Shown: in pieces, positions 1 through 64,000 of the stretch
Position numbering within the stretch: position 1 is the first letter of the stretch
Layout: each line of letters begins with the position of its first letter
Origin: a virus
Lineage: Duplodnaviria > Heunggongvirae > Uroviricota > Caudoviricetes
Reading direction: 5' to 3' (one strand)
IMG/VR virus record: IMGVR_UViG_3300029705_000031
DNA length: 64,000 bases
Notes under the pieces: generated by a model
Database searches by the model: none
The model's input: only the letters and a program-made list of their open reading frames with translations
What the model was told of the DNA's origin: nothing
Translations under genes and position numbers: made by a program

Positions 1-38
1 ATAGTAATCCTGATGTAACATCTAGTTATGAGGATACT

Positions 39-3000
39 ATGTTAATATCACCTGAATACTCAATATATAATAATTCAGAAACTAATTGTAAGCTAAATGA
101 TTTATTTACCTTCACTAGCAATATTTATTATATGAGTGATAAAGATGTTGAAGGTCTTACTGAAAAAACAAAAAATACAATTATCTTAGCTGCACTTAGA
201 AAAATCTTAGATGATCGTAAAATTCCTTATAAAGAAACTGACTATTTAGTTAATGTTAAATATGACAGTAATAATGAAATAAAATCTTATGATTTAGTTA
301 TTGATAATTTACTAAACTTAGTTTTAAATACTAATCCTCTAACTAAAAATGATCTACATGATGGTAAGGATGAAACTTTTAGAAGTTTACAAAGTGAAAT
401 TATTAGTCTAAAAGCTTATGTAAATGAATATGTAGTTAATGAAACTAAATATTCTGGTAATAAGTATTTTATGAAGAATGGTAAAGCTAATTATTCTGGT
501 TATAGTTTAGCTACTGTAATTCCTCATAATACTGGATTAATGCCTGCTAGTATTATTATAAATAATGTAAATCCTGACAGTATTATTGATACTGGAGATG
601 TTTATGTAAAATCAGATACTAAAAATATTTACGTTTATAATACTGGAAAAAATCGTTCTGAATTTGAATTCACTATTATATTTGATACTGGTGATTATTT
701 AGAATTTCCTAAAGATAAATCTTTTGAAGAGTTTATAGAAATTTGTATCAATAGTATTAAAAAAATAAAACTAGATAATTCTCTCATTAGACAAAAAAAT
801 GGAAAGATTATTATACATTTATTAGATATTAATAATGAGTCTTTATTCCATAAATTTGACTTCTTAGTTATTACTAATAATGAAACTAAAGAAGATTCTT
901 ATTATAGAGTTGATGATGCTGAATTATTTGAATATAATGAAGTAGATAAAACACTTACTATAATCTCTGATAAAGTTAAAGTTAGTTTAAAAGATACTTT
1001 TTATATTACTGCGATGCATATTGATGATGCTCCTATAATGTATCTATTAAACCAATTATTAATGAACCCTAATTTTTATATTCAGCCTGTTGTAAATTTC
1101 TTAGATTTAATATTTAAACCTACAGATTTTGAATTTGAAGAGTATAAAAAAGTATTAGGTGTTGAAGCCGTTGAATCTTTAATACAAAATGAAGAAGTAA
1201 GATTTGTAAATTTATCTTCTTATGATGTTACTGAAGATGATATTTTATTTGTTAATGGATTAGCATATTCATTAGTTGATAATGATCATTTTAAATTATT
1301 CTATTTAACTAATGAAGCTAAAATTACTAAAAGAATTCTTATTATTTCTAACTTTAATATCAATAATCTTGACGATATTTACGTTAGTAGACTTACTACT
1401 CTGATTAATCCTTTTGATATGGAAGATGATGAAAACGACTCTTCTTATAACTTTGATAAATATGTTTATTTAACTGAAAAATCTTCTTTCGGTCATAATT
1501 ACTTTAAATCTAATGTTATGCCTAATGAAGATGAAATTAAAAAATCTAATGTAGATAATGTTATAGATAATTATAGAGAATTTAAGAAAACTGGTTATTT
1601 TACTAGAGAAGATTTTGTTTCAACTATAAATCGTTATTTTGCTCAAAGCTATGTAAATATGACAGATATTGATTTAAACGTTGATAGATTTTTAAATAAT
1701 TCTATTGATAGTTTTACTTTTGAGCAAGTTATAAGTAACTATACTCTTTCTAACGAATATGAGACATTAGTTAAGAATTATATAGATAAAAAAATAAGTT
1801 TAAATGATTTTAAAGATAGTCTGCCTGAAGATGTTAGTTATAGAAATCTATTAGCTAAATATTATACTGTCGTTTATTTAAATTCTATTAAAAAAGAAAA
1901 GAAATTAATTGAATATAAAGATAGTTATAAAGTCAATGGAGCTTTAATTGTTAAAGCATGTAATGAATATTTTAATGAAGATTTATCAGAAGAAGAATTT
2001 AGATCAAAATTATATAGCAGTAATCTTGATCCTGATAATGTATATTTTAATTATCTAACATATAAACTTCTAGATGATGAATTTTCTGAAAATATGGAAG
2101 AAAATATTAATATCTATAAGTCTTATATAGAAAAATATAACTTATTTGATAGTATTTCAGAAGAAGTATATCCTTTTGATTCTTCATCTAGAATGTTTAA
2201 TAAACATCCTTTAACTAATAGAATTGAAGGTTTCCATTCTCATCACGCACATCATAATTGTGAGTATGATGATGAAAATCAAACTACTTATGATGATACT
2301 TATATGTATGTAGATTGCTATAATGGTAAACATGGTTTTACTACTAAATCTGTCATTCAAAATAGATATTGTATCGTTTCACATAAGCTTGGAAAAACAC
2401 CTAATTTTGTTAACATTAATCCTTTTGCTAATGATATTGAATCTGAAGAAGGAAAATTTGTTGGAAATATTTGGTGGGAAGCAGATGATGAAAATATTTA
2501 TGTTTATAATGATGGTAATTCTACTTGTGAATTTGAATGGTTTGCTACTTATGATGAAAATTGTAAAGTAGAGACTCATGAATATGAGGAACTTTTAGAT
2601 TTTAATAAGAAGGATTATCTATTCTATAACATAACCCACTCTCCTATAACCAAATTAGGATATTATGGTAAAGATTATTTAGAGTATGATAAAGATAAGA
2701 AATTATTAGCTGTTCATAATGCAAATCCCAATAATGTATCTTACAACTATAATTTATCTTATGTTATTGGCAAACACATAACTAATAAAAAGTTTTTAGA
2801 ATATTCTGAAGATTTTACTTATAATCAAGATGGATACTTTGATAAAAATTCAGAGGTTCCTCCTACTGGTAAAGAAATCATTAATTATTCTGGTGAATTT
2901 AGATCTACTAAAGGCACTTTTTATGGAAATGGTATAGCACAATATTTACCAATTAGTGATTTTGATAAATTTGAAACTGGTGATATTGTTTCTTATGTAG

Positions 3001-3323
3001 ACGGTGTATGTAAATTAGCTGATGCTAAAAATAAAGATACTGTCATTGGTGTAATAGCTGACAAAGACAATATAGCTTTGTATATAGATAATTATACAAC
3101 TAATAAAGAACTTGTTTCTTTATTTGGCATTCAAAATGTTAAAGTAATAGGAGATATATCTGCAGGTGATAAATTAGGCTTATTAACTGATAATCCTGAT
3201 TTAAAAGGCGTAGCTACTTCAGGTAATGGTTATGTTGATAATTGTTACATTGGTAAAGCATTAGAAAGTTATTCAAGTGAAGATACAGTTAAAACTATTA
3301 AAGTATTATTAACATTGGTATAA
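39..3323 (+). CDS. large hypothetical protein (1094 aa), probable virion structural protein; contains a His-rich patch (HSHHAHHN)
   Basis: long uninterrupted ORF, GAGGA RBS 6 nt upstream of ATG, no recognisable catalytic motifs, followed by bidirectional hairpin terminator. Confidence 0.6.
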   Translation: MLISPEYSIYNNSETNCKLNDLFTFTSNIYYMSDKDVEGLTEKTKNTIILAALRKILDDRKIPYKETDYLVNVKYDSNNEIKSYDLVIDNLLNLVLNTNPLTKNDLHDGKDETFRSLQSEIISLKAYVNEYVVNETKYSGNKYFMKNGKANYSGYSLATVIPHNTGLMPASIIINNVNPDSIIDTGDVYVKSDTKNIYVYNTGKNRSEFEFTIIFDTGDYLEFPKDKSFEEFIEICINSIKKIKLDNSLIRQKNGKIIIHLLDINNESLFHKFDFLVITNNETKEDSYYRVDDAELFEYNEVDKTLTIISDKVKVSLKDTFYITAMHIDDAPIMYLLNQLLMNPNFYIQPVVNFLDLIFKPTDFEFEEYKKVLGVEAVESLIQNEEVRFVNLSSYDVTEDDILFVNGLAYSLVDNDHFKLFYLTNEAKITKRILIISNFNINNLDDIYVSRLTTLINPFDMEDDENDSSYNFDKYVYLTEKSSFGHNYFKSNVMPNEDEIKKSNVDNVIDNYREFKKTGYFTREDFVSTINRYFAQSYVNMTDIDLNVDRFLNNSIDSFTFEQVISNYTLSNEYETLVKNYIDKKISLNDFKDSLPEDVSYRNLLAKYYTVVYLNSIKKEKKLIEYKDSYKVNGALIVKACNEYFNEDLSEEEFRSKLYSSNLDPDNVYFNYLTYKLLDDEFSENMEENINIYKSYIEKYNLFDSISEEVYPFDSSSRMFNKHPLTNRIEGFHSHHAHHNCEYDDENQTTYDDTYMYVDCYNGKHGFTTKSVIQNRYCIVSHKLGKTPNFVNINPFANDIESEEGKFVGNIWWEADDENIYVYNDGNSTCEFEWFATYDENCKVETHEYEELLDFNKKDYLFYNITHSPITKLGYYGKDYLEYDKDKKLLAVHNANPNNVSYNYNLSYVIGKHITNKKFLEYSEDFTYNQDGYFDKNSEVPPTGKEIINYSGEFRSTKGTFYGNGIAQYLPISDFDKFETGDIVSYVDGVCKLADAKNKDTVIGVIADKDNIALYIDNYTTNKELVSLFGIQNVKVIGDISAGDKLGLLTDNPDLKGVATSGNGYVDNCYIGKALESYSSEDTVKTIKVLLTLV

Positions 3324-3328
3324 TAAAA

Positions 3329-3366
3329 AACCGTATAAGACAATTAAGTCTTATACGGTTTTTTTT
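3329..3366. terminator. bidirectional rho-independent terminator between convergent genes
   Basis: stem aaccgtataagac / gtcttatacggtt with A-run upstream and T-run downstream. Confidence 0.7.
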
Positions 3367-4738
3367 AATTAAGTATATCTAACTGATTAAAAATTCTAGT
3401 AATATCAATATAAGGATTGTAAGAATTTAACTCCATAGTTAAAGCTCTTTCATCACCAATTTTTTGATCATCCCATCCATAATACCAATTACCAGGTGCA
3501 GGATTATCTGATAATTCTAATGGATCTGTTTCATTAGAGATGACAAAAATATTAGCATATTCACCAATTTTAAATGCAAAGAAAGCTAACCAAAGTTTAG
3601 TATTTACAGTTGTTCCATATATAGCGTTACAGAATTCATTAAATGTAGTTATATTTGAATCATTACCAACATAAACTTTAGCAGCATCTTTATATTCTTC
3701 CCAGTTATTAGAATTTAAAGTAAATAATCTAGAAGAATTATTTTTGATATCTAGAATAATACGAACTTTTCCGTTGTCAGTATATTTAAATATGGCTGTT
3801 AGATTCTTATTTAAAATACTACTTATGTTAGTCCAGTCATAACTGTCTATTAATAGGTTATTATTATAAGGATTTTTACCTATACTTTTACCTACATTGT
3901 TTAGGAAAGAAATATTATATAATGAACGATAATACAGTTTGTTTGTAATTCCATAAGAACTATATCTTACAGTTACTTTATCAGAATTATCTTCATCTAT
4001 TTCATAAAAATCGTTTATATTATTGAAAATTTCTCTATTTAAAGTACCTTCATATTGTACATAATCATTACCATTTTGTAAATAATAGGTTTTTAGACAA
4101 TCAAATTCAGTAGATTTTTTATATTCAGTTTCAATATCAAAATCATTTTCTATCCATGTAAATGTTCTATTGTCTTCATCTAGACTGAAACATTCATTAT
4201 CATAATGAACGCCATTAATATAAATAGAAACAGAATCGGAATGTATAGGAGTACATGATATGGTAAATGTTTGACCTGTGAATAATTTATCTTCATATGA
4301 ATAAAAACTTACGATGTCTTTATCTTCAATGAATTCTTCAATTGCATTACGAAGATTTATAAGTTCACTTTGAAAAGCTTCAGTTTTTTCAAAACTAGTA
4401 CTTGCTTTATTCCATGCATTAAATAATGCTTCATAAAAGTTACTACCAATTAAACTTAATCGTCTTACTAGATCAGGATTTAATTCTTCATTACCAATAA
4501 TTCTATTAAATCTATCAATAAAATCATGATTTGTATCTCGAACTGCGGTAGTGATAGAAAATATATCATTGATAGCACCTATAACAGTTTTACTCTCAGT
4601 ATTTAAACCCTTACTAAGATCTGGATTAATAGTACTATTCTGTAAATAAGGATTATTCTCAGTAGAAATAGCAAATAACTTTTTTTGTAATGCATATATT
4701 TCATTAAGTTCTTGAGTAGTTAATTCATTAATTGACAT
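3365..4738 (-). CDS. hypothetical protein (457 aa), probable structural module
   Basis: long ORF, first of a co-oriented minus-strand block with short intergenic gaps. Confidence 0.6.
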   Translation of the reverse strand: MSINELTTQELNEIYALQKKLFAISTENNPYLQNSTINPDLSKGLNTESKTVIGAINDIFSITTAVRDTNHDFIDRFNRIIGNEELNPDLVRRLSLIGSNFYEALFNAWNKASTSFEKTEAFQSELINLRNAIEEFIEDKDIVSFYSYEDKLFTGQTFTISCTPIHSDSVSIYINGVHYDNECFSLDEDNRTFTWIENDFDIETEYKKSTEFDCLKTYYLQNGNDYVQYEGTLNREIFNNINDFYEIDEDNSDKVTVRYSSYGITNKLYYRSLYNISFLNNVGKSIGKNPYNNNLLIDSYDWTNISSILNKNLTAIFKYTDNGKVRIILDIKNNSSRLFTLNSNNWEEYKDAAKVYVGNDSNITTFNEFCNAIYGTTVNTKLWLAFFAFKIGEYANIFVISNETDPLELSDNPAPGNWYYGWDDQKIGDERALTMELNSYNPYIDITRIFNQLDILN

Positions 4739-4754
4739 AGCTTATCACCACCTA

Positions 4755-5753
4755 TTAATATTCGTATTTATTTAATTTAAAAATATATCTAGTACGAGCA
4801 ACATTATCAAATGTAAATCTAGAAGCTTCTGCATTATATAGAACTTTACCGCAAACTGGTTCTTTTCTATCAGTATCATCAGGTCTTGCCTTATCACTAT
4901 AGTCGCCTAAATTTCTAAAAACATATGTTTTTGAAAAATTATTTTTCTCTAAAATATTAATAAGCTCATTCTGATAGTATGTTTCATCAAAGTAATAAAG
5001 ATTTTCTCTATCAACTTTCCATGTAGAATAATCATAGTTTTCTTTATTCCATAATGTATAAACACCATTAGTTATATAATAGTAATCTAAATCACTATTA
5101 AAATCATTAGTAACTGGTAAATAGAATAAAGGAAGATAAGACTCAGCAGGACGATCATATATCCAAAGTTCAACACAATTGCTAGAGAAATCATTTAATT
5201 CATAATTTTCTCCATACCAATCTTCCCATGATATAGTTTTTTCACTACTTGCTGACTTATTTTTAACATCTTTTAAATAAAGTATTTTATCAGCAAATAG
5301 CACGATATACATAGACCATTTAATTTTTCTTAAATTACCATTATAATCTGTAGTATAATCAGATTTATCACCAGCATTTAATAGTAACCAATAAATTTTC
5401 TCTTTTAATTCTTCAGATAAATTATCAATGCCAATTAAATCGGTCTTTTTCATATATGTTTTTTCAGAATATTCCTCATGGTTATCTATACGTTGATTTA
5501 AATGCTCTAGTTCAGTTTCATAACTTTTTCCTAAAATCTCTAAATCACCATTTAGAATATTTTCTATATTTTCATATTTATCAGATAATTCATCAAATTT
5601 TTGTTTAAAAGCAACATTTATTTGATGTTTTACATTACTATCTAATTTATCAAAATCTCTAATAATTCTCTTTAATTGTGAACCATCTTTTATTTGACAA
5701 AGATCAATTAAAGATCCAAGATTTTTTTCATGTTCATGTCTTTTTTCTATCAA
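4755..5753 (-). CDS. hypothetical protein (332 aa)
   Basis: ORF tightly packed in minus-strand block. Confidence 0.6.
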   Translation of the reverse strand: MIEKRHEHEKNLGSLIDLCQIKDGSQLKRIIRDFDKLDSNVKHQINVAFKQKFDELSDKYENIENILNGDLEILGKSYETELEHLNQRIDNHEEYSEKTYMKKTDLIGIDNLSEELKEKIYWLLLNAGDKSDYTTDYNGNLRKIKWSMYIVLFADKILYLKDVKNKSASSEKTISWEDWYGENYELNDFSSNCVELWIYDRPAESYLPLFYLPVTNDFNSDLDYYYITNGVYTLWNKENYDYSTWKVDRENLYYFDETYYQNELINILEKNNFSKTYVFRNLGDYSDKARPDDTDRKEPVCGKVLYNAEASRFTFDNVARTRYIFKLNKYEY

Positions 5754-5848
5754 AATTCTTAACCCCCTTCTTTATAAAAATAAAAAAAGTTGTTAGAATG
5801 ATAGTTAATAGTTATCTATCAAACTAACAACATTCTTAAAAATTCTAA

Positions 5849-7441
5849 TTATTTGTTATTAGGGTTAAAATTCTCATTTTCAGAATATAAAACATCATAA
5901 ACAACAGTTACATCAAAATCAGATTGTATATCAAAACCATTATCCATTTCAAGATAATCCCAAATTAAAATAGGAGTTACATTATCTTTTAAATAATAGT
6001 AGAAATACGTATCATTTTTATATGCAACACCATTGATAAATAGTTTAATACTACTTTCAATAGGTTTATATTTAAGTTCGAAATAAGGTCTTAATACGCC
6101 TTCAATTTCAATTTGTTTATATTCAGTAATAGTATCTTTATAATTAGAATAAACTAAACCAACTTTTTCTTGTAGCTTATTTAATTCATCTTCAGCTTTT
6201 TTAGCATCCATTTTGTATTTGTTAATTAATTTATTAGCAATACCAGTTAATTCATCATGTGGCATAGAATAGATATTTCCATCTAAATCTCCAGTATAGA
6301 AGTTAATACAAGAAATTTTAGATCCTTCACAAATAGTAGTGAATAGGTCATGATTCATTCCATAAACTTCATGAGGCATCATAAATCTTAACGATTTTTT
6401 ATCAGGATTAATAAGGAAAGTTTCATTAATTCCATTATAGGTTATCATACCTTCAGCTACAGAAGATGGGAAATAAACCATAGCATGTTTTTTATCAATC
6501 TGGAATAAACCAACTAATTTTTGTTGTTTTAAAACACCTTGATTTTTATTTTCATTAACAAATCTTACCATCTTAATATCGTTAATATCAAAATTAGAAG
6601 AATTACCAAAATCAATATCTAATATACGAATTAAATAATCATTTTGTTTATTAATTTCATAAAAATACATAACTGAATTATAAAATAATACACAACCAGA
6701 ATCTACAGGTTCAGACATTTGGATCCATTCGCCATTTCTACTAGATGCATAGAATTCATTTTCTTTAGTTACATGTGCCCAAGTATAAGGAATAATGTTG
6801 TAATACTCTCTATTTTCTTTAGGATCGAATATTTTAACACTGCCATCATCTTCTAAAATAGGAAGACCATATTTATCATATTTCTTGGGGAATTCTACTC
6901 CATCTTCCTCATAGTAAGTTATGATAATTCCATCTTTTTTGATTTTATAAGGATAATAACATCCATTAAATATTACGAGAGCATTAGAAACATCAGCTTT
7001 AAAGTTTACATCTAATCTATATTTTCTAGCCCCATCAATTATATCATAGTATAACTTCATTTCAAAATTTACTGGTTTAAGAGATAATCTAGATTTAACT
7101 GCAGATGGACTATCTAAACCATCTCTAGCTCCTATTAAATGTTTAAAACCATAAGCATCAATATATTCACAATCTGGCAGTAAATATAGTTCTTCATTGG
7201 TTAATTTTGGAGCATTTGTAATTTTATCAACGAAATGAATACCAATTTGAGATAGCATAGCTTTTCTATAGTTAATCCAACTAGATCTAGAATTTTTACA
7301 TTTATAATAAATCTCTTTAACATTAACTAACTGGGAGTTAATAGTACTATAATGTTCATTAAAATATTTTAGATGATAAGCTCTACAAAAACTATCTGAT
7401 TTAAACATAATAGTTTGACCGTCCATATATTCTTTATACAT
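5849..7441 (-). CDS. hypothetical protein (530 aa)
   Basis: ORF, 8-nt overlap with upstream gene suggests translational coupling. Confidence 0.6.
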   Translation of the reverse strand: MYKEYMDGQTIMFKSDSFCRAYHLKYFNEHYSTINSQLVNVKEIYYKCKNSRSSWINYRKAMLSQIGIHFVDKITNAPKLTNEELYLLPDCEYIDAYGFKHLIGARDGLDSPSAVKSRLSLKPVNFEMKLYYDIIDGARKYRLDVNFKADVSNALVIFNGCYYPYKIKKDGIIITYYEEDGVEFPKKYDKYGLPILEDDGSVKIFDPKENREYYNIIPYTWAHVTKENEFYASSRNGEWIQMSEPVDSGCVLFYNSVMYFYEINKQNDYLIRILDIDFGNSSNFDINDIKMVRFVNENKNQGVLKQQKLVGLFQIDKKHAMVYFPSSVAEGMITYNGINETFLINPDKKSLRFMMPHEVYGMNHDLFTTICEGSKISCINFYTGDLDGNIYSMPHDELTGIANKLINKYKMDAKKAEDELNKLQEKVGLVYSNYKDTITEYKQIEIEGVLRPYFELKYKPIESSIKLFINGVAYKNDTYFYYYLKDNVTPILIWDYLEMDNGFDIQSDFDVTVVYDVLYSENENFNPNNK

Positions 7442-7736
7442 TATAGTTTCCTCCCTTCTTCTCTAAAATAACAACATTATTTATGGATTTTTCTTCTTTT
7501 CCATTTTTACTATAAAATTTTAAAGTTACGGTACTACCAGGTTTATAAAATCCATAAATATAGTCGCCAAGTCTTCCATCTTTATCTTCACTATAAAGTA
7601 ATGTAGGCAAGGATAGGCCGTTAAAGTCATCCTCAACGGCCCATCTATTATATTTCTTACCTATTACATTATTTTTATCTAAAGAAAGTCTGGTTCCCAT
7701 AACGAAATTTTCAATATAAATAATGTAATTTTCCAT
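7434..7736 (-). CDS. hypothetical protein (100 aa)
   Basis: ORF overlapping start of downstream gene by 8 nt. Confidence 0.5.
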   Translation of the reverse strand: MENYIIYIENFVMGTRLSLDKNNVIGKKYNRWAVEDDFNGLSLPTLLYSEDKDGRLGDYIYGFYKPGSTVTLKFYSKNGKEEKSINNVVILEKKGGNYNV

Positions 7737-7758
7737 ATAGTATTAAACCATCCTTTCT

Positions 7759-10700
7759 TTAATTATCTATTTCTATTTCATTATTATTGATGGTATTAAT
7801 AACAGCAGTATTGTCAACTTTAACAATATCTACATCTATAACATAGATATTGTTACTTTCAGATCTATAACAATAACGGTTTAAACCACATCTTAAAATA
7901 TCCAATGTAGTTTCAAAATTAGATTCACGTTTCTTTAACTGGAATTCTATGTCATTACCACTAGCAGAAATATCAGTTTTATAACTAGCTTCAGGTCTTA
8001 ATTCAACTACTGATTCAATAATTTCATTTTCAGGTATAATAGGTTCGATAATCAGCCAGTTTTCATCTTCATAAGTTATATCATCGATATATACTCTAGA
8101 AATATCTAACATTTCATATTTGAAATAATCAAATTCACTATTAGTATAACTGCCTTCAGGAACATGTAATTCAATTATCTTATTAATACCTTCAATATCA
8201 AAGAAGAGATCAAGACTAATCTTACCATTTCTAATGGATTTTTCAATATACTTATTAATAGTTTGGACATTACCAGTACTAGTTTTAAAGTTTTTGAAAC
8301 AAACATAGATATACTGAGCCATACTATTTTTAGTATAGTTATTATTTTCATTAACTAACTGAGTATTGTATTTTACAATAGTGTTACCATTGATATCTTT
8401 TAAAGCAGCATTAGTAAAATCTATTTTAGAATACTCTTCATTTAAAGCTAGTTTATTAATAGCTATAGTATAACCATCCATTATATTACCAGTAAAGATA
8501 CCTTTAGCTGCAATACGAATATCATTAACATCCATAACTACAAATAGTAACTGCTGTACAAATTCTTTAGTTTCTTTATTATAGAAATCAACAGCTACTA
8601 CTTCATTTTTATTTAATACACCAATGGTCATGACACCTTCAGCATTAGTTAATTCAGCCTGACCAATAGACATATAAACACCATCAAGATTCTTTATTGA
8701 ATAATAGAAGAAGTTATCATCATCTTTATACTTATTAATAAAGTTTTCATCTAAAGTAGCAGTTAAATTATCATAATAAATAATCTGGTGATTATTCTTA
8801 ACATTATTGTTAAGTAATTTAATAGTAACATCAGTATAATCTTCAGTTAAGGTTTCAATAGGATCACCAGTCTTGGTATCATCATTAAATACATAGAGTC
8901 TTAATATATATTCTTTATCTAATACTAATCCAGTAATATAATCAGCTCTGGAAGATTCTTTATCTAATATATCATCTCTAAAAACATATACGTCAACAGT
9001 ATCGGTAGTTACTTTTTGAATCTGGTTATTATTATAAGTAGCATAAATATCAAGATTAGTTATAATTTCTCCATCAACTAAATAGCTATTGGGAATTACA
9101 TCTAATTTTTTAATTCTCTTACTAGAAACAGGAGATACAAGAATAGACTTGGTATCATAAATATGATCACAATAAATAGCTGAAATTATATAAGAGCCTT
9201 CAGAATCGACTATACCTTCATCATATTTAATAGAACCATCAAAATTAGTTAGAGTTCTAGTATATTCTTCTTCAGTTAGAATTCTCTCATTACCATTTTC
9301 ATAATGAGCAATAACTCTAATAGAATTAAAGATATTATCATTTAAAGTAAAGATATTAGTGTTACTTACAATTCTAATAGATTCGACTTCAATAGCAACT
9401 ACTTCCATAGTAATAGAATCAGAAATTAAATTTCCATTTTCACCTTGATTGAATGTAGCAGTTACATATTGTTTGCCTACATTTACAGTATCAAAATCAG
9501 GTAATTCTTCACCAAATTCATTCTTAAATGTATAATCACAATATTCAGTAATATCAATGTAATCTTCATCAGAATAATAACCTAATACTCTGAAGATAGG
9601 ATAGATATTTTGTTTAATCTTTTGGTCAGATGCATTAGTAGTACTGATAGAAATTTTCTTAAATCTACCATAATAGATATCATCAGTAGTTTCTACTTTT
9701 CTATTAGTATCTAATTTTTCATCTTTAACAATTTTTAACCAACTATTCTTAATTTCATTATTCTCATCTACATTCTTTAACTGAGTGTAGATATTTTCTC
9801 TAACTTCATTAGGATATCTAGTCATGTTAATAATTGCTTTAGCATAATCAGACCAGTTTATTTCAGAATAAATTTCAGCATCTTTTAAAGTAATATGTTG
9901 ATCATCAATCTTTAAATAACGATTGATAATAGAGCGTTTATTACATACAGGAACACGTACACGTCCAAGGTATACTTCAATATAATCTTCACAGATAGGT
10001 ACGCTGTATTCATCTAAATCAATGATACCGTATGAGAAATTAGTTTGTACGGAAGATTCTTCTAAAAATACTAATTCATCTATTATATCGCTATAGTCAT
10101 CAGTATATTTAGTAAACATTACTCCATCAAATACTTTAATTCCATTAATAATAATTTTATTATTTTCTACTAAACTCTTTACATAGAGAGAAAAATCTAA
10201 ATATCTATCATTATTTACAAATTCAAAACTATCATTAGGAATAAATGCTTCATCAATTAAAATGCTATCTACTTCGTCTACAACAATTTCTTCATATTTA
10301 CCAATTTCAGGATTAGATTCTAAAATTTTTTCTATAGCAGCAATTGCAATATCGGTATTTTTAATGACTCTATAGAAACGTTCAAACATGTCTCTATTAT
10401 TACGATAACGATGTTCTTCATATTCATCTTTATAGAGAACACATTTAATAGTATCAAGAATAACTAAATCAGTATTATTAGGAATTCTTTCAATATTGAT
10501 TAAATTTTGGAATTCTTGATTAAAAGCTACATAGTCAGTAATCTTATCTAAATTATGTTTGCAGTAGAAATTATAGGTATCATCAATATTTTTATTTCTA
10601 AAGACAACCTTAGAATTAGGTTTAAGAATACCGATAAATTGAATGTACTGATTACGATCTTCATCATTAACAAAAATGTAATCTACATTATTAATAAGTC

Positions 10701-11928
10701 TATAACCATCAACATAAACTTCTACATCGTTGATAGATTTTACAGGAAGAGGTAAAGAACAACCTGCAACTTTTCTACTATTATCAACTAGAGGAAGAAT
10801 AATATGATTATTTGCATCATATTTAATATATTCTTCATCTTCCAGTTCAGTAGTATTAATAAATTCACATTCAACATGCTTTTTTCTATTAATGATTAAA
10901 TATACATCGTTTTTATTTAAATTATCTTCACTCAGATCTAGAATAAGTAATTTTCTGTAATTAAAAGGAATAAATCCCCAATTATCTACATTAGAAGTTT
11001 CTCTAGTTTCTAGAGCAAATAGAATATCACCTGCATTACAAGTAAAGTTACCATAAGTACCAGCAACTAATACTTTATAAGCTTCATTTTTCTTTACATT
11101 TTCTAAAGGTAAAGATATAATATCTGAGCCAGATCCAATCTTACCAATAGTACCTTTAAAAGTTAAAGCATCTACAAAAGGAATATATTCTTTAATAAAA
11201 GCTTTAGTATTTAATTGGAAGTATTGCTCATCTTTTTCTAAAGAAGATTTCTTAAAAATAAGTAAATTTTCTAAAACAGCAATATCTTCATCTTCATCTA
11301 AAATTTCACCATATCTACCAACATCTTGTTTCTTAATCGTATAAGTTTTAGTATTAACATTATCAATACTTATAGTAGTATAGAAAGAATTACATCTAGG
11401 TTCTTTACGAATTACTACACTGATAATATCTCCAACATTTACTTTGTTTTCATCAATCAAGAAACGTCTACCACCAGTTTTAAAGTTATAAACTTTATCA
11501 CTAGGCATTTCAATATAGTTTTTCTTAGATAATTTTATACCATTTACAAAAACATCAGAGTAGAAATCATAGTTATCTGATGCTAAAGAACTATCGGTAC
11601 AAACAATTAGAATTTTATCGCCATTACCAAAGTTTAGGTAAACAGAGTCATTATTGAAAATATTTTTATAGAGTAATTTTTGTTTAGTTTCAACACTATC
11701 AATATAAACATCGGTTTGATAAACAATGTTTGAAGAAGCTTTTAAGTATCTTCTTATATAGTCAGGATCTTCTTTAATGATCTTATCAAAAGTTTCTTTT
11801 AGTTCTTTTCTAGTAGCGTAGGGGGTAATTTGTTTTTTTAAAGCATCTATAGTAGAGATACTAGTATCTCTATTTTTCATTGCCTCCATAACAATGGAAT
11901 CAAAAGTAACTGACATTCGTTTCAACAC
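7759..11928 (-). CDS. very large hypothetical protein (1389 aa), probable virion structural/baseplate-fibre protein
   Basis: 4.2-kb uninterrupted ORF in AT-rich DNA where stops are frequent; no catalytic motifs seen. Confidence 0.6.
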   Translation of the reverse strand: MLKRMSVTFDSIVMEAMKNRDTSISTIDALKKQITPYATRKELKETFDKIIKEDPDYIRRYLKASSNIVYQTDVYIDSVETKQKLLYKNIFNNDSVYLNFGNGDKILIVCTDSSLASDNYDFYSDVFVNGIKLSKKNYIEMPSDKVYNFKTGGRRFLIDENKVNVGDIISVVIRKEPRCNSFYTTISIDNVNTKTYTIKKQDVGRYGEILDEDEDIAVLENLLIFKKSSLEKDEQYFQLNTKAFIKEYIPFVDALTFKGTIGKIGSGSDIISLPLENVKKNEAYKVLVAGTYGNFTCNAGDILFALETRETSNVDNWGFIPFNYRKLLILDLSEDNLNKNDVYLIINRKKHVECEFINTTELEDEEYIKYDANNHIILPLVDNSRKVAGCSLPLPVKSINDVEVYVDGYRLINNVDYIFVNDEDRNQYIQFIGILKPNSKVVFRNKNIDDTYNFYCKHNLDKITDYVAFNQEFQNLINIERIPNNTDLVILDTIKCVLYKDEYEEHRYRNNRDMFERFYRVIKNTDIAIAAIEKILESNPEIGKYEEIVVDEVDSILIDEAFIPNDSFEFVNNDRYLDFSLYVKSLVENNKIIINGIKVFDGVMFTKYTDDYSDIIDELVFLEESSVQTNFSYGIIDLDEYSVPICEDYIEVYLGRVRVPVCNKRSIINRYLKIDDQHITLKDAEIYSEINWSDYAKAIINMTRYPNEVRENIYTQLKNVDENNEIKNSWLKIVKDEKLDTNRKVETTDDIYYGRFKKISISTTNASDQKIKQNIYPIFRVLGYYSDEDYIDITEYCDYTFKNEFGEELPDFDTVNVGKQYVTATFNQGENGNLISDSITMEVVAIEVESIRIVSNTNIFTLNDNIFNSIRVIAHYENGNERILTEEEYTRTLTNFDGSIKYDEGIVDSEGSYIISAIYCDHIYDTKSILVSPVSSKRIKKLDVIPNSYLVDGEIITNLDIYATYNNNQIQKVTTDTVDVYVFRDDILDKESSRADYITGLVLDKEYILRLYVFNDDTKTGDPIETLTEDYTDVTIKLLNNNVKNNHQIIYYDNLTATLDENFINKYKDDDNFFYYSIKNLDGVYMSIGQAELTNAEGVMTIGVLNKNEVVAVDFYNKETKEFVQQLLFVVMDVNDIRIAAKGIFTGNIMDGYTIAINKLALNEEYSKIDFTNAALKDINGNTIVKYNTQLVNENNNYTKNSMAQYIYVCFKNFKTSTGNVQTINKYIEKSIRNGKISLDLFFDIEGINKIIELHVPEGSYTNSEFDYFKYEMLDISRVYIDDITYEDENWLIIEPIIPENEIIESVVELRPEASYKTDISASGNDIEFQLKKRESNFETTLDILRCGLNRYCYRSESNNIYVIDVDIVKVDNTAVINTINNNEIEIDN

Positions 11929-11945
11929 CTTCCTTGCTCAATTTT

Positions 11946-12908
11946 TTAACTACGACTTAATACACGAGTAATTTCAGTGTATAAATCTAGAGCATCTTTG
12001 TTAATTGTACTATCAACTAACTGATCTCTATATCCTCTAATGTTAAAGATACAAGAAGTTATAATAACTTCTAATAGTCTTTGATAATTTTCTATAACAA
12101 ATATAGAATCTTCACCATAAAGATTCATGAACTCATTTAAGAATACTCTTAGATTTAGCTTATTTAATACGTCAAAGTATTCAGATAATGCTTTAAAGAA
12201 AGTTTCTAATGATTCATAATTCTCTTTAGGGAAATCTAAATCTGTACTAAGCATTAGTTTCTTAGGACTATTACCAGAAGTGCAAGCATAAGCAATATCG
12301 TTAGTTGCATCATTTTCTGGTTGTTCTAATACATAAAGTAGGAAGAACTTAGCTAATAGATAACTAATACGGTCTGACTTCTCAGGCATTAGATTGATTG
12401 CATATAGTTTATCTAATACTTTTCTCATTAGCTTTACATAGCATTCAGCAGAAAGTTTTTTAATCTTACCATTCATAGTAAATTTTCTTTCTGTTTTTTG
12501 TAACTCTCTAGAGATATAAGCACATTCTAGATAACCATATAGTTTTTTATTATCTATTCTAACTTCACCTTGTTTGCTTTTAGTAGCACCTATAGACTCT
12601 AGATTTACTACAGCAGTTATGTCATCCTTAAGAACTCTATTCTTTATAAGAAATATTGGAACTAATCTGGTTAGTTTTACATGATCTGAAAAAACAGTTG
12701 TTATTTCTTTATTTTCATAAGAATTGATAACTTGTTGCTTTAAGGTAAATGAAAAACGTCTTTTAATGATATCGATTTCATTTTTAAAATATTCAGCATC
12801 TACTAGATCTTTTTCCCAATCTATTTTCTTTACATTTTCTCTAAAGTTTTTACCTACTTTTTCATCTTTTCTAAATAGGTAAGTATCACTTAATCCTTTC
12901 AAGCACAA
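11946..12908 (-). CDS. hypothetical protein (320 aa); first gene of minus-strand operon
   Basis: ORF preceded by 130-nt AT-rich divergent intergenic region. Confidence 0.55.
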   Translation of the reverse strand: MCLKGLSDTYLFRKDEKVGKNFRENVKKIDWEKDLVDAEYFKNEIDIIKRRFSFTLKQQVINSYENKEITTVFSDHVKLTRLVPIFLIKNRVLKDDITAVVNLESIGATKSKQGEVRIDNKKLYGYLECAYISRELQKTERKFTMNGKIKKLSAECYVKLMRKVLDKLYAINLMPEKSDRISYLLAKFFLLYVLEQPENDATNDIAYACTSGNSPKKLMLSTDLDFPKENYESLETFFKALSEYFDVLNKLNLRVFLNEFMNLYGEDSIFVIENYQRLLEVIITSCIFNIRGYRDQLVDSTINKDALDLYTEITRVLSRS

Positions 12909-13041
12909 ACACCTACTTTCTTTCTTTTTTCATCATAGATTTATTAGTTTGTTTCAAGTAGATTAACTTGTTATTTTAAAAAGATTTACAACTATATATC
13001 ATAAAGGTATAGAAAAACTAAAGAAAGGAAATCTGATACAA

Positions 13042-13314
13042 ATGAGTAATTTTGTTGAACTTAAACAAGGTTTAGAAGGAAAATCTGAAGGACTTATAAA
13101 TCTTAATAGAGTATCATATATCACTATTGACATTGATAATTATAACTACATTACTGGTGAATATTCAGATGATCCAATATATTTTATAGTTTTTGTAATG
13201 GATGATAAGGATGAACATAGAAGACAATGTAGTTCACTATTAGAAGCACAAATGATCTATGCAAAACTAAGAAAATATCTTTGTAAAAATGAGGAGCTGA
13301 ATGAAATACTATGA
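13042..13314 (+). CDS. small hypothetical protein (90 aa)
   Basis: ORF with AAAGGAAAT RBS context. Confidence 0.45.
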   Translation: MSNFVELKQGLEGKSEGLINLNRVSYITIDIDNYNYITGEYSDDPIYFIVFVMDDKDEHRRQCSSLLEAQMIYAKLRKYLCKNEELNEIL

Positions 13315-13526
13315 GTAAATGGATGAAACTTGACGGATGTTTGTTTAATTTAGATTATGTTATGAAGATCTATATGTTAAACGAAGTTAATAATAGAGGA
13401 AAAGATAAATACTATATAGTAATCGTCCAAAGTGAAGATTATGGAGAATATAGAATTCCTTGTGTTAGTAGAACTGAAATGGAAGATACATTCAGTATGA
13501 TTGAAAGAAAAGTTATGGAGGAATAA
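13311..13526 (+). CDS. small hypothetical protein (71 aa)
   Basis: ATGA start/stop overlap with previous ORF. Confidence 0.45.
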   Translation: MSKWMKLDGCLFNLDYVMKIYMLNEVNNRGKDKYYIVIVQSEDYGEYRIPCVSRTEMEDTFSMIERKVMEE

Positions 13527-13529
13527 CAT

Positions 13530-14630
13530 ATGAAAGAATTAATTAAGATAGCACATATAGCAGATGTACATTGGGGAAGCATTAATCCTAAGAAACTTTA
13601 TAATGATTTAAAAACAGAATTCATTGACAAAATCAAAGCTATGGATGATCTAGACATGATTATGATTCTAGGTGATTATTTCGACAAAAAGATTCCTCTA
13701 ACAGATCAATCTAGTATTCTGGGTATCAAATTTCTGAATCAACTTTGTAGTTATGCTAAAAAAAGAAATATTGAAATCCGCTTAATTCGTGGTACTAAAA
13801 CACATGATTTCAACCAATTAGATAACTTCAAATCATTAGAAACTAACTTTTCTAATTTCAGAATCATTAATACTGTTTCTGAAGAAGTATTTAATGGTCT
13901 CAAATTTTTGTATGTTCCTGAAGAGTATATGAATGATCAGGAAGAATACTATAGAGAGTTTAAGAATAATAGTTATGACTGCATGTATGGACATGGTACT
14001 TGGGATGTTTTTGCTTTTCAGAATCAGATTTCAGAATCAGAAAGAATGATTAAGGGTTCTCCTGTTTTCATGTACAATGAATGGGATAATGTAGTAAAGT
14101 ATGACATTATCTTTGGACATATTCATGTAAGAAATAATCATAAGAAGCTACAATATCCTGGCTCTTTTGAAAGATGGTGCTATGGAGAAGAAACAAAAAA
14201 AGGTTTCTTAATTCAGGAAATTGATTTAAAGAATGAAGTATCTTTCATTCAGTTCTTTGAAAATACTAAAGCAACTGAATATACAACAGTTACCTTATCG
14301 AATTTAGTAAATGAAAATGAAGATTTAAAAGAAACTATTTCTAAAATAGAAAATCTAAAAAAAGATAATAGTAACTTTAGAGTAAAAGTAAGTAAGGATA
14401 TGTCTTTAGATAATTTAAATATTCTAAAAGAAACTTTTTCTAATGAAAATTCTATTAGAATCGAATTGCAGTCAGTTAAAGATCAGGTACAAGAAAAAGT
14501 TTTACAAGAATATGATTTCTTAGGTAATGATGTTAGTGAAAATATTCAAGCTTTTATAAAAGAAAAATTTGGTAAGGATATTTCATTAGAAGAAATAAAT
14601 GAAATTTCTAAAGAAGAGAATGATGATTGA
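13530..14630 (+). CDS. sbcD: Mre11/SbcD-family recombination-repair nuclease (T4 gp47-like calcineurin-type phosphoesterase)
   Basis: phosphoesterase motifs IAHIADVHWG (D-x-H), ILGDYFD (GD), and GHIH; size 366 aa typical for phage gp47. Confidence 0.8.
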   Translation: MKELIKIAHIADVHWGSINPKKLYNDLKTEFIDKIKAMDDLDMIMILGDYFDKKIPLTDQSSILGIKFLNQLCSYAKKRNIEIRLIRGTKTHDFNQLDNFKSLETNFSNFRIINTVSEEVFNGLKFLYVPEEYMNDQEEYYREFKNNSYDCMYGHGTWDVFAFQNQISESERMIKGSPVFMYNEWDNVVKYDIIFGHIHVRNNHKKLQYPGSFERWCYGEETKKGFLIQEIDLKNEVSFIQFFENTKATEYTTVTLSNLVNENEDLKETISKIENLKKDNSNFRVKVSKDMSLDNLNILKETFSNENSIRIELQSVKDQVQEKVLQEYDFLGNDVSENIQAFIKEKFGKDISLEEINEISKEENDD

Positions 14631-14642
14631 TTTATAAAAATT

Positions 14643-14677
14643 TTAGTTCTAAGTACTAATAAAGTACTTAGAACTAA
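14643..14677 (+). terminator. rho-independent terminator
   Basis: inverted repeat ttagttctaagtact / agtacttagaactaa. Confidence 0.6.
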
Positions 14678-14841
14678 AAATGTCTGTTAAAAACTTAAGG
14701 AGGTTAAAATGAATGACAAAGATTTAGATCAAAAAAGAAAATGTTATTCTTAATTTAATAAATTGTTTCCAAATTTTTGGAATAAAACTTTATTTAAATA
14801 AATCATTATAAAGAATATATGAAAGTGTAGGTGAAATATAC

Positions 14842-15423
14842 TTGGATTATTTATATAATATTAAGAAAATAGATGAATTAGAAATAGGTGATATTATATT
14901 TATGGAAGTAGATGAAAATAATAGACCTATTTGCGAATATATAATTCTAGAAAATTTAGATGATGGATATAAATCTACTTTTTGTTTAGAAGAAAAATCT
15001 ATGAGAAAGTTAGATTTTAATGATATGAAATTTGTATATTTCTTAGGAAATATGTGTCAAAAATTAAGTATTAAAGAATTAATGAAAAACGTACAAAAAC
15101 GTTATGTTTGGTTAGGTATTGAATATGATCTTATAAAAGTATTGGTTAATTTACTTGATGGTAATGTAGAAAAGTATAACTACGAAACTGAAGAATGGGA
15201 ATACCTTAATGACGAAGTAGAAGATAATGGATATATAATGACATTAACTTTTGATAGTGTTAGATTCCGTATCAATCTTACTACTCTAAAAGTTCAAATG
15301 GCTAACTCTCATACTTTAAGATTTAGAAATTATAACAATTTCCTTTTAGGTTTAGAAGGTGATTATGTTTTCAATAGTGAAAATGAGTTAGAATTAATAA
15401 AACCTAATGGAGAAACAAAATAA
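14842..15423 (+). CDS. hypothetical protein (193 aa), TTG start
   Basis: ORF with AGGTGA RBS; start codon is TTG. Confidence 0.45.
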   Translation: MDYLYNIKKIDELEIGDIIFMEVDENNRPICEYIILENLDDGYKSTFCLEEKSMRKLDFNDMKFVYFLGNMCQKLSIKELMKNVQKRYVWLGIEYDLIKVLVNLLDGNVEKYNYETEEWEYLNDEVEDNGYIMTLTFDSVRFRINLTTLKVQMANSHTLRFRNYNNFLLGLEGDYVFNSENELELIKPNGETK

Positions 15424-15467
15424 AAATTTCTGTAAATCTTAAAGTATATTGGGAGGAGGTTTTAAAT

Positions 15468-17144
15468 TTGGCTAAGAAGAAGGACAATTTAACAATACAG
15501 ATTCCAATTAATCTCAAGCAATTTGAATTATTTATTGGAACTGCATTAACATATAATGAATACGTTAATAAACAGTTAATAAGAAAAATTGCTGAATTAG
15601 CTACAAATATAGATAAAACCATGTATGAAGATGATATTGAGTTAGCTTCTAGACTATGGTTTTTAAAGGCTATACTAAAATATCGTATTAAAAATGGATT
15701 AAAAACTTCTGATGAACTAATTGAAGCTGTAAGAGTTAGTGGTAAATTCGAAGAAGAAATTGATACAATTATAGAATGTATTAATGATAATTGGTATGAA
15801 GAAGATAATGGTTTAGATAGAGAAAGTATTTTATATGTAGATGAGTTAGTATCCGATATCTTACAGTTTAGCTTTATTTTTGAATACCAAGATATTGTCG
15901 ATGATTTAAGCATTAGATTGCGATCTGGTGATTATGGAGATAGTATTCATGATTTTTGTGATTCATATAGAACTACTATAACTAATCTCTATACGGCATT
16001 TAAAAAGGCAGAAACTATTTCTAAAGAAAGTGAGAATGATTTTAGTAGTAATGATTCATCTCTAGAAATTGCAGTTGGTCGTTCTTTAAAACAGTTGAAT
16101 TCTCCTAGTAATAAACTAAAAACTTCTATTCGTATGAAGAATGAAATGTTGAATGGAGGTTATGAGTCAGGACGGTTTTATTTGATCCTTGGTTTACAGG
16201 GTGGAGGAAAGAGTGTAGAATTAGCACAAATAGCTATGGATTTTAAGCACTATAATAAAGATCTAGTTCTAGAAGGTGGAAAGAAACCTGTAATTCTTTT
16301 TATTACTCAGGAAAATTCTATTAGAGAAACTATTGAAAGATTCTGGAGTTTCTATATGGGTAATTCTGATGATTTCAAATCTCATTCTCTAGAAGAAGCT
16401 ATGAAAATTCTAAATGAAAAAGGTTTTTCTAAGGGAACTGAAATGCTGGTTAAGTACAGAAGTTCTAAGTCTATCTCTACAACTGATGTAGATGCTATGA
16501 TAGAAGAAATTGAAGAAGATGGAGATAGAAAAGTAATTGCAGTTATTCATGATTATTTAAAGCGTATTCGCAGTTCTCAATATAGTAAAAATATTGGTAA
16601 TAACTATGAAGAAATGGGTGCAGTTGCTGATGAATGGACTGTTATTGCAAAACAACATGATATTGTAGTTGTTAGTGCCATGCAGTTTAATCGAAATGCT
16701 CTACAAAAGATTGAAGAAGCTATGAAAAAAGATAAAGCTGATCCATTGAAAACTTTAGGTACATCTGATATTGGTGAATCTGTAAAGATTCTAGATAATA
16801 GTGATGTTATTTATTCTATTCATAGAAAACCTAATCCTCTTAATGGTGAAATGATGATTAGTTATAAACTAATGAAATATAGAGGTAAACGTTCTGCAGA
16901 TGCTCCTGAGTATTTCAGTCATCCTTTTGAAGAGAATAATACAATGAAACTGAAACCTGATTTAAATCTGACTAAGCCTCTATCTGTAGTTGAAATGGGT
17001 GATGGAATGAATAATTTCAATCCTAGTGAAAATCGTAAGGCTAGAAACGAAAAGAATGGTGGTAAAACACCTTCTGGTGGTCGTATTACTGTTAATAAGA
17101 GTAATAGAAAGAACTTAATGGAAGAAGAAGACGAAGAAGAATAA
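15468..17144 (+). CDS. RecA-fold P-loop ATPase, probable DnaB-like replicative helicase; acidic C-terminal tail (EEEDEEE)
   Basis: Walker A LILGLQGGGKSVELAQ in the middle of a 558-aa protein; Walker B-like hydrophobic-D stretch VIAVIHDYL; context of replication genes. Confidence 0.5.
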   Translation: MAKKKDNLTIQIPINLKQFELFIGTALTYNEYVNKQLIRKIAELATNIDKTMYEDDIELASRLWFLKAILKYRIKNGLKTSDELIEAVRVSGKFEEEIDTIIECINDNWYEEDNGLDRESILYVDELVSDILQFSFIFEYQDIVDDLSIRLRSGDYGDSIHDFCDSYRTTITNLYTAFKKAETISKESENDFSSNDSSLEIAVGRSLKQLNSPSNKLKTSIRMKNEMLNGGYESGRFYLILGLQGGGKSVELAQIAMDFKHYNKDLVLEGGKKPVILFITQENSIRETIERFWSFYMGNSDDFKSHSLEEAMKILNEKGFSKGTEMLVKYRSSKSISTTDVDAMIEEIEEDGDRKVIAVIHDYLKRIRSSQYSKNIGNNYEEMGAVADEWTVIAKQHDIVVVSAMQFNRNALQKIEEAMKKDKADPLKTLGTSDIGESVKILDNSDVIYSIHRKPNPLNGEMMISYKLMKYRGKRSADAPEYFSHPFEENNTMKLKPDLNLTKPLSVVEMGDGMNNFNPSENRKARNEKNGGKTPSGGRITVNKSNRKNLMEEEDEEE

Positions 17145-17149
17145 AATAA

Positions 17150-17183
17150 AGAGAAAGTAAGATTAGAATATCTTACTTTCTCT
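17150..17183 (+). terminator. rho-independent terminator
   Basis: agagaaagtaagat / atcttactttctct hairpin. Confidence 0.6.
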
Positions 17184-17214
17184 AAAATCTAGATTTTAGA
17201 AAGGAAATGCTAAA

Positions 17215-17592
17215 ATGAGAAGAAATGTCTATCCAGAAACTTTTCTAGGGAAAATTGTTTATCATGAAAAAGAAAAAACGTATTATCGAATTGATCATTT
17301 ACCTAAAAGATATAGAAACACATCTGAGACACATAGTGGAGAATATTTTACAAGAGTAACTAGATTAACTAATAATGAAGATAAGGACTCTTCAGATACC
17401 GTGTTACATATTAATCCAAATACTATAGAACATATGAAACTAATGAAATCTAAGAAAAATTCTAAACTAGAAATTAAGATTTATAAAGACAATAGTTATT
17501 ATAATGAAAATCTAGTTGAGCATACTGCATTAACAAAAGATTTTAATGAATATATATATGATATTCACTATGGTATTCATAAGAAGGAATAA
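17215..17592 (+). CDS. hypothetical protein (125 aa)
   Basis: ORF with AGAAAGGAAAT RBS context. Confidence 0.45.
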   Translation: MRRNVYPETFLGKIVYHEKEKTYYRIDHLPKRYRNTSETHSGEYFTRVTRLTNNEDKDSSDTVLHINPNTIEHMKLMKSKKNSKLEIKIYKDNSYYNENLVEHTALTKDFNEYIYDIHYGIHKKE

Positions 17593-17598
17593 ATACCT

Positions 17599-18150
17599 AT
17601 GGATTTAACAAAAGTTAGTAAATACTTAAGTCTAATTTTACGTCATAAACCTGAAGTAATTGGAATTACTTTAGATAAACATGGCTGGGCAAATACAAAA
17701 GAATTGATTGAAGGAATCAATAAACAACAAGATTTCAATATGAAAATGTTAGAAGAAATTGTTAGAAATGATAATAAACAACGTTATTCTTTCAATGAAG
17801 ATAAGACATTGATTCGTGCTAATCAAGGTCATTCCATTAATGTAGATGTAGAATTGGAAGAAAAAGAACCGCCTGAATTTCTTTATCATGGGACAGGTAT
17901 GAAATATGTAGGTTCTATTAATAGAATTGGATTACTTCCAAAAACTAGACTTTATGTTCATCTTTCAGAAACTTATGAGATTGCTATAGAAGTAGGTAAA
18001 CGACATGGTGAACCTAAAGTTTATCAAATTAAAGCTAAAAATATGTATAAAGATGGATATAAATTCTATCTATCAAAAAATGGTGTTTGGTTAACAAAAG
18101 AAGTTTCTCCGAAGTATTTTAATCATAATATAGATGCTACATTAAACTAA
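17599..18150 (+). CDS. kptA: RNA 2'-phosphotransferase Tpt1/KptA family
   Basis: hallmark Tpt1 motifs: SKYLSLILRHKPE (Arg-His), IRANQGHS (Arg), YHGT, RLYVHLS; 183 aa matches family size. Confidence 0.85.
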   Translation: MDLTKVSKYLSLILRHKPEVIGITLDKHGWANTKELIEGINKQQDFNMKMLEEIVRNDNKQRYSFNEDKTLIRANQGHSINVDVELEEKEPPEFLYHGTGMKYVGSINRIGLLPKTRLYVHLSETYEIAIEVGKRHGEPKVYQIKAKNMYKDGYKFYLSKNGVWLTKEVSPKYFNHNIDATLN

Positions 18151-18155
18151 CAAAT

Positions 18156-18198
18156 TTTGGATATATCTCATTTTAGAGATATATCCAAAATTTTTTTA
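18156..18198. terminator. bidirectional terminator between convergent genes
   Basis: ttttggatatatctc / gagatatatccaaaa with flanking A/T runs. Confidence 0.7.
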
Positions 18199-18675
18199 TA
18201 ATAATCTAGTATCTTTAACTCTAACTGGTGTTAAAATATGTTTTTCTACAAATTCAGGTTTATCTTTGTTTAGTAACAATTTTCTATTATATGAATTTAC
18301 TATACGATTTATATGTGATATTTTAGTTGGATCATAAATGTTTATAACAGGAGAATTGAATTCAGCAGCAGAAGGTATAGGATTAAACATCATAACTAAA
18401 TACCAAAAGTCTACGCTACCATAAATTTTTTTAGCTACTATTTCTGGATGATAATAATAAGCTTCTGGACAATTAACTTTTATTACAAATTGAGCTAAAA
18501 ATCCTTTATATCTTTCTAAAATATTATAATCAAATGTATAAAACTCGTCATTAAAATTTACTTTATGACTAAGATTAGTCAATAGCATTGAATTATTTTC
18601 ACTTTTTTCTAATGATTTATTTATATTAGCAACACCAGCTGTACTATCAAACTTAGAAAGGTTTATTGTCTCCAT
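18196..18675 (-). CDS. hypothetical protein (159 aa)
   Basis: ORF downstream of spike-like gene on minus strand. Confidence 0.45.
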   Translation of the reverse strand: METINLSKFDSTAGVANINKSLEKSENNSMLLTNLSHKVNFNDEFYTFDYNILERYKGFLAQFVIKVNCPEAYYYHPEIVAKKIYGSVDFWYLVMMFNPIPSAAEFNSPVINIYDPTKISHINRIVNSYNRKLLLNKDKPEFVEKHILTPVRVKDTRLL

Positions 18676-18710
18676 AAAATTTACACCACACCTTTATAAT
18701 TTCTACAATT

Positions 18711-19487
18711 TTAATTACATTTACATTCAATATTACTACCACTTTGGAAATATCCTGTACCACCAACATCTATTGAACCACCAATCGAAGTTGCGCCACT
18801 GATATCAACTGAACTATTAAAATTAGCAGATCCATTAACATCAGATGAACCATTTATAGTAACGTTACCATTTAGTTCTATTCCACTTTCAGAAATTACA
18901 ATAGAATTTCCACCAGCAACTAATTTCATTGTATGTTCATTAGTGTCTACTTCAATTCTACATCCATCCCAATATGATCTAATAACGTCTATATTACAAC
19001 GTTTTTCAGGATCTTCATAATTTCCAGGATTTATACAATTTGTAGTATCTATTTTATTACCTTCTGTATTAGCTGAAAATGGTAAGTAATAACATTTCTG
19101 TAAGTCTGAATCAAAAAACAATACTAAGATTTGAGAACCTACTCTAGGTATTCTTAATGAACCAGAACTACAATATGATTCATTATATTTCCAATTTGGA
19201 TTATTACTTTCATAGTAACTCATTGGTCTAGCCCAAATATAATTACTTTCCTCTAATTCCATTTCAGAATCTTCAAAATCTTTAGAATTAAGGATTAAGC
19301 TTTTATCTAATTCTACTTTAAATTCATTTTCAAAAGGTTTCTCATCATATTCATTCTCATACATTAATTGTGGTATAAAAACTGATACTTTTCCCTCATT
19401 ATCTGGATCAATATTATCTCTAACTTCAGCAATTACAAATTTAGATGTATCTAATTTAGAAATATCTTCTATCATATTGAAAATCAC
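18711..19487 (-). CDS. putative baseplate central spike (P2 gpV / Mu gp45-like OB-fold protein) with Gly/Ser-rich C-terminal beta-helix-like tail ending in Cys-x-Cys
   Basis: motif SLRIPRVGSQILVLFFDSD resembles gpV OB-fold core; C-terminal GxxxVxGxS repeats; weak, motif-level only. Confidence 0.35.
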   Translation of the reverse strand: MIFNMIEDISKLDTSKFVIAEVRDNIDPDNEGKVSVFIPQLMYENEYDEKPFENEFKVELDKSLILNSKDFEDSEMELEESNYIWARPMSYYESNNPNWKYNESYCSSGSLRIPRVGSQILVLFFDSDLQKCYYLPFSANTEGNKIDTTNCINPGNYEDPEKRCNIDVIRSYWDGCRIEVDTNEHTMKLVAGGNSIVISESGIELNGNVTINGSSDVNGSANFNSSVDISGATSIGGSIDVGGTGYFQSGSNIECKCN

Positions 19488-19584
19488 CTTCCTTTTATTA
19501 TTAGGTTGTTAAAAACAATTTTTCTTATAAATATATATTCTAACATTGTAAGTATATTGTTTTGTAAAGGAGTTTTGATAGAAT

Positions 19585-20118
19585 ATGAAAGAATTAACAA
19601 TAGAATCTTTAAAAGAAATTAGTAAACGATATAATGATTATGATAGCCCTTTGATAAAATCATTTAATAATGGTACCTATAAAGTTTCAAAAGCATCTTT
19701 AGCTAGATTACTAATTCAAAGTATTACAACATTTAGTCATGACGATCAATTAAAGAAATTTTTAAATGAAGAATTACCAAAATTAACAAAAGATGATTTA
19801 AAAGAGATTTATAATTTGAAAGTAATTTCACGTTCAGATATAACTTCAAAAATGTTTAGTCTTTTCAATTCAGATTTAATAAATCTAACAAATATGGAAA
19901 AACAATTCATTTTTCTATATGCTTGGAGACAAAATTGCATTTTATCTGATAAAGAAGAGAAAATGACAATTATTACATTTCTTAAAAAAGAAAAACATAT
20001 AAAAAGTAAAGAAATTAAAAAAGATATTGCATTAGCTTTATTAGAGATTGATTATCTAGACTACTTTAATCCAAATGATTACAAAAGAGAATTATTTGAT
20101 ATTTCATTAAAAATCTAA
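19585..20118 (+). CDS. hypothetical protein (177 aa)
   Basis: ORF with AAAGGAG RBS. Confidence 0.45.
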   Translation: MKELTIESLKEISKRYNDYDSPLIKSFNNGTYKVSKASLARLLIQSITTFSHDDQLKKFLNEELPKLTKDDLKEIYNLKVISRSDITSKMFSLFNSDLINLTNMEKQFIFLYAWRQNCILSDKEEKMTIITFLKKEKHIKSKEIKKDIALALLEIDYLDYFNPNDYKRELFDISLKI

Positions 20119-20145
20119 AACTTTTAGGGAGGATAATAAACATAT

Positions 20146-20628
20146 ATGGAGAACAAAAAGATTTTAACAGATTACCTAATTGAGAAAATGGAAGACGTTT
20201 TAGATTTAGATCATGATAATGGAAAATACACTATGCAGCAGCAGATCTTTGAAAAAGATAAAGATATTATTTGTAATCTATTTCTACCTTTTAACATTGA
20301 TGGTAAAACAATTGTTGATTATAGTGAATCTGCTAATGAGATTTTAAAGAAAGACAACTATAGACATTATATTAGATTCAATCCAATTAAGTATAAATCT
20401 CATCTATGTTTACTAGAAGAAGCTTTAGTAGAATTTGGTAAAAGTATTGGACAGGATTTAGATAGTTCTGTCATTAAAGATGATGAAGGATATTATGGTA
20501 TTGTATTGATTACATTCCATGATGGATCTAAAGAAACTTTCTTAGAAACATCTAAAGGATATAAAAAAGAAAATGAGGCTATTTTAAAAGCTATCCTGTT
20601 AGCTTTAACGGATTATGAAGAGGAATGA
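20146..20628 (+). CDS. hypothetical protein (160 aa)
   Basis: ORF with AGGGAGG RBS. Confidence 0.45.
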   Translation: MENKKILTDYLIEKMEDVLDLDHDNGKYTMQQQIFEKDKDIICNLFLPFNIDGKTIVDYSESANEILKKDNYRHYIRFNPIKYKSHLCLLEEALVEFGKSIGQDLDSSVIKDDEGYYGIVLITFHDGSKETFLETSKGYKKENEAILKAILLALTDYEEE

Positions 20629-20634
20629 TATAAG

Positions 20635-20910
20635 ATGTCTTCAGATTTAGAATCTATTACTACAATTATGTCATTTAAATGTAATAATTGTAAAGGTGAA
20701 TATATTGATATGAATTTAAAACCAGATTATGATAATTTCTATCATTGTAAAATTTGTGATACTTATTATGCAAAAACTTATACGTATAATGGTTTTTATT
20801 ATGTAGCAGACTTATATGAAATTGATAAGAAAATAGTTTTTGATAGAATGCTAACTAATAGCAATCATAAGATTATTGATTTAGAAGGGAGGAGTATTTA
20901 CATTGTCTGA
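20635..20910 (+). CDS. small zinc-ribbon protein (CxxC...CxxC)
   Basis: CNNCKG ... CKICDTYY motif pairs. Confidence 0.4.
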   Translation: MSSDLESITTIMSFKCNNCKGEYIDMNLKPDYDNFYHCKICDTYYAKTYTYNGFYYVADLYEIDKKIVFDRMLTNSNHKIIDLEGRSIYIV

Positions 20911-22252
20911 AATTACTATGGATTCTTTAACACATGATCAGCAAAGAGCTATAAAGAAAATGGTCATGTGGTGGAATCTGGTTGATAATCAACAGTATTA
21001 TCGTTTAGTAGGTTATGCTGGAACAGGTAAGACTTTCATAGTCAATTTCCTTATTAAAGAGTTAGGCCTAGATCCTGTTTCACAGGTTGCATTTTGTGCT
21101 TTTACTGGTTCAGCAGCTATGAATTTAGTTAAGAAAGGTAATAAGAATGCGACTACTATTCATCAGTTAATCTATGAAACTACAGTTGAAGAATATCCAG
21201 TTTACCATAAGAAAAAGAATAAAGAAACTGGAGTTATGGAAGATGATTTAAGTCGTGAACCAATTAGATATGAGAAGAAATTCTATACTACTAAGAAAAC
21301 TCAGCTAAATCCTTTAATCAAACTAATTGTTATAGATGAATACTCTATGGCTAGTGATGAAATGTTAAAGGATATACTAAGTTTTGGTATTAAAGTCTTG
21401 ATGATTGGAGATTCAGGTCAGCTCGAACCAGTGAATAAAGTAAATACCTTTATGGATGAGTATGATTCTATACTAGAAGAAATTGTAAGACAACAAGGTG
21501 AAAGTCCCATTATTGATCTATCTTTTAAAGCGAGAAATAAGATAGCTATTCCATATGGTACTTATAATGAAGATGCTGAAGTATTACCTATGTATTGTTT
21601 AGATGATATAGATGATGCTATAGAATTATATACATGGGCAGATCAGATTCTTTGTGGTTCTAATAGAACTAGAAAGAATATAAATCGAATTGTTAGAAAA
21701 CATTTAGGATTTACTGATATAATCCCTCAAGTAGGAGATAAGGTAGTTTGTACTCAGAATAATTGGAAACTATTAACATATAGTCCTAAATTAGGAACCT
21801 ATATAAATCTAGTAAATGGCACTATGGGTTATGTAAACAAGATTAAAGCAGTTAGTCTAGTTTCTAAAGAATTCATCATGGATTTTAGATGTGACTTTGA
21901 TCCAGAATGTGTATTTGAAGATATCAAAGTTAGTTTCTGTAATTTTGATGAAGAAACACAACCACCCTCTCAAAGAGGTAAGTTTGACGGTAGAAGTATT
22001 ACTAACATCTTTGATTTTGGTTATGCTATGACTGTTCATAAAGCACAGGGTAATGGATATGGTAAAGTTCTTGTTATAGTCGAAAAAATGTCCTTTAGAC
22101 CTTTCAATATAGAAACTGAAAGACGTTGGCTGTATACTGCTATTACAAGAGCTGAAAAACAGTTGATTATGTTAATTGATGATAAATACTATCGTAGTCC
22201 TTTGTATGAAAGAGATAGAGAATTTTGGAATAGCTATGATGAATACTACTAA
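20903..22252 (+). CDS. Dda/RecD-like superfamily 1 DNA helicase
   Basis: Walker A GYAGTGKTF, Walker B VIDEYSMA, motif VI VHKAQGNGY; 449 aa like T4 Dda. Confidence 0.75.
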   Translation: MSEITMDSLTHDQQRAIKKMVMWWNLVDNQQYYRLVGYAGTGKTFIVNFLIKELGLDPVSQVAFCAFTGSAAMNLVKKGNKNATTIHQLIYETTVEEYPVYHKKKNKETGVMEDDLSREPIRYEKKFYTTKKTQLNPLIKLIVIDEYSMASDEMLKDILSFGIKVLMIGDSGQLEPVNKVNTFMDEYDSILEEIVRQQGESPIIDLSFKARNKIAIPYGTYNEDAEVLPMYCLDDIDDAIELYTWADQILCGSNRTRKNINRIVRKHLGFTDIIPQVGDKVVCTQNNWKLLTYSPKLGTYINLVNGTMGYVNKIKAVSLVSKEFIMDFRCDFDPECVFEDIKVSFCNFDEETQPPSQRGKFDGRSITNIFDFGYAMTVHKAQGNGYGKVLVIVEKMSFRPFNIETERRWLYTAITRAEKQLIMLIDDKYYRSPLYERDREFWNSYDEYY

Positions 22253-22273
22253 AGAAAGGATTGAAACAAACTC

Positions 22274-22666
22274 ATGACTAATAATCCAAATGAAATCATT
22301 GAAGAGTATGAAGCTAAAGAACAGATTTCTGACAAACAGAAGAAAAAGAAACCTAAGACTAAGAAAGCCGATCACAAACATGTATATGATAAGTATGTGA
22401 TAAAAGAAGAAAAATTAGAAACATTATTTGGTAGCTATACATTGTATAAGGACAAAACACAGTTTAGTATATATAAGAAATGTTCTGTATGTGGAAAACT
22501 TATTCATGAAAATCTACCACAGTATATAGAAGATGATTTAGCTAATACTTTTGAAAAGAATTCAAAAAAATGGAAGTATTTTTATTTCTGTATTAGTAAT
22601 AGAGATGAAGTAGAGTATATAGAAAAGAATTATCCTGAAATTGAAATTTGTTATCTTGAAAAATAA
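22274..22666 (+). CDS. hypothetical protein (130 aa)
   Basis: ORF. Confidence 0.4.
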   Translation: MTNNPNEIIEEYEAKEQISDKQKKKKPKTKKADHKHVYDKYVIKEEKLETLFGSYTLYKDKTQFSIYKKCSVCGKLIHENLPQYIEDDLANTFEKNSKKWKYFYFCISNRDEVEYIEKNYPEIEICYLEK

Positions 22667-22709
22667 GTATATATTCTTATAGTGATTCTATTGAGGAGGT
22701 TTATTAACT

Positions 22710-22970
22710 ATGAATGAAGTTTCTAATCAGCAAAACAATAATCAAGAAATGGAAAAACTATATTATAAGCCTAATGAAGCTAGTTTTAATTTCAATGGTA
22801 TTACTTTGAATGTAGACATTCCTACATTTGTAGGTAACATTAAGAAGATTAGAGAAGAAAATAGAAGAAAGAAAGCACTTAAAGAATTAAAGAAACTTGA
22901 AGGTAAGACTTTAAGAGACGCACAGCATCATGTTGAAGATGAAACTATTGAAGTTGAAGAGGTTAAATAA
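22710..22970 (+). CDS. hypothetical protein (86 aa)
   Basis: ORF with GAGGAGG RBS. Confidence 0.4.
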   Translation: MNEVSNQQNNNQEMEKLYYKPNEASFNFNGITLNVDIPTFVGNIKKIREENRRKKALKELKKLEGKTLRDAQHHVEDETIEVEEVK

Positions 22971-23215
22971 TGAATAACGAGAATACTTTTCAATCTACAG
23001 AAAATTTAGATGATATTGTATTTACTACAGATACAGAACTACCAATTGATCCAGAACAAGCTTTTATCAGTACTAAAAATTCAGATGATTTTGATTTCAA
23101 TTTTAACAATCAGAATAATGCTAATAGAGCTACTAAACCAAAAGCTATGACAAAGAAACAAAGAAGATCTCGCACTAAAATGACTAAGGCGAGTCGTAGA
23201 CGTAATCATAGATAA
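22970..23215 (+). CDS. small protein with strongly basic C-terminus (KKQRRSRTKMTKASRRRNHR), possible nucleic-acid binding
   Basis: composition only. Confidence 0.35.
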   Translation: MNNENTFQSTENLDDIVFTTDTELPIDPEQAFISTKNSDDFDFNFNNQNNANRATKPKAMTKKQRRSRTKMTKASRRRNHR

Positions 23216-23227
23216 AAAAGTATTAGG

Positions 23228-23267
23228 GGAAGAATGACAAAAACTGTCATTCTTCCTTAATTTTTTT
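23228..23267 (+). terminator. rho-independent terminator
   Basis: ggaagaatgaca / tgtcattcttcc + T7. Confidence 0.7.
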
Positions 23268-23362
23268 GAAAAACACAAATTTTCACTATAACAAAAAATT
23301 ACACAAAACATAAATCACTAAGGTGATAGTATTTGTTATAAATGTATAAAGGAGATGTTTAG

Positions 23363-25621
23363 ATGAATGTAGCTGAATGGTTAGGAAAAGACAACCAACT
23401 TGGAATTGATATTTGGGAAAAGAAATATCGTCAAGATGATGAATCTTTTGACGAATGGCTAGATAGAGTAAGTGGTAAGGATGATGAAGTAAAACAGTTA
23501 ATTCTTGAAAAGAAGTTTTTATTTGGTGGAAGAATTCTTTCAAATAGACTACTTGATAGAAAAGCTACTTACAGTAATTGTTACGTTCTTCCTGCTCCTG
23601 AAGATAACATAGAAAGTATTTTTGATACTGCTAAGAACATGGCTAGAACATATAGCTATGGTGGTGGTATTGGTTTTGATTTATCTAAGTTAGCTCCTAA
23701 TGGTGCTAAGATTAACAATACCGCTAAGTATACTAGTGGTGCTATTTCATTTATGGATCTATACTCCATGGTTACAGGCTTGATTGGTCAGAATGGACGT
23801 AGAGGTGCTTTGATGTTATCTATGTCAGTATCTCACCCTGACATTGAGGAATTCATTAAGTGTAAGACAGATCTAGATAGAGTTACTAAAGCAAATATCT
23901 CTGTAAGAGTTTCTGATGATTTTATGAAAGCTGTTGTAAATGATGAAATGTGGACTATGTCTTTTACAAGAGATGAAACTAAAGAAACTATTAGTAAAGA
24001 AGTTAAAGCTAAAGATTTATTCAGACTAATTTGTGAAACTAATCATAACTATGCAGAACCTGGTCTACTATTCTGGGATACTGTATCTAATGGTAACTTA
24101 CTAGAATTTGATAAGGATTTTAGTTATGCTGGTACTAATCCCTGTGGAGAAATGCCTCTACCTGCTGGTGGTGCATGTAATCTAGGTTCTATTAATCTAG
24201 CAGAATTTGTAGGTGAACCTTTTACAGATGATGCATATATTGATTATATAGATTTAGAAGAAACCGTTAGAATTGCAACTAGAGCATTAAATGAAGTTTT
24301 ACATGAAGGTTTATCTAAGCATCCTCTAGACATTCAGAAAGAATCCGTTAACAATTGGAGACAGATTGGTCTTGGTGTTATGGGTATTTCTGATATGCTT
24401 ATTAAGCTTGGTGTACGTTATGGTTCAGAAGAAGCATCTACAGTACTGTATAATGTAATGAAAACTATTGCATATGAATCTTTTAAAGAATCCTATAACT
24501 TAGCCGATAAGTATGGTTCTTATCCTAACTTTAAAAAGAATAAAGTCGTTCAGTCAGCATTTTATAAAAGATTAAATGTATTTACATCTAATAATAAGAA
24601 ACTAGATAAACTAGCAAATTCTCAGTTACTAACTATTGCTCCTACTGGTACTCTTTCCACTATGTTAGGTATTAGTGGTGGTATTGAACCTATCTTTGCT
24701 AATTCCTATACTAGAACTACTCAAAGCTTACATGGAAATAACAATGATGTAGTTTATAAAGTATATACTCCTATTGTAGAAGCATATATGAAAGCCAATG
24801 GTATAACTGATGAAAAGGATCTTCCTGATTACTTTGTAACTGCAAAGGATATCAATTGGAGAGAAAGAATCAATATGCAGGCTGCAGCTCAACATTGGAT
24901 TGATGGTGCTATTAGTTCTACTCTTAATGTACCTGAAGATTTTACAGTTGAAGATGTAATGGAAGCATATATGTATGCTTGGAACGCTGGTCTAAAGGGT
25001 ATCACTATGTTCCGTGATAACTGTAAGAGAGTAGCTATTCTAAATACTGATAAACCTAAAGAAGAAGAAAAGTCTGTTATTGAACTAGCTGATAGTCTAG
25101 TCGGTAAGAGAAAAACTCTAACTACTGGTTGCGGTAGTTTACATTTACAGGCATTCTTTGATAGACATACTGGTGAACTAAAAGAAGTCTTCTTAGCTAA
25201 GGGTTCTACTGGTGGCTGCAATAACTTCATGATTGGTTTATCTAGAATGATTAGTCTAGCTGCTAAAAATGGTGTTTCTACAGCAGAAATTGTTGATCAG
25301 CTTAATAGTTGTGGTGTATGTCCTAGTTATGCAGTAAGAAGAGCAACAAAGGGTGATACAAGTCCTGGTAGTTGCTGTCCTGTTGCAGTTGGTAAGGCAT
25401 TGATTGAATTACAGAAGGAAATGAAAGATGAGATCAATCAATTTTCTTCTAATACTAAAAAAGAATCTGCTGTTCAAAAGAAAGTAGAGAAAAAAGTAGA
25501 GAAGACTAATGCTAATGTTGATCATTCTAAACCTATTAAGTGTCCAGAATGTGGAGAACCACTAAGCTTTACTAATGGATGTGACAGTTGTACTAACTGT
25601 GGTTATTCTACTTGTTCTTAA
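23363..25621 (+). CDS. nrdJ: class II (adenosylcobalamin-type, monomeric) ribonucleotide reductase with C-terminal zinc ribbon
   Basis: NPCGEMPLPAGGACNLGSINL active-site block, TLSTMLGISGGIEPIF, C-terminal CPECGE...CTNCG; no adjacent small subunit gene. Confidence 0.8.
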   Translation: MNVAEWLGKDNQLGIDIWEKKYRQDDESFDEWLDRVSGKDDEVKQLILEKKFLFGGRILSNRLLDRKATYSNCYVLPAPEDNIESIFDTAKNMARTYSYGGGIGFDLSKLAPNGAKINNTAKYTSGAISFMDLYSMVTGLIGQNGRRGALMLSMSVSHPDIEEFIKCKTDLDRVTKANISVRVSDDFMKAVVNDEMWTMSFTRDETKETISKEVKAKDLFRLICETNHNYAEPGLLFWDTVSNGNLLEFDKDFSYAGTNPCGEMPLPAGGACNLGSINLAEFVGEPFTDDAYIDYIDLEETVRIATRALNEVLHEGLSKHPLDIQKESVNNWRQIGLGVMGISDMLIKLGVRYGSEEASTVLYNVMKTIAYESFKESYNLADKYGSYPNFKKNKVVQSAFYKRLNVFTSNNKKLDKLANSQLLTIAPTGTLSTMLGISGGIEPIFANSYTRTTQSLHGNNNDVVYKVYTPIVEAYMKANGITDEKDLPDYFVTAKDINWRERINMQAAAQHWIDGAISSTLNVPEDFTVEDVMEAYMYAWNAGLKGITMFRDNCKRVAILNTDKPKEEEKSVIELADSLVGKRKTLTTGCGSLHLQAFFDRHTGELKEVFLAKGSTGGCNNFMIGLSRMISLAAKNGVSTAEIVDQLNSCGVCPSYAVRRATKGDTSPGSCCPVAVGKALIELQKEMKDEINQFSSNTKKESAVQKKVEKKVEKTNANVDHSKPIKCPECGEPLSFTNGCDSCTNCGYSTCS

Positions 25622-25636
25622 TTAAAAACTATAAAA

Positions 25637-25669
25637 GGTATAATCCAATACGGATTATACCTTTTTTTT
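25637..25669 (+). terminator. rho-independent terminator
   Basis: ggtataatcc / ggattatacc + T8. Confidence 0.7.
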
Positions 25670-25737
25670 ATTTCCTTAAAGTATGTTTTAGTGAAAAAAT
25701 TATTAATGATACTTTTTATGAAAGGAAGAAGTAAATA

Positions 25738-26169
25738 ATGAGAAAATTTTTTAACTGGCTTCATAGCCTATTTAAGAGCGAGAAAAATACAGAAATTGCT
25801 GTAATTACAGAACCTACCGATGAGGTAATTGAAGAAAAGAATGATGAAGAATTAGATATCCCTGTAGAAGAAACTATTGAAACTGAGTGTCACTGTGAAG
25901 AGTGTAATTGCGATAAGCAGTCTGATGAAGATTTCTTAAAGAATCTTGATTGGGATAACTTAGATTTGTATGATTTACATACACTATATTCTCTTGATCT
26001 AGAAAATTACTGTGATGACTTAGTTAACTGGTATAAGATTTCTAAGATTAAGGGCCTACCTGATGATTTCATTCGTAAGTATAAGGACAAGATCATCTGG
26101 AAAGAGTATAACAAGAGTTACTTAAGACATAAGACTAGAGATATGCTTAGAGAAGAAGGATATCTATAA
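25738..26169 (+). CDS. hypothetical acidic protein (143 aa) with one copy of the Trp-anchored repeat (NWYKISKIKGLPDDFIRKYKDKIIW)
   Basis: ORF; C-terminal module similar to repeats of 26358..27581. Confidence 0.45.
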   Translation: MRKFFNWLHSLFKSEKNTEIAVITEPTDEVIEEKNDEELDIPVEETIETECHCEECNCDKQSDEDFLKNLDWDNLDLYDLHTLYSLDLENYCDDLVNWYKISKIKGLPDDFIRKYKDKIIWKEYNKSYLRHKTRDMLREEGYL

Positions 26170-26176
26170 TAGATAA

Positions 26177-26213
26177 TACAGATATAGCTTAACAAAAGCT
26201 ATATCTGTATTTT
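26177..26213 (+). terminator. rho-independent terminator
   Basis: acagatatagctt / agctatatctgt + T-run. Confidence 0.6.
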
Positions 26214-26357
26214 TCAATTATAAAAATATCTATTATTCTAACTTTGATATAAAAGAATTATTTCTTTAAAAATGCTTAAAATAATTCCATATATCAAAAT
26301 AACGTATGGTTTACAAACATACATTAAAATTCTATTAAGAAAAGGAGAAGATCAAAT

Positions 26358-27581
26358 ATGACTGATCAGAAAAGATTTAACAAATCTGTTATTGATGAAG
26401 AAGATGAAATTGAAGAATATAGCGATGATCCTAGAAATGTAAAGTACAAGAAATTTGTAAAACTATTTGACATGCCTGATGAAGAAAGACTAAAGATGTT
26501 TGATCATTTCTTTAGTGAAGAAGCTAATCATAAGTTCTGGAACTATTGTAATGAGTTTAATCAACTTTCTATTCCATTTGTAGAATACTTTATGGATATG
26601 CTTCCTACTAAGTATTGGAAGACTCAGGCTAGAAAACTAATTAGACATGATTTAGATGAAACATTTGCTGATCATTTTGCTGATAAGATCTACTGGCCTT
26701 TGGCTTCTAAGGAAATGACAAAGCTCAGACAGGTTGATGAAGAACTAATTAGAAAATATGATAAGTATTGGGATTGGACTCAGATTTCTAAGGCTAGATT
26801 GTCTGAAGATCTAATTGAAGATTACAAGTATTGCGTAGATTGGACTGAAGTATCTATGCATTCTAGACTATCTGAAAACTTTATTCGTAAACATGTTAAT
26901 GATGTAAACTGGGAAAAGATTTCTGAATGGCAAAGAACTCTATCTGAAGACTTTATTCGCCAGTATCAAGATATGGTTAACTGGAAGTTCATCTCTCAGT
27001 ATCAGAAACTATCTGAAAAGTTTATGGATGAGTTTGCTGATAAGATTGATTGGTTCTATGCTTCTAAATCTCAGAAAATGTCTGAAGGATTTATTGCAAA
27101 GCATAGAGATGATGTTGACTGGGGAAGAATTTCTCGTTATCAAGTACTAAGCATGTACTTTATTCGTCAGTATAAGAATTATGTAAAGTGGAATAGTATC
27201 TTTATGTATCAGAAAACATCTGAAAAATTTAAAGAAGAATTTGCTGAGTTCTATCAGCCTTATGAAGACAAGTTAAAGAAAAAGGGAAAAGGTGTTAGAG
27301 CACAGAAACGTAAGATGGCAGCAAAGGCAGTCTTAGAAGATGAATGGCGTAAGGAACGTGGCTTTGAAAATCAATCTGAAAATTTCAAATATAGTAAGAG
27401 ACCTTCTGGTAAGCCTTTACTAAGAAATGAACAGCAGATTAGAGAAGAGCGATCTATTGTTAATAGATCTAGTGCTCGTACAGTTGTCAAACCTGGTGAT
27501 CGTTATACACCTGTTACTAGACCTACTATTGCTAAAGAAGTAAATGAAGCAAGAGATGAATCTCTTAAGAAACACTTTTAA
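26358..27581 (+). CDS. tandem-repeat protein (407 aa) built of ~9 copies of a 23-residue W-x(3)-IS-x(2)-Q-x-LSE-x-FI-x(4)-D-x-V-x repeat
   Basis: repeat units start with W at 22-24 residue spacing (WTQISKARLSEDLIEDYKYCVD, WEKISEWQRTLSEDFIRQYQDMVN, WKFISQYQKLSEKFMDEFADKID ...); 69-nt periodicity in DNA. Confidence 0.6.
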   Translation: MTDQKRFNKSVIDEEDEIEEYSDDPRNVKYKKFVKLFDMPDEERLKMFDHFFSEEANHKFWNYCNEFNQLSIPFVEYFMDMLPTKYWKTQARKLIRHDLDETFADHFADKIYWPLASKEMTKLRQVDEELIRKYDKYWDWTQISKARLSEDLIEDYKYCVDWTEVSMHSRLSENFIRKHVNDVNWEKISEWQRTLSEDFIRQYQDMVNWKFISQYQKLSEKFMDEFADKIDWFYASKSQKMSEGFIAKHRDDVDWGRISRYQVLSMYFIRQYKNYVKWNSIFMYQKTSEKFKEEFAEFYQPYEDKLKKKGKGVRAQKRKMAAKAVLEDEWRKERGFENQSENFKYSKRPSGKPLLRNEQQIREERSIVNRSSARTVVKPGDRYTPVTRPTIAKEVNEARDESLKKHF

Positions 27582-27591
27582 GTTTTAACAA

Positions 27592-27642
27592 TAAAGATAA
27601 AGTATGATTAACCTATTTAGAGAATCATACTTTATCTTTTTT
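27592..27642 (+). terminator. rho-independent terminator
   Basis: aaagataaagtatgatt / aatcatactttatcttt + T-run. Confidence 0.6.
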
Positions 27643-27663
27643 AAAAGAATGAGGATTTTACAT

Positions 27664-28068
27664 ATGAATAATTCAGATACAGAAAAGAGTTTTTTAAACT
27701 TTGAACTAACTTTGGAAGCCTATGACGCAATAATGGATTATATAGAGGACAATAACTTACTAAATGAAGATAATGCTGAAAGTTTTAGTATCTATGAAAG
27801 TCTAATGTTTGAATTAGCTATAGCTGAAGTAACTAAACTAAAACAAGTACTAATACAAGAAAATGCTAAATACTTATTAGCATTATTAGAAGTTAAAAAA
27901 GCTAAAGCAATGATAGATGATTTAATAAAAGAAATTACAAAAATGGCTGAGAAAGAAAAGCTAGAAAAAGAAAGAAAAGAGCAAGAACAGAATGATACAG
28001 TAAAATCTACTAAGGAATCTTTTATAGATACACTAAAGGGTAAGTTCTCTAAGTTTTTTAATCTATAA
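27664..28068 (+). CDS. coiled-coil protein (135 aa); start moved to ATG 27664 (GAGGA RBS) because ATG 27604 lies inside terminator hairpin
   Basis: RBS tgaggatt 7 nt before ATG 27664; Lys/Glu-rich heptad-like sequence. Confidence 0.45.
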   Translation: MNNSDTEKSFLNFELTLEAYDAIMDYIEDNNLLNEDNAESFSIYESLMFELAIAEVTKLKQVLIQENAKYLLALLEVKKAKAMIDDLIKEITKMAEKEKLEKERKEQEQNDTVKSTKESFIDTLKGKFSKFFNL

Positions 28069-28070
28069 TC

Positions 28071-28110
28071 AAAAATAGTATAGTTTTTATAAAAACTATA
28101 CTATTTTTAA
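28071..28110 (+). terminator. rho-independent terminator
   Basis: aaaaatagtatagttttt / aaaactatactattttt. Confidence 0.6.
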
Positions 28111-28179
28111 ATCTTTATTTTACTTATAAACATATATCATAATTCAGGTAAAATAAAAAGAAAGGAAATTTCATATCTT

Positions 28180-28785
28180 ATGGAAAACATTAAAAAGACT
28201 AAAAATTTCTTTTGTAGAAAATGCTTAACATCATATATCATCCCAACTGAATATAAAAATGAAATTGTAAATCTAACAGAGAATATAAAGATTGATCAGC
28301 ATCTAAACTTTACTTATAAGTGTTGTAAGTGTGGCCATGATGCTGAAGAAATTGATGAAAAGATGTTTTATAACGTCATAAAACTGAATAAAATGGGTTT
28401 CTATACTGATTATTGTTGTGAAGGTCATTCAGAAGATGATAAGAATATGGATAGTGGCACTTATATTAAATTTCTAAGTTTTGATGAACGTTTCTGTGAT
28501 GATTTTAGAAAAATGGATGAAGAAAAACATTTATATCTAAAATCTTTCTTAGAAAGAGAAATTAGAAATCATCCACTACTAAACTTTGAAATAAGCAAAT
28601 ATGATCATTCAATATCAATCGATATGAACTATAATTCAGATGAATTTGATAGATACATTGATGATAAAGGTTTTGAATATGTCAAAACTGAAACTCTATC
28701 ACAATTTGATGAACTCATCAAAAAATTAGAAAAACAAATAACAAGAGAAGAAAAAATGAAGAACTATAAGAAAGGAAACTATTAA
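28180..28785 (+). CDS. zinc-ribbon-containing hypothetical protein (201 aa)
   Basis: CRKC...CCKCGH cysteine pairs; AAAGAAAGGAAAT RBS context. Confidence 0.45.
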   Translation: MENIKKTKNFFCRKCLTSYIIPTEYKNEIVNLTENIKIDQHLNFTYKCCKCGHDAEEIDEKMFYNVIKLNKMGFYTDYCCEGHSEDDKNMDSGTYIKFLSFDERFCDDFRKMDEEKHLYLKSFLEREIRNHPLLNFEISKYDHSISIDMNYNSDEFDRYIDDKGFEYVKTETLSQFDELIKKLEKQITREEKMKNYKKGNY

Positions 28786-28789
28786 AAAC

Positions 28790-29347
28790 ATGAATAATAA
28801 CGAAAATGCAACTGTAATTGTAAAGGATAGAACTATCATTTTCTCTGGTGTTATCGATTCTGAAGCCGCTGGTAAAGGTATTTATGCTATCAAATCAATT
28901 GAAGATGAAGATAATGATAATGAATCTCATCTAAAGACTTATAATAGAGAACCTATCAATCTTATCATTAATTCTAATGGTGGTAATGCTTATGATGCAT
29001 TAGCATTGATTGATGTAATTGAAACTAGTAAAACTCCTATTCATACATATGCATATGGGATGATTATGAGTGCAGCATTACCTCTATTTGTAGCTGGTGA
29101 TAAGAGATTCTGTGGTAGACGTGTAACCTTTATGCATCATGAAGCTGCTGCTAGAATTGATGATTATTCTAGTATTATTTCAGCAAAAGCTAAAGAAGTT
29201 GAACGTGTCGGTAAGGTTATTGATGATGTCTTAATTGAAAGAACTAAAGTTACTGATAAGATGGTAAAACAGTGGTATAATGAAAGAGAAAAATATTTTG
29301 ACGCACAGGAAGCATTAAAGTTAGGAATTGTTCATGAAATTCTATAA
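28790..29347 (+). CDS. ClpP-family (S14) serine peptidase homologue
   Basis: INSNGGNAYDALALIDVI, GMIMSAALPL (Ser), FMHHEAAA (His) align to ClpP GG/Y-D/GxAASMG/MIHQP blocks. Confidence 0.6.
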   Translation: MNNNENATVIVKDRTIIFSGVIDSEAAGKGIYAIKSIEDEDNDNESHLKTYNREPINLIINSNGGNAYDALALIDVIETSKTPIHTYAYGMIMSAALPLFVAGDKRFCGRRVTFMHHEAAARIDDYSSIISAKAKEVERVGKVIDDVLIERTKVTDKMVKQWYNEREKYFDAQEALKLGIVHEIL

Positions 29348-29366
29348 GTAAAGGAACTTTTGGTTT

Positions 29367-30302
29367 ATGGATGGTGAAATGAAAAAGTTTATAAAATATT
29401 ACAAAAAAGAATTTGATAATAATGGAAATTTGATTGATACTAAAGAAGTAAAACTTTCATTTGATAACATGATTAAGCATTCAAATTGTTTTGACTGGTA
29501 TTACTTATCTAATAACATAACTGAAGATACTTGCACCAGAGATTTCATTACAACATTTGGCGAACATCTTAAATGGTATAATGGTAATTTCCTTATGTAT
29601 GTGCCTGATGATATAATTCTAAAAAATATGAATCGAATTGATAAAGGTTCTATTTTTAGTAGAAGACAATTTTCAGAAGAATTTTGTAGTAAGATTTTGG
29701 ATGATATTTTGAATACATCTCCAAAATATGCTAATGACATGTACTTTACAAACTTGAAGTATATGATAAAGTATCAAAAGAATCTTTCAAATGACTTCTT
29801 ACAGAAATATCTTTTTACTAAAATCACTACTGATAAGGTTAAAGGTATTATTCCAGACTATCGTGTAGGAGAGTTAATGAGGAATCTAGCTGAATATTTT
29901 CCTCTTACAGAAGAACAGTATTTGATTTATATAGTAAAAACTTCTAAATATACAACCAAATTTAGTAGATTTACAGCTTTAGTTAATGCGGATAGTAATT
30001 ACAGTCTAGATTTCATTAAAAATCATAGAAAAGGTTTAAATGAAAAAGCTTTCTTAAATACCGATCAAGTAAAATACTATCTATCACATAATAAGATTTC
30101 TGAAAATGCATTAACTGTATTTAAGCAGAGAATTAACTGGATCGATCTTATTAATAGCCATGAAACAAAAGCTGAAGTTTTAGAATATATGGGAAAACAC
30201 TGTAAGAAAGAAATATTTGATACTATAATGAAGCATTCAGACAAACTAAACAACAAAAAGAATCTAGAAATAGTTAATAGATCAATTTCAGAAAAAGTGT
30301 AA
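29367..30302 (+). CDS. hypothetical protein (311 aa) with degenerate copies of the Trp-anchored repeat (DWYYLSNNITEDTCTRDFITTFGEHLKWYNG)
   Basis: paralogy at motif level with 26358..27581 and 25738..26169. Confidence 0.45.
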   Translation: MDGEMKKFIKYYKKEFDNNGNLIDTKEVKLSFDNMIKHSNCFDWYYLSNNITEDTCTRDFITTFGEHLKWYNGNFLMYVPDDIILKNMNRIDKGSIFSRRQFSEEFCSKILDDILNTSPKYANDMYFTNLKYMIKYQKNLSNDFLQKYLFTKITTDKVKGIIPDYRVGELMRNLAEYFPLTEEQYLIYIVKTSKYTTKFSRFTALVNADSNYSLDFIKNHRKGLNEKAFLNTDQVKYYLSHNKISENALTVFKQRINWIDLINSHETKAEVLEYMGKHCKKEIFDTIMKHSDKLNNKKNLEIVNRSISEKV

Positions 30303-30428
30303 AGTTAGAATTTTTAAACATATATTCTAACTATGATAGAATTATAAAGAGGAGAAAGGATTATTATAGAAAATTTCTGTGAACCTTTCTCCTTTTCCTT
30401 GTCTATAAGAAAGGAGATTTAAAGAAAA

Positions 30429-30761
30429 ATGTTTAAAATTATGAAAAAGGAAAAATATGAACTAAGATACTTTTCTGTAAAAATACCTGATGTTGGTATT
30501 GAAAGCATGAATAGCAAACAATTAGAAGCCTATTATTCGAAAGAAAAAATCATTCAATTAGCACAAGATAATGTAATTGAAATTTCATCATTTACACTAT
30601 CTAAAATGTCAAATGAAGCTATAATTAGATTTAGTGTATTTGATAATTCTTTAAAAGATAAGTTTTTAAACATTCTTAATAAAGACTATCGTGAATTGTT
30701 ATTGATCAGAAGTTTGACACCGTTAGGAAGAATTAGAAATGTACACTGGATCTGCAAATGA
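30429..30761 (+). CDS. hypothetical protein (110 aa)
   Basis: ORF, overlaps start of deaminase gene by 23 nt. Confidence 0.4.
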   Translation: MFKIMKKEKYELRYFSVKIPDVGIESMNSKQLEAYYSKEKIIQLAQDNVIEISSFTLSKMSNEAIIRFSVFDNSLKDKFLNILNKDYRELLLIRSLTPLGRIRNVHWICK

Positions 30762-31185
30762 AAAATTTTTTAGTATAGCTAGAAAAGCAGCTGAGATGTC
30801 AAATTTTTATAGATGTCATACTGGTTGCGTAATAGTTTATAAAGGTGATATTATTTCATCTGGTTATAATCAAAATAAAACTCATCCCTTGCAAAAAGTC
30901 TATAACAAAGAAAGATATGAAGAAGATAGTACACCTCATTATATGCATGCTGAGATACATGCATTATCTAGTGTAATTAATGATACTTCTATTAATTGGA
31001 AGAAAGTACATATCTATTTATATCGTATTAGTAAGAAAAATGTATATGCTTTAGCTAGACCTTGCCCTGCATGTATGAAATTGATACATCATTTAGGCAT
31101 TAGACATATACATTACACTACTAATAATGGTTATGCTCATGAAATATTGAATGAGAGAGGAATTGAGAATGAAATTTGTATCTAA
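30739..31185 (+). CDS. dCMP (deoxycytidylate) deaminase
   Basis: zinc-binding cytidine/dCMP deaminase motifs HAEIHAL and PCPACMKLI; 148 aa. Confidence 0.8.
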   Translation: MYTGSANEKFFSIARKAAEMSNFYRCHTGCVIVYKGDIISSGYNQNKTHPLQKVYNKERYEEDSTPHYMHAEIHALSSVINDTSINWKKVHIYLYRISKKNVYALARPCPACMKLIHHLGIRHIHYTTNNGYAHEILNERGIENEICI

Positions 31186-31366
31186 AGAAAAGTTATCTAA
31201 GAAGAAACAAAAGGAACTAAACAAACAACATAGAAATTTTTGGTTGATAAATCCTATTACTAGAACTCCTAAAAATCCCAAAGCTTATGATAGAAACAAA
31301 GAAAAGAATTGGATGAAGAGTCTTGATGACTCTTGATATAGAAAGGTTTATTAAGCGATTTAAGAG

Positions 31367-31561
31367 ATGAATAACTTTAAGGTTAAGGAAATGCAGAATA
31401 TTCTTAGAAATAATGGTTATGCAAAGAAAAGACATCGTGGATCTCATGAAATCTGGTATAATGATGATAAAAATGATACTGTAGTTATTACTAATCGTAA
31501 GAAAGGTGTTAATTACTTTACAGCAACTAAAATGATGAAAGAACATTGTATTGTAAGATAA
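31367..31561 (+). CDS. hicA: HicA-like mRNA interferase toxin homologue
   Basis: 64 aa; LRNNGYAKKRHRGSHEIW...VVITNRKKGVNYFTATKMMKE matches HicA GFxxxRxxGSHxxW...V consensus. Confidence 0.55.
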   Translation: MNNFKVKEMQNILRNNGYAKKRHRGSHEIWYNDDKNDTVVITNRKKGVNYFTATKMMKEHCIVR

Positions 31562-31568
31562 AAATTAT

Positions 31569-31604
31569 AGAGGATTTCTTTTATAAGAAATCCTCTTTTT
31601 TTTA
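31569..31604 (+). terminator. rho-independent terminator
   Basis: agaggatttctt / aagaaatcctct + T8. Confidence 0.7.
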
Positions 31605-31676
31605 TTGGTTAAAATAGGTTTCAAATATATATAATAAAACTAGAATACTTTATAAAAGAAAGGAGTTTGTAGTTTT

Positions 31677-32153
31677 ATGCAATATACTTTTAAATTAGAA
31701 ATCTATACTGATAGTGATTTTAGTTTTCCATACATTCCTATTGGAATGAAATATGGCATTGAATGTTATTCTTTAGAAAAAGACTTTAAAAATAAAGAAG
31801 CTGCAGTTAAGTACATTAAGGATATTTCTGAATTTCTTAAAACACATATTACTGGAGATAAATATGCTATAGAATCTTTTAAGTCAATGTTAGAAAGATT
31901 TTGTAAAAATTTAGAAGATAAACCAAATAACCATTTTCATTCTTGTGTTGATTACATGGGAGGAAATTATGAAGGAACTAGTATTAGTTTAGAACAAACT
32001 TTAAACAAAGTCTATATTACAGAACTTTTCTTAACTGATGAAGAATATGATTTGTATAAAAGTGCAAAATACTTATCTTTAGGTGATATTAAAGATGCGG
32101 TTTTAGAAAAATGTAAAGAGATAAAGGAGAAGTATAAACATGTCAACTACTAA
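31677..32153 (+). CDS. hypothetical protein (158 aa), possible HicB-like partner (N-terminus MQYTFKLEIYTDSDFSFPYIPIG resembles HicB M-x-Y-x-x-x-L...DG-x-Y-x-x-x-FPDIPG)
   Basis: weak motif resemblance only; separated from hicA by a terminator. Confidence 0.3.
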   Translation: MQYTFKLEIYTDSDFSFPYIPIGMKYGIECYSLEKDFKNKEAAVKYIKDISEFLKTHITGDKYAIESFKSMLERFCKNLEDKPNNHFHSCVDYMGGNYEGTSISLEQTLNKVYITELFLTDEEYDLYKSAKYLSLGDIKDAVLEKCKEIKEKYKHVNY

Positions 32154-32334
32154 TAAATGGAAAGTGACAGGTTATTATGGTTTCTCAGATTATGATGGTC
32201 CTGAAGATGATAACATTAATCTTATAATGGAAATGGATAAATCTGTAACAAAAGAAGAATTAGAGTATTTATTATTCAAACGATATGAAAAATATAGATG
32301 TGTCGTATTAAAAACTAAAAAGGAGGAAATATAA
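32140..32334 (+). CDS. small hypothetical protein (64 aa)
   Basis: ORF overlapping neighbours, GGAGG RBS for next gene inside it. Confidence 0.35.
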   Translation: MSTTNKWKVTGYYGFSDYDGPEDDNINLIMEMDKSVTKEELEYLLFKRYEKYRCVVLKTKKEEI

Positions 32335-32336
32335 AA

Positions 32337-33866
32337 ATGGCGACTAAAAAGAATCTAACATATAACGAAGATAGTATTAAAGTCCAAGAATATCCTGATA
32401 ATGTAAGATCTAATCCTACAGTCTATATCAGTAGTCTTGGTAAAGAAGGTAATACGCATCTACTAAGAGAAGTAATTGATAACTCTATTGATGAATTCCT
32501 AAATGGTTTTGGTAAAACAATTACAATTGAAATTTCCAATAAAAAAGGTGTATTTAGAGTAATTGATGAAGGTCGTGGTGTTCCTCCTAAATCTATTGAA
32601 AGAGCATTTACTACATTACATGCTTCAGGTAAATTCGATAAAGATAGTTATAGCACATCAGGTGGTCAGCATGGTCTTGGTAGTACATGTGTTAATGCAC
32701 TTAGTAAGTATTTCCTTGTCATTACACATGAAGGTGGTCATGAATACTCTCAAAGATTTGAATATGGTAAGAAAGTAACTGAACTAAAAGATTTAGGAAA
32801 GTCTGATAAGGTAGGTACTATTGTAGAGTTTTGTCCTGATGAATCTGTAATGGATACATTTGAGATTGACATTGAATCAGTCAAAGATGAATGTAAGATG
32901 AAGTCTTTTATCAATAAAGGACTTACTATCATTATTAAGGACATGGATGAAAAGAAACAGGCTAAGTATTATCATAAAGATGGTATTGAGGAATACGTAC
33001 AGTTAAATGCTAAGAAAGCTCTATTTAATCCTATTACATTCTCTACATCAACTACTGTTAACAAGGCTAATAAAGAATTGAATGTAGAAATCGATTGTTC
33101 CTTTACTTATGATAACTCTACTGATCCTATCAATATTAAATCCTTCTGTAATTCCATTTATACTAGTGATGGCGGTACTCATGAAACTGGTTTTAAAACA
33201 GCTCTTACTAGTTTGATTAAAAAGTATATTGCTGATAATAACCTACTAACTAAAAAAGATGCAAATCTAGACATTACTGGTGATTCAGTTCAGGAAGGTG
33301 TAGTAGCAGTAGTATCTATCAAACATCCTCATCCGATGTATGATCAGCAGTCTAAGAAAAAGCTTAACTCTACAGAAGTTTCTGGTGCAGTAATGAAAGC
33401 AGTTAATGCAGAATTTAGTAAGTGGATTGAAACCCATGCTAAAGAAATGAAAGTACTTTGTACTAAAGTAATTGAATCTGCAAAGGCTAACAGTGCTGCT
33501 AAGAGAGCTAAAGAACTAGCTAATAAGAAATCTGAAAATGGAATTACTGCTGTTTCTGATCTATCAAAATTAGCTAACTGTATTTCTAAGAAACCTGAAG
33601 AATGTGAACTGTTTGTAGTTGAGGGTAATTCTGCAAGTTCAAGTGCTAGAAATGGTAGAGATAAGCAAACTCAGGCTGTTTATGCTCTAAGAGGTAAGAT
33701 TCTCAATACTAACAATCTAGCTGAAACTAAGATTTTTGAAAATAAGGAACTATCAGATTTGATTTATATCTTAACTGGTAAGAAAACTGCAATTGGTAAG
33801 AATTTCAATGTTGAAGACATGAAGTATCATAAACTGGTAGCCTTGACTGATGCTGACGATGACGGT
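32337..33866 (+). CDS. type IIA DNA topoisomerase ATPase subunit (GyrB/T4 gp39-like), exon 1 (GHKL ATPase + transducer + first half of Toprim, ends ...LTDADDDG)
   Basis: GHKL motifs EVIDNSIDE, IDEGRGVP, GGQHGLGSTCVNALS; Toprim VEGNSASSSARNGRDKQTQAVYALRGKILN; ORF stops 3 codons after DADDDG where GyrB continues SHIRTLLLTFFYR. Confidence 0.85.
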
Positions 33867-35157
33867 AAATGACACATTAAGTCTGCATCAGTGAGAAATT
33901 TTCTAACAATACATTAGTATTAATGTTAGGAGGTTTCATTCAAATGAAAAATGAAAAAGAAACTAAAGAAAGATATGCTTCTGGTATTGAAAATTGTAAA
34001 AAACAAGCTCAAAATCTTAAACAAAAAGCATCTGAAAAATTTTTAAGTAAAGTTTACGAACAAGTTGGTGATGATTATACTTTTCTGGAAACTTATGTAA
34101 CGAGTAAAACTAAACTCTGGGTAATACATAATGTTTGTGGACATAAGTATAGAGTAACTCCAAATGAGTTTACTTCTCATAAAAGACGTTGTCCAAACTG
34201 TGCAAATAAAAAAAGAGTACTTAATACTGGAATAAAACCTCATACATTAGAATCTATTATTGAAAGTGTAAAAGAATTATCTAATGACGAATATGAGGTA
34301 GTTAGTAATGAGTATGAAAATAATAAAGAAAAAATTTGGGTTAGACATAAAACATGTAGTTATTCATACCTTGTTCGTTATAATGACTTTCAGCAAGGAT
34401 ATAGATGTCCTTTATGTGCTGACATGAATAAAAGTCAGAATAATTCTAAACCAATACAGGATATTAAAAGTGTTCTAGATTTTAATAAAATTGAGTATGA
34501 ATCAGAAGTGTCATTTGAAGAATGTGTAGACAAACGTTTTCTTCCATTTGATATATTGGTTTATACTGATAAAGTCAATGATGAATACTTTTTAATTGAG
34601 TATGATGGACAACAACATTCTGATCCTAATGCACAATTTGGAGGAACTAAAGAAGAAAGACTTATTAGATTTGAGCTAACTCAAAAACATGACACTATAA
34701 AAAATGCTTTTTGTGAAGAAAACAGTATAAAACTTTATAGAATTTCTTATAAAGAAGATTTGATGAGCAAACTAAGAAGTATATTGGAAGAAAATAATCT
34801 AATTTGACTTGCAGTGAATGCCGTCTAAAAACCTAGTTAACTGCGGGAAACTATCAATAAACACTATTTACTAAACTAAGATAGTAATATACTTAGTGGC
34901 AATGGGTAACTCCAAAGATATAGTAAAAAGAATAGTGTTTGATACAATCGACGCAACGAAGTATCCTACATTTAGTAAAAGATAGGATATGAGTTCAACG
35001 ACTATCGAAACCAACTAACTTAATGTTAGTAATAAGGTAAGTTGAAATACTTACACGAAGGGAGTAGAGTAGGGAAATGTAAATTACAAAGTACCGAAAA
35101 GCTAGGCTATACTAATTTAGTATAGAAAATATAGTCTAAATTATGCAAAGTAATTTG
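33867..35157 (+). mobile_element. group I self-splicing intron (ORF in P1 loop) interrupting the GyrB-like gene inside the Toprim DxDxD motif
   Basis: IGS gccgtc (34818..34823) complementary to exon end gacggu with U.G at the splice site; P-like element aactgcgggaaa (34840..34851); R element gttcaacgactatcgaaacc (34993..35012); S element aaaatatagtc (35127..35137) giving P7 gacta/tagtc; omega-G 35157; exon 2 restores ...HIASLILGFVYRH. Confidence 0.8.
33923..34807 (+). CDS. intron-encoded putative homing endonuclease: three CxxH/CxxC zinc-finger-like repeats + C-terminal Vsr/DUF559-like (EDxHD-type PD-(D/E)xK) nuclease domain
   Basis: repeats CGHKYRVTPNEFTSHKRRCPNCA, CSYSYLVRYNDFQQGYRCPLCA; C-terminal FDILVYTD...LIEYDGQQHSD...RLIRF pattern typical of Vsr-like nucleases; AGGAGG RBS. 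Confidence 0.5.
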   Translation: MLGGFIQMKNEKETKERYASGIENCKKQAQNLKQKASEKFLSKVYEQVGDDYTFLETYVTSKTKLWVIHNVCGHKYRVTPNEFTSHKRRCPNCANKKRVLNTGIKPHTLESIIESVKELSNDEYEVVSNEYENNKEKIWVRHKTCSYSYLVRYNDFQQGYRCPLCADMNKSQNNSKPIQDIKSVLDFNKIEYESEVSFEECVDKRFLPFDILVYTDKVNDEYFLIEYDGQQHSDPNAQFGGTKEERLIRFELTQKHDTIKNAFCEENSIKLYRISYKEDLMSKLRSILEENNLI

Positions 35158-35982
35158 CTTCACATTGCAAGCCTTATCTTAGGATTTGTATATAGACATG
35201 CTAAACCCATTTTGGAAAAAGGTTACATGTATATTGCAATGCCTCCTCTTTATTCTATCATTGAAAGAAATAAGAAACGTTATTTCTTAAATCAAGAGGA
35301 ATATGATGCATATATTGAGGAAAAGATTTTTGAAAACTATGTATTTAGTTGTAATGAGATAGGTTTAAATAAGACTAAAGCTAAAACCATTCTTAAGAAT
35401 TTTGAAACTTACAAAAACAAAGTAAGTGAACTATCTACTAGTACAGGTATCAATATGTATTTAATTGATGATGTATGTGATTATTTACGTACTAATGAAA
35501 ATGCAACAAGTAAGGATATTGTGAATTTATTAAAACAGATTGGTGATTTTGAATTCTTTAAGAATGATGAAGGAAATTCTGAGATTAATGGTCTTTATGA
35601 TAATAGCTTTGTAAATGCAGTAATTAAGGATTTAGTAAAGTCTGCTAAAAAAGCTAAGAAGATTCTAGAAGATCTTAGTATTCCTGAAGAAGTATTCATC
35701 AATGATTATCATCTATCAATTAAGAACTATCAAGACATGTATAACAAGGTTACACCTAAGTCCAGAAGTCGATTCAAAGGCTTGGGAGAAATGGATGCTA
35801 ATGAACTTTGGGAAACTACTCTTGATCCTTCAGTTAGAAACATTATGCAAGTTGTACTATCAGATGAAGAAAAGACAGATGATACTATGGATACACTACT
35901 AAATTCTAATAGTAAGTATGCAGACAAACGTAAAGTATTCTTAATGAAAAATCAGCAAAAGATTAAGGAATTAGAAATCTAA
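35158..35982 (+). CDS. type IIA topoisomerase ATPase subunit (GyrB-like), exon 2 (rest of Toprim and C-terminal domain)
   Basis: HIASLILGFVYRHAKPILEKGYMYIAMPPLY aligns with GyrB HIRTLLLTFFYRxMxxLIExGxVYIAQPPLY; exact 3' splice site +/- a few nt. Confidence 0.8.
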   Translation, partial: LHIASLILGFVYRHAKPILEKGYMYIAMPPLYSIIERNKKRYFLNQEEYDAYIEEKIFENYVFSCNEIGLNKTKAKTILKNFETYKNKVSELSTSTGINMYLIDDVCDYLRTNENATSKDIVNLLKQIGDFEFFKNDEGNSEINGLYDNSFVNAVIKDLVKSAKKAKKILEDLSIPEEVFINDYHLSIKNYQDMYNKVTPKSRSRFKGLGEMDANELWETTLDPSVRNIMQVVLSDEEKTDDTMDTLLNSNSKYADKRKVFLMKNQQKIKELEI

Positions 35983-35991
35983 CTAATACAA

Positions 35992-36027
35992 AAAGAAAGT
36001 ATCTTATTTTAGATACTTTCTTTTTTT
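35992..36027 (+). terminator. rho-independent terminator
   Basis: aaagaaagtatct / agatactttcttt + T-run. Confidence 0.7.
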
Positions 36028-36089
36028 GTTTTAATAGGATTTATAACATTTCTATAATGAAAACTATTTTTAAGGAGTGAAATTACTAT

Positions 36090-36440
36090 ATGGCACAAGT
36101 TACTATAGATGCAACTCAGGATTACAAAGTTACTGACATTAGAAAAAACGTCAATAATAAGTATGATACTACTATTAAGATGCTTAAGAAGTGGACTATG
36201 GAAAACTTCTATTTCAATAACAATGTAGTTCATTATCTACATCCAGAAGCAGCTTACACTACTCAGATTGATAAATCCATTAGATGTAATGAGGTTGTTT
36301 ATAAGAAGTCTGAATTCGATACCCCTCTGTCTCATATGATGTACATGTTCATTGTTATTGGTAAAACAATGGAAGAAGATGAGAGAATTGAAGCTATTGA
36401 TGCTTTATGTAAGTCAGTTGAGGATGACTCTGTTGTTTGA
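36090..36440 (+). CDS. hypothetical protein (116 aa)
   Basis: ORF with AAGGAG RBS. Confidence 0.45.
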   Translation: MAQVTIDATQDYKVTDIRKNVNNKYDTTIKMLKKWTMENFYFNNNVVHYLHPEAAYTTQIDKSIRCNEVVYKKSEFDTPLSHMMYMFIVIGKTMEEDERIEAIDALCKSVEDDSVV

Positions 36441-36569
36441 CTACCAATGTTTAGAAAGAATCTAGGTTCAGGAAAACAAAGAAAATTTTGGTAATTTTCT
36501 AACTTTCTTTTTAACTATATATAATAAACCTGTCATAAAAATCAAACATTTTTAAGGAGGACATTAGTT

Positions 36570-37007
36570 ATGTATAGTTTTGGTAAGGAAGTAAGAGATC
36601 TAAAAGAAGCAGAAAAAGTTACGATTGATCTAATTGAAAATGGTAAGTTTAATGAATTTTTAGAAAAAACAAACATTGACAAAGACTTTTTAATTAGTAA
36701 GATTGAAGTGGCAGAATGTTTTACATTAGGAATTGACTATGATATCTGTCTAGAAGATTGCTTTAATCCAGAAACTCAGCAGTCGATTATTGATGAAATC
36801 AAACAGCGAGAAGGCTATGCTGACAATTCTTTAATTGTTGGAGATTGTTCTGTATATCTAGAAGATTCTGATAAGATGCTTTTTGGTTATTTCCTATGTA
36901 GTGATGTTTTCTCTAATACCAATACTGATAGCATGCTTCTACTATCTGTAGGTTTTGCTCTAGGAGAAGATATTGCCAATGCAACTAAGCAGTTTGTAAC
37001 TTTATAA
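36570..37007 (+). CDS. hypothetical protein (145 aa)
   Basis: ORF with AAGGAGG RBS. Confidence 0.45.
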   Translation: MYSFGKEVRDLKEAEKVTIDLIENGKFNEFLEKTNIDKDFLISKIEVAECFTLGIDYDICLEDCFNPETQQSIIDEIKQREGYADNSLIVGDCSVYLEDSDKMLFGYFLCSDVFSNTNTDSMLLLSVGFALGEDIANATKQFVTL

Positions 37008-37016
37008 AAACACTAA

Positions 37017-37056
37017 AAAGAGGATGTTTTATTCATTAAAACATCCTCTTTATTTT
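37017..37056 (+). terminator. rho-independent terminator
   Basis: aaagaggatgtttt / aaaacatcctcttt. Confidence 0.65.
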
Positions 37057-37076
37057 GTTTTAGAGGAGAGTTAATC

Positions 37077-37334
37077 ATGGAAAGCTTAAAGAATGTAATA
37101 GAAAATGAGCATATTTTTATAGTAGAAGTTGAAGAAGTTTTACAAAAGTTAGTTGCTATTAAAGCAGATAGTAAAGAAGAAGCATTAAAAAGAGCTAAAG
37201 AAAAATACAAAAATTGTGAACTTATCTTAAATGAAGAGGATTTTAAAGAAACTAGCTTTAAGATTTATGAATACAATGATCCTAGAGAAATCATAGAACT
37301 AGTAATCACAGCTTTAGCTAATAGAACTTGTTAG
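37077..37334 (+). CDS. hypothetical protein (85 aa)
   Basis: ORF with GGAGAG RBS. Confidence 0.4.
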   Translation: MESLKNVIENEHIFIVEVEEVLQKLVAIKADSKEEALKRAKEKYKNCELILNEEDFKETSFKIYEYNDPREIIELVITALANRTC

Positions 37335-38377
37335 AAAGGACTAATGATGAAATGACTATTGAAGAAATCAAAAATATGGTTAATGGTGAATCATACGATT
37401 TTCTAAGAACTAATCCACATCTTAAGGATAGAATCATTTTTCTTACATTAGGTGGTAGCTATGCCTATGGTACAAATAATGAAAATTCAGATGTAGATGT
37501 TCGTGGTTGTGCTCTTAATAGTGTTAATGATATCCTCGGTATGTCAAATTTTGAACAGGTAGTAAATACAACAACAGATACGACAATCTATAGTTTTAAT
37601 AAATTGATTAAACTCTTAATCAGCTGCAATCCTAACACCATTGAATTACTTGGTTGTAAACCAGAACACTATTTTTACATTACAGATATTGGTAAAGAAC
37701 TAATAGACAATAGAAAAATTTTTCTTTCTAAAAAAGCAGTTGAGGATTCTTTTGGTGGATATGCAACTCAGCAGCTTCGTCGTTTAGAAAATGCAATAGC
37801 TAGAGATAAACTATCACAGGAAGATAATGAAAGACACATTAGAAATTCCATGCAAAGATCTTTAAATCACTTTATTGATAAATATGGAATTTCTGATGGT
37901 AATGGTGTTGAACTCTTTATAGATAAAAGTAATCGTGATGATTTAGATTGTGAAATTTTCTGTAAGATTTACCTTGACAAAATTCCAGCAAGAGATTTTA
38001 CTGTTATGTTAAACTCTCTATCAAATGTAATTAGTAGTTATGGAAAACTAAATCATAGAAATCATAAGAAAGATGATGCACATCTTAATAAACATGCAAT
38101 GCATCTAATTAGACTGTATCTAATGGCTATTGACATTCTAGAAAAAGAAGAGATCAATACTTATAGAGAAAATGATATAGAATTTCTATTAAGTATTCGT
38201 AATGGAAGATATCAAAATGAAGATGGTACTTACCATAAAGATTTCTTTGATATTGTATCTGATTATGAAAAACGTTTAGTATATGCTAAAGAAAATTCTA
38301 GTCTTCCTATGGAGCCAAATATGGAACTTATTGAAGAATTTACAATAGATGTAAATAGGAGGTCATTAGATGTATAA
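37328..38377 (+). CDS. Pol-beta-superfamily nucleotidyltransferase (349 aa), translationally coupled to CCA-adding enzyme
   Basis: hG[GS]x9-13Dh[DE]h signature LGGSYAYGTNNENSDVDVRG near N-terminus; 8-nt overlap with next gene. Confidence 0.5.
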   Translation: MLERTNDEMTIEEIKNMVNGESYDFLRTNPHLKDRIIFLTLGGSYAYGTNNENSDVDVRGCALNSVNDILGMSNFEQVVNTTTDTTIYSFNKLIKLLISCNPNTIELLGCKPEHYFYITDIGKELIDNRKIFLSKKAVEDSFGGYATQQLRRLENAIARDKLSQEDNERHIRNSMQRSLNHFIDKYGISDGNGVELFIDKSNRDDLDCEIFCKIYLDKIPARDFTVMLNSLSNVISSYGKLNHRNHKKDDAHLNKHAMHLIRLYLMAIDILEKEEINTYRENDIEFLLSIRNGRYQNEDGTYHKDFFDIVSDYEKRLVYAKENSSLPMEPNMELIEEFTIDVNRRSLDV

Positions 38378-39713
38378 TGTCTCTTTCAATATTCCAGATA
38401 ATGTGAATGTTATCTTAGATACTTTACATGATAATGGATATGAAGCATATATAGTCGGTGGATGTGTTAGAGATAGTCTGTTAGGATTACAACCAAAAGA
38501 TTGGGATATTTGTACTTCAGCACTTCCACCACAAATACTAGAAGTTTTTAATGATAAGCGTATAATTGAAACAGGTTTAAAACATGGAACAGTTACTATA
38601 GTTCTAGATGACGAACAGTATGAGATTACAACATATCGTACTGATGGAAACTATTCTGATAATCGACATCCAGATTCAGTAACATTTGTTAGTAACCTTA
38701 AAGAAGATCTTGCAAGAAGAGATTTTACTATAAACGCTATGGCTTATAACAAACAAGATGGTTTGATTGACTATTTTAATGGTTATAAGGATTTAAAGAA
38801 TGGTATAATTTCTTGTGTTGGAGATGCTAATGAACGTTTTAATGAAGATGCGTTACGTATTATGAGAGCTTTACGTTTTTCTTCTAGATATGAAATTCCA
38901 ATTGCAGAATCCACACAAGAAGCTATTCATAAAAATAAGGATTTACTTAAAAATATTGCCATTGAACGCATTAATAGCGAATTATGTAAATTGTTACTTG
39001 GTTATGGTGGATCCTATATTTTAGCAAACTATAAAGATGTGATTACAACTATTATTCCAGAATTAAAACCTTGTATTGGATTTAATCAAAATAATCGTTA
39101 TCATGAATACGATGTTTATGATCATATCAGACATGCAGTATACAATTATGGAGGTTCGGATTTAGTAGTAATTATATCACTCTTACTTCATGATATTGGC
39201 AAACCTCATTGTTATACTGAAGACTGTAACGGAGGACATTTTTATGGTCATGGAGTAGTAAGTCATGATATAGCAGAGAAAGTATTAGACAATTTAAGAT
39301 TTGATAATAAAACAAAACATGATGTTCTTGAATTAGTATTATACCATGATTCAACTATTGAACCAACACCAAAAACAGTACGTAGATGGTTAAATAAAAT
39401 TGGTGAAAAACAATTTTTAAGACTTCTTGATATTCGTGAAGCAGATATGTTAGCACACTCCAAAGATACACAGAAGTCTAGATTAGAAAGAAATGATAAA
39501 CTTAGAAAAATTTTAGCTGAAATAATCCAATCTAATCAATGTTTTACTATAAAGGACTTAGCAATTAATGGTAAAGACATTATTGCTATGGGTGTACCTG
39601 AAGGTAAACGTATAGGTGAAATACTAAATACAGTCCTTAATGAAGTTATTAATGAAACTATTGTAAATGAAAGAAAATTTTTATTAGATTACGTATATTA
39701 TAATCTAGTATAG
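38370..39713 (+). CDS. cca: tRNA nucleotidyltransferase (CCA-adding enzyme/poly(A) polymerase family) with HD domain
   Basis: IVGGCVRDSLLGLQPKDWDICT, RRDFTINAMAY head-domain motifs and LLLHDIGKP HD motif. Confidence 0.8.
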   Translation: MYNVSFNIPDNVNVILDTLHDNGYEAYIVGGCVRDSLLGLQPKDWDICTSALPPQILEVFNDKRIIETGLKHGTVTIVLDDEQYEITTYRTDGNYSDNRHPDSVTFVSNLKEDLARRDFTINAMAYNKQDGLIDYFNGYKDLKNGIISCVGDANERFNEDALRIMRALRFSSRYEIPIAESTQEAIHKNKDLLKNIAIERINSELCKLLLGYGGSYILANYKDVITTIIPELKPCIGFNQNNRYHEYDVYDHIRHAVYNYGGSDLVVIISLLLHDIGKPHCYTEDCNGGHFYGHGVVSHDIAEKVLDNLRFDNKTKHDVLELVLYHDSTIEPTPKTVRRWLNKIGEKQFLRLLDIREADMLAHSKDTQKSRLERNDKLRKILAEIIQSNQCFTIKDLAINGKDIIAMGVPEGKRIGEILNTVLNEVINETIVNERKFLLDYVYYNLV

Positions 39714-39727
39714 AAGGAGAACACATA

Positions 39728-42700
39728 ATGGCACAGAATGTAATTCAAAAGGATATTGTTGATATTCAAAAAGACAATATGCTTCAGTATATGATGTCTC
39801 TAATGTATGATAGAGCGATTCCTGATATTAGAGATGGATTAAAACCAGTACAGAAATTTATCCTTTGGAGTTGTTACAGTTCAGGTTTCTTTCCAAATAA
39901 ACCCCATGTAAAGTGTGCTAAGATTGCTGGTGATGTTATTGCTAACTTCCATCCACATTCACTAGATGCAGCTTATGAAGCATTGTGTAGACTTGCTCAG
40001 ACTCATTCTATGAATATTCCATTAATTGATTTTCATGGTGCATGTGGTTCTATTGATGGATCAGGCGCAGCAGCTCATAGATATTGTGTGACTGGTGATA
40101 CCTTAATTAGTCTACCAAATGGTAAATTAAAAAGAATTGATGAACTAATTGAAAATTCTAATGATGATTCAACTATGGATGTAGATTTTGAAGTATTAGA
40201 TTTTAAAAATAATCCAGTACATGTTTCTAAATTCTTTAATTCTGGAAAACATGATATAATCAAGATTAAAACCAGTTCTGGTTGTACTATTAGAGGTAGT
40301 TATAATCATCCTATCTTGTGTTTATATAAAAATCCTACTGATGGTCTACCAGAATTCAGATGGACAACTTTAGATAAAATTGAAACTGGATGTTATGCTG
40401 TTATAGCATCTAAATTCAATAATTCTTTTAATGAAACTATAAGTGAAGAAGAAAAGCTTAAAGCAATTTTCTTTGGTGGAATGGTTTCTGAAGGAGGTTT
40501 ATCTAAAAATCAGAGATACTATAGAGTAAGTTTCTCCAATCAAGATAATGAATACTATAATCTAGTGGAATCTGGATATAAAGTATATCTTGAAGAGAAT
40601 AATCTAAGTAATTTGAATATTCGTATTAATCCAAATGCTCGTGGTGGAGTTAAAGAATTTTGTACTGAAGACAAAAATCTTCATAATTTAGTTAAAGAAC
40701 AAATTGGTGAAGATGCTCATAATAAACAGATTCCTCCCTATGTTCTAAACTCTAATTTAGAAATTCAAAGATGGTTTTTAAAGGCACTTTTTGAAGGAGA
40801 TGGAGGAGTAACATGTCGTTTAGATAAAAGAAGAAAAGATAATGTTACTGGACATGTATTTTATTCTACTTCTTCAACAAAACTTTTGAATGAATTAAAA
40901 ATTCTATTAATGAATTTTGGTATTAGAACTAAAGTTACTAAAGACAGATCTAATTTTAAACTTACAATTTATTCTTTAACTGACATGAAAATTTTTAAAG
41001 AAAAAATAGGATTTTTAAGTGATAGAAAAAATAAAGTATTGAATGAATTAGTAGAAAATAAAGAAATACAAATTACTAAGTCTTATGGTGTTTCTTCTTC
41101 AGATAAAATTCCATATCTTGCCGAATTCATTAGAAATAATAAACTTAGAAATACACATTATTTAAAGTCTCATAGCCTAAATTGTAAACAAGATATAGAT
41201 AAACATAATGATGTAATTAAAGATTCTTTGAGTTATGAAGAATATTTTAAGCTTATGAGAAAACTTGAAGTTTTAGATTTATACCATTATGAAGAAATTA
41301 TTGAAGTTGAAAGACTACCAGAAGAAGTAGTATATTCAATTAAAGTAGATTCTAATGATCATAGTTTTATTAGTAATGGTTTTATTAGTCATAATACTGA
41401 GGCAAAACTTAGTAAATATGGATTAGATATTCTTAGTGAAATCGATAAGGATGCTGTTGATTTTGAAAAGAACTATGATGTAACTAAAGATCAACCAACT
41501 GTTTTACCTGCAGTAATTCCTAATATCCTATTGAATTCTTCAATGGGTATTGCAGGTGGTTATGCTTCTTCAATTCCTCCACATAACATCAAGGATGTAT
41601 GTAATACTGTATGTGAACTAATTGATAATCCTAATATGTCAGTTCAAGATGTAGCTAAGAAACTAGTTCCTGACTTTCCTACAGGTGGTATCTTATGTTC
41701 TAAGAAGGAAATTGAAAAAGCTTACATTACTGGTCAGGGTTCAGTAAAACTAAGAGGTAGAGCAACTATCAATAGAAATAAGAATAACACATCAGAAATT
41801 GTTATTACTGAAATTCCATTTATGACTACAATTGGTCCTCGTATGAGTGGCACATCTACTAATACTGAGGGTGGTTTGATTAATTCCATTGTAGCTAAGA
41901 TTAAAGATGGTACAATTGATGGAATTAAGGATATTCACGATATTTCTGATAAGAATGGTCTATGTATTAAAGTTTTTATCAAGAAAGATTATGACCCTGA
42001 TGTTATTCTAAATCAGTTATACAAGTTCACTCAGTTAGAATCTACTTTTAAGATCATTCTAGTTTGTAAGAATGGTAATTTCTTTAAGGTTTATAACATC
42101 AAGGAAATTCTAACTGAATGGATTGAATTCCGTGTATCTACTATTAGACGTATCATTACACATGATATCAAGAAAGCTAAGTATCGTGAACATATTCTAG
42201 AAGGTCTATTAAAAGCATTAACTGATATCGATACTGTTATTAGTATCATTAAGAAAGCTAATGGAAGAGCTGATGCTAAAGTAAAGTTAGTTAGGAAATA
42301 TGGATTTACTGATTTACAGGTTGAAGCTATTCTTGACATGAAACTTTCTCAGTTAAACTCTCTAGATGGAAAGAAGCTAGAAGAAGAAAAACTAAGTAAG
42401 CAAAAAGAAATTCTAGAACTAAAAGAGAATTGGAAAGAATCCAATATCTATGAAAGAATTAAGAAAGAACAGAAAGAATTTGCTAAAAAATATGGTAGTG
42501 AAAGAAAGACTACTGTAGAAGAGATTGATACTGATATTACTACTGAAGACATTATTGCTGATGAAGATACTTTGATTGTCATTACTCAGGGTAATTACAT
42601 TAAGCGTATTTCAAATGAGTTTAGAACTCAGAAACGTGGTACTCAGGGTATTTCTATTGGTGATAACTCTATCACAGAAATGTTCTCTGCTTCTACTAAG

Positions 42701-43543
42701 GATCATCTACTATGTTTTACTAATACTGCCAGAGTCTATGATTTAAAAGCTTATGACATTAAAGAATCTAAGGATCTTAAAGCTAAGGGTTTAAGAATTG
42801 AAAATTATCTAAATCTAAAAGAAAATGAAACAGTTACTAACATTCTATGTATCAATAATACACAGATGAATGATAATGAATCCTTCCTAGTTTTCGCTAC
42901 TAAGAATGGTATGATTAAGAAAACTAAGTTAGAAGAATTCAATAACATTCGTTCTACTGGTATTATTGCTTTGATGTTAAAGTCTGGTGATGAACTAGTT
43001 TCTGTAAAGTATATTGATACTAGTAAACCTATGCAAGATATCTTGATTTCTACTAAAAATGCTCAGACAGTTAGATATGATCATGAAGAAATCAAAGAAT
43101 TAGGTAGAAATACCTATGGTGTAATTGGTATTAATCTAGAAAATGATGACCGTATTACAGATATGTGTATCATTGAAGATGACGAACAACTAATCTTCTT
43201 TGCTACTAAAAATGGTTTAGGTAAAACTATTCGTATTACTGATAATGTAGAAAAAGTTGATCCCAATACTAAAGAAAAAGTAATCATCAATGATGGTTTT
43301 CCTAGACTAAAACGCTCATCCAACATTAAAGGCAGACTATGCATGAAACTAAAAGAAAATGACGAATTAGTTTCAATGGTAGCTATCAATAATGTAAATG
43401 ACGAACTAATGATTGTTACTGATAGCAAACTATTAGTAGTCAATACTGAAGAATTCAAAGAACCTTTAAAGAGACCTACTTATGGTAAGAAATTAGTTAG
43501 TTTGACTAATGAAGACTATGTAAGAAAGGTGATTCTAAAGTGA
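39728..43543 (+). CDS. type IIA topoisomerase DNA breakage-reunion subunit (GyrA/ParC-like; precursor containing an intein)
   Basis: N-terminal GyrA blocks HPHSLDAAYEALCRLAQ and AAAHRY(active-site Tyr)...TEAKLSKYG split by intein; C-terminal beta-pinwheel-like repeats. Confidence 0.85.
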   Translation: MAQNVIQKDIVDIQKDNMLQYMMSLMYDRAIPDIRDGLKPVQKFILWSCYSSGFFPNKPHVKCAKIAGDVIANFHPHSLDAAYEALCRLAQTHSMNIPLIDFHGACGSIDGSGAAAHRYCVTGDTLISLPNGKLKRIDELIENSNDDSTMDVDFEVLDFKNNPVHVSKFFNSGKHDIIKIKTSSGCTIRGSYNHPILCLYKNPTDGLPEFRWTTLDKIETGCYAVIASKFNNSFNETISEEEKLKAIFFGGMVSEGGLSKNQRYYRVSFSNQDNEYYNLVESGYKVYLEENNLSNLNIRINPNARGGVKEFCTEDKNLHNLVKEQIGEDAHNKQIPPYVLNSNLEIQRWFLKALFEGDGGVTCRLDKRRKDNVTGHVFYSTSSTKLLNELKILLMNFGIRTKVTKDRSNFKLTIYSLTDMKIFKEKIGFLSDRKNKVLNELVENKEIQITKSYGVSSSDKIPYLAEFIRNNKLRNTHYLKSHSLNCKQDIDKHNDVIKDSLSYEEYFKLMRKLEVLDLYHYEEIIEVERLPEEVVYSIKVDSNDHSFISNGFISHNTEAKLSKYGLDILSEIDKDAVDFEKNYDVTKDQPTVLPAVIPNILLNSSMGIAGGYASSIPPHNIKDVCNTVCELIDNPNMSVQDVAKKLVPDFPTGGILCSKKEIEKAYITGQGSVKLRGRATINRNKNNTSEIVITEIPFMTTIGPRMSGTSTNTEGGLINSIVAKIKDGTIDGIKDIHDISDKNGLCIKVFIKKDYDPDVILNQLYKFTQLESTFKIILVCKNGNFFKVYNIKEILTEWIEFRVSTIRRIITHDIKKAKYREHILEGLLKALTDIDTVISIIKKANGRADAKVKLVRKYGFTDLQVEAILDMKLSQLNSLDGKKLEEEKLSKQKEILELKENWKESNIYERIKKEQKEFAKKYGSERKTTVEEIDTDITTEDIIADEDTLIVITQGNYIKRISNEFRTQKRGTQGISIGDNSITEMFSASTKDHLLCFTNTARVYDLKAYDIKESKDLKAKGLRIENYLNLKENETVTNILCINNTQMNDNESFLVFATKNGMIKKTKLEEFNNIRSTGIIALMLKSGDELVSVKYIDTSKPMQDILISTKNAQTVRYDHEEIKELGRNTYGVIGINLENDDRITDMCIIEDDEQLIFFATKNGLGKTIRITDNVEKVDPNTKEKVIINDGFPRLKRSSNIKGRLCMKLKENDELVSMVAINNVNDELMIVTDSKLLVVNTEEFKEPLKRPTYGKKLVSLTNEDYVRKVILK
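40085..41395 (+). mobile_element. intein (437 aa) with LAGLIDADG homing-endonuclease domain, inserted immediately after the catalytic tyrosine codon of the GyrA-like gene
   Basis: block A CVTGDTLISL, block B GSYNHPIL (TxxH), two LAGLIDADG motifs AIFFGGMVSEGG and FLKALFEGDGGV, block G VYSIKVD...ISHN followed by +1 Thr (TEAKL); removal restores AAAHRY-TEAKLSKYG. Confidence 0.9.
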
Positions 43544-43728
43544 CTGGTTTAGTTATATTTGTATTAGCTATCTTAGTTTTCTTTACAGTATATGTAGTCA
43601 AATTTCTATTAGCTTTAAAGAAAATTAAACCAAGTTTTAGTAGATCTATTGTCATTACACATACTGTAATTATGTATGTTTTTATGGTAGTACTACTTAT
43701 TTTTCCTTTATTAGAGGTGATTTTCTAA
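43540..43728 (+). CDS. small two-TM membrane protein (62 aa), GTG start overlapping topo gene stop
   Basis: hydrophobic segments LVIFVLAILVFFTVYVV and VIMYVFMVVLLIFPLL. Confidence 0.4.
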   Translation: MTGLVIFVLAILVFFTVYVVKFLLALKKIKPSFSRSIVITHTVIMYVFMVVLLIFPLLEVIF

Positions 43729-43899
43729 ATGTCTGTACAAATCTGTATGTTTATTGTATCTATTAGTGTACTTCTTATAATTTCTGGTTGTTATATCAAC
43801 ATAAATGATACACTAAACAAAAAAGATGGAGATATTCCTGAATCTATTGGAATTATTCTGTTTGTTACCTCTATCATTAAACTTTGGAGAATGATGTAA
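43729..43899 (+). CDS. small putative lipoprotein (56 aa; signal peptide with lipobox IISG-C)
   Basis: ATG overlaps previous stop (TAAATG); GAGGTGA RBS; MSVQICMFIVSISVLLIISGC fits [LVI][AST][GA]C lipobox; not in supplied ORF track (<60 aa). Confidence 0.4.
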   Translation: MSVQICMFIVSISVLLIISGCYININDTLNKKDGDIPESIGIILFVTSIIKLWRMM

Positions 43900-43912
43900 A
43901 AGGTAATCCTAT

Positions 43913-43959
43913 AAATTCGACTATTTCAAGGTTATATCTTGAAATAGTCGAATTTTTTA
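43913..43959 (+). terminator. rho-independent terminator
   Basis: aaattcgactatttcaag / cttgaaatagtcgaattt + T-run. Confidence 0.7.
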
Positions 43960-43990
43960 TCTCTATATTAAAGGAGAAGTATATTCTAAG

Positions 43991-44164
43991 ATGAACGATC
44001 TCTTTAATCTATTCATGATACCATGTATTGTTATAATACTAATTGGATTAATCACTATAACACTATTTAAAAAATCTCGTTATGAAGGATTTTGTATTCT
44101 ATCTATTGGTATTATTGGATTTTTGATCTTATTAGTAACTTTCAAAATACTTCTAAAAATCTAG
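43991..44164 (+). CDS. small two-TM membrane protein (57 aa)
   Basis: AAAGGAGAAG RBS; hydrophobic IPCIVIILIGLITITLF and ILSIGIIGFLILLVTF; not in ORF track (<60 aa). Confidence 0.4.
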   Translation: MNDLFNLFMIPCIVIILIGLITITLFKKSRYEGFCILSIGIIGFLILLVTFKILLKI

Positions 44165-44176
44165 GAGGAAATTAGA

Positions 44177-44593
44177 ATGCTAGAAAATAAAGAAATGCCT
44201 ATTAGAATTGAATTCAATCTAAAAATCACCGATCAGGATATTGAAGATATTGTAGTTACAGCAATTGAAGGCGGTATTGGATATTGGGCTTGTTTGGATA
44301 ATACTACTGAAGAATGGAATGAATTTGAAAAATCTAATTTAACCACTAGTGAATATTGTTCCAAACTACTATTGGATGGAAAGAAACTAAGATTTATTGA
44401 TGATGAAGATAGGAATACTTCTTGGTTGTTAGATATCGATATGTTACTTAATGGAATTAAGATGTATATCGAGAGTTGTTCTACTGATATAGTTGATAGT
44501 GGTTGTTTTGAGTTAGACCTATGTAATCTAGATGCTAATTCTGCTGATTGTATTTTCCAATATGCCTTATTTAAAGAAATTGTATATGGTTAA
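44177..44593 (+). CDS. hypothetical protein (138 aa)
   Basis: ORF with AGGAGG RBS. Confidence 0.45.
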   Translation: MLENKEMPIRIEFNLKITDQDIEDIVVTAIEGGIGYWACLDNTTEEWNEFEKSNLTTSEYCSKLLLDGKKLRFIDDEDRNTSWLLDIDMLLNGIKMYIESCSTDIVDSGCFELDLCNLDANSADCIFQYALFKEIVYG

Positions 44594-44618
44594 AATCTAA
44601 GAAAGTAGGTATACTATT

Positions 44619-44774
44619 ATGAAATGTCCTAACTGTGGTTGTGATTTATTACTAACAGTAACTACAAATGATATTACAGGAAATAGTTATACTAGTTTTT
44701 ATAGATGTGAAAGTTGTGAAACTAAATTAGACGAAGATGAAGTAGTGAAATTTAATGATAATGAGATTATTTAG
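44619..44774 (+). CDS. small zinc-ribbon protein (51 aa; CPNCGC...CESCE)
   Basis: two CxxC pairs; AGGTATAC RBS-like; below ORF-track size cutoff. Confidence 0.35.
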   Translation: MKCPNCGCDLLLTVTTNDITGNSYTSFYRCESCETKLDEDEVVKFNDNEII

Positions 44775-44869
44775 CTTATAACTATAAAAAGTAAAAATTT
44801 TTATAAATATATTTAATAATTCTGTAAACAAAATACTACAACACAACTAATCAAAAAGGAGACAAAATC

Positions 44870-45033
44870 ATGAAGTATTCAGAATTGGTCGATCAGGTAT
44901 TCGTAACTTCGGTGGCAGGTGTTGTACCTTATATCGAAGGACATGCTGGTGTTGGTAAGTCGCAGATGATTAGAGACGTAGCAAATCTCTATCGTGAAAA
45001 AGGATTTGAGGAAGTACCTATCGTTACCTTATT
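44870..45033 (+). CDS. MoxR-type AAA+ ATPase (AAA_5 family), exon 1 with Walker A
   Basis: Walker A EGHAGVGKSQ; ORF ends 10 codons past proposed junction; exon end ccttattc pairs with intron IGS gaataagg (45945..45952). Confidence 0.7.
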
Positions 45034-46217
45034 CGGTGCGCTACTAAAAGAGGGAGAGCTTAACTAAAGGTTACAATTCTTTAATAAAGGGGATGTTTTT
45101 ATGAGAGTAAAAACAAAACCTAATGTTGATGTTGGAGTTACTTTCACAAATAACGATGGTTTAGATTTTATAGTAGATGAGATAGTAGAAATAAAAAAGT
45201 ATGAAAAAATGTGTAAAATCACATTTTTAGAAAGTGGATATTCAGCTATAGTTGGTAGTAGTTCTATAACAAAAGGAAGTGTTAAAGATTACTATCAGAT
45301 AACTATTCTTGGTGTTGCTTGTTTTGGTGATGCTAAAACAAATCCAAGGCATACTAAGCAAACATATAGAATTTATAAAAACATGTTACATCGTTGCTAT
45401 GATGAAAAAAACAAAGACTATAATTCATATGGTGGTATTGGTGTTTCTGTTTGTTCTAATTGGTTGAACTATAACAATTTTCTAAATGACCTTTATGATA
45501 TTGAAGGATTTGATTTTGAAAAATTTGAAAATGGTGAAATTAGTATGGACAAAGATAAGAAACAAAAATACATTCCTAAGAATGAAAGAATTTATAGCAA
45601 GGAAACATGTTGTTTCATATCTACTAGTGAAAATTCTACTATAAGAAATTTCGAAAATAGTCTAAATCCAGAAAAAAGAAAAATTCTTATAACCTATCCA
45701 GATGGTAATACTGAAACAATAGATAGAACAGAATTAAAAATCTATTGTGAAAAAAAGGGTTTTACAAATCCAAACCATATTAGAAGAGTTTTAAGAAAAG
45801 AACGTAATTCTTACAAAAACATTAAATTTGAACTTGTAGACTAATGGGTTCTTCATTAACAAACCTCATGAACTTAAGGTAAGATCTTAAGGTGTGTTAC
45901 TTATCGTATTAAGTAATGCTAACGGTATCAGTGGAATAAGGATAGTTTACTATCACGAAGCAGCTGACTAAGAGACTCTACGGTCCAGAAATGGATAGCA
46001 GACAATACCGTGCCAAGCTTCTCAAAAGAGATGAAGGTGTACAGACTATCGAAACCAACTAGTTTTAAACTAGTAATAAGGTAAGTTGAAATACTTACAC
46101 GAAGGGAGTAGAGTAGGATAAACAATCCGAAGGATGAGGATCTAGATTGTTTCTAGATAAAAGATAGTCGAAAAATCACATAGAAATATGGTAGTGAAAA
46201 CTACATGATTTTTGCGG
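45034..46217 (+). mobile_element. group I self-splicing intron interrupting the MoxR-like ATPase gene (splice boundaries approximate, +/- 5 nt)
   Basis: IGS-like gaataagg following cagtg as in intron 1; R element gtgtacagactatcgaaacc (46036..46055), S element aaaagatagtcg (~46160..46171); ~75 nt core 46044..46117 near-identical to 35000..35073 of intron 1 with compensatory stem change (ctaac/gttag vs ctag/ctag); no canonical U.G at 5' splice site identified. Confidence 0.7.
45101..45844 (+). CDS. intron-encoded protein (247 aa), probable homing endonuclease/DNA-binding protein with conserved YxIYxxMxxRCY...YGGIGVxVCxxW motif
   Basis: located wholly inside intron; motif recurrent in phage intron/HEG-associated proteins; no clear HNH or GIY-YIG catalytic signature found. 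Confidence 0.35.
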   Translation: MRVKTKPNVDVGVTFTNNDGLDFIVDEIVEIKKYEKMCKITFLESGYSAIVGSSSITKGSVKDYYQITILGVACFGDAKTNPRHTKQTYRIYKNMLHRCYDEKNKDYNSYGGIGVSVCSNWLNYNNFLNDLYDIEGFDFEKFENGEISMDKDKKQKYIPKNERIYSKETCCFISTSENSTIRNFENSLNPEKRKILITYPDGNTETIDRTELKIYCEKKGFTNPNHIRRVLRKERNSYKNIKFELVD

Positions 46218-47199
46218 TGGTATTCCCGTTCCTAGACGTGATGAAAATAGCAAGAAAATGATCAACGATTACACTACACATGTTAAAATGCAGCAGATTT
46301 TGGATAATGATACTAGAGGTATCAACACAATCCTCTTTATTGACGAGCTAAATAGATGTGAAGCAGCAGTGAATCAGGAACTCATGCAGTTGATTCTTGA
46401 CCGTAGAATCAATGAAACGATTCTTCCTGATTCTTGTATTATTGTTGCAGCAGGTAACCCTGAGTATGACGATGATAACGACTATCAGGTTCAGGTTATG
46501 AACGACGCCATGAAGAATCGGTTTGTTAAGTATACACTTGAAGCTGATGTAAAGGACTGGCTTAAGTGGGCATCTAACACAAAGGATGATAACAAAACTG
46601 GTACAGAAGCAATTGATTCTGACGTAATTGAGTTTATTGCAGAAATGCCTAATCTACTTCACGATCCTCATAGTAAAGAAGACATCAAGCCCACTCCTAG
46701 AGGTTGGGAACTTCTTTCTAAGGTAATGAGACAGATTAAGAATTACTATCCTGAAGATTTTGAAAGTATGTTGTTTGAAGCAGCAAAGGGTGTAGTTGGT
46801 CAGACTCCTGCAACCCAGCTAATTGGTTTCCTGAGAGATAAGAAGAATCCTATTACTTCTACTAAGGATATTTTCAAGTCTTCTGATAAGGAATTTAACA
46901 ATAACGTACTTAACAAGATTAAGGGTGATACATCCACTAGACAGTTCGTTATCATTGATCGTTGCATTCGTTACATTAGCGAAAACATTAAGGAATTCAA
47001 TGATAAGAAGACTGGTGAAAATAGCTGTAAGAGATTCATTGAAGTATGTAAGGTACTTCCCAAGGACATCATGGTTGGCGTTCTAAAGAACATTGGTGTT
47101 AATCATAAGAATATTCATGATACTTTTACTAAGTATGATGACTATATGGATCTATTCTTTGATACCAATAAGAAGACTATGACTGCGGCAAACATCTAA
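46218..47199 (+). CDS. MoxR-type AAA+ ATPase, exon 2 (Walker B, sensor and AAA lid)
   Basis: ILFIDELNRCEAAVNQELMQLILDRR...IIVAAGNPEYDDDNDYQV...AMKNRF = classic AAA_5/MoxR Walker B-sensor blocks; in-frame extension upstream of first ATG back to 46198. Confidence 0.75.
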
Positions 47200-47212
47200 G
47201 CCATACTAATAG

Positions 47213-47270
47213 AGTTTAAGAGTTAGAGAAAAATAAAAAATTCTCTAACTCTTAAACTTTTTTCTTTTTT
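47213..47270 (+). terminator. rho-independent terminator (long-loop hairpin)
   Basis: agtttaagagttagag / ctctaactcttaaact + T-runs. Confidence 0.6.
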
Positions 47271-47318
47271 AATGAGTAATCAAAAAATCTTATAGAGAAA
47301 GGAGATGTACTATAAGTT

Positions 47319-48488
47319 TTGACTGATAAAGAATTGGAATTTGTAAAAAAGTTTCTAGATTTTAAAGAAGCTACTGAAAACAGTTACTACTATGATCGTT
47401 ATATAACACCAAGTGATGTTATGAAGTTTTTACAACCAGATGCAAGAAGAAACTATAAAGATGCTTGTAACATACTTTCTTATGAAGATAGAATAGATTT
47501 AGCAAAAATCTATCTAGAAAGAATAGTAAGTATGACATTTAGTAACAATTTTGGTTACTATAAAAATAGTCATAATAGTAATAAAGGTTACTATGAAACG
47601 ATGTTATCCAATAGTGGAATTGACTGTTATGTTGATGTAGCTAAAACAAATGAAGAAGGTTTTCCATTAGAGTTCAACAAGAAAAATGAGAACTTTTTCT
47701 ATATCTTCTTAGATGGTCTCTATAAGTATTGGGATAAGCAGTTAGAATACTATAAAAACAATCAACAAGAAGCTGTAGAGATTATGTTTGAATCTCAATG
47801 TAATGGTACTTGGTTTTACTATAACCATTTCAACTATAACTTCCTAAAAGTATATCTAGAATATCTGAAATCTAGAGGATTTAAGATTAACATCTTTGAG
47901 CTTTTCAATAAGAAACTCAAAAGAGTTATAAAAAGTATGGATAAAGGTTTAGCACATTATACTAAATCTTATCTATTTGAAAGTTTAGCTATAATCTTTG
48001 ATTTCTATAATGCTATTCTAGATATCTATGGAGAAGATAATGAAAAAGTAATCAATAAGCTACAGAACAATCTAATCACTATTTTCAAAGATGAAATAGA
48101 AACTGAGAAATTTGGTTTCATGAATACTTTCTTATACACAAAGAGGTGGACTAACAATAGTAAGAATAGAAGTTCTGAATCAACTAGTGATGTAGTTCAT
48201 TTCTGGGAGTATGTTTACAATAATGAACTAAATCCTACTTTAAAACGTATCTTCTTGAATGCAATAATTCATACTTGGAATAAGTCACCTATTCCAAAAG
48301 TAAGAAACTCAATGCAGTTACTAGTGGATTTAGCAACTTATAAATATGATGGAAGATCAGGATTTCCATACCATAATCAAAGATTGTTCTATAATGACAT
48401 AATTGCAAATGCAAACATGCTAAAGAAATCTGTTAAATCTATACTATTTTCTAAAGCAATTCTAGAAGAAGGAGGTTTATTTCTATAA
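47319..48488 (+). CDS. hypothetical protein (389 aa), TTG start, between MoxR ATPase and VWA genes
   Basis: ORF with AAAGGAG RBS; stop overlaps next start (TAATG). Confidence 0.5.
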   Translation: MTDKELEFVKKFLDFKEATENSYYYDRYITPSDVMKFLQPDARRNYKDACNILSYEDRIDLAKIYLERIVSMTFSNNFGYYKNSHNSNKGYYETMLSNSGIDCYVDVAKTNEEGFPLEFNKKNENFFYIFLDGLYKYWDKQLEYYKNNQQEAVEIMFESQCNGTWFYYNHFNYNFLKVYLEYLKSRGFKINIFELFNKKLKRVIKSMDKGLAHYTKSYLFESLAIIFDFYNAILDIYGEDNEKVINKLQNNLITIFKDEIETEKFGFMNTFLYTKRWTNNSKNRSSESTSDVVHFWEYVYNNELNPTLKRIFLNAIIHTWNKSPIPKVRNSMQLLVDLATYKYDGRSGFPYHNQRLFYNDIIANANMLKKSVKSILFSKAILEEGGLFL

Positions 48489-49984
48489 TGGCAGCTAAAG
48501 TTAGTACTAAGAATACTAGTTTAGAAGACATGAATGTAGAAGAACTTAAGAAAAGATGCTTAGAATGTGTTAACAACAAGGATCTTAATACTGCAACAAG
48601 ATACTTTAAAGAGTACATTGAATTGATCATCTTCAATCTATTGATTTCAGATCACTTCTTTGGTACTTTCATTATCCATATGCAAAGAGAAATTCGTTAT
48701 GATTTCTATGCACCTGCAGGTGTAACTATCAAAAAAGGTTCTCCATTATTGGTAATAAATCCTGCTCTACTACTAAGATATACTCATAAAGAAGTTAAAG
48801 CTATTCTAAAACATGAGGTTTATCATCTACTTCATTTCCATCTTCTAAGAAGTAAAGAGAATAACAATCGTTTTGATAGCTATATTGAGAATATCGTTAT
48901 GGACGTTGCTATCAACCAGTTCATTCCAGAAATTCCTGATGAATGTGTTACGTTTGACAATTTCTGTAAACAGTTTAAACTAGATCCTTACAGAGTATCT
49001 CGTAAAGAATCTTTTGAGTATTACTTAGAACTAGTAAAGAATAGTGATGTATACAAAAAAGATTCTGAACAGTATAAGCAAATGATGAAGGATATTCAGG
49101 ATATTCTTGATCAGCTTAATGAAAGTATGGGTCAGAATGGTAATGGTTCTGGTAGTGGCTCTGGATCTGGTGATGGTAAAAATGGTAAAGCTTCTGGAAA
49201 TGGTTCTGGAAATGGTGGAAAATCCATTCAGGAAATGTTAGATGAAATTCTAGATAAGAAATATCCTATTGATCATTCTATCTGGAAAGAATCTGATAGT
49301 TCCGATGTTCAGAACATCAAGGAGATCGTTAAGCATATGGTAAATGAAGCAATCAAGAATTGTGGTAATGTACCTGGCGATCTACAAGAGCTAATCAATA
49401 AGATTAATGAACCTACTATCATTAAGTGGCAGGATGAACTAAAGAGACTTGTTGGTTCTGTTAAGTGTCCTTATAAACTTACTCCTCTAAGAAGACCTAG
49501 AAGACAGCCTGATAGAATGGATCTTAAGGGTAAAATGTCTGATAGAAAAGTTAAAATCGCAGTTGCTATTGATACTTCTGGTTCTATGGGTGAAAGAGAA
49601 CTTCAGTTTGTATTCTCTGAAATCTTTAAGATTCTAGAATTGGTTAAGTTTGAAATGACAATCATTGAATGTGATTATAACGTACAGAGAGTTTATAAGG
49701 CTAAGAACCTGCAAGAAGTTGACATGAATGTCAAGGGACGTGGAGGTACAGCATTTACACCTGTCTTCAAATATCTTAAGGAAGAAATGCGTCAACAAGA
49801 TAAACCTGACTTACTGGTTTATTTCACTGACGGATGGGGCGAGTCTTGTCTTGACGAAAAGTATCATATTAGTAGTAGTACCAAACTAATGTGGGTATTA
49901 ACAGGACGTAAGAAAGATTTATCATGTTCTGGACATGGTGCTTGGACTAATAAGATCAAAGAACTTAAGATGAACGAAAGATAA
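48488..49984 (+). CDS. VWA-domain protein with N-terminal putative metallopeptidase-like (HExxH) domain; typical partner of MoxR ATPases (DUF2201-like architecture)
   Basis: HEVYHLLH motif; MIDAS motif KIAVAIDTSGSMG; Gly/Ser-rich linker; gene order MoxR-x-VWA. Confidence 0.6.
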   Translation: MAAKVSTKNTSLEDMNVEELKKRCLECVNNKDLNTATRYFKEYIELIIFNLLISDHFFGTFIIHMQREIRYDFYAPAGVTIKKGSPLLVINPALLLRYTHKEVKAILKHEVYHLLHFHLLRSKENNNRFDSYIENIVMDVAINQFIPEIPDECVTFDNFCKQFKLDPYRVSRKESFEYYLELVKNSDVYKKDSEQYKQMMKDIQDILDQLNESMGQNGNGSGSGSGSGDGKNGKASGNGSGNGGKSIQEMLDEILDKKYPIDHSIWKESDSSDVQNIKEIVKHMVNEAIKNCGNVPGDLQELINKINEPTIIKWQDELKRLVGSVKCPYKLTPLRRPRRQPDRMDLKGKMSDRKVKIAVAIDTSGSMGERELQFVFSEIFKILELVKFEMTIIECDYNVQRVYKAKNLQEVDMNVKGRGGTAFTPVFKYLKEEMRQQDKPDLLVYFTDGWGESCLDEKYHISSSTKLMWVLTGRKKDLSCSGHGAWTNKIKELKMNER

Positions 49985-49997
49985 GTGTTAAATTCAT

Positions 49998-50036
49998 ACT
50001 AGAGACTATAATACAACTTATAGTCTCTAGTATTTT
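49998..50036 (+). terminator. rho-independent terminator
   Basis: actagagactata / tatagtctctagt + T-run. Confidence 0.65.
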
Positions 50037-50070
50037 ACATAAATCAAAAAATAAAAAGGAGACTTAAAAA

Positions 50071-51630
50071 ATGGCAATTATTATCCCTATCATTATTGGC
50101 GTAGTACTATTAGGATTAGTCATTGGTTTCATGTGTATGATTTACAAGGTAGCTGATATTGACAAGGCATTGATTATTACTGGTGGCAAAGAGCCTAAGA
50201 TTAAGGTATCTGGTGGTAGTTTTGTAATTCCTATTTTTAGAAGAGCACAGTATTTTGATCTTTGTATGCTTACTGTTAAGGCCGATAGAGATGAAATTCG
50301 TACTGTAACTTCTGTACCTATTGTTACCGACTGGACTGCTCAGATTCGTCCTGATACCTCTGATGAAGCAAATCTAAAGAAAGCAATTATGTCTTTTAAA
50401 GAACGTGGTCAGGAAGGTATTATTAATGATGTTAAACTAACTCTTACTGGCGCTGTTCGTGATATTGTTGCATCTATGACTCCTGAAGCTGTTCTTAAAG
50501 ATAAGGCTGAATTTGCTCAGAAGGTTCGTGATACTGTTGAAGATGAAATGAGAAACATGGGTATGGAACTAGTTTCTCTAAACATTCAAGATATTTCTGA
50601 TAATAATGGTTACTATGATAACATTGCAGCTCTAGATATGGAAGATAAGCGTCTATCCGCAGAAACTAAGAAGGCTCAGATTAATCAGGAAGTTCGTAAG
50701 AAGAAGGCAGAATCTGAACAAGCTGCTGCTCATTCTGAACTTGCTGCAAATCTAGCTATTGCTGAAAAGAAACGTGATAATGATCTTAAGAGAGCTGAAT
50801 TTAAGGCTGAAACTGATACTGCTAATGCAAATGCTGAAATTGCTGGTAGACTTCAGACAACTAAGAGAGAACAGGAAGTTGCAGAACAGGAAGGTAGAAT
50901 TCAGGTAATCCGTCAGGAACAGGCTAACTTTGCTGCTCAGAAGGAAAAGGAAGTTATCATCACTAAGGCACAGGCTGAAAAAGAAAAGAATCAGATTGCA
51001 GCTGAAGCAGTAGCTAACATCAAGAAGATTGATGCTGAAGCAAAGGTTATGGTTGCTGAAAGAGAAGCTAATGCTATTAAGATCAATGCTGATGCTAATG
51101 CAGAAAAGGTTAAGAAGGAAGGTCAGGCAACAGCTGATGTTACTAAGCTAAAGGGTATTGCTGAAGCTGAAGTAGCAAAGGAAAAGGGTCTAGCAGAAGT
51201 AGAAGTCATTAAGGAAAAGGGTCTAGCAGAAGCTGAAGCTGAGAAGGCTAAACTACTAGCTAAGGCAGAAGGTGAAAAGGCTCTAGCAGATGCTCGTGCT
51301 TCTAATGAAAAGGTTAACTTCGAAATCGAAAAGCTTAAGATTGAAGCTGAAGCTAGAGTAACTATTGCTACTAAGACTGCTGAAATTATGGCTGAGATTG
51401 GTAAGAATGCTGAATTCGTCAACATCAATGGTTCTTCTCAGGGTACTCAGAGTGGTAATGTACTAATCGATACTCTTAAAGGTATTCCTGAACTTATGAA
51501 GGTTCTTAATGTTGAGAATGAAGCTCTTAATGGTAAGGGTATTAATGATGAAGTTAAAGGTATTGTCGAGAGTGTAACTGGTCCTGTAAAGGGATTACTT
51601 GTTGACAATTCTAACAAGTCTGATACATAA
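50071..51630 (+). CDS. flotillin/SPFH (band 7) family membrane protein with N-terminal TM helix and long Ala/Glu/Lys-rich coiled-coil (EA repeats)
   Basis: N-terminal IIIPIIIGVVLLGLVIGFMCMI; SPFH-like core; repeated AEAEVAKEKGLAEVEV... characteristic of YqiK/FloT flotillins. Confidence 0.65.
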   Translation: MAIIIPIIIGVVLLGLVIGFMCMIYKVADIDKALIITGGKEPKIKVSGGSFVIPIFRRAQYFDLCMLTVKADRDEIRTVTSVPIVTDWTAQIRPDTSDEANLKKAIMSFKERGQEGIINDVKLTLTGAVRDIVASMTPEAVLKDKAEFAQKVRDTVEDEMRNMGMELVSLNIQDISDNNGYYDNIAALDMEDKRLSAETKKAQINQEVRKKKAESEQAAAHSELAANLAIAEKKRDNDLKRAEFKAETDTANANAEIAGRLQTTKREQEVAEQEGRIQVIRQEQANFAAQKEKEVIITKAQAEKEKNQIAAEAVANIKKIDAEAKVMVAEREANAIKINADANAEKVKKEGQATADVTKLKGIAEAEVAKEKGLAEVEVIKEKGLAEAEAEKAKLLAKAEGEKALADARASNEKVNFEIEKLKIEAEARVTIATKTAEIMAEIGKNAEFVNINGSSQGTQSGNVLIDTLKGIPELMKVLNVENEALNGKGINDEVKGIVESVTGPVKGLLVDNSNKSDT

Positions 51631-51640
51631 GCTTCTTAAA

Positions 51641-51678
51641 AAGAATAGACTCTATCAAAAGAGTCTATTCTTTTTTTG
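51641..51678 (+). terminator. rho-independent terminator
   Basis: aagaatagactct / agagtctattctt + T7. Confidence 0.7.
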
Positions 51679-51737
51679 TTATTTTTCTAGACTTTAACAA
51701 ATCTATAATAGAAAAACATAGAAGAAGGTGAACTAAA

Positions 51738-52925
51738 TTGGCTAGTCCTAAAGATTGTAGCAGTGTTATAGTTAAAACCAAATACTATCCAGAAATTGAA
51801 AAGAATATAGCTAAGAACAATGGTAGAGAGTTCTTAAGTTACATTCCTAGATACATTGATAGAAATCATGATAAACTATTCAATGCAGATTTCAAACATC
51901 TATCTTGGAGAGTTGACAGTATGGATGGCGAAGTTGTTTTTGATACAGTTGGAAAAAATCCAGAAGAACTAAATCGAATCATAAAGGAAACTAAACAGAC
52001 TGAAGATAGCTGGGTTCTATACAATAAAGCAGAATATTGGTCTATGATCTTCATCATTAAGTACTTCCAAGATAACAAAAAAGAAAGAGAAATGAAGATG
52101 TCCATACTTTACTTTGCATTAGCTCTATACTCTAGTGTTATTAGAAAGTGTTTTAAGTTTGAACCTAATCCAAACATAATGGAATACACTATAAACTCTT
52201 TATCTAATCGCTATGACATTAAGAAGTATGGTACTATCATCAATGTTCTACAAAAGCTATCCTATGGTTGTCATGAGACTTATAAGGATTACTTAGATGA
52301 TAAGGATTTCTGTGACTTACACATTAAGGATTATCTAAACAACATGTATGTTCGTATTAACAACTTTGTTAAGGAAATCCTTACTGTTTATATCAAAAAT
52401 AAAGAAAACAAAAACTATATGAATACTGAAAGAGAAAAAACTGATGCTGAAGATTTTTATGAAACTAACAACATCTCAAATAAGATTTATCAGATGACAG
52501 AAAAAGTAGCAAATACTATCATAACTTCTAACTTGAATGTAAACATAGTAGAAATGTCTGCTAAGATGTCTAACGTTTCTATTAGCGAAGTTAGAAACGT
52601 AATCACTCGGATCTTAGAAAAAGATGACAAACGTATTAAGGAATTCATAGCATTATTCTTACATCAGTATTTAGTAGTTGATAGACATCCAGAAGCAACA
52701 TTCTCTAGTTCTAATTTCCTAGTTTATGTTAACAAGATTTATGGTAAGTCTAATACTAACGATAAAGGTGTTATTAGAATGAAGGAAATTCTAGATGAAT
52801 GGTTAAAAGAAAATTCTGAAAAATACTTAAAAACTCAACGAGTTGCTAGTTTGATAGCATTTAGAAAGTCTATCATGCTTTTCTTCTGTATTGCAACTCA
52901 ACAAGTTATACTGAATAAATACTAA
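51738..52925 (+). CDS. hypothetical protein (395 aa), TTG start
   Basis: ORF with GAAGGTGA RBS. Confidence 0.45.
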   Translation: MASPKDCSSVIVKTKYYPEIEKNIAKNNGREFLSYIPRYIDRNHDKLFNADFKHLSWRVDSMDGEVVFDTVGKNPEELNRIIKETKQTEDSWVLYNKAEYWSMIFIIKYFQDNKKEREMKMSILYFALALYSSVIRKCFKFEPNPNIMEYTINSLSNRYDIKKYGTIINVLQKLSYGCHETYKDYLDDKDFCDLHIKDYLNNMYVRINNFVKEILTVYIKNKENKNYMNTEREKTDAEDFYETNNISNKIYQMTEKVANTIITSNLNVNIVEMSAKMSNVSISEVRNVITRILEKDDKRIKEFIALFLHQYLVVDRHPEATFSSSNFLVYVNKIYGKSNTNDKGVIRMKEILDEWLKENSEKYLKTQRVASLIAFRKSIMLFFCIATQQVILNKY

Positions 52926-52951
52926 TTAAAATACAGGTAGGTGAAAATACT

Positions 52952-54379
52952 TTGGAAATAATGAATGAAAATGTTCTTTTACAGGAATCTTACTTCGGTA
53001 AGGATAGTACTCTACTAGAATGTGAAGAATGTATTAAAGCGATGAAAGAAGCTATAGTAGCAGGCAAGAATCCTAACTCTATCAATGAAAAGACTACATT
53101 TGAATCTTTGATAGCTAAAAAGTTCAACTGTGAAAAAGTCTATTTATCTATTTTAGCTGATGAAAGTGGATTGAATGCATATACTGTACCTTTCTATTAT
53201 GAAAAGAATCGTAGTTATGATGATAAGTTTTTTGAACTAGTATCAGATAATAATGGTATACGATATAAGTCTGCTACTGGTAAGACTTTATACATCTATA
53301 TCAATACTTATACCATTAGAAACTATAGTGTCACTAACATCATGGGTATTTTACTACATGAAGTTGGACATAATTTCTTCTATATGAAGGAACAGATACA
53401 AAATCGTAAGTCTAAGCTATTTACAGAGTTTGTACTATACTTAATGAGACTGTTAGATCAATACAATTATGATCCTAGATTAGTATCTGAAGTTGTAAGA
53501 GTTTTAATCAATGAAGGATTGAACTTTAAAAAAGGAATTCAAAAGTCTTCTTATGAAGAAACTAAGAAATTCCTATCTGATAAAGCTTTTGACATCATTA
53601 ATGGTAGATACAAGTCTACCCATACTGGAATTGGTAAAGCTTTCTATACTTTAGCTACTGTTGTAGGTAAGGTTATAACTACTGCTTTTTCTTTAGTAAA
53701 TACTGCAATATATACACTAATGTTCCCTCTATTAGTCAATTCTGCGGCTTATAAGAATCTAGAGAATTCAGCTAAGAAAACTCAGAACTATAATGCTGAA
53801 AAGTTCTGTGATAACTTCGCAGCTTCTTATGGTTATGCATTAGGTGTAGTTGATACTTTCAACTCTTCCTCTAACTTTACTTATTCTAAAAAAATTGCTA
53901 GTAAGATTCCTATTGTTAGAGTCTTAGATTACTATTCTGATGTCTTATTCTATTTCGTTGCTTATATGAGTGACGAACATCCTACTCATCAGAAACGTGT
54001 AACATTTGCTTTAGAGAAATTAAAGTATGAGTTAGAAACTAACAAAAAGAACATGTCTCCTAAACAGATAGAAGAAATCCAGAATGATATCAATGATATC
54101 GAAAAGCTATTAAAGAAAACTCCTTATTTCAAGAAAGCTATAGATAAGCTATTTGCTGGTATTGATGATAGGAGAGATAAAGCTGGTTCTTTAGGTATGA
54201 CTGATGAAGAAATCTATGATTTCGATAAGACTATACTAAAGGATAAAGTTACAACTATCAATAAAGAAGATTTAGGTATACTTTCTTATATGACAGAAGA
54301 CTATCAAAAAGCTATAGATGACTATTTTGAATCTCCTGTGATGGAAATGTTAAATGAATCCTGTATTCTAGAACAATGA
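52952..54379 (+). CDS. putative zinc metallopeptidase (HExxH: LLHEVGHNFF), 475 aa
   Basis: single HExxH motif followed by hydrophobic stretch; otherwise unassigned. Confidence 0.4.
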   Translation: MEIMNENVLLQESYFGKDSTLLECEECIKAMKEAIVAGKNPNSINEKTTFESLIAKKFNCEKVYLSILADESGLNAYTVPFYYEKNRSYDDKFFELVSDNNGIRYKSATGKTLYIYINTYTIRNYSVTNIMGILLHEVGHNFFYMKEQIQNRKSKLFTEFVLYLMRLLDQYNYDPRLVSEVVRVLINEGLNFKKGIQKSSYEETKKFLSDKAFDIINGRYKSTHTGIGKAFYTLATVVGKVITTAFSLVNTAIYTLMFPLLVNSAAYKNLENSAKKTQNYNAEKFCDNFAASYGYALGVVDTFNSSSNFTYSKKIASKIPIVRVLDYYSDVLFYFVAYMSDEHPTHQKRVTFALEKLKYELETNKKNMSPKQIEEIQNDINDIEKLLKKTPYFKKAIDKLFAGIDDRRDKAGSLGMTDEEIYDFDKTILKDKVTTINKEDLGILSYMTEDYQKAIDDYFESPVMEMLNESCILEQ

Positions 54380-54426
54380 ATTATAGGATTCTTTAATCAA
54401 AAATAAAGAAAGGAGATTTTTAATTT

Positions 54427-55158
54427 ATGTTAAACATTACTGCTAGTAGTTCAGAAGACTTCAGTGCAATAGAAGCTGCGTTATTTGAATTTGATGAAAA
54501 TGAAGTATTTTTAAAATATTTTGATGTTGCAGTACAGTCTGAAGCTGATGTTGAAGGTATTACTGTTATCTTAAGAAATAATAAAAAGTTTAAGAAAGAT
54601 CTCAATAAGAAAAAGTACATTGTTTCTATTCCTACTACTTTAACTATAGATGCTTTTGAGTTCTTAAAGAAATATGAAACCAAAGGTAATAAGAGAGTTC
54701 CTTTCTATTCTGTAATAATTAAAGGTCATCTTTATCAGTCTGATGTAAAACTTATCTTAATTTTATGTGGATTTAATGATGACAATATTCGTATCTTAAG
54801 TGCCGATGAATATTCAACTGGTGACGGTATAATTGTTGACGGTGGTTCAATTGGTGGTAACAATGGTTCAATTGACGATGATTATGTTGACGGTGGTATA
54901 ATTGGTGAGAATAATGGGAATAACGGTAGTAATAGTGGCGTTAATGGTGGTTTAATTGGCAACAATAATAACCATAAATGTCACCATACTAATCGTAAAA
55001 TGCATGAAATGTATCATCCTCCCGCTCCTTTAGGTCCTCCTCCTCATCATCATATGAGACCTGAAATGGCACCTCCTATGGATCATCACCATCATTGCAA
55101 ACCTATAATAAGCTGTGAAGAAGAATCTTTCATAGTTGATACCTTAATTGATCAATAA
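54427..55158 (+). CDS. hypothetical protein (243 aa) with Gly/Asn-rich repeats and His/Pro-rich C-terminus (HHTNRKMHEMYHPPAPLGPPPHHHMRPEMAPPMDHHHHC)
   Basis: composition; possible metal-binding tail. Confidence 0.45.
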   Translation: MLNITASSSEDFSAIEAALFEFDENEVFLKYFDVAVQSEADVEGITVILRNNKKFKKDLNKKKYIVSIPTTLTIDAFEFLKKYETKGNKRVPFYSVIIKGHLYQSDVKLILILCGFNDDNIRILSADEYSTGDGIIVDGGSIGGNNGSIDDDYVDGGIIGENNGNNGSNSGVNGGLIGNNNNHKCHHTNRKMHEMYHPPAPLGPPPHHHMRPEMAPPMDHHHHCKPIISCEEESFIVDTLIDQ

Positions 55159-55169
55159 AAATACAAAAA

Positions 55170-55207
55170 GAAGAGTATAACCTAAAATAGGTTATACTCT
55201 TTTCTTT
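55170..55207. terminator. bidirectional terminator between convergent genes
   Basis: aagagtataacct / aggttatactctt + T-run. Confidence 0.65.
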
Positions 55208-56324
55208 ATTTAGTTAGATTTATTCTATCAGTTAGTCTAGTAAACAAATTTGGTTTTTTAGGAGTTTTCTTTTTAATCTGTAAAGGTTCTAAATAACTCA
55301 TTGAAGCATAACCTTTTAGATTTTGTATATAACCCCAACCATTATTAGTTTTTTTATTGATATGAACAGTTTGTCCATTTTTTAATGTAGTTATTATATC
55401 ATAGTTAGTACTAGGCCCTTTACGAATGTTTAGAACATCACCTTTGTCTACATTTGTAACTACAAATACCTTACTGCCAGTAACAGGGATTAAATCTATC
55501 TTAGGTGCTAAAGTAAGAAAATTCATAGATACCCAACCATCTAAAGATTCTATATAACCCCAGTTATCATTAGTCTTTTTACTAATAGTTACTACTTTGC
55601 CTCTTTTTAAAGTATCAATAATATAAGAATTGGTATTAGGATTATTACGAACATTTAAAGAAGAATTAGCAGCTACATTTACTACATAGTCTTTATTAAC
55701 TAAAGTAGTTTTGATAGGTTCTTTTTCTAATTTTTCTTCATTAGAAATTACAGTATCATCTCCATCAAAAAAACCAATAGGACGTCCGTAACCAGCAATA
55801 CGATTGTAATCAAGTCTATAAGATTTTCTTTCAACTCCACCACCATTGGCTACGACACCATCATCAATACTAGTATTACCTTCTATAGTATAAACTCTAT
55901 TAGAATCTACTTTATAGACAATACCTACGTGTGCCATCATACTATAACTTAAATCAGGATATAAGAAAAAGATAATGTCACCAACTTTAGGTTCTTTAAA
56001 GATTCTATTCTTAGCCTTAAAGTTGTTATAGCCAACTATACAAGCACAGAATAAATCACCACATAGCATTTCCTTAGCCTTTTTTACATTACCTTTGCAT
56101 AATTCTACCATGATTACTGAAGTAAACATAGCACACCAAGGTTGACCCTGCCAATAAGTTTCACCTACACCAGTATATACACCATAATCTCGATTAAATC
56201 TAGTATAGTTATTATTACCTGCATTTGCTGAGAAATCTTCTAAATTTTCATTGGATAATTTTTCATGATAATTCTCATATTTCAATGCTATATTTACATA
56301 ATCAATTGCTTTAATAATTCCCAT
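55206..56324 (-). CDS. endolysin: N-terminal CHAP peptidase/amidase domain + two C-terminal SH3b cell-wall-binding repeats
   Basis: CHAP Cys GQPWCAMFTS and His MMAHVGIVYKV; two repeats NVRNNPNTNSYIIDTLKRGKVVTISKKTNDNWGYI / NIRKGPSTNYDIITTLKNGQTVHINKKTNNGWGYI. Confidence 0.8.
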   Translation of the reverse strand: MGIIKAIDYVNIALKYENYHEKLSNENLEDFSANAGNNNYTRFNRDYGVYTGVGETYWQGQPWCAMFTSVIMVELCKGNVKKAKEMLCGDLFCACIVGYNNFKAKNRIFKEPKVGDIIFFLYPDLSYSMMAHVGIVYKVDSNRVYTIEGNTSIDDGVVANGGGVERKSYRLDYNRIAGYGRPIGFFDGDDTVISNEEKLEKEPIKTTLVNKDYVVNVAANSSLNVRNNPNTNSYIIDTLKRGKVVTISKKTNDNWGYIESLDGWVSMNFLTLAPKIDLIPVTGSKVFVVTNVDKGDVLNIRKGPSTNYDIITTLKNGQTVHINKKTNNGWGYIQNLKGYASMSYLEPLQIKKKTPKKPNLFTRLTDRINLTK

Positions 56325-56344
56325 TTTTATAATTATCCTCCATT

Positions 56345-56974
56345 TTAGGTTCCATCTAAACTAATGTCATCTATATCCTCATAAATAAAGTCATCACCAT
56401 AGTGTTTTTTCAATTCTGATAGCTCTTTAGATTGAGAAACTTTCATTGTAACTAAGTCTTTTTGATAAGCTCGTTTCATATATGCTTTAACACAGATACC
56501 TAACATAATAACAATACCTGCACCTACGTAAGCTACTGGTTCTAAATTTTGCTGTAAGTGCATTTCAATACATATAAAAAGTATGAATAAGAAAGCTAGT
56601 GCAACACAAGCTATAGTAATTTTTTTAGAAAATTCCATTTTATGTTTAGCTTGTTTTTCTTCTTTAGTATTAAAGTTAGATGTTACTTTTTTTATTTCTT
56701 CACTAGTTAGTATGTTTAATAACTCTTTTTTAATACTTTCTTTGTCATCTTCAGTAAGAACACTATTGCAAATCTTTTCTTCTTTAATAGGTTCTTCTAT
56801 TGTAAATTCCTCTTCAGGTATTTCAGAATTTTCTTGATTATTTTCAGAGATAAACTGTAACTCTTCTGCTAAATCAGTATAATTTGATTTAGTTTCTTTT
56901 TCCTCTTTTACATCTTTTAAGATATTACTCATGTTTGATAATCTCTCTTTCCTAAGACGTTCTTTTTCAGTCAT
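56345..56974 (-). CDS. membrane protein (209 aa; charged N-terminal half, two TM helices), possible holin-like lysis protein upstream of endolysin
   Basis: TM segments ITIACVALAFLFILFICI and VAYVGAGIVIMLGICV; position immediately upstream of endolysin; function inferred from context only. Confidence 0.3.
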   Translation of the reverse strand: MTEKERLRKERLSNMSNILKDVKEEKETKSNYTDLAEELQFISENNQENSEIPEEEFTIEEPIKEEKICNSVLTEDDKESIKKELLNILTSEEIKKVTSNFNTKEEKQAKHKMEFSKKITIACVALAFLFILFICIEMHLQQNLEPVAYVGAGIVIMLGICVKAYMKRAYQKDLVTMKVSQSKELSELKKHYGDDFIYEDIDDISLDGT

Positions 56975-57136
56975 AAATAATCACTTCAACTTTCTTTTAA
57001 GAAACTTTTATATAGGCTTGATTATTGTATTGTTAAGAGTAATAATTAGGTAGAGTTTATAATAGTATAATCTTCCATTTCTTCTCATTATAAACAACAA
57101 ACTATTAATGATTCTTAAAAAATAAAAAGAAAGGAA

Positions 57137-58522
57137 ATGGAGGTTAAAATAACTATGCCTAGTGTTATTAATATACGTCAAACTATTACTGAATATTTTT
57201 CTGGTGATAGTGCTTCTACTAATTTTACTATAACTCACCTTCCTTTAGCTATACAAAAAATTACTGTAGATGACAATTTATTAGATGAATCTACATATAG
57301 TTTATCTGATAAAGTTGTCAAGATTAAATCTGCACCTGCTAGAGGTAATAAAAATATAGCAATTACCTATACCTATTATAGTGAACTACCTTTTATTAAA
57401 GGTAAGGATGGTAAATCTGTTTATGAAGTAGCTAAAGAAAATGGTTATACTGGTAGTGAAATAGATCTTTACGAAGCTTTAGGTGACTTAGATAAATTCC
57501 TACCCTTTACTGGTAATGAACCTGGTTTAGTACCTTCTGGTTCTAATTCAAATAAAGCTCTTTTCTTATCTGGTGATGGTGTTTGGAGAACTCCAAGTGT
57601 TGATTTAAATACAGCTTTAGAAGATTATCCAACTGAAGATGAATTAAATAAATTATTAGAAAATTACCTTCAAGATAAGGATTTAAAAAATTCTAATGCA
57701 TTAGCTGGTATTTTAGAAAATTATGTTAAGTCTAATAATAAAGATACTGTATTAGAGACAGTATTAAATGATGGCTATTATACTAAGGATGCAATAGATA
57801 AACTATTAGACGGCTATATTAAAAATGGTGAATTAGATGGTAACATTGGTAGCGATGAAGTAGCTGATTTACTAGCTAACTATGTTAAAAATAGTGAACT
57901 AACAGAAACTTTAAAAAAGTATGCACTTCTTACTGAATTAAGTAATTATTACAAAAAAACTGAAATAGATGCTACATTAGGTGATTATTACAAAAAAACT
58001 GAAATAGATGCTACATTAAAATCTTATACTACTAATACTAACTTTACTGATCTTTCAAATAAAGTCACTAATATAGAAAATAATTATACTAAAACATCTG
58101 ATTTAAGTGATTATGCTAAAACATCTGATTTAACTAATTATGTTAAAACTACTGATTTAAATAGTAAATTAACTAGTTATGCTAAAACATCTGATTTAAG
58201 TAGTTATGTTAAAACTACTGATTTAAATAGTACATTAAATAGTTATGCTATTAAATCAACAGCTACTACAGTTACTTTATCAGCTAGTGGTTGGGAAGGA
58301 ACTGAAGCTCCTTATACCTATAATGCAAGTAATATTTCTGGTATTACTGAAAATGGTATTGTTGCATTGGCTGATAGTAATACTTCCGCTCAAAAAGAAG
58401 ATGCTGCAGATGCTTTAATTAGTGTCAGTGCACAATCTGTAACCAATAAAACTATTACATTTGCTGCTAATGGCACTAAACCTACTTCCAATATTGTTTT
58501 ACAATTGGTATTCTTTGGTTAA
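57137..58522 (+). CDS. tail fibre protein (461 aa) with conserved phage-fibre N-terminal module (GKDGKSVYEVAKENGYTGSE) and Ser/Thr-Asp-Leu tandem repeats
   Basis: N-terminus homologous to 61550..62323; repeats KTSDLSDYAKTSDLTNYVKTTDLNSKLTSYAKTSDLSSYVKTTDLNS and YYKKTEIDATLGDYYKKTEIDATL. Confidence 0.65.
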   Translation: MEVKITMPSVINIRQTITEYFSGDSASTNFTITHLPLAIQKITVDDNLLDESTYSLSDKVVKIKSAPARGNKNIAITYTYYSELPFIKGKDGKSVYEVAKENGYTGSEIDLYEALGDLDKFLPFTGNEPGLVPSGSNSNKALFLSGDGVWRTPSVDLNTALEDYPTEDELNKLLENYLQDKDLKNSNALAGILENYVKSNNKDTVLETVLNDGYYTKDAIDKLLDGYIKNGELDGNIGSDEVADLLANYVKNSELTETLKKYALLTELSNYYKKTEIDATLGDYYKKTEIDATLKSYTTNTNFTDLSNKVTNIENNYTKTSDLSDYAKTSDLTNYVKTTDLNSKLTSYAKTSDLSSYVKTTDLNSTLNSYAIKSTATTVTLSASGWEGTEAPYTYNASNISGITENGIVALADSNTSAQKEDAADALISVSAQSVTNKTITFAANGTKPTSNIVLQLVFFG

Positions 58523-58574
58523 TAAAATCTTTTTAAACTTTATTTCAGTTATGATGATAAAGAAAAAAGAATAA

Positions 58575-58602
58575 AGGATAAAGGGAATTAATTCCCTTTA
58601 TC
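58575..58602. terminator. perfect 14-bp-stem hairpin ggataaagggaatt/aattccctttatcc flanked by A-run and T-run (bidirectional terminator); copy 1
   Basis: seen directly; identical stem recurs at 61506..61534. Confidence 0.7.
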
Positions 58603-58936
58603 CTATTTTTATATCACTTATTATCAATAAATTCTTCTAATTCAAACTTATAAAACCAAATCTCTCTTAGATCCTTAGTACGACAAAGAACTTGTTCTTT
58701 ACCTTCTCTTAGAACCCATAAATAATCCTTAGTAAACTTGTGAATTAGCTTTTTACCATGAGTAAATTCCATAGTTAAATACCACCTACAACCTTTTTAA
58801 ATTTTTAGTTCATATAATTTATATAAACTAATAGTTTTTTAGTAGTATTTTTAGTTTTTAAAAAACTTATATGATAAAGAAATATTTTAAATCATTTATC
58901 CTAAAATCTAATCTTAAATTATATTCTTATGATATA

Positions 58937-59380
58937 TTAGATGGATAAATAATAACTAAACTCATTATTAGAAAAACCATAAGCGTTCATATCTATAACC
59001 ATATTATCTTTAAGGACACGTACAACCCACATAAATGCTTCATCATAATCATCACTATTAGAATACTCAAACTTTATAGATTCAAAACTATCTGCAGGAG
59101 TAATTTCTGGTATAGTTATCCCCCATTTATAAGCACTACCTGTGTAAGTCACATTATGCATAATAATAAATATAGAATCTATAGGTACTTGTATTGTGAC
59201 TCCTGAATTATCAGCATTTACTTTTAAACGAATTAGAGATTTAGTAGCATAGTCATAGTAAATAATAACATTAGCTGGACTATAAGCTTCTCTATCAGGT
59301 TCTCTATCACTATTTAATGTAATAGTAGCCATCTCTGGCATATTACCAGAATCTCCGCCTCTTTTAACAAAAACAGACAT
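58937..59380 (-). CDS. hypothetical protein (147 aa), fibre-module associated
   Basis: ORF with GGAGAC RBS-like. Confidence 0.45.
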   Translation of the reverse strand: MSVFVKRGGDSGNMPEMATITLNSDREPDREAYSPANVIIYYDYATKSLIRLKVNADNSGVTIQVPIDSIFIIMHNVTYTGSAYKWGITIPEITPADSFESIKFEYSNSDDYDEAFMWVVRVLKDNMVIDMNAYGFSNNEFSYYLSI

Positions 59381-59401
59381 ATTCTTTCAAGTCTCCTTTC
59401 A

Positions 59402-59719
59402 TTATATTACACCAATATTTATAGGTATATCAACTTCAGGAATTTCTACAGTATAGAAAGTTAAACTGTTAAGACCTTGAGCTACCTTTTGAGAAGAAGG
59501 TCCTTTAATCCAAGCTTCTAATATTGATTTATCAGCTTCTATATCTGTTCCTGATAATCTTGCATCAACAATAATTATAGGGGTATTAATAGTTACACCA
59601 GATACAAATATAGACTGTTTATATCTACCATCAGAATTAGATTCCCATCCAGAAATAGTAAGAGTAGCTGAAGAAGCTTTTCCATGATTAGCTTGAGGAA
59701 TTGAATTTATAATACCCAT
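59402..59719 (-). CDS. hypothetical protein (105 aa); N-terminus MGIINSIPQ paralogous to 59958 ORF, C-terminus resembles end of fibre 57137..58522
   Basis: motif-level similarity seen in sequence. Confidence 0.45.
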   Translation of the reverse strand: MGIINSIPQANHGKASSATLTISGWESNSDGRYKQSIFVSGVTINTPIIIVDARLSGTDIEADKSILEAWIKGPSSQKVAQGLNSLTFYTVEIPEVDIPINIGVI

Positions 59720-59820
59720 AAAGTCTTTATTACCCTCCTTATTAGATTTTATTTGAAAACTTAATTTCTAATTAAAACATTTAACAATCAAAAATTTTAA
59801 AGAATAAACTATTTTAATTC

Positions 59821-59851
59821 CTAGAAACAAACTATTATAGTTTGTTTCTAG
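59821..59851. promoter_or_regulatory. perfect 31-bp palindrome ctagaaacaaactat-t-atagtttgtttctag in divergent intergenic region (operator-like)
   Basis: 15/15 arm complementarity around a single central T; lies between divergently transcribed 59402..59719(-) and 59958..61034(+). Confidence 0.4.
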
Positions 59852-59957
59852 ATTCAATAGCTTATTAATTTTTTAAAACTAAAAAGGTAAGAAGTTATTG
59901 AAAAGCTATTTTTATGTTTTTGTTATTAAATTTTAAAAGGGAGGTTATAAATATTTT

Positions 59958-61034
59958 ATGAGTATTATAAATGCTATACCCCAAATTAAAAGTATAGATA
60001 CTAGTGAATTTGCTAAAATTACTGATTTAAGTGATTGCATGAAAAAATCTGAAGTTTTACAATTATCTTCAGAACCAAATTCAACTACAATTGGTTATGC
60101 AGGACAAATGGCAATTGTAAATACTGATACAGTATATGTTTGTGCTGGTGCTATAACTGACGGTACTACAACTCAATATGTATGGAAGAAAAATAGAAGT
60201 GGCACTGTTGCTGGAGATAATGGTAGTGATCCTCTAGTTTTTACTACAAGTAAAACTATTGATCTTAGTGCTTATGGTTTAGAAACTGGTGATAGTATTA
60301 CTATTGCTTGTGTTAGTGGTGGTAATGGTGGTCAAGCTGGCGGCGGTAATGCACTTAGAGATGAAGTAGGTGGTAATGGTGGAGCTGGTGGATGTGGTGG
60401 TAAAAGTACTGGTAATAGTCATAGTGGAGGTGGAGGAGGTAGTGGTGTAGGATATGGTGCAGGTGGCGGAGGTGGTGGAGGTAGACATTATTATAGTAGT
60501 ACATCTGGCGCCACTAAGTATAAAGCTGGTAATGGTGGAGCTGGTGGAGCTGGTGGAAAATGTGAGGTAAAAACTGTAACATTAACGTCTACGTCTGTTG
60601 CTGTTACTATTGGAGCTGGTGGTACTGGAGGTAGCGGTATTGCTAGTTCTTCTGGTACTACTAGTGCCGATTATACAATTGGTAATGTTGGTGGTACTGG
60701 AGGTACTACATCCTTTGGTAGCTATTTATCAGTTACAGGTGGCGGAGGTAAAGCTGGTGGTAATGGAAGTAGTGGCGATTATCGTAGTCCTAGTACTTAT
60801 GATGATTATTCTTATGGTGGTTATGGTGGCGGCGGAGGAGGCGGTTGGTACTGGACTACTGGAGTAATTGGTTCTCTAAATCAATATGGAGCTGGAAGTA
60901 ATGGACCTGATACTAGTAGTGCATGGGAAACTTATGGTGGTAGAGGAGGCGGTGCTGCTGCTGCTAATGGTGGTACTGGAGGTAATTCTGGCACTGATAG
61001 TGGTTCTGGTGGCGCAGTCTTTATTTGGTATTAA
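59958..61034 (+). CDS. glycine-rich fibre/receptor-binding-like protein (358 aa; long GGxGG runs)
   Basis: GGGAGG RBS; N-terminus MSIINAIPQ shared with 59402 ORF; Gly-rich low-complexity core. Confidence 0.5.
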   Translation: MSIINAIPQIKSIDTSEFAKITDLSDCMKKSEVLQLSSEPNSTTIGYAGQMAIVNTDTVYVCAGAITDGTTTQYVWKKNRSGTVAGDNGSDPLVFTTSKTIDLSAYGLETGDSITIACVSGGNGGQAGGGNALRDEVGGNGGAGGCGGKSTGNSHSGGGGGSGVGYGAGGGGGGGRHYYSSTSGATKYKAGNGGAGGAGGKCEVKTVTLTSTSVAVTIGAGGTGGSGIASSSGTTSADYTIGNVGGTGGTTSFGSYLSVTGGGGKAGGNGSSGDYRSPSTYDDYSYGGYGGGGGGGWYWTTGVIGSLNQYGAGSNGPDTSSAWETYGGRGGGAAAANGGTGGNSGTDSGSGGAVFIWY

Positions 61035-61046
61035 TAGGAGAGATGA

Positions 61047-61496
61047 TTGATTATGAATAAGAAATATATAAGATTAGATGAAACTAATAGAGTTTTAGAA
61101 ATTATTCCTGAATTTGATCCTGTATTTCCTGAAATACCATTAAGTGAAAGATATTCCAAAGTATTTATAGATTCTCTTATGGAAATTGAAGAAGATGTAA
61201 AAGTAGAACAAAATTGGTACTACAACAAATCTACTAATGGTTTTGTAAAAACTATTAATGAAATTCTATCTTCTTCTGAATTAAGAGAAAAGGCTTATAA
61301 AGAATTAGCTATTATTAACTGGGAATCTTCTACAATTACTGTTGATAAGGCTAATGAACTTTGGATTGCTTATACTGCTGAAGGAAATACTGAAAAGTCT
61401 AGTAAACTATCTGCTTTAATTGCAGAAGCTAAAGCTAGCATTAGAGAAATGTATCCTGATGAAGTAGTTGAAGAACCTACTGAATCTGTTGAATAA
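61047..61496 (+). CDS. hypothetical acidic protein (149 aa), possible fibre assembly chaperone
   Basis: ORF directly after fibre-like gene; function inferred from position only. Confidence 0.35.
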   Translation: MIMNKKYIRLDETNRVLEIIPEFDPVFPEIPLSERYSKVFIDSLMEIEEDVKVEQNWYYNKSTNGFVKTINEILSSSELREKAYKELAIINWESSTITVDKANELWIAYTAEGNTEKSSKLSALIAEAKASIREMYPDEVVEEPTESVE

Positions 61497-61505
61497 AAAT
61501 AAAAA

Positions 61506-61534
61506 GGATAAAGGGAATTTAATTCCCTTTATCC
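61506..61534. terminator. hairpin ggataaagggaattt/aattccctttatcc (copy 2 of the 58575 hairpin), bidirectional terminator
   Basis: same 14-bp stem as copy 1, one extra loop nt. Confidence 0.7.
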
Positions 61535-61549
61535 TTAAAAATTACTTAA

Positions 61550-62323
61550 TTAACCTTCATAGCAAATATAGATATCACCAGTAGGTAGTGAAGCACCAGA
61601 ACCAATGTCATTAGTTCCAGCATAGATGTTTCTAACTTGTTTAGTACCTAAGTTAGTAACAGCACTTGCATTAGCAACAACTTGTCCTGCTAAAGTACCA
61701 GCAGTAATAGTATTAGCACCTTGATTGTGAGAAGTAGGAGCTACACCACTAACTTCAGATGCACTGTGAGTATGACCTACAGGAGAAGCACCAACTTCAG
61801 ATAAGGTATAAGTAAGACCACCAGTACCGTCAAAATTCTTACTAGAATTACCAATCTTAATAGCTCTACTAGTAGTTAACTTAGCAGCAGAATTTACACT
61901 ACCAGTAGGAATTACATAATCTACACCAGCTTGAGCAACTGTAATTGTACCATTACCATTACCTTTTAATAATCCATTAGCAGTAATAGTAGCTTGTTTA
62001 CCTGCAATACTAGCTAACGCAATATAAAAAGCAGCTTCAGTTCCAGTATAACCACCAGCTACAGCAGATTCATATGCTGATTTACCATCAGCACCAGCAG
62101 TAGTAGGAATACTATCCCAATAACTATAAGAGATATTAACGAGTCCACTAGGGGCAGTATTGAATGTAACAACATTACCAGATAGAGTATAACCAGAGTT
62201 AGCACCAGATACAATTATCTTAACATTTTGGTCTGGTATATTTTGTAAAGTAAAATCCTTCTGAGAACCATTTCCAACAAAAGTTTCAGTAATAGGAATT
62301 TTAATTTTTATAGATTCAGCCAT
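61550..62323 (-). CDS. tail fibre protein (257 aa) with conserved N-terminal fibre module (GADGKSAYESAVAGGYTGTE)
   Basis: paralogous N-terminus to 57137..58522. Confidence 0.6.
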   Translation of the reverse strand: MAESIKIKIPITETFVGNGSQKDFTLQNIPDQNVKIIVSGANSGYTLSGNVVTFNTAPSGLVNISYSYWDSIPTTAGADGKSAYESAVAGGYTGTEAAFYIALASIAGKQATITANGLLKGNGNGTITVAQAGVDYVIPTGSVNSAAKLTTSRAIKIGNSSKNFDGTGGLTYTLSEVGASPVGHTHSASEVSGVAPTSHNQGANTITAGTLAGQVVANASAVTNLGTKQVRNIYAGTNDIGSGASLPTGDIYICYEG

Positions 62324-62368
62324 TATAATTTACCCCCTTTATTCTATAAATTTTTGAAATCATTTTTT

Positions 62369-63130
62369 TTAGGTATTTTTTAATCTTTCGTCTAGTAAAT
62401 TCATTACAAATTGATAAACTGCATTAGAAGTGACAAGATTATCACTGCCAAAAGTTACTTCATTATCAATACTAAATCCAGTACCATCAGGATTAAACCA
62501 AACATCAATTTCATCAGTAGGTCTAACCTTACTTACTTCAATTCTACTATTGAATTTAAGGTTTTGTACGGAAGCTTTTTTATCCTCCATATCAATAATG
62601 ACAGAAACGATACTATTAACTTCAAATGCATGTTTATAATTACAGGTACAGACGTTTTCAGAGTCTACTAATTCATAATTTTCTCCATCAATTACAATGT
62701 GAGTTAAATCACAACTAGCTACTGGAGTTTTAAAATTGATCTGTAGCTTATTCTGTACGTACATACCAGTAGGTAAAGATAATGTTAATTTTTTATCAGC
62801 GATACTACCATTAACTGTAGCTGCTACAGTACCAGCACCAGCAGTATAAGCTACTTCATATTTTTCAAAAGGAATTAATTCATAAACACCTTTAGAAAAA
62901 CTAGTAGCTTTAAAAGTATCACCAGAACGTTTATAATAAGTCTTTCCACTTACTGCAGAATTATCAGAAGTTACTTGATAGTTAGCATAATCAGCAAAAC
63001 CAGCTTCAGAAATATCAGAGAATTGTTTAAAACAAAAACCATTAGCATCATATAATCTAATAAAAGAAGAACCTCTAACAGCTTTATTATAATCATAAGA
63101 TACTAAACCTTTTACTAAAACACCTGCCAT
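62369..63130 (-). CDS. hypothetical structural protein (253 aa)
   Basis: ORF with AAGGAGG RBS. Confidence 0.5.
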   Translation of the reverse strand: MAGVLVKGLVSYDYNKAVRGSSFIRLYDANGFCFKQFSDISEAGFADYANYQVTSDNSAVSGKTYYKRSGDTFKATSFSKGVYELIPFEKYEVAYTAGAGTVAATVNGSIADKKLTLSLPTGMYVQNKLQINFKTPVASCDLTHIVIDGENYELVDSENVCTCNYKHAFEVNSIVSVIIDMEDKKASVQNLKFNSRIEVSKVRPTDEIDVWFNPDGTGFSIDNEVTFGSDNLVTSNAVYQFVMNLLDERLKNT

Positions 63131-63150
63131 AATAAGTTTCCTCCTTCCGA

Positions 63151-63957
63151 TTAATAGTTAGCTAGGGTAGGTTGAGCATTTACAGAAATAGTACCACCAG
63201 TACTATAAGTATATAGAGTTCTAGCAACTAAATTAGTAGTTTTAATACTTACAGAACTTCCACTATCAACAATAATACCATCAACAACTTCATTATTACC
63301 ACCAGTAATGGTATCTATATACATCTGAGATAACTCAGATACTTTAACTGCTGTAATGGCACTATTAACATTGATAATACCTTTGCTAATAAAAGTACTA
63401 GCTTCTTTTAGTTCAATACCAGTATCAGTACTATTAATAGTAATTGTATATCCACTATCAAAAACAACAGCACTGTCAGTAATAGTTATACTATTAGCAG
63501 TTAAGTGTATTCCATTAAACTTTACAGAAACACTGTAAGAAATGGATAAATTATTGATAGTGATATCATAATTATCTCCACTAAAAATAATAGAACCACC
63601 AAAGAAACCAGTTACATTAACGACTTCATTATAAGTTCCATTATCTATAAAGGTAATATATGCATTATTACCATTTAAATTTTTAGGAATTACACTTAAA
63701 GCCTTATTAATAGTAGCATAAGGAGCATCCTTACTACCATCTCCAGTTTCATCATTACCAGATATACCTACATAAATAGTTGCATCTACTAATAGATTAG
63801 GACTTTTTGAACTAACTATATTGTTTATGCTACTATTGTTATTATTACTATTTTCTTTAGTAACAAACCAAACAACTTCACTACCAGAAGGAGCCTCACT
63901 ACCAACATGAACTTCAGGAGGACTAATGTTATTTTCTAAAGCAGTATATATACCGCT
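63151..63957 (-). CDS. tailspike-like protein, 5'-truncated (no start codon; reading frame runs into the terminal palindrome); N-terminal region has pectin-lyase-fold signature GDGSKDAPYATINKAL
   Basis: in-frame translation from stop at 63151..63153 up to an in-frame stop created inside the palindrome at 63958..63960; no ATG/GTG/TTG after that stop. Confidence 0.5.
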   Translation of the reverse strand, partial: SGIYTALENNISPPEVHVGSEAPSGSEVVWFVTKENSNNNNSSINNIVSSKSPNLLVDATIYVGISGNDETGDGSKDAPYATINKALSVIPKNLNGNNAYITFIDNGTYNEVVNVTGFFGGSIIFSGDNYDITINNLSISYSVSVKFNGIHLTANSITITDSAVVFDSGYTITINSTDTGIELKEASTFISKGIINVNSAITAVKVSELSQMYIDTITGGNNEVVDGIIVDSGSSVSIKTTNLVARTLYTYSTGGTISVNAQPTLANY

Positions 63958-64000
63958 TTAGAAAATAACATTAGTCCTCCTGAAGTTCATGTTGGTAGTG
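63897..64000. repeat. 104-nt near-perfect palindrome (48-bp arms, central gtatatatac also self-complementary; single a/c central mismatch) abutting the window end
   Basis: reverse complement of 63953..64000 equals 63897..63944 exactly. Confidence 0.9.

Follow-up and report, generated by a model that had tools for sequence, protein, structure and literature searches.

In group I introns of the IA2 type, a G-U-A linker connects two extra helices, P7.1 and P7.2, which are located between P7 and P3′ (PMC3428280). The intron that cyanophage Pf-WMP3 carries in its DNA polymerase gene belongs to this type, with P1 to P10 except P2 and an HNH-type endonuclease ORF (PMC3428280). The td intron of phage T4 has the same arrangement, with G-U-A connecting P7.1 to P7.2 and both helices placed between P7 and P3′; in its 3′ half, the sequence of which was verified at 100%, the order is AACGACUAUC-P7.1-GAGUAG-P7.2-GAAACG...-P8-AGAUAUAGUC. 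In td, P7.1 forms one short hairpin (UCCC-UUUG-GGGA), and the ORF (I-TevI) is placed in P6a. The Twort orf142 introns are taken here to be of this IA2 type too. Domain shuffling or recombination between co-resident T4 introns was reportedly described by Hall, Liu and Shub in 1989 and by Bryk and Belfort in 1990, and short conserved core sequences are said to have been the recombination substrates in the T4 studies, giving rise to chimeric but functional introns.

Other related introns are found in the AR9/PBS1-like Bacillus jumbo phages and the Staphylococcus jumbo phages (LY01 and the MarsHill group), for which gyrB is a reported intron target. CapR/DUF4379 and Vsr-like endonucleases have been reported in these jumbo-phage introns (PMC12350094). 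In AR9 the annotation joins the terminase gene from five pieces, and near-identical P7–P7.1 blocks are present in three of the introns of this gene.

The window analysed here is the whole 64,000-nt stretch of the phage record IMGVR_UViG_3300029705_000031; all features lie on its plus strand unless otherwise indicated. A 74-nt block is present in two copies, A (35000–35073) and B (46044–46117), located in two introns named accordingly. These introns are new examples of a well-known kind of element, in a jumbo-phage-like genome. It is very likely that the shared module is part of two group I introns of the IA2 (T4 td/Twort) type, and that the sharing reflects a common P7.1 module.

From J6/7 to P7′, the elements follow one another as in T4 td. 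The common blocks (AACGACUAUC, GAGUAG, GAAA(C/A)G and (A/G)AUAUAGUC) are short and were matched by eye, T4 not being among the matches listed in a BLAST search with the block. Like td, both appear to be mobile introns in phage nucleotide/DNA-metabolism genes. However, their P7.1 is a three-way junction of about 65 nt that comprises two hairpins and an internal loop, CGAAA/GAGUAGA, and their ORFs lie in the P1 loop; P2 is missing from both. The likeness to the Pf-WMP3 intron is one of description, and its ORF spans P6a through P7.2, whereas those of introns A and B are confined to the P1 loop. In AR9/PBS1 and LY01 the block was matched at 72–78% identity, exactly over its length and at several places per genome, although the AR9 P7.1 is one long hairpin rather than two. 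The GyrB of the window is just ~37–39% identical to that of the AR9/PBS1-like and Staphylococcus jumbo phages, and the window therefore represents a different phage lineage.

Two introns in a GyrB-like gene and an AAA ATPase gene

Both intron sites are empty in IMGVR_UViG_3300031555_004294, a related phage contig of 299 kb whose exons are ~77–82% identical to those of the window at the nucleotide level. Since this contig carries both genes uninterrupted (loci L233 and L240), both junctions are fixed exactly. Intron A (1291 nt) spans 33867–35157 and intron B (1154 nt) 45061–46214, each including an endonuclease ORF, so that the limits proposed in the first-pass annotation (34808–35157 and 45845–46217) were too short. 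Its placement of the two copies within two group I introns was upheld by the intron-less alleles, the P1 pairing with the internal guide sequence (IGS) and the core helices. In both cases the reading frame of the host gene is restored once the insertion is removed precisely, exon 1 ends in a U paired to a G of the IGS, and the last intron nucleotide is a G (G35157 and G46214).

Intron A interrupts a GyrB-like topoisomerase gene (exon 1, 32337–33866; exon 2, 35158–35982), splitting the Pfam Toprim domain at the junction. At this site the intron-less homologue L233 reads ...DADDDG/LHIASL... uninterrupted (the slash marks the intron site), window segments 32343–33877 and 35161–36034 align to adjoining L233 sequence, and the spliced ORF is continuous over 784 aa. 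The P1 exon strand GACGGU (33861–33866), ending in the 5′ splice-site U33866, is complementary to the IGS GCCGUC (34820–34825, read from the sequence), with a terminal U·G pair at the break point of the intron-less allele. Beside the IGS, GUGAA (34814–34818) can pair with UUCAC in the exon 2 start CUUCAC (P10).

The 5′ half of intron A (34832–34999), delimited by alignment to the Rfam group I model RF00028 (Intron_gpI), folds with a P4/P5/P6 topology (z = −4.1). It begins with the P3 5′ strand CCUAG (34832–34836), followed by P4 (UGCGGG), a long-extended P5, P6 (UAUCCUA/UAGGAUA) and J6/7 (GAGUUCAAC). The fold of 35000–35137 (z = −2.1) comprises P7, hairpin 1, hairpin 2, P7.2 and P8. In the 3′ core (35072–35136, also from the RF00028 alignment), P7.2 (35072–35095) is followed by P3′ CUAGG (35102–35106), P8 (35107–35125), J8/7 and P7′ AUAGUC (35131–35136). 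The tail (35137–35157), whose junction is confirmed by L233, contains a GNRA-capped, P9-like hairpin (GCAAA-GUAA-UUUGC) and terminates in G35157, assigned as the omega G, although this base could also take part in a P9 hairpin, which counts against the group I reading.

Intron B lies in an AAA ATPase gene (PHROG 1297 ATPase, Pfam AAA_5; exon 1, 44870–45060; exon 2, 46215–47199). The homologue L240 reads ...KEGEL/GGIPVP... uninterrupted at this site, and the spliced ORF is continuous over 391 aa. The P1 exon strand GGAGAGCU (45053–45060), whose splice-site U45060 is positioned by L240, forms 8 bp with the IGS GGUUCUUC (45847–45854), the terminal U·G pair included; P10 is weak (2 bp). Placing the 5′ site after T45061 or T45065, or the terminal G at 46196, 46207 or 46217, conflicts with the frame arithmetic and the intron-less allele, and these candidates were rejected.

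According to its fold, the 5′ half of intron B (45847–46043) contains the P3 5′ strand CCUCAU (45864–45869), two extra hairpins between P3 and P4 (45873–45891 and 45894–45919), a P4 (CGGUAU/AUACCG) that resembles P/Q elements, with a P5 extension, P6 and J6/7. No match for the two extra hairpins was found in the standard group I scheme. The same 5′-half layout occurs in five relatives (L225, L163, L175, L166 and L158), with covarying P3 pairs. The 3′ part (46116–46214; fold of 46044–46170, z = −4.4, and junction from L240) is made up of P7.2 GGAU-AAACA-AUCC (46116–46128), P3′ AUGAGG (46134–46139), P8 (46140–46158), P7′ GAUAGUC (46163–46169) and two GAAA-capped hairpins (46179–46190 and 46191–46204), and its last base, G46214, is the omega G.

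A conserved core with P3/P8, P4–P6, P7 and a P3–P7 pseudoknot is computationally predicted in both introns. P3 is CCUAG/CUAGG in intron A versus CCUCAU/AUGAGG in intron B, with full compensation, and it covaries in B-type relatives too; the folds of the two P7-to-P7′ segments share the same topology. Both introns have the IA2 order of P7, P7.1 domain, GUA, P7.2 and P3′. RF00028 itself gives a weak full-length match to intron A (34773–35160; 18.8 bits, local E = 0.014, against a gathering score of 50 bits) and none to intron B. The alignment of intron A covers all 253 model positions and assigns P3, P4–P6, P7, P3′, P8, P7′ and P9; the model skips an insertion of ~100 nt between P7 and P3′ (P7.1), and it puts P1/P2 wrongly inside the ORF. 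At the gathering threshold Rfam returned nothing for the loci, which, like the weak P10 and the extra hairpins of intron B, counts against the group I reading, and an E-value scan of the whole window gave no further intron-like matches.

The homing-endonuclease ORF of intron A (33923–34807) occupies the P1 loop, downstream of the 5′ splice site and upstream of the IGS; ATG 33944, which follows an AGGAGG ribosome-binding site, is its likely start. It matches PHROG 559/681/9084/7140 (HNH, homing or intron-encoded endonuclease; E down to 1.5e-53) and carries a Pfam DUF4379 treble-clef zinc finger and CapR, a combination described for phage intron endonucleases (PMC12350094). In L148, L135, L220, L140 and L093, homologues immediately precede ribozymes of the same type. 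The homing-endonuclease-like ORF of intron B (45101–45844) also sits in the P1 loop, with its stop codon 2 nt before the IGS, and matches PHROG 2081/374/953 “HNH endonuclease” (E = 8e-47); no Pfam domain was found in it. PDB sequence searches with both ORFs returned nothing informative. Judging from these family-level annotations, both introns appear to encode a homing endonuclease, a mark of mobile introns. A second mark is that each intron is present in the window and absent at the same site in a related genome.

In the transcript, the IGS of each intron would pair with the exon end ~0.8–0.95 kb upstream, the P1 pairing spanning the endonuclease ORF held in the P1 loop. The intron would then fold its P3–P9 core, and through two transesterifications it would remove itself from the transcript and restore the reading frame. 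The intron-less alleles indicate that excision would take place at exactly these junctions, and both introns are putatively self-splicing.

The shared P7 strand and P7.1 module

The block is made up of the 5′ strand of P7 and all of the branched P7.1 domain, followed by the G-U-A linker and two bases from the start of P7.2, as read from folds, the RF00028 alignment and a covariance model. In copy A, the P7 5′ strand GACUAU (35000–35005) leads into the P7.1 stem UCGAAACC/GGGAGUAGA (35005–35012 with 35060–35068), which encloses hairpin 1 (35014–35030), AAUAAG and hairpin 2 (GUAAGU-UGAAAU-ACUUAC, 35037–35054); the G-U-A linker (35069–35071) follows. Copy B has the same elements, with hairpin 1 at 46058–46074, hairpin 2 at 46081–46098 and the linker at 46113–46115. 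The guanosine-binding site is formed by the P7 helix. The term “ribozyme core” used in the first-pass annotation applies only to the first six bases, which form the P7 strand; the rest is a peripheral P7.1 domain and the linker to P7.2. This domain is an enlarged P7.1, a three-way junction with two hairpins. Its stem has UC/GA and CC/GG closing pairs around CGAAA/GAGUAGA, strands that may adopt a bulged-G (loop E-like) motif, as they fit the GAA/AGUA consensus.

Pairwise comparison within the window confirmed the reported near-identity of the copies (68 of 74 bases), with differences confined to one hairpin. All six (35018, 35019, 35022, 35024, 35025 and 35026) fall within hairpin 1, and four of them make up two compensatory base pairs: 35018–35026 is A-U in copy A and G-C in copy B, and 35019–35025 is C-G and U-A, respectively. 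Position 35020/35024 is U·U in copy A versus U-A in copy B, and the sixth difference lies in the loop. Both sides of the stem change together, as had been noticed, in stems slightly longer than first stated: ACUAAC/GUUAGU in copy A (6 bp, 5-nt loop) and ACUAGUU/AACUAGU in copy B (7 bp, 3-nt loop). Hairpin 1 would be a peripheral helix that may vary as long as it stays paired, and the module outside it would represent the consensus of one clade of the intron family. The six changes lie in a 9-nt span and none in the other 59 nt, a pattern that strong selection acting on a module inherited vertically could explain equally well.

The 45-mer 35029–35073 occurs exactly twice in the window, with 0 occurrences expected from 100 shuffles. 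A covariance model built from non-window relatives only scored the two copies at 67.3 and 66.1 bits. The first-pass annotation had suggested searching for further copies; none scored above 14.6 bits in the 64 kb. A weak pattern match at 7108 and a GGGAGTAGAGTA-like match at 22606 were rejected, being at chance level and missed by the covariance model.

The motif GACTATCGAAA-N30-60-GAGTAGAGTA was found in at least 119 IMG/VR stretches, and its two-hairpin form in at least 118, in each case among the matches listed; the same motif marks >200 metagenomic phage loci. Four further IMG/VR phage contigs, as well as one MAG contig, contain an exact 41-mer of the block. The exact 45-mer with window-specific flanks had no match in IMG/VR, and neither locus had a megablast match among 50,697 phage records.

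The paired changes of hairpin 1 are real covariation, and the claim of a conserved RNA structure was borne out by covariation across the family. In 94 relatives, the closing pair is paired in 98.9% of cases and occurs as five pair types, and hairpin 2 is paired in 87%, each of its six pairs showing compensatory changes; covariation scored 0.63, versus 0.07–0.09 for slid controls. Across the family, each pair of the hairpin 2 stem is found as GC, CG, UA and AU, and hairpin 1 is the most variable hairpin.

Origin of the shared module

A common P7.1 module is a better reading of the similarity than a recent duplication of the intron, and the module has probably spread by recombination between introns. 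It is the best explanation because introns A and B otherwise have unrelated architectures and endonucleases. Of the origins named in the first-pass annotation, a shared intron lineage holds for the P7.1 module, whereas recent duplication or transposition finds little room. That a whole intron was recently copied within this genome, the block being the part yet to diverge, is highly improbable, even though the two blocks are mutual closest relatives (92% identity versus ≤87% to any database copy) and are the only ones among the copies compared to have the same short linkers flanking hairpin 1. Identity ends abruptly at both block borders, with 0 bases of extension on either side of either copy, and the ribozymes have no detectable similarity outside it. 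BLAST does not align the 5′ halves, whose architectures differ: intron A has the canonical UGCGGG P4 directly after P3, whereas intron B has its two extra hairpins and another P5 extension, and P7.2, P3, P8 and P9 all differ. The endonuclease ORFs come from different PHROG families with no similarity to each other, the 41-mer is found elsewhere, and the 5′ half of intron A is nearer to introns of other phages (L140, L220, L093 and L107, at 72–76%) than to intron B, to which it has no match. More remote still, to the point of being negligible, is a duplicated piece of protein-coding or regulatory DNA (promoter, terminator or small RNA) unrelated to introns. No support for it was found, a 65-aa minus-strand ORF overlapping copy B only. 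No ORF spans both copies, the block sits in segments missing from the intron-less alleles, its helices covary in the 94 relatives, P7.2, P3′, P8 and P7′ always follow it, and no other Rfam family matches. Protein-coding conservation is excluded, in agreement with the first-pass annotation; the similarity lies in non-coding intron RNA, with none in the flanking coding sequence.

How the module came to be shared is a finer question. It is tentatively proposed that the P7–P7.1 module is exchanged or homogenised among otherwise unrelated co-resident introns, amounting to concerted evolution of a ribozyme sub-domain, with intron B as a chimera. A less likely, though real, possibility is vertical descent only, from an old clade in which P7.1 is under very strong selection at the sequence level (imposed, for instance, by tertiary contacts that the UGAAAU loop makes) and the peripheral architecture and ORFs diverged or were replaced without recombination between introns. 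Such descent would fit the perfect retention of the 41-mer in introns of other contigs whose 5′ halves are just 70–85% identical to that of intron A, as well as the restriction of all A/B differences to the family's most variable hairpin. However, hairpin 2 varies freely, which makes its perfect identity across different P4–P6 architectures unexpected, and B-type 5′ halves occur in other introns with different P7.1 modules. Moreover, co-resident introns of L093, L122 and L135/L187 have unrelated 5′ halves yet identical hairpin 2. In a comparison based on BLAST bit scores, as unrelated AT-rich members already reach ~0.6 global identity, hairpin 2 was identical in co-resident introns of four of the six multi-intron contigs, versus 1.5% of between-contig pairs. 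Exchange between introns, as read from this limited, motif-selected sample, would most likely have proceeded by homologous recombination at conserved P7/J7.1 sequences, the kind of mechanism described for the T4 introns. In T4 exchange was seen experimentally, whereas for introns A and B it is deduced from mosaic similarity, over a tract with a diverged 9-nt patch.

Implications for annotation and intron evolution

For annotation, with the introns taken out, a seemingly truncated GyrB-like topoisomerase subunit and AAA ATPase are complete, and four ORF fragments become two genes, plus two endonuclease genes. For detection, this abundant phage intron family is missed by the Rfam group I model, and the GACTATCGAAA...GAGTAGAGTA motif or a small covariance model, either of which finds hundreds of copies, could improve metagenomic intron calling.

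If the proposed exchange is true, intron B would combine a “B-type” 5′ half with an “A-type” P7.1 module, and the 74-bp direct repeats, 11 kb apart, would be a possible substrate for deletion or exon shuffling. The mosaic similarity of these introns would add natural examples to the domain swaps between co-resident introns observed in the laboratory with T4, an increment to known biology.

Host genes and intron limits

Intron A, which carries copy A of the block (35000–35073), interrupts a GyrB-like gene. A 510-aa ORF on the 5´ side of copy A encodes the GyrB ATPase and transducer domains and part of Toprim, in the middle of which it ends, at ...DADDDG; on the 3´ side a frame opens with ...LHIASLILGFVYRH...PPLY and closes with the GyrB C-terminal domain. 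Copy B (46044–46117), in intron B, shows the same layout within an AAA ATPase gene (PHROG 1297, Pfam AAA_5). Both genes are unbroken in the 299-kb IMG/VR contig IMGVR_UViG_3300031555_004294 (GyrB N-terminal part 89% identical, ATPase 83% identical). Window segments 32343–33877 and 35161–36034 align to adjoining sequence of its locus L233, which reads DADDDG-L-HIASL, and 44848–45057 and 46216–47199 to adjoining sequence of its locus L240, which reads KEGEL-GGIPVP.

These uninterrupted alleles, combined with the group I rules (the exon ends in U and the intron in G), place intron A at 33867–35157 (1291 nt) and intron B at 45061–46214 (1154 nt). In-silico splicing yields unbroken ORFs of 784 aa and 391 aa, respectively. 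The P1 complementarity falls exactly at the allele-derived splice points: the exon end GACGGU of intron A matches GCCGUC (34820–34825) and GGAGAGCU of intron B matches GGUUCUUC (45847–45854), each with a terminal U·G pair. The limits in the first-pass annotation (34808–35157 and 45845–46217) comprise only the ribozyme part, and the alleles and P1 pairing extend both. The last intron bases are UUUG and the first exon base is C in both introns (AAUUUG/C, 35143–35157; UUUUUG/C, 46200–46214); the final bases of intron A can also form a GNRA-capped hairpin taking in the terminal G.

The guide partners lie 3´ of the endonuclease ORFs, and this predicted pairing places both ORFs inside the P1 loop, a location known from fungal mitochondrial IA1 introns. 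ORF A (294 aa, between the GyrB-like halves) matches homing-endonuclease families (PHROG 559/681/9084/7140; Pfam DUF4379 and CapR); its CapR/DUF4379 and Vsr-like endonuclease family was reported from phage introns in 2025 (PMC12350094). Its homologues in the phage loci L148, L135 and L220 occupy the same position, some 190–210 nt before P7. ORF B (247 aa, inside the ATPase gene) belongs to a different PHROG (2081, 'HNH endonuclease'). In some B-type relatives (L244, L246 and the second copies in L175 and L243) the ORF follows P6 (GCCAAGCTTC...) instead of lying in the P1 loop; thus, ORF position is not fixed within a ribozyme lineage.

A 1271-aa GyrA-like topoisomerase subunit at 39728–43543 (+) contains an intein (Pfam Intein_splicing, residues 127–556; LAGLIDADG_3, 346–428) flanked by two DNA_topoisoIV parts, so that mobile elements are present in both topoisomerase subunits; a gyrA intein has been reported in Staphylococcus jumbo phage MarsHill. 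Between the gyrB and gyrA genes, 37328–39713 (+) holds two adjoining nucleotidyltransferase genes (PHROG 388; PHROG 2244, 'tRNA nucleotidyltransferase'). The split ATPase is followed by a 389-aa ORF with no assigned family (47319–48488, +) and a 498-aa protein with DUF2201 VWA-like and putative metallopeptidase domains (48488–49984, +); this arrangement resembles a MoxR-type ATPase/VWA gene pair. The top sub-threshold Rfam match in the window, to mir-3140 (63913–63983, −; 35.7 bits, E = 0.003), almost certainly reflects nothing more than a long hairpin, which may be a terminator.

The shared block as an enlarged P7.1 domain

The near-identity of the two copies noticed in the first-pass annotation is confirmed: over 74 nt they have the same base at 68 positions, and the match breaks off precisely at both block ends. 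All six mismatches (35018, 35019, 35022, 35024, 35025 and 35026) fall in hairpin 1 (35014–35030 in A, 46058–46074 in B). Its two sides do change together, with A-U replaced by G-C and C-G by U-A; in addition, a U·U of copy A is U-A in copy B, and one mismatch lies in the loop. ViennaRNA folds this hairpin at the same place in both; in copy A 6 bp close a 5-nt loop, in copy B 7 bp a 3-nt loop. The 45-mer to its right occurs exactly twice in the AT-rich window (29% G+C), with none expected from 100 dinucleotide-preserving shuffles.

Neither intron matches Rfam at the curated threshold. At a relaxed threshold, RF00028 aligns full-length to 34773–35160 (18.8 bits), assigning P3 (CCUAG), P4 (UGCGGG), P5, P6 and J6/7-P7 (GUUCAACGACUA), then an unaligned insertion of ~100 nt between P7 and P3´, followed by P3´ (CUAGG), P8, J8/7-P7´ (AUAUAGUC) and P9. 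The P3 pairing is fully compensated between the introns (CCUAG/CUAGG in A, CCUCAU/AUGAGG in B). The P7.1 and P7.2 elements of subgroup IA introns are located between P7 and P3´. The block starts with the P7 5´ strand (GACUAU), continues with a P7.1 stem (UCGAAACC ... GGGAGUAGA) that encloses hairpin 1, an AAUAAG spacer, hairpin 2 (GUAAGU-UGAAAU-ACUUAC; 35037–35054 in A, 46081–46098 in B) and ACGAA, and ends with a GUA linker and the GG that begins P7.2. A G-U-A joining P7.1 to P7.2 is the criterion for IA2 (PMC3428280). Folds from P7 to P7´ share the topology P7, hairpin 1, hairpin 2, P7.2, P8 (z = −2.1 for A, −4.4 for B). The 3´ half of the T4 td intron (sequence used: 100% match to T4 over 149 nt) has the same element order: AACGACUAUC, short P7.1, GAGUAG, P7.2, GAAACG..P3´, P8 and AGAUAUAGUC. 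The CGAAA and GAGUAGA strands may fit the GAA/AGUA bulged-G (sarcin-ricin/loop E) consensus, and such a motif would explain their invariance.

Distribution and covariation of the block

BLAST matches in phage records are confined to the block, at 72–78% identity and in several places per genome, in Staphylococcus jumbo phage LY01, Bacillus jumbo phages AR9/PBS1/Internexus and Listeria phage LPJP1. The AR9 match sits in the gene for the terminase, whose annotation joins five pieces; many introns have been reported in AR9-like and Staphylococcus jumbo phages, with gyrB among the targets. More than 119 IMG/VR stretches contain the motif GACTATCGAAA-N30-60-GAGTAGAGTA, and more than 118 contain its two-hairpin form; both counts are lower bounds. 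A covariance model built from 17 blocks, all from outside the window, scores copy A at 67.3 bits and copy B at 66.1 bits. The search for further copies, suggested in the earlier annotation and run over the 64-kb window, gave a next-best score of only 14.6 bits, so the window holds just these two.

The block is conserved as an RNA structure, as that annotation had proposed, and the support is strong: over 94 matches, in an alignment fitted to the model and hence somewhat favouring the structure, covariation scores 0.63, whereas shuffles give 0.19 and slid partners 0.07–0.09. The P7.1 closing pair is paired in 98.9% of them (GC, GU, AU, CG and UA all occur) and hairpin 2 in 87%, with two-sided changes at all six pairs. 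Hairpin 1 reaches 68%, being imperfectly aligned because the architecture differs among sub-types.

Origin of the shared module

Outside the block, no relatedness between the two ribozymes is detectable. The 5´ half of intron A (34808–34999) is 70–76% identical to introns in L107, L140, L093/L136, L220 and L148 and has no match in intron B, whose own 5´ half aligns to no more than parts of L175, L225, L163, L158 and L166. Intron A has a canonical UGCGGG P4 directly after P3 and a long P5 extension. In intron B, P3 and P4 are separated by two extra hairpins, a layout common to its relatives, with P3 covarying, and P5 is extended differently. P7.2, P8, P9 and the endonuclease ORFs all differ as well. 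Duplication of a whole intron is therefore rejected, and the recent duplication proposed in the first-pass annotation is not supported. Exact copies of the 41-mer AATAAGGTAAGTTGAAATACTTACACGAAGGGAGTAGAGTA are also present in one MAG contig and in four IMG/VR contigs besides the window, with which these loci have in common only the intron and its endonuclease. The identity is thus not peculiar to this genome.

The extra hairpins of intron B (45873–45891 and 45894–45919) lie between the P3 5´ strand and J3/4-P4, where the standard group I scheme is not known to have extra helices. L225, L163, L175, L166 and L158 have the same layout, P3-(U)GAA-hairpin-GUG-hairpin-CUAA-CGGUA, with P3/P3´ covarying, and it may define a structural sub-type. 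The P5 extension of intron B (45935–45960) repeats the AAUAAG-hairpin-ACGAAG of the P7.1 domain (GGAAUAAG-GAUAGUUUACUAUC-ACGAAGC), as it does in relatives; this may be a junction motif that can be reused.

Among the motif-retrieved loci with this module, 5´ halves form three groups: intron A with L140, L220 and L187-1512, which are related; L134 and L135, not comparable because an ORF lies directly upstream of P7; and intron B on its own. In other loci, B-type 5´ halves are joined to other P7.1 modules. Yet copies A and B are mutually closest, at 92% identity where no other copy exceeds 87%, and they alone share short linkers around hairpin 1. Identical hairpin 2 sequences occur in 4 of 6 multi-intron contigs, compared with 1.5% of between-contig pairs. 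Where 5´ halves were compared among contigs with (near-)identical blocks (L093, L122 and L135/L187), co-resident introns combine an identical hairpin 2 with unrelated 5´ halves. Exchange of the module between introns is the simplest account of this sharing, and we give it about an even chance; purely vertical inheritance under strong selection we consider less likely. In an exchange, the conserved P7/J7.1 and GAGUAGAGUA sequences would be the sites of homologous recombination that moves the module, and later drift in the unconstrained hairpin 1 would produce the A/B mismatches. Recombinational exchange between T4 introns has reportedly been shown by experiment (Hall et al. 1989; Bryk & Belfort 1990).

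Two to four introns with (near-)identical P7–P7.1 blocks are found in L093, L122, L135/L187, L002 (the AR9 terminase), L090 and L110; in L122 the shared part runs on through the 3´ half.

IA2 group I introns with homing endonucleases are classical in phages, and introns A and B belong to this already known kind. What is noteworthy in them is the enlarged, branched P7.1, the P1-loop ORFs, a family that RF00028 misses and the mosaic sharing of P7.1.

Follow-up and report, generated by a model that had tools for sequence, protein, structure and literature searches.

A coupled phage gene pair for a long-form RlaP and a CCA-adding enzyme, and its possible part in rebuilding tRNA 3' ends

Why would a phage carry two overlapping nucleotidyltransferase genes, and which RNA ends would their products serve? 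The question is raised by two plus-strand open reading frames in a 64-kb stretch of DNA from a large gut phage (the window), ORF1 at 37328..38377 (349 aa from a TTG) and ORF2 at 38370..39713 (447 aa). The original prediction, made from the DNA letters, had read them as a Pol-beta nucleotidyltransferase and a CCA-adding enzyme whose genes overlap by 8 nt, and both frames and their overlap are present as described.

The two encoded enzymes

Profile scans (Pfam, PHROG, PADLOC), invariant residues and an AF2 model all point to ORF1 as a long-form RlaP nucleotidyltransferase, predicted to be catalytically intact. Its match to Pfam PF10127 (RlaP) reaches 61.9 bits (cutoff 23, E 1e-16) and covers positions 18-141 of the 249 in the model, that is, the N-terminal half only, while PHROG 388 matches over the full length (E 9e-54); precomputed PF10127 annotation is found on all relatives. 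The nucleotidyltransferase signature named in the original prediction, GSYAYGTNNENSDVDVRG, is indeed there, and the profile places the protein specifically in an RNA-repair family; a reading as an aminoglycoside nucleotidyltransferase was rejected. The catalytic motif runs G35-S36 ... D47-x-D49 ... D76, with D47 encoded at 37490-37492, D49 at 37496-37498 and D76 at 37577-37579. Across 52 homologues of 33-58% identity, G35, D47 and D76 never vary, and conservation of S36 and D49 is 90% or higher; KHxxHxxR is conserved at K247-R254. The AF2 model (pLDDT 83.6) combines a nucleotidyltransferase fold with a helical domain, and the PfRlaP crystal structure has an N-terminal nucleotidyltransferase domain and a C-terminal helical domain, with the final helix packed back on the former. 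ORF1 probably starts at the in-frame ATG 37352 rather than at TTG 37328, because the ATG is where genes called independently on four other contigs begin and the alignment with homologues starts at residue 1 of the resulting 341-aa form; AAAGGA at 37335-37340 precedes it. The gene is thus taken as 37352..38377 on the plus strand.

The family name RlaP comes from a gene-neighbourhood association with RNA ligase, and RlaP of bacterial RtcB/Rnl RNA-repair operons, T4 NrdC.11 included, was reportedly described by Burroughs and Aravind in 2016. Among the roles that had been considered for ORF1, the one that stands is a second tailing activity, given what is known of Pseudomonas RlaP (Carruthers, Fatma and Huang 2025 preprint). 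In vitro the Pseudomonas enzymes add 1-2 untemplated NMP to an RNA 3'-OH in a Mn2+-dependent reaction that extends RNA and not DNA; they favour damaged tRNA-like substrates, and a tRNA short of one nucleotide regains aminoacylation. RlaP also displays little NTP specificity in vitro (Carruthers, Fatma and Huang 2025 preprint), and restoration of the correct discriminator would therefore be inefficient.

The reading of ORF2 (38370..39713, plus strand) as a CCA-adding enzyme of class II that carries an HD domain is borne out by the NCBIfam equivalog PRK13299, which it passes with 314.6 bits (cutoff 290), whereas PcnB models score its head far below their own cutoffs. The protein consists of a head (26-147), a neck/RNA-binding region (178-214; PolyA_pol_RNAbd, E 4e-8), an HD phosphohydrolase domain (~245-361; Pfam HD, E 2e-6) and a tRNA_NucTran2_2 tail (300-442; E 1e-13). 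The motifs GGCVRD (30-35), DWD (44-46), RRD (116-118) and EDALR (159-163) correspond to head motifs (GGxVRD, DxD, RRD, EDxxR) that are invariant or nearly so among 72 distinct partner sequences. The HD ligands are H245, H252, H274-D275, H294, H326-D327 and D359; D327 is present in 70 of the 72 partner enzymes and the others in all 72. Going by these residues, both the nucleotidyltransferase and the HD phosphohydrolase sites should be catalytically intact. The HD domain is related to that of a Pnk-HD end-healing protein, and HD domains of CCA enzymes, as in E. coli, can remove 2',3'-cyclic or 3'-phosphates. CCA-adding enzymes put C74-C75-A76 on a tRNA whose last nucleotide is the discriminator base; the nearest enzymes to the ORF2 head are of the Bacillus/Planococcus type (PDB 6ibp, 1miv; E 1e-59), and similarity to these full CCA-adding enzymes suggests that its product, too, is CCA.

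A co-inherited, overlapping gene pair

The 8-nt overlap, ATGTATAA at 38370-38377, extends from the ATG of the CCA gene (38370-38372) through the TAA of the RlaP gene (38375-38377). An AGGAGG ribosome-binding site (RBS) at 38357-38362, within the 3' end of the RlaP gene, lies 7 nt ahead of that ATG, so that the coupling junction as a whole occupies 38357..38377 on the plus strand. Terminator-like hairpins on the same strand delimit the transcription unit, one with a 15-bp stem followed by a T run at its upstream limit (37017..37051) and one with a 20-bp stem at its end (43913..43955); between 35.9 and 44.2 kb, five terminator-like sites were observed versus 1.5 expected from shuffled sequence. 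Within the unit, and on its strand, the pair is preceded by a small DpnD/PcfM-like frame of 85 aa (37077..37334; PF14207, E 4e-13), the first gene, and followed by gyrA with a LAGLIDADG intein (39728..43543), which starts 14 nt past the CCA gene stop. The small frame is found in the flanks of no related IMG/VR locus and is thus not a conserved partner, and the position of gyrA beside the cassette, given here as context, is not conserved among relatives either. Recent horizontal acquisition of the cassette was considered and rejected, as GC content is uniform at ~29% across 30-46 kb.

Chance does not account for the arrangement. A protein identical to ORF1 occurs on at least 17 metagenomic contigs of up to 319,626 bp. 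Megablast of the gene pair against isolate phages gave no match, and relatives are detectable at the protein level only; genomes were scanned with a 12-sequence alignment as query. That the pair should be co-conserved in related phages is strongly upheld: the CCA gene lies directly downstream of long RlaP in 21 of 32 viral clusters (dereplicated at 90% identity) and within 10 kb in 85 of 99 viral or same-phage loci, 78 of them with the CCA gene directly downstream. The junction overlap is again 8 nt in 35 of 51 related loci and 4-80 nt in another 14. Since overlap and internal RBS are kept across relatives while the flanking genes vary, selection acts on the pair itself. Phages of Vibrio and of the Vequintavirinae show the linkage independently, at 28% identity and with the CCA gene 0.5-2.3 kb upstream. 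The RlaP and CCA genes overlap, are co-transcribed and are inherited together as one cassette in many phages. On Clostridia chromosomes, long RlaP is overlap-coupled to a canonical short RlaP, not to a CCA gene, and no ligase lies near these pairs; here again, long RlaP has a second 3'-tailing enzyme as its coupled partner. A search of longer RlaP proteins for fusions returned one RlaP-N::HD-tail chimera (P0126), which we regard as a deletion or assembly artefact.

Several neighbours recur near the cassette in the 32 viral clusters. A Thg1-like tRNA 5'-end repair enzyme is near it in 16; within 10 kb lie Band-7 proteins in 11, tRNA arrays in nine, RNA ligase (PF09414) in eight, though never adjacent, and Pnk-HD in four. 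Of 66 phage tRNA genes examined near cassettes, 30 lack an encoded CCA. A small metallophosphoesterase (189-aa Metallophos) is also among the neighbours in relatives.

Three further genes of the window, all on the plus strand, were considered. Tpt1/KptA RNA 2'-phosphotransferase (17599..18150; PF01885, E 1e-45) is, as predicted, ~20 kb upstream (19.8 kb), yet the functional link proposed for it is weak, with Tpt1 within 10 kb of long RlaP at one of ~180 related loci (L001 only); we rejected it as a conserved member of the module. An SPFH/Band-7 protein (50071..51630; PF01145, E 3e-20) belongs to a family met repeatedly in the vicinity of the cassette in relatives, and the literature links Band-7 proteins to RNA-repair systems. 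A calcineurin-like metallophosphoesterase of 366 aa (13530..14630; PF00149, E 3e-8) is a possible end-healing enzyme whose membership of the system is uncertain; at E 1e-6 it shows no homology to the 189-aa protein of relatives. The window and ~4 kb on either side contain no tRNA gene, RNA ligase or polynucleotide kinase; to look for the latter two, PseT and RnlA of T4, a PF09414 ligase from a phage and a Pnk-HD protein served as tblastn and phmmer queries, whose sole match in the window was the HD domain of the CCA enzyme. Neither Thg1 nor a short RlaP is encoded in the window, Rfam finds no RNA family there, and the split gyrB holds no group I intron.

Proposed rebuilding of tRNA 3' ends and competing explanations

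We favour, with a probability of roughly 55%, the reading that the cassette, as a translationally coupled two-gene module, serves during infection to rebuild the 3' ends of tRNAs. A nuclease would remove more than CCA from a tRNA, for example the four-nucleotide NCCA tail; the HD site would, if needed, heal the end to a 3'-OH; long RlaP would put back the missing discriminator nucleotide or nucleotides; and the CCA enzyme would complete the tail, returning the tRNA to aminoacylation. Phage tRNAs encoded without CCA could be finished by the same two enzymes. The neighbour counts point toward tRNA ends, Thg1-like enzymes being found in 16 clusters versus RNA ligase in eight.

What, then, would damage the tails? 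Cas12a3 trims 2-4 nt from tRNA tails, discriminator included (ACCA product), and its authors report that phage tRNAs cannot bypass cleavage and that viral resistance mechanisms are unknown (Nature 2026). A HEPN toxin cuts off the last four tRNA nucleotides. From this we infer a counter-defence role, and its most specific form would make the cassette a dedicated 'NCCA-tail rebuilder', a viral answer to Cas12a3 or HEPN and possibly, through the HD site, to CapRel-type 3'-pyrophosphorylation, with RlaP restoring the discriminator, the two enzymes acting as a stoichiometric pair, and the Clostridia pairs as the cellular counterpart. We put this form forward tentatively, as less probable than tail rebuilding in general; the host, probably a member of the Clostridia, is without a known tail-cleaving defence.

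Among the competing explanations the one that survives best, possible though in our judgement rather doubtful, gives the two enzymes separate routine tasks. The CCA enzyme would serve CCA-less phage or host tRNAs and CCA turnover; RlaP, with a ligase elsewhere in the ~320-kb genome, would refill cleaved anticodon loops as in the original RlaP model; and their adjacency would reflect a shared 'RNA repair' expression class only. The tRNA arrays (9/32) and the CCA-less tRNA genes (30/66) fit simple maturation equally well, while RNA ligase (8/32), Pnk-HD (4/32) and Band-7 in some relatives, together with the Tpt1 of the genome under study, fit classical break repair. According to the part of a jumbo-phage survey drawn on here (Iyer, Anantharaman, Krishnan, Burroughs and Aravind 2021, PMC7824862), the distribution of RlaP moreover mirrors that of ligases. 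However, tRNA genes, ligase and kinase are all absent from the window and the ~4 kb on either side, and mere co-expression would not lead one to expect an overlap and an internal RBS that are conserved though the flanks change. Linkage to the CCA gene (21/32) far exceeds that to ligase (8/32, never adjacent), and near the paralogue pairs of bacteria there is no ligase.

It is improbable that the pair acts on targets other than tRNA, whether by 3' tailing of phage or host transcripts or by repair of rRNA or tmRNA 3' ends. The CCA-enzyme family also includes PcnB-type poly(A) polymerases, and the ORF2 head does score against PcnB models. When given total E. coli RNA, Pseudomonas RlaP for its part labels both tRNA and species of rRNA size (Carruthers, Fatma and Huang 2025 preprint). 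Yet the PcnB scores stay far below cutoff while the CCA equivalog is passed, two motifs characteristic of CCA enzymes, EDxxR and RRD, do not vary, ORF2 has a tRNA_NucTran2_2 tail, and the Thg1 and tRNA-array neighbours indicate tRNA. An offensive or signalling role, with ORF1 as a MenT/AbiEii-like toxin blocking host tRNA 3' ends or as a CD-NTase- or Hailong-like oligonucleotide synthase and the CCA enzyme as antidote or partner, is very improbable: the MenT-like and CD-NTase-like options of the original prediction both fell away, as ORF1 has no MenT/AbiEii-type Pfam match at E <= 1 and no CD-NTase match in PADLOC, which returned weak PDC-S09 minimal-NTase matches only (E ~0.007).

Tail rebuilding by the cassette, if correct, would set a widespread and self-contained phage module against a recently recognised immune target, the tRNA 3' tail; an enzyme that adds 1-2 untemplated nucleotides, one that adds CCA and a phosphoesterase are, as predicted from their sequences, the set needed for regrowth of the NCCA tail. 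The RlaP family is partly reframed, with a long subfamily whose coupled partner is a second tailing enzyme and not a ligase, and a two-nucleotidyltransferase module in gut Clostridia is newly pointed out. Should the cassette serve ordinary tRNA maturation, a clean annotation is still gained for genes that are mostly 'hypothetical' or 'nucleotidyltransferase' in phage records.

Comparison with known RNA-repair systems

ORF1 and the RlaP proteins of RtcB/Rnl operons belong to a common Pfam family, with a G-S...D-x-D...D core followed, in ORF1 as modelled, by a helical domain; both occur in conflict or RNA-repair settings and are alike in their predicted chemistry, the addition of a few NMPs onto an RNA 3'-OH. 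They differ in size (~340 aa against ~250-260 aa) and in partner, which is a CCA-adding enzyme (phages) or a second RlaP (Clostridia) for the long form and RNA ligase for the canonical one. Because the profile match is confined to the N-terminal half and identity to canonical RlaP is 23% over ~106 aligned residues, long RlaP could differ in substrate and product length.

E. coli Cca, a multifunctional enzyme of CCA addition and repair, and ORF2 share class II head and neck motifs, an HD phosphohydrolase domain and, presumably, a function in tRNA 3'-end repair. Unlike E. coli Cca, ORF2 has a Bacillus/Planococcus-type head and a tRNA_NucTran2_2-type tail, is phage-encoded and is coupled to an upstream RlaP.

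The cassette would follow the logic of T4 Pnkp-Rnl1, which counters the PrrC anticodon nuclease, namely a phage enzyme pair reversing host tRNA damage. Pnkp-Rnl1, however, heals and seals an internal break, whereas the cassette has no kinase or ligase and is predicted to add nucleotides at the 3' terminus.

Both components are already known among jumbo-phage RNA-repair genes. In the part of the survey used here (PMC7824862), RlaP is the commonest nucleotide-restoring enzyme and the CCA-adding enzyme comes next, with Thg1, KptA/Tpt1, HD and calcineurin phosphatases and ligases also listed; all these components occur in the window or in relatives. There RlaP figures as the partner of ligases and the CCA enzyme as an item of its own, and no overlapping RlaP-CCA gene pair is presented as a mobile and conserved unit. 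What is new is a long RlaP tightly coupled to a second tailing enzyme, not to a ligase.

Two coupled genes for RNA-end enzymes

The two overlapping plus-strand open reading frames of the original prediction lie where it placed them. ORF1 is open from a TTG at 37328 to the TAA at 38375-38377, and its first in-frame ATG, at 37352, has AAAGGA 11 nt ahead of it. Gene calls from four independent contigs with an identical protein begin at 37352, yielding a 341-aa form, and homologues align from residue 1 of this form. ORF2 (ATG 38370 to 39713) encodes 447 aa. The genes overlap by 8 nt (ATGTATAA), and AGGAGG at 38357-38362, within the 3' end of ORF1, is spaced 7 nt from the ORF2 start; to judge from the sequence, the overlap with its internal AGGAGG has the classical geometry of translational coupling. 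A DpnD/PcfM-like ORF ends 17 nt before ORF1, and gyrA begins 14 nt after ORF2. Five terminator-like sites were found around the locus versus 1.5 expected, with strong hairpins at 37017-37051 and 43913-43955. Given the tight spacing and the hairpins at both ends, DpnD, ORF1, ORF2 and gyrA look like a single transcription unit. GC content around the cassette is uniform, at ~29%.

ORF1, predicted as a nucleotidyltransferase of open family, is RlaP at the family level, scoring 61.9 bits against PF10127 (cutoff 23), while PHROG 388 'nucleotidyltransferase' covers its full length (E 9e-54). The MenT-like and CD-NTase-like options were dropped, as profile scans gave no MenT/AbiEii or CD-NTase match to ORF1. 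Across 52 homologues (33-58% identity) residues G35, D47, D76, N93 and K247 are invariant, and conservation reaches 90% or more at S36, D49, R51, H248, H251 and R254, so the catalytic triad of the Pol-beta type is intact. The protein is a long form of RlaP: it has 341 aa versus ~260 aa for canonical RlaP, its PF10127 match is limited to model positions 18-141 of 249, and it is 23% identical to a canonical RlaP over ~106 aligned residues. An AF2 model (pLDDT 83.6) predicts the nucleotidyltransferase domain, a helical/beta-hairpin insertion of lower confidence at residues ~130-240 and, modelled with confidence, a helical C-terminal region. The family is large, with 5,430 clusters (50% identity) at E <= 0.001, 410 of them at E <= 1e-30.

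The assignment of ORF2 as a CCA-adding enzyme with an HD domain holds. It passes the NCBIfam CCA equivalog cutoff (PRK13299, 314.6 versus 290 bits) and comprises a PolyA_pol head, RNA-binding, HD and tRNA_NucTran2_2 domains. At E 1e-59 it aligns with the CCA-adding enzymes of Planococcus and Geobacillus, and in this alignment GGxVRD, DxD, RRD and EDxxR are all present in ORF2. A comparison of 72 distinct partner enzymes with 26-65% identity to ORF2 shows little or no variation in these head motifs or in the HD ligands H245, H252, H274-D275, H294, H326-D327 and D359; the phosphoesterase site is likewise under selection. At the level of sequence, then, the identity and integrity of both enzymes and the coupling of their genes are documented.

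Conservation and surroundings of the pair in phages

The identical RlaP occurs on at least 17 contigs, the longest of 319,626 bp; the window is therefore part of a jumbo-sized phage. Relatives are encoded at 559 IMG/VR loci. Among 99 viral or same-phage loci retrieved (56-71% identity), a CCA-enzyme gene lies within 10 kb of RlaP in 85 and directly downstream in 78; after dereplication at 90% identity to 32 viral clusters the corresponding numbers are 24 and 21. The overlap is 8 nt in 35 of 51 measured junctions and 4-80 nt in 14, with an AGGAGG-like site inside the end of RlaP. None of the genes flanking the pair in the window (gyrB, gyrA, DpnD, small ORFs) recurs beside it at related loci, whose GC content spans 26 to 53%. 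The RlaP-CCA pair itself is the conserved unit. At ~28% RlaP identity, Vibrio phage 496E54-1 encodes a CCA enzyme, one small protein and a 350-aa RlaP in a row, and Vequintavirinae carry a CCA gene ~2.2-2.3 kb upstream of RlaP; Bacillus phage Bcp1 has no CCA gene near its sole, short RlaP.

Several related loci (L003, L004, L041, L099 and L100) have a gene for an HNH_3 endonuclease immediately upstream of the pair, ~0.5 kb from RlaP; this arrangement and the lack of conserved flanks hint at homing-type movement of the cassette. Elsewhere RlaP is intact and the CCA gene truncated or split into two ORFs (L020:11013-11516, L060:2375-3717, L099:11016-12377), pointing either to decay of the partner now and then or to errors in sequencing. 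In the 419-aa metagenomic protein P0126, residues 1-243 of long RlaP are followed by the CCA-enzyme half that carries HD and tRNA_NucTran2_2. This chimera probably reflects an internal deletion or faulty assembly; if genuine, the two genes would be naturally fused in it.

Within 10 kb of the cassette, the 32 clusters encode a Thg1-like protein (full length ~262 aa) in 16 cases, a 189-aa metallophosphoesterase in 13, GP88 in 12, Band-7 in 11, arrays of at least three tRNA genes in 9, a PF09414 RNA ligase in 8, YAcAr in 5 and Pnk-HD in 4. Thg1-like enzymes rebuild tRNA 5' ends. Their genes are found near the cassette at 60 loci altogether (e.g. L098:9223-11023, L099:12566-13325), overlapping the RlaP start in L098 and frameshifted into two ORFs in L099. 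Locus L051 (7586-14022), without a CCA gene, has another set of enzymes for processing RNA ends or ADP-ribose, its long RlaP being flanked by Pnk(AAA_33)-HD, DHH/DHHA1 phosphoesterase and PARG/Macro proteins. The HD domain of ORF2 is detectably related to that of this Pnk(AAA_33)-HD end-healing protein.

The question of tRNA genes elsewhere in this genome, raised with the original prediction, was answered in the negative for the window and ~4 kb on either side, and the same stretch yielded no RNA ligase, polynucleotide kinase, Thg1 or short RlaP. Tpt1 is indeed encoded in the window, 19.8 kb upstream of the cassette; its proposed link to the cassette fell away, as it is not a conserved neighbour in relatives. 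A 366-aa metallophosphoesterase is also encoded. A MoxR-like AAA_5 ATPase (46258-47199), a DUF2201 VWA/metallopeptidase (48488-49984) and a 519-aa SPFH/Band-7 protein (50071-51630) are consecutive; Band-7 modules have a reported connection with RNA-repair systems. The gyrB gene (32337-35982) is in two pieces: the N-terminal ORF (32337-33872) stops within the Toprim domain, and the C-terminal ORF spans 35143-35982. Between them (33923-34807) lies a 294-aa ORF resembling a treble-clef zinc-finger (DUF4379/CapR) endonuclease; an Rfam search, at the gathering threshold or E <= 1, detected no group I intron there. gyrA (39728-43543) carries an intein (Intein_splicing residues 127-556) with a LAGLIDADG homing endonuclease (LAGLIDADG_3, residues 346-428). 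Amid phage replication and nucleotide-metabolism genes, an ORF of 64 aa (c. 31367-31561, located from L058:4016-4210) matches the HicA toxin in Pfam.

Long RlaP in Clostridia

We sampled 80 Clostridia loci (50-67% identity) from Lachnospiraceae and Oscillospiraceae, complete chromosomes among them. A CCA-enzyme gene lies within 10 kb in 14, mostly directly downstream; in 43 of the other 66 a canonical 262-aa RlaP (PF10127, E 3e-88) is directly downstream, and of 41 junctions 32 show an overlap between the long and short genes, 11 nt being the commonest length. The flanks of these pairs are unrelated (ABC transporter, MatE). When the sequences are ordered by neighbour joining, the partner tracks the clade, phage-type with the CCA enzyme and chromosomal with the short RlaP. 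Thus long RlaP is, in most relatives, coupled to a second 3'-nucleotide-adding enzyme, not to a ligase. We found no published description of the chromosomal module of stand-alone long and canonical RlaP (L113-L180, e.g. L175:10001-11859).

A possible tRNA tail-rebuilding module

By family, one coupled message would supply an enzyme that adds 1-2 untemplated nt, an exact-CCA adder and an HD phosphoesterase, whose simplest joint substrate would be a tRNA with its 3' end shortened past CCA. CCA-adding enzymes act on tRNA ending at the discriminator base, so a tRNA without that base would first need an RlaP-like enzyme. Such damage is documented: activated Cas12a3 trims 2-4 nt off the tRNA 3' end, as far as the discriminator itself, with release of ACCA, and a HEPN toxin cuts away the final four nucleotides. 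The Cas12a3 authors state that viral tRNAs are unable to circumvent cleavage and that no mechanism of resistance is known. Toxins of the toxSAS/CapRel type attach pyrophosphate to the CCA end. According to a December 2025 preprint, two Pseudomonas RlaP enzymes, Mn2+-dependent and with little NTP specificity, add one or two NMPs to an RNA 3'-OH, DNA not being a substrate; a cleaved-tRNA mimic is preferred, and a repaired tRNA short by one nucleotide regains aminoacylation after RlaP pre-treatment. Given this enzymology and the documented tail damage, we propose that the HD site would heal the end, long RlaP fill it and the CCA enzyme tail it; the HD hydrolase might also remove the pyrophosphate left by toxSAS/CapRel.

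The main rival is that the CCA enzyme performs ordinary maturation of CCA-less tRNAs and RlaP serves a ligase pathway encoded elsewhere. We regard this as the less likely reading: 30 of 66 phage tRNA genes near related cassettes indeed encode no CCA, but the RlaP/CCA overlap is conserved, linkage to the ligase is weak (8 of 32 clusters) and the bacterial RlaP pairs lack one. The description and main interpretation given with the original prediction are correct; the sequence in which the enzymes act, tRNA tails as their substrate and a counter-defence role we infer. A tail-rebuilding counter-defence role, if confirmed, would make the cassette far more significant.

Both components, and their reading as RNA repair, are already in the literature. 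A 2021 survey (PMC7824862) ranks RlaP as the most prevalent nucleotide-restoring enzyme of jumbo phages, the CCA-adding enzyme next, and lists Thg1, KptA and phosphatases; the preprint places T4 NrdC.11 in the RlaP family. In the passages compared from these two papers we found no description of long RlaP as a subfamily of its own, of the way most of its relatives are coupled to a second tailing enzyme of the Pol-beta type, or of the RlaP-CCA pair as a putatively mobile cassette, often beside Thg1.

Follow-up and report, generated by a model that had tools for sequence, protein, structure and literature searches.

In an AT-rich genome of uncultured, jumbo-phage-like type, the gyrA gene very likely encodes a canonical intein of class 1, which is located at the gyrA-a site and carries a LAGLIDADG homing endonuclease; it would splice itself out and, plausibly, also home. 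The gene was analysed in a window of 64,000 nucleotides, i.e. the whole stretch of DNA considered here. Our reading draws on the observed anatomy, homology and insertion site of the insert, on the lack of it in close relatives and on the selection acting on the host gene; the splicing steps and the endonuclease activity are proposed on the basis of known intein chemistry and of the homing model. The main value of the results lies in correct annotation, i.e. of a GyrA precursor with a 437-residue intein, not of a 1271-residue 'gyrase'; the gyrA-a family also gains a divergent, apparently intact, endonuclease-bearing intein.

Anatomy of the GyrA precursor and its splicing domain

The GyrA precursor comprises 1271 residues and is encoded at 39728-43543 on the + strand, as are all the features described below, with no frameshifts or stops; a Shine-Dalgarno-like AGGAG (39715-39719), read from the sequence, lies 8 nt 5' of the ATG at 39728. 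The insert occupies codons 120-556 (40085-41395), is in frame and stop-free, and runs from an N-terminal CVTGDTLISL to a C-terminal FISHN, with its in-frame translation exactly matching the coordinates and sequence proposed in the first-pass annotation. It is preceded by an N-extein of 119 residues (39728-40084), which ends in GAAAHRY, the last residue being the catalytic Tyr, and is followed by a C-extein of 715 residues plus the stop codon (41396-43543), which begins with the +1 nucleophile Thr (TEAKLSKYG) and contains the rest of the DNA_topoisoIV region and the GyrA C-terminal beta-propeller repeats, as assigned from the ORF and from Pfam and NCBIfam. The Pfam DNA_topoisoIV and NCBIfam gyrA models span the junction, at which intein-less relatives read AAxRYTEARL. 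The calculated masses of the intein (50.5 kDa) and of spliced GyrA (94.3 kDa) agree with the earlier estimates of ~50 and ~95 kDa. The GC content of the intein is 25.8%, compared with 31-36% for the extein and a window average of 28.8%, and its GC3 is 10% versus 20% for the host gene, i.e. the intein is more AT-rich. A free-standing endonuclease gene was considered and rejected, as the frame is continuous and neither a stop nor a start lies at either junction.

In profile searches, the insert scored 50.1 bits against Pfam Intein_splicing, for which the cut-off is 35.8, and was also matched by the NCBIfam models intein_Nterm, intein_Cterm and GyrA_w_intein (E 1e-68 with only the intein as query); in a PDB sequence search its Hint domain matched 1am2, the Mxe GyrA intein (E 3.1e-27). 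Within the Hint domain, the N-terminal half (residues 1-108; 40085-40408) aligns with residues 3-107 of the Mxe GyrA intein, is all-beta in the predicted model, and contains block A (C1-V-T-G-D) and block B (S72-Y-N74-H75-P). The C-terminal part (residues 400-437; 41282-41395), which is also matched by intein_Cterm, aligns with Mxe residues 162-199 and contains block F (VYSIKVDSNDH426SF) and block G (NGFISH436N437). The splicing residues are all in place, i.e. C1, S72/N74/H75, D422 and H426 (the latter followed by S-F), the penultimate H436, the terminal N437 and, directly after it, T+1. The block A nucleophile, Cys1, is invariant in an alignment of 26 sequences; His75 is likewise invariant and Asn74 nearly so. 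Ser72 replaces the usual Thr of block B, as it does in most of the metagenomic relatives; the intact motif set described previously thus stands with respect to block A, block G (HN plus Thr) and the two LAGLIDADG motifs, but not block B, which is of the SxxH rather than the TxxH type. The AlphaFold model of the insert is confident (pLDDT 92.4, pTM 0.92), and its predicted Hint fold, composed of the N- and C-terminal segments, superposes on the structures 1am2/4oz6 of the Mxe GyrA intein (TM 0.84-0.86, normalised to the target).

The junction, AAAHRY/C...HN/TEAKL, has the AAxRY/TE form of the gyrA-a allele. The N-terminal RY/C is present in all 30 GyrA-hosted relatives in which it is readable, and HN/TE wherever the C-terminal junction is present; relatives with the identical junction come from hosts with GC contents of 28-68%, and the insertion position is the same in 14 loci and in the annotation of the phage Madawaska. 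A single unbroken alignment joins the entire precursor to the NCBIfam model GyrA_w_intein (NF038098; residues 12-1172 on model positions 6-1147), the intein corresponding to model positions 117-537. NF038098 is of the 'exception' type, being tuned to proteins from actinobacteria, and the combination of a score below its cut-off (835.6 versus 1850 bits) with an end-to-end alignment implies a protein that is outside the actinobacterial subfamily, but which still contains a GyrA intein. This alignment, together with the junctions of the 30 relatives, bears out the proposal that the insert occupies the site of the mycobacterial GyrA inteins, straight after the catalytic Tyr.

By analogy with characterized inteins, translation would give a 145-kDa precursor, in which the Hint halves (residues 1-108 and 400-437) would come together. 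An N-S acyl shift at Cys1, helped by the block B His75, would be followed by attack of Thr+1 on the thioester to give a branched intermediate, from which cyclisation of Asn437, helped by His436, would free the intein (50.5 kDa). The active site (AAAHRY-TEAKL) of the 94-kDa GyrA would then be rebuilt by an O-N shift.

The LAGLIDADG endonuclease domain

Two LAGLIDADG helices (residues 121-136 and 225-239) end in acidic residues. Motif 1 (block C, A127-IFFGGMVSE136-GG; 40463-40498) lies at the C-terminal end of the first helix, with the putative catalytic acid E136 and G137 being nearly invariant in the 26-sequence alignment; motif 2 (block E, W230-FLKALFEGD239-GG; 40772-40807) lies at the end of the second, with the putative catalytic acid D239 nearly invariant and G238 and G240 invariant. 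Pfam LAGLIDADG_3 (PF14528) matches with 51.4 bits (cut-off 22.5) over residues 227-309, i.e. the second half only, the first half being below Pfam detection and seen by motif and model only; among the PHROGs no family matches the intein. The predicted secondary structure, H-E-E-H-E-E-H repeated twice, is that of a pseudo-dimeric LAGLIDADG fold, and Foldseek searches with the model returned I-DmoI and I-Tsp061I (target TM 0.66-0.77; ~0.7-0.77 for I-DmoI) and also PI-PfuI. The helical region that connects the endonuclease core to block F (residues 313-397; 41021-41275), as defined by the secondary structure of the model, is the least conserved part with respect to P0052, the metagenomic GyrA with the closest intein. 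The earlier assignment of the insert as a LAGLIDADG-type intein is thus backed by Pfam, NCBIfam, the Mxe match, the predicted model and Foldseek.

Since neither of the catalytic acidic residues is missing, the endonuclease is plausibly active. The free intein may use the double-LAGLIDADG core (E136, D239) to cut the empty site in the intein-less gyrA of a co-infecting relative, and recombinational repair of the cut gyrA would then copy the intein in, i.e. homing.

A less probable reading, but one to be taken seriously, is that the intein is splicing-competent with a dead endonuclease, i.e. that it is late in the homing cycle and has been kept since precise deletion is rare and splicing preserves GyrA. 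Although the first LAGLIDADG half is missed by Pfam, both helices, E136 and D239 included, are preserved and nearly invariant across the relatives, and the model of the endonuclease core has high confidence, with matches to both I-DmoI and PI-PfuI. Degeneration does occur in this lineage, as the Staphylococcus-phage intein (374 residues) apparently lacks block C, whereas the window intein is full length at 437 residues. The GC3 of the intein is relaxed or shifted relative to that of the extein and no near-identical intein copies were found in any collection searched, the best having 45% identity, i.e. nothing points to recent spread. In the comparison of the window intein with that of P0052, by contrast, the endonuclease motifs belong to the most highly conserved stretches. 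The intein dN/dS for the window versus the P0052 contig L007 is 0.63, an unreliable value given that synonymous sites are near saturation in AT-rich sequence. Alignment-based scans of viral and metagenome contigs gave no intein nearer than 44%, and hence no close pair for estimating purifying selection on the endonuclease.

Intein-less relatives and selection on the host gene

The nearest GyrA relatives (P0039-P0042; 84-89% extein identity) have an uninterrupted RYTE, reading RYTEARLSKYG; three are of 834-835 residues (P0039, P0040, P0042) and the fourth, P0041, is a shorter call of 811 residues. P0043 (666 residues) has 93% identity over 80% of the query, in a sequence that does not include the insertion site. 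One of the nearest relatives is located on a 299-kb contig. DNA alignment with three intein-less loci (L003, L004, L005; 79-84% nucleotide identity) reveals a clean 1311-nt insertion in the window, corresponding exactly to the intein. Among 13 relatives at ~50% extein identity (P0044-P0056) one alone, P0052, has an intein, which is at the same site; such a sporadic distribution is typical of homing elements. A megablast search of the phage collection with the complete gene gave no match, and a whole-precursor search of viral contigs gave no related locus. The intein-less alleles and the window constitute a ready occupied/empty site pair for studies on endonuclease specificity.

The extein dN/dS is 0.09-0.10, no different from that between two intein-less relatives (0.10). 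Given that the insert splits the active site and that the host gene is under strong purifying selection (dN/dS ~0.1), splicing appears to be required and, judged from the sequence, is very probably functional. It is correspondingly very unlikely that the 437 residues are a permanent, non-excised GyrA domain, i.e. a splicing-dead insert, or that the gene is a pseudogene dispensable to the phage. The first-pass annotation had raised the prospect of a segment conserved and non-excised in homologous GyrA proteins; we found it to be wholly missing in the closest homologues, and a conserved domain was rejected on the basis of the clean 1311-nt absence. Every splicing residue is, furthermore, intact, and the catalytic Tyr is parted from the conserved TE(A/C)RL block, such that the unspliced protein should be inactive, whereas the low extein dN/dS and freedom from frameshifts and stops argue against a pseudogene.

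Other mobile elements of the window and comparison with known inteins

The gyrB gene (32337-35982), located by tblastn of uninterrupted relative GyrB proteins, is interrupted by an intron-like insert (33867-35157) with an HNH endonuclease ORF (33923-34807; PHROG HNH endonuclease, 1.5e-53). A weak group I intron match in this insert (34773-35160) was obtained in a narrow scan only; a 16-kb E-value scan missed the gyrB intron, an Rfam gathering-threshold scan of the window returned no RNA families, and aragorn returned no tRNAs. A second intron-like insert lies in an ATPase gene (44870-47199). The earlier view that two introns and the intein occupy both topoisomerase subunit genes is therefore correct in that gyrB is also interrupted by a mobile element, but the gyrB insert is single and the other is not in a topoisomerase gene. 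In relatives, the same genes carry different elements, with two introns in AR9 gyrA and, in Madawaska, a gyrA intein and a gyrB intron. The window illustrates the heavy colonisation of AR9-like jumbo-phage replication genes by homing elements.

The closest intein, that of P0052 (JGI contigs Ga0179936_1183019 (L020) and Ga0326514_10006374 (L007)), has 438-439 residues and 44-45% identity; it was missed by an intein-only protein search and surfaced only via the extein search. It shares with the window intein the insertion site, an AT-rich (28% GC) gyrB-gyrA locus, and the blocks FxGGxVSEGG, WFLKALFEGDGG and DHSFIxxGFIxHN, but the exteins are only 51-56% identical and gyrB at the P0052 locus is uninterrupted. 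Neighbour-joining clusters the Madawaska intein with those of the window and P0052 at 98% bootstrap, in a single distance tree of 22 sequences in which long-branch or compositional artefacts are possible. An assembly chimera, in which a cellular GyrA intein was mis-joined to a phage contig, is extremely improbable, because, although the intein GC (25.8%) is somewhat off that of the extein, it is near the window average, the insert is precisely in frame and precisely at the canonical junction, the nearest relative resides in a related AT-rich gyrB-gyrA locus, and the tree places the intein with jumbo-phage rather than cellular inteins.

The inteins of the Staphylococcus jumbo-phage GyrA proteins (Madawaska, MarsHill, Machias, PALS_2, S6 and vB_SauM-UFV_DC4; GenBank) have the same junction (SRY/CLTGE...HHN/TEMRL) and a LAGLIDADG_3 domain, and the gyrB intron of Madawaska is a further similarity, both phages being within the wider AR9/PBS1-like jumbo-phage assemblage. 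They differ in having only ~28-31% identity with the window intein, in being of 374 residues, seemingly without the first LAGLIDADG motif, and in residing in very divergent host GyrA proteins. These inteins are discussed in PMC10638138, citing Korn et al. 2021; for Staphylococcus jumbo phages, annotated and published examples of GyrA inteins at this site already exist, and the window intein is a divergent addition, with at most 45% identity to anything found. We suggest, speculatively and as something we would on balance not expect, that the window, P0052 and Staphylococcus jumbo-phage inteins may represent a distinct, old, phage-resident gyrA-a lineage, which cycles by homing and loss in AR9/PBS1-like jumbo phages. 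Were this so, jumbo phages could be both a reservoir and a vehicle for the gyrA-a intein between cellular hosts as disparate as actinobacteria, Campylobacterales, Aquificae and DPANN archaea.

With respect to overall architecture, the predicted Hint domain with its inserted double-LAGLIDADG domain resembles the bifunctional PI-PfuI, TliVMA/PhoVMA and PI-SceI (Foldseek E 1e-22 to 1e-13), which, unlike the window intein, are located in other host proteins and at other insertion sites, and which have 12-19% identity with it. The Mxe GyrA intein (PDB 1am2/4oz6) is the best-studied gyrA-a intein and a workhorse of protein engineering. Like the gyrA-a inteins of M. leprae, M. kansasii and other mycobacteria, it shares with the window intein the same host protein and the RY/C...HN/TE junctions; the Hint homology (~40% identity over residues 2-108 and 400-437) extends to Cys1, the block B N-H, the block F D..H, the terminal HN and Thr+1. 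The window intein differs in having Ser72 rather than Thr in block B and in coming from a phage-like genome of 29% GC, not an actinobacterium. Mxe GyrA is, moreover, a mini-intein of 198 residues without an endonuclease, whereas the window intein keeps a full double-LAGLIDADG domain.

The gyrA insert, its fold and its insertion site

The GyrA precursor is encoded by a single, uninterrupted plus-strand ORF of 1271 aa (39728-43543), with the sequence AGGAG read 8 nt upstream of its ATG. The insert proposed in the first-pass annotation is present exactly, as an in-frame segment of 437 aa (CVTGDTLISL ... NGFISHN; 40085-41395, plus strand), with both junction sequences matched: translation gives ...GSGAAAHRY before it and TEAKLSKYG... 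after it. In silico removal of the insert (50.5 kDa) from the 144.8-kDa precursor leaves an 834-aa protein of 94.3 kDa. The insert is more AT-rich (GC 25.8%, GC3 10%) than the flanking GyrA parts, or exteins (39728-40084 and 41396-43540; GC 31-36%, GC3 20%), the window mean being 28.8%.

Pfam, NCBIfam, PDB sequence, AlphaFold2 and Foldseek results agree that the segment is a LAGLIDADG intein, as had been proposed. Above Pfam gathering scores, the outer parts match DNA_topoisoIV (E 6e-111, in two stretches) and GyrA C-terminal repeats, and the inner part matches Intein_splicing (precursor residues 127-556) and LAGLIDADG_3. The NCBIfam model for intein-containing DNA gyrase subunit A spans the whole precursor in one alignment, the 437-aa segment falling at model positions 117-537, and both generic intein models, N-terminal and C-terminal, scored above their cut-offs. 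Among PDB sequences, the GyrA mini-intein of Mycobacterium xenopi (1am2) matches best (E 3e-27); it aligns to intein residues 2-108 and 400-437, which form the two Hint halves, and leaves the endonuclease region as a gap. The AlphaFold2 model, built with an alignment of 26 relatives as input, is confident (pLDDT 92.4, pTM 0.92); its termini are beta-rich and its central region repeats twice the order helix-strand-strand-helix-strand-strand-helix. Searched against the PDB with Foldseek, it matched the bifunctional intein endonucleases TliVMA (E 9e-22), PI-PfuI, PhoVMA and PI-SceI. Further matches were I-DmoI, a monomeric enzyme of the double-LAGLIDADG type (target TM about 0.7-0.77), and the M. 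xenopi GyrA intein (target TM 0.84-0.86).

Mycobacterial GyrA inteins are well known at the gyrA-a site, and the sharing of that site, claimed from the sequence alone, is borne out by the uniformity of the junctions (marked here by a slash) among relatives. A search with the intein only returned 38 proteins, the strong matches all being GyrA fragments; the N-terminal junction is readable in 30, all of which have ...AAxRY/C[VIL][TS]..., and the C-terminal junction is HN/TE wherever present. The same junction occurs in 14 further loci on viral and metagenome contigs ranging in GC from 28% to 68%. The insertion point is thus the classical gyrA-a site.

Intein-less relatives, splicing and endonuclease competence

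A search with the spliced extein identified five very close relatives (P0039-P0043, 84-93% identity), none of which has an intein domain. Three are full-length calls of 834-835 aa (P0039, P0040 and P0042) and P0041 has 811 aa; these four are continuous across the site (...AA(M/H/Y)RYTEARLSKYG...), whereas P0043, a fragment of 666 aa, does not cover it. At the DNA level, three intein-less loci of these relatives (L003, on a 299-kb contig, L004 and L005) are 79-84% identical to the window extein and colinear over the junction, the 1311-nt insert being the sole structural difference. That the insert is a conserved, non-excised GyrA domain is thus ruled out for this lineage, the comparison with insert-less homologues that the first-pass annotation had called for having found them uninterrupted at RYTE. 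The occupied site of the window and the empty sites of these relatives make a naturally occurring pair for biochemistry. Among 13 more distant proteins (P0044-P0056, about 50% identical over the extein), 12 lack an intein and one, P0052 (1270 aa), carries it at the same site; its intein is the closest to that of the window (45% identity, compared with 52-56% for the exteins). A scattered occurrence of this kind is expected from the homing cycle.

The proposed blocks A (Cys1), B (S72-Y-N74-H75-P) and G (H436-N437, then Thr+1, the first C-extein residue) and both LAGLIDADG motifs, i.e. block C (IFFGGMVSE136GG) and block E (FLKALFEGD239GG), were all found, as was block F (VDSNDH426SF); block B, however, has Ser in place of the Thr of the TxxH motif described earlier, a Ser common to most metagenomic relatives (GSYNHP). 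With the intein in place, the catalytic Tyr is cut off from the conserved block next to it, so GyrA left unspliced would be expected to lack activity. The extein is under strong constraint, with dN/dS of 0.09-0.10 between the window and intein-less relatives and 0.10 between two intein-less relatives. This constraint, along with the intact splicing residues, makes it very likely that the intein is splicing-competent.

The evidence that the endonuclease is active is weaker than that for splicing, although the balance tips somewhat in favor of activity. Its motifs, acidic residues and predicted fold are all intact, and few stretches are better conserved than these motifs between the window and P0052 inteins. 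In the AlphaFold2 model, each LAGLIDADG helix has one of the acids at its C-terminal end, E136 in the first and D239 in the second, which is the canonical place of the metal-binding acids as established for LAGLIDADG enzymes. Against this, only the second LAGLIDADG half reaches the Pfam threshold, block C is visibly lost in a related phage intein, no close intein copies on which to gauge selection were found, and the dN/dS comparison with L007, a metagenomic locus of P0052, is saturated.

Mobile elements in gyrB and neighboring genes

The first-pass annotation held that both type II topoisomerase genes carry mobile elements, including two introns; both gyrase genes do carry elements, but gyrB has one insert rather than two. 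The gyrB gene (32337-35982) is interrupted at 33867-35157 by 1291 nt within the Toprim DADDDG/LHI motif, with boundaries ...GGU/ and ...UUUG/ (U/...G/) and an HNH endonuclease ORF (33923-34807; phrog_559, E 1.5e-53). The insert has no Rfam match at gathering score; a narrow scan of 1.3 kb gave a weak Intron_gpI match (34773-35160; 18.8 bits, E 0.045), whose end coincides with the predicted 3' splice site. The gene is uninterrupted in L003, L005 and L020, the last a further locus of P0052.

The second intron-like insert of the window is in an ATPase gene (44870-47199), not a topoisomerase gene; this insert, too, is probably an intron, and probably the second of the two previously referred to. 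This MoxR/AAA_5-like gene (phrog_1297) appears split into ORFs at 44870-45067 (profile 9-49) and 46258-47199 (profile 98-352), with an HNH endonuclease ORF between them (45101-45844; phrog_2081, E 8e-47). A few kb downstream lies a free-standing 498-aa HNH endonuclease (48488-49984; phrog_1314, E 4e-60), one more in a 20-kb stretch unusually dense in homing-type nucleases.

The interval between gyrB and gyrA has genes for a nucleotidyltransferase of RlaP-like type (37328-38377) and for an HD-domain enzyme that resembles CCA-adding enzymes and poly(A) polymerases (38370-39713). Since this interval holds only small ORFs in the close relatives L003 and L005, the RNA-repair-like pair is an insertion peculiar to the lineage of the window.

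Comparison with known phages and GyrA inteins

The window codes for helicases resembling DnaB and Dda, ribonucleotide reductase, SbcD, an endolysin, several HNH endonucleases and a structural protein of the virion; neither tRNAs nor Rfam families at gathering score were found in it. The virion protein (11946-12908, minus strand; phrog_21032, E 2e-49) has matches, of about 28% identity, solely in the records of AR9/PBS1, vB_BpuM-BpSp, Listeria LPJP1, Staphylococcus jumbo phages and Yersinia phages, and the large ORFs next to it (39-3323 and 7759-11928) have no PHROG match. Given these matches and the relatives, whose contigs reach 299 kb, a distant member of the wider AR9-like jumbo-phage assemblage is a reasonable label for this uncultured virus.

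GenBank records already annotate GyrA inteins in the Staphylococcus jumbo phages Madawaska, MarsHill, Machias, PB50, PALS_2, S6, DC4 and SA1. The DC4 gyrA intein has been reported with a LAGLIDADG_3 domain (PMC10638138), a paper in which Korn et al. 2021 is cited for the Madawaska and MarsHill inteins. The window intein is just 28-31% identical to those of the Staphylococcus phages. Madawaska also has an intron in its gyrB, comparable to the intron-like insert of the window; its GyrA intein (9001-10122 of the locus from MW349129.1), annotated at 374 aa, has no counterpart of the first LAGLIDADG motif (block C) in our alignment, so that its endonuclease may be degenerate, though the record says 'intein' alone. 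In Bacillus phage AR9, gyrA (6929-10070 of the locus from KU878088.1) is annotated as a three-piece join, i.e. with two introns and no intein; the mobile elements borne by this one gene therefore differ between related jumbo phages.

Neighbor joining of 22 gyrA-a inteins pairs that of the window with that of P0052 (L007) at 100% bootstrap and joins the Madawaska intein to them at 98%, with other AT-rich sequences placed apart; this hints at a phage-resident lineage of gyrA-a inteins, one distance tree not being strong evidence. The window intein is of modest interest and useful for annotation: it is a divergent addition to a well-known family, at the usual site and in a type of phage already reported to carry it.

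Follow-up and report, generated by a model that had tools for sequence, protein, structure and literature searches.

The closest described relatives of the element analysed here are the group I introns of T4 td and Staphylococcus phage Twort (subgroup IA2). In the td/Twort type, P2 lies between P1 and P3, and P3 abuts J3/4-P4. The window (the whole 64,000-nt stretch of viral DNA analysed; all coordinates refer to its + strand) very probably carries a mobile phage IA-type group I intron at 45061-46214, within the Leu64 codon of an ATPase gene. The window intron resembles td and Twort in having a P1 with U.G, a terminal omega-G, the order P7 - P7.1 - GAGUAG - P7.2 - P3' - P8 - P7', the common J5/4-P4'-P6 sequence UAG(C/U)AGACAAU(A/C)CCGUGC(C/U)AA and, in a peripheral loop, an ORF for an endonuclease (a putative one in the window intron). 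In contrast to td and Twort, it lacks P2 between P1 and P3, places two hairpins between P3 and J3/4-P4, and has a large P5 extension and a P7.1 with two extra hairpins. Its ORF is located in the P1 loop, whereas the td ORF lies after the P6 5' strand and before the P7 core. The host gene encodes an AAA_5 ATPase and is not a nucleotide-metabolism or DNA-polymerase gene.

Further relatives are unannotated group I introns with GCTAACRGTATCAGTKGAATAAG in Firmicute phages, such as those in the split dnaE of a Staphylococcus phage SPbeta-like and in Clostridium phage CS266P1, the latter with an I-HmuI-type ORF. These introns share the 5' half of the window intron (P3, PA, PB, P4 and the P5 extension; 80-87% identity over ~65 nt) and its architecture. 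In Firmicute phages, the ~65-nt P4/P5 stretch turns up repeatedly where split genes have unannotated gaps. They differ in host gene and guide sequence, and most hold their ORF or extra sequence in P6, not P1. The elaborated P7.1 of the window intron is found in few members (L016, L017, L018, L053).

The lineage of phage AR9 is described as likewise harboring several introns and inteins in essential genes, and the accessible text of papers on these phages places introns in genes for RNA polymerase and DNA polymerase as well as in terL and nrdD. An intron in an AAA ATPase gene is not mentioned in that text. AR9 gp028 is the intron-less orthologue of the interrupted gene. A second intron of the window, in gyrB (intron 1), encodes an ORF with the CapR and Vsr/PD-(D/E)XK-like make-up that is described in the same text. 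Lastly, the window intron ORF can be compared with I-HmuI, the HNH homing endonuclease of a Bacillus phage SPO1 intron. Both are intron-encoded, modular, extended proteins; the window ORF differs by its low identity (17%), the absence of a Pfam HNH match, a D-K-D at the position of the catalytic His and an additional, predicted N-terminal SH3/Tudor-like barrel.

The Interrupted ATPase Gene

The gene is split by a true insertion, and a 391-aa reading frame is restored when exactly 1154 nt are removed. Exon 1 (44870-45060) starts at M1, breaks off after the second base of the Leu64 codon and contains the Walker A motif GHAGVGKS. Exon 2 (46215-47199) supplies the third base of this codon, continues with GGIPVPRR... 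and the Walker B motif ILFIDELNR, and ends with the stop codon at 47197-99. An in-frame UAA at 45065-45067, 5 nt into the intron, closes the 65-aa ORF (44870-45067) in which a sequence-only reading of this DNA had correctly located Walker A (GHAGVGKSQ). The same reading had placed ILFIDELNR, AAGNPE and KNRF in a downstream ORF with a frame open back to 46198; this ORF lies at 46258-47199, and both observations hold.

The joined protein matches Pfam AAA_5 (E 1.1e-6) and PHROG 1297 'ATPase' (E 7.6e-58). Walker A, Walker B, the AAA_5 domain and a nearby VWA partner gene mark it as a MoxR-like AAA+ ATPase; the partner, a VWA-like and metallopeptidase gene, is located at 48488-49984, and AR9 shows the same arrangement. 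The host gene is the MoxR-like AAA_5 ATPase of an AR9/PBS1-related jumbo phage, and the proposal of a group I intron in such a gene is supported.

Intron-less alleles encode 391 aa, are 84-91% identical and read ...TLFGALLKEGELGGIPVPRR. As the join of 45060 to 46215 matches these alleles gap-free at both the protein and the DNA level, the intron is assigned to 45061-46214. The joined product equals the intron-less homologues P0001-P0004 and P0006 in length and can be aligned to them without a gap; a 77-nt DNA segment likewise aligns gap-free to six intron-less loci. AR9 gp028 also aligns over the junction and contains SVLKEGELTG. Alignment of the joined product to homologues had been suggested as the way to fix the junction, and it does so at 45060/46215, with exon edges ...GGGAGAGCT followed by CGGTGGTATT..., where the intron-less locus L076 reads ...AAGGAAGGAGAATTAGGAGGAATACCC... 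The insertion point lies within the most conserved motif of the protein: ALLKEGELGGIPV is found in 12 of 20 aligned ATPase sequences, the joined window product being one of the 12, and the more distant of the 20 differ by conservative changes.

A genuinely split ATPase, in which a 65-aa Walker A peptide and a 313-aa remainder assemble and a free-standing endonuclease gene lies between them, would agree with the calling of the pieces as separate ORFs and with an internal ATG in exon 2 at 46258. Against this, a ribosome-binding context is missing for the exon 2 frame, and a start at the ATG, which is 43 nt into conserved coding sequence, would cost the protein GGIPVPRRDENSKK. Moreover, a split gene would not account for ~370 nt of non-coding RNA that is structured, conserved and marked by group I features, and a metagenomic phage contig (L003) carries, at this very site and between identical exon flanks, an ORF-less 419-nt copy of the intron, that is, an insertion without any endonuclease gene. 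We therefore consider a split ATPase very improbable.

Intron Ends and Guide Sequence

The intron comprises 1154 nt (29.5% G+C) from U45061 to G46214. The 5' strand of P1 (45053-45062) consists of the last eight exon bases, GGAGAGCU, and the intron bases UA, with the splice site after U45060. Its 3' strand is the internal guide sequence UGGGUUCUUC (45845-45854), which begins one base past the stop codon of the ORF. All 10 pairs form between 45053-62 and 45845-54, including a U45060.G45847 wobble at the splice site, and P1 is also returned by unconstrained folding. The same helix is present in L003 with an identical guide sequence, 11/11 pairs and a GUAA loop as cap. At the 3' end, no G other than G46214 (omega-G, with the splice site directly after it) both restores the frame and agrees with the homologues; L003 and a second contig with the 3' part of the same intron (L004) likewise end in ...UG followed by CGGUGG. 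P10 is weak (5/6 pairs, one mismatch).

These ends differ from those of the sequence-only reading, which had bounded the intron at 45034/35-46217, formed P1 from ccttattc/gaataagg and joined the exons as ...VTLFG(G)-IPVPRR. Its 5' site lies 27 nt upstream, and its 3' site 3 nt downstream, of the site given by the alignments. The complementarity of the two 8-nt segments (45027-34 / 45934-41) is real, and splicing after U45033 and G46217 would keep the frame. However, either proposed junction (VTLFG-IPVPRR or VTLFGG-IPVPRR) would remove ALLKEGELG(G), which is found in AR9 and all close homologues and is conserved in every intron-less homologue. A P1 of ccttattc/gaataagg also yields no U.G pair; the reading had itself missed this pair, which the P1 at 45053-62 supplies. 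In 62% of shuffles, the end of exon 1 finds a perfect 8-nt complement in the insertion, so that such a match is at chance level, and ccttattc pairs better still with AATAAGGTAA at 46075-84. Finally, gaataagg falls in a 23-nt motif shared without variation by introns of unrelated genes in 58 phage contigs, and therefore cannot be the guide sequence; in L003, with the same intron, the exon partner is ctttgttt and the motif is unchanged. The alignments refute the borders 45034/35-46217.

The Predicted Catalytic Core

With the ends at 45061 and 46214, the RNA is capable of forming P1, a P3/P7 pseudoknot, P4-P6, P7.1, P7.2, P8 and a three-way P9 ending at omega-G46214. P3 pairs CCUCAU (45864-45869) with AUGAGG (46134-46139, between P7 and P8) in 6/6 positions, is seen in unconstrained folding and crosses P7 as a pseudoknot. 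It reads CCUCGU/AUGAGG in L003, and across the family 106 of 128 pairs are counted, compared with 68.9±6.3 in shuffles, none of 5000 shuffles reaching the observed value. An alternative P3, ACUCUAC/GUAGAGU, is complementary in the window and L003, but its pairing is not kept in the family.

Two hairpins, provisionally named PA and PB, follow the P3 5' strand. PA (45873-45891, CUUAAG/CUUAAG) reads CCUAG/CUAGG in L003, and the family members show compensatory differences. PB (45894-45919) pairs GUGUUACUUA with UAAGUAAUGC in a run of 8 bp with 18 extra pair types in the family and reads GUGUUAUUCA/UGAAUAAUGC in L003. The family-invariant 23-nt motif GCTAACGGTATCAGTGGAATAAG (45918-45940) comprises J3/4, the 5' strands of P4 and P5 and most of 45934-41. 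Introns of unrelated genes in 58 IMG/VR contigs carry its exact pattern, for example in split dnaE genes and beside an I-HmuI-type ORF.

P4 joins ACGGUAU (45922-45928) to AUACCGU (46005-46011) with 7/7 pairs, and the sequence surrounding the 3' strand, UAGCAGACAAUACCGUGCCAA, is similar to UAGUAGACAAUCCCGUGCUAA in T4 td. This distal P4 is supported by the SPbeta-like dnaE introns, in which a double change replaces G-C by A-U; the SPbeta-like sequences contradict the candidate ACGG/CCGU inside the P5 extension. P5 (45929-45966) pairs CAGU (45929-32) with GCUG (45963-66) and encloses hairpin PC (45941-45 / 45950-54). Hairpin PD in the P5 extension (GUCCA-GAAA-UGGAU, 45983-45996) is compensated in L003 (GCCCA/UGGGU) and has five extra pair types in the family. 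A P4-P5-P6 domain is thus present, with the internal register of the P5 extension only partly fixed. No Watson-Crick register was found for the covarying CUA[C/A]GG and AGC[A/U]G. The basal pairs of P6 (GCC 46012-14 with GGU 46036-38) covary in the family (GCU/AGU, GUC/GAU, GCG/CGU); P6a pairs CUUCUC (46018-23) with GAGAUG (46028-33) and is closed by an AAAA loop.

P7 is formed by GACUAUC (R element, 46044-46050) and GAUAGUC (S element, 46163-46169) with 7/7 pairs; both elements had been recognised, as acagactatcg and aagatagtcg, in the sequence-only reading. P7 is near-invariant in the family and conserved with td. As it hardly varies, covariation is no test of P7. The elaborated P7.1 (46058-46098) consists of ACUAGUUU/AAACUAGU (46058-65 / 46067-74) and GUAAGU/ACUUAC (46081-86 / 46093-98), with the counterparts ACUAG/CUAGU in L003 and ACUAAC/GUUAGU in intron 1. 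P7.2 (GGAU/AUCC, 46116-46128) has a homologous helix that covaries strongly in 14 other introns. P8 (AUCUAGA/UCUAGAU, 46140-46158) reads CUUAGAUU/AAUCUAGG in L003 and GUCUAGU/ACUAGAU in L004. The three-way P9 (46171-46213) is closed by AAAAAUCA/UGAUUUUU (46171-78 / 46206-13), which is replaced by AAAUAUCA/UGAUAUUU in L004 and GGUAACUA/UAGUUACU in L003. It contains P9a (46179-82 / 46187-90) and P9b (46191-94 / 46201-04); L003 also has two inner hairpins in P9, with sequences that differ from those of the window.

Pairs were counted helix by helix, and the MAFFT alignment was set aside since hairpins of unequal length were misaligned. Leaving out P6a of L003 and P7 of the 5'-truncated L004, every helix pairs at 100% of its positions across the window, L003 and L004 despite their sequence differences, bar one U.U in P6a. 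P3, P4, the P6 basal pairs, P7.1, P7.2, P8 and P9 are supported by compensatory changes.

Model Searches and Subgroup

Rfam RF00028 (Intron_gpI) gives no match in the window, the 1.6-kb region or L003, at either the gathering threshold or E<=10. The same search also misses the T4-type td intron, used as positive control, and the SPbeta-like dnaE intron. As the control was missed too, the Rfam result says little. An nhmmer profile of the intron 3' half matches the T4-type td core (33 bits, E 1.6e-8), while a profile of the 5' half does not reach td; by sequence, the 3' core is homologous to that of the T4 td intron. A covariance model built from 14 other family introns scores td at 54 bits and finds both introns as its two best matches in the window. 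Its score for the window core is weak (20.9 bits, E 0.14) because of the 60-nt P7.1 elaboration.

P7.1 and P7.2 between P7 and P3', a feature of subgroup IA2, are present. P2 is absent: 9 nt separate the guide sequence from P3, and PA and PB lie between P3 and P4. Hence, the intron is filed as IA-like and not as IA2. A literature search for this unusual P3 order returned nothing relevant.

The Intron ORF

The P1 loop contains an ORF of 247 aa (45101-45844), preceded by 7 nt by a Shine-Dalgarno-like AAAGGGGA (45086-45093) read from the sequence. The ORF matches PHROG 2081 'HNH endonuclease' (E 8e-47) and, at E<=1e-3, 16,113 cluster representatives. Searches of Pfam, NCBIfam and PDB sequences with the ORF and ten longer homologues gave no match. 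The best Foldseek match of its AF2 model (pLDDT 77) is I-HmuI (1u3e, E 1.3e-3). In the model, the N-terminal SH3/Tudor-like barrel is accompanied by a predicted beta-beta-alpha element at residues 147-188, which carries an invariant D150-K151-D152 ... N178. Instead of the expected D-H, the ORF and all four of its closest homologues have D-K-D. The product is thus a putative HNH-like homing endonuclease lacking the canonical His, and this absence makes its nuclease activity uncertain.

Comparison With the gyrB Intron

The sequence-only reading held that the ATPase intron and the topoisomerase (gyrB) intron share their core but carry different ORFs, as though the endonuclease gene had been swapped. 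The ORFs do belong to different families (BLASTP E 0.15; PHROG 2081 versus PHROG 559 for intron 1). The shared core is confined to one block of 74 nt with 92% identity (46044-46117 versus 35000-35073) plus the short S element. The block covers the P7 5' strand, the P7.1 hairpins and GGGAGUAGAGUAGG, and most of its differences sit in hairpin P7.1a, whose strands are complementary in either intron. Upstream of P7, no similarity between the two introns is detectable. The two are distinct introns that have a single block in common, as opposed to one intron whose endonuclease gene was exchanged.

A broader interpretation is that the window intron represents an uncurated, widespread phage class (at least 58 IMG/VR contigs) with P3 right after P1 and two hairpins before J3/4-P4, which is invisible to Rfam, and that the 74-nt P7/P7.1 core module was exchanged between two otherwise dissimilar introns of one genome. 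We regard this as a rather unlikely possibility. If true, the module exchange would be direct evidence of modular recombination between ribozymes.

Proposed Activity and Spread of the Intron

Splicing might have been lost, leaving a pseudogene or fragment-only expression and a decaying selfish element. The weak or nil scores in Rfam and in our own covariance model, the missing catalytic His of the ORF and the weak P10 point in this direction. However, all core helices are intact and maintained by compensatory changes, both exons are free of frameshifts and retain every invariant residue of the ATPase family, and the gene is conserved beside its VWA partner as in AR9. Furthermore, seven of the eight contigs compared (L066-L073) have the same intron core (45845-46230), L071 departing from the others only in one PB loop base and hairpin PC. 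Loss of splicing thus seems improbable.

For the preferred reading of a mobile group I intron, guanosine-initiated self-splicing would join GAGCU to CGGUGG (...KEGEL-GGIPV...), while translation of unspliced RNA would halt at the UAA and yield only the 65-aa Walker A fragment. The 247-aa HNH-like protein may be translated from its own ribosome-binding site in the P1 loop. It might cut intron-less alleles near LKEGELGGIP, and the intron would then spread by double-strand-break repair.

The element is of the ordinary selfish kind and leaves the understanding of group I introns as it is. With it, an AAA_5/MoxR-type ATPase gene joins the catalogue of phage intron insertion sites, and the 65-aa and 313-aa orphans of gene callers are to be merged into a single 391-aa ATPase joined at 45060/46215. 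It also exposes a blind spot of Rfam, which misses this intron class as well as the T4 td intron. Public data contain alleles without the intron, with the ORF-less intron and with the intron plus its ORF, and intron-plus and intron-minus alleles are in part found in the same samples. This natural series is suited to work on homing and on the invasion of ribozyme loops by endonuclease genes.

Exon junction of the split ATPase gene

The MoxR-like AAA_5 ATPase gene is split as described in the sequence-only reading. A 65-aa ORF (44870..45067) carries the Walker A motif GHAGVGKS, a 313-aa ORF (46258..47199), the frame of which is open back to 46198, carries ILFIDELNR, AAGNPE and KNRF, and a 247-aa ORF (45101..45844) lies between the two. 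The 5' border of the putative group I intron (intron 2) has to be revised. Bacillus phage AR9 gp028, an AAA family ATPase and intron-less orthologue, spans the exon join initially proposed, but with the insertion SVLKEGELTG after LFG, which corresponds in the alignment to ALLKEGEL after LFG in the 65-aa ORF. Hence, exon 1 extends 27 nt beyond its first assigned end. Alignment of the joined product to homologues, suggested earlier as the way to fix the junction, places it at ...KEGEL^GGIPV... (caret, junction). The resulting product of 391 aa has the exact length of five uninterrupted metagenomic homologues (P0001-P0004 and P0006, 87-91% identity); P0005, P0007 and P0008 are 390, 390 and 422 aa long. 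Residues G56, E61, E63, G65, G66, I67 and P68 are nearly invariant among 20 aligned ATPase sequences, 12 of which (one being the joined window product) have TLFGALLKEGELGGIPVPR at the junction, and the junction DNA (77 nt) aligns gap-free with six intron-less loci.

Intron 2 would therefore comprise 45061-46214 (1154 nt), with cuts after U45060 (GAG CU^U AAC UAA) and G46214 (UUUUUG^C GGU GGU), as no other cuts satisfy the alignment and group I chemistry together. Cuts one base later at both sides restore the same sequence, but the intron would end in C, not G.

P1 and the internal guide sequence

Two metagenomic contigs with relatives of intron 2 were found via two homologues starting with M(V/I)NDYTTH. 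L003 has an ORF-less 419-nt insertion at the very same site, between exon flanks that match those of the window exactly (AAAGAGGGAGAGCT upstream, CGGTGG downstream), and L004 contains a third copy truncated to its 3' part. After the splice site, L003 reads UGA-GUAA-UUG-GGUUCUUC, and its P1 is a hairpin capped by a GNRA loop in which GGAGAGCU pairs with GGUUCUUC and the exon U with G. The same guide, UGGGUUCUUC, is present in the window (45845-54), where it begins one base past the ORF stop codon. Thus, the P1 loop of the window intron accommodates the 247-aa ORF as an insertion. [quoted passage not shown]

The guide proposed before, gaataagg (45934-41), lies in a 23-nt string, GCTAACGGTATCAGTGGAATAAG. 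An IMG/VR scan identified 58 contigs with GCTAACRGTATCAGTKGAATAAG, which sits in insertions within different genes with differing exon ends, for example in the split dnaE of a Staphylococcus phage SPbeta-like and, in Clostridium phage CS266P1, in a gap with an I-HmuI-type ORF. A true guide sequence must vary along with the exon. We reject gaataagg as the guide because the string stays constant across introns with different exons. Moreover, its supposed exon partner ccttattc becomes ctttgttt in L003, and 8-nt complements of this kind occur in 62% of shuffles.

Fold and helix order

The R and S elements noted in the sequence-only reading pair as P7 (46044-50 with 46163-69). Helix pairing is 100% in the window, L003 and L004 except for one U.U in P6a (P6a of L003 and P7 of the 5'-truncated L004 being unscored), and the strand sequences differ among the three in the 5'-half hairpins PA, PB, PC and PD and in P7.1a, P8, P9, P9a and P9b. 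The intron ends at G46214, one base past the closing helix of P9. A scan of all column pairs in an alignment of 22 non-redundant family members detected P4 (ACGGUAU/AUACCGU; ACAGUAU/AUACUGU in the SPbeta-like group), basal P6 pairs, and an 8-bp helix with 18 extra pair types, one strand of which lies just past the guide and the other between P7.2 and P8. With four rows wrongly anchored, this helix forms 106 of 128 pairs vs 68.9±6.3 after partner shuffling, a value reached in none of 5000 shuffles. Its covarying window form, CCUCAU (45864-69) with AUGAGG (46134-39), crosses P7 as expected of P3.

Throughout the intron family (L005-L065), the 5' strand of P3 comes straight after the guide, and P3 is separated from J3/4-P4 by two covarying hairpins. 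The helices of these loci and of the window (45855-45921) follow the order P1-P3-PA-PB-P4, and the canonical position of P2 is vacant. This order, for which we found no counterpart in the T4 td or phage Twort introns or in the literature searched, is the single unusual point of intron 2. In the region of window 45967-46004, the variable bases of CUA(C/A)GG and AGC(A/U)G change together, C going with A and A with U, in all of 58 loci but L031. The covariation fits no Watson-Crick register among those tried; a contact in the P5 extension that is tertiary or non-canonical may account for it.

Relationship to td

Rfam gave no group I match for intron 2, a result that is uninformative because the T4-type td control was missed by the same search. 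Even at E<=1, Rfam 15 returned no Intron_gpI for the td intron (L007) or the SPbeta-like dnaE intron (loci L005-L007 searched). This search is blind to phage IA introns. A covariance model of 14 introns of the family, with the window, L003 and L004 all left out, scores td at 54 bits, and an nhmmer profile of the 3' half of the family matches the td core (33 bits, E 1.6e-8 for 1 Mb). Furthermore, UAGUAGACAAUCCCGUGCUAA of td is close to UAGCAGACAAUACCGUGCCAA of the window intron. In the 64-kb window, the 14-member model ranks 46034-46173 first (20.9 bits) and 34990-35140, in the gyrB intron, second (19.0 bits); the scores are weak because both cores carry a 60-nt P7.1 elaboration. The third-best match of the P7-P7' model, at 16.9 bits (E 0.76), is 48616-48705 on the minus strand, within the VWA/metallopeptidase gene, and is probably noise.

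Comparison with the gyrB intron and its ORF

Intron 1 (33867-35157) interrupts gyrB within the Toprim motif (DADDDG^LHI), with its 5' splice site after U33866 and its end at G35157, and the exon products carry GyrB, Toprim and GyrB_C domains. Its guide GCCGUC (34820-25) pairs with GACGGU, and its 294-aa ORF (33923..34807) likewise lies in the P1 loop. The earlier view that both introns share a core is only partly true, and that of a swapped endonuclease gene is wrong, because similarity is confined to a 74-nt block (46044-46117 = 35000-35073, 92% identical) and the short S element, with no significant similarity beyond. The 23-nt motif is absent from intron 1. Within the block, the sequences diverge mostly at hairpin P7.1a, the strands of which are complementary in either intron (window, ACUAGUUU/AAACUAGU; intron 1, ACUAAC/GUUAGU). 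The block looks like the result of gene conversion or of a core module having been exchanged between introns.

The two ORFs do belong to different families (BLASTP E 0.15). The intron 1 ORF has DUF4379/CapR zinc modules and a weak DUF2726 match, the same make-up as that described for AR9/PBS1 intron endonucleases in PMC12350094. The intron 2 ORF matches PHROG 2081 'HNH endonuclease' (8e-47) and no Pfam, NCBIfam or PDB sequence. Its family, for which neither Pfam nor NCBIfam has a model, is very large (HMMER, 16,113 cluster representatives at E<=1e-3); ten scanned homologues, nine of them longer than the ORF, contain no Pfam domains. In the AF2 model of the ORF (pLDDT 77), an SH3/Tudor-like barrel forms the N-terminal part, and residues 147-188 form a beta-beta-alpha element that holds the invariant D150-K151-D152 and N178. 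The ORF and its four closest homologues share the pattern D-K-D...Q...YS.ETC...N without change, and the top Foldseek match of the model is I-HmuI (E 1.3e-3). The ORF is plausibly an HNH-type homing endonuclease without the canonical His.

Phage context and intron alleles

The phage is related to AR9/PBS1, with gene order as in AR9 (gyrB ... AAA ATPase - metallopeptidase/VWA), and the intron 2 ORF occurs on contigs of up to ~320 kb. The gyrA/topoisomerase IV subunit A gene (39728-43543, 1271 aa) is interrupted by an intein (Intein_splicing, residues 127-556) that includes a LAGLIDADG_3 endonuclease domain; together with the gyrB and ATPase introns, this would make three self-splicing elements within 14 kb. 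[quoted passage not shown] They are reported in AR9/PBS1 (PMC12350094), and ~18 per genome are reported for other gut jumbo phages. Thus, intron 2 adds to a known kind of element.

The intron-plus allele with an identical ORF is found on at least 24 contigs. The core (45845-46230) is identical in seven of eight contigs compared; L071 (JGI 3300018493), otherwise an identical copy, shows a few base differences, which lie in hairpin PC (window 45941-54) and at one loop base of hairpin PB. Intron-less and intron-plus alleles co-occur in the same samples (ERZ27248370 and 3300018878). The flanks GAG GGA GAG CU^C GGU GG (window 45047-45060 and 46215-46223) are common to the window, the otherwise diverged L003 and, for the 3' flank only, L004, vs GAA GG(C/A) GAA UU(G/A) GG(A/U) GG(A/C) in the intron-less loci (L074-L078 and L002). 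The synonymous differences between the alleles are concentrated around the insertion site, a pattern that co-conversion, P1 constraint or resistance to cleavage would produce. The value of intron 2 lies in the corrected junction and in this useful series of alleles.
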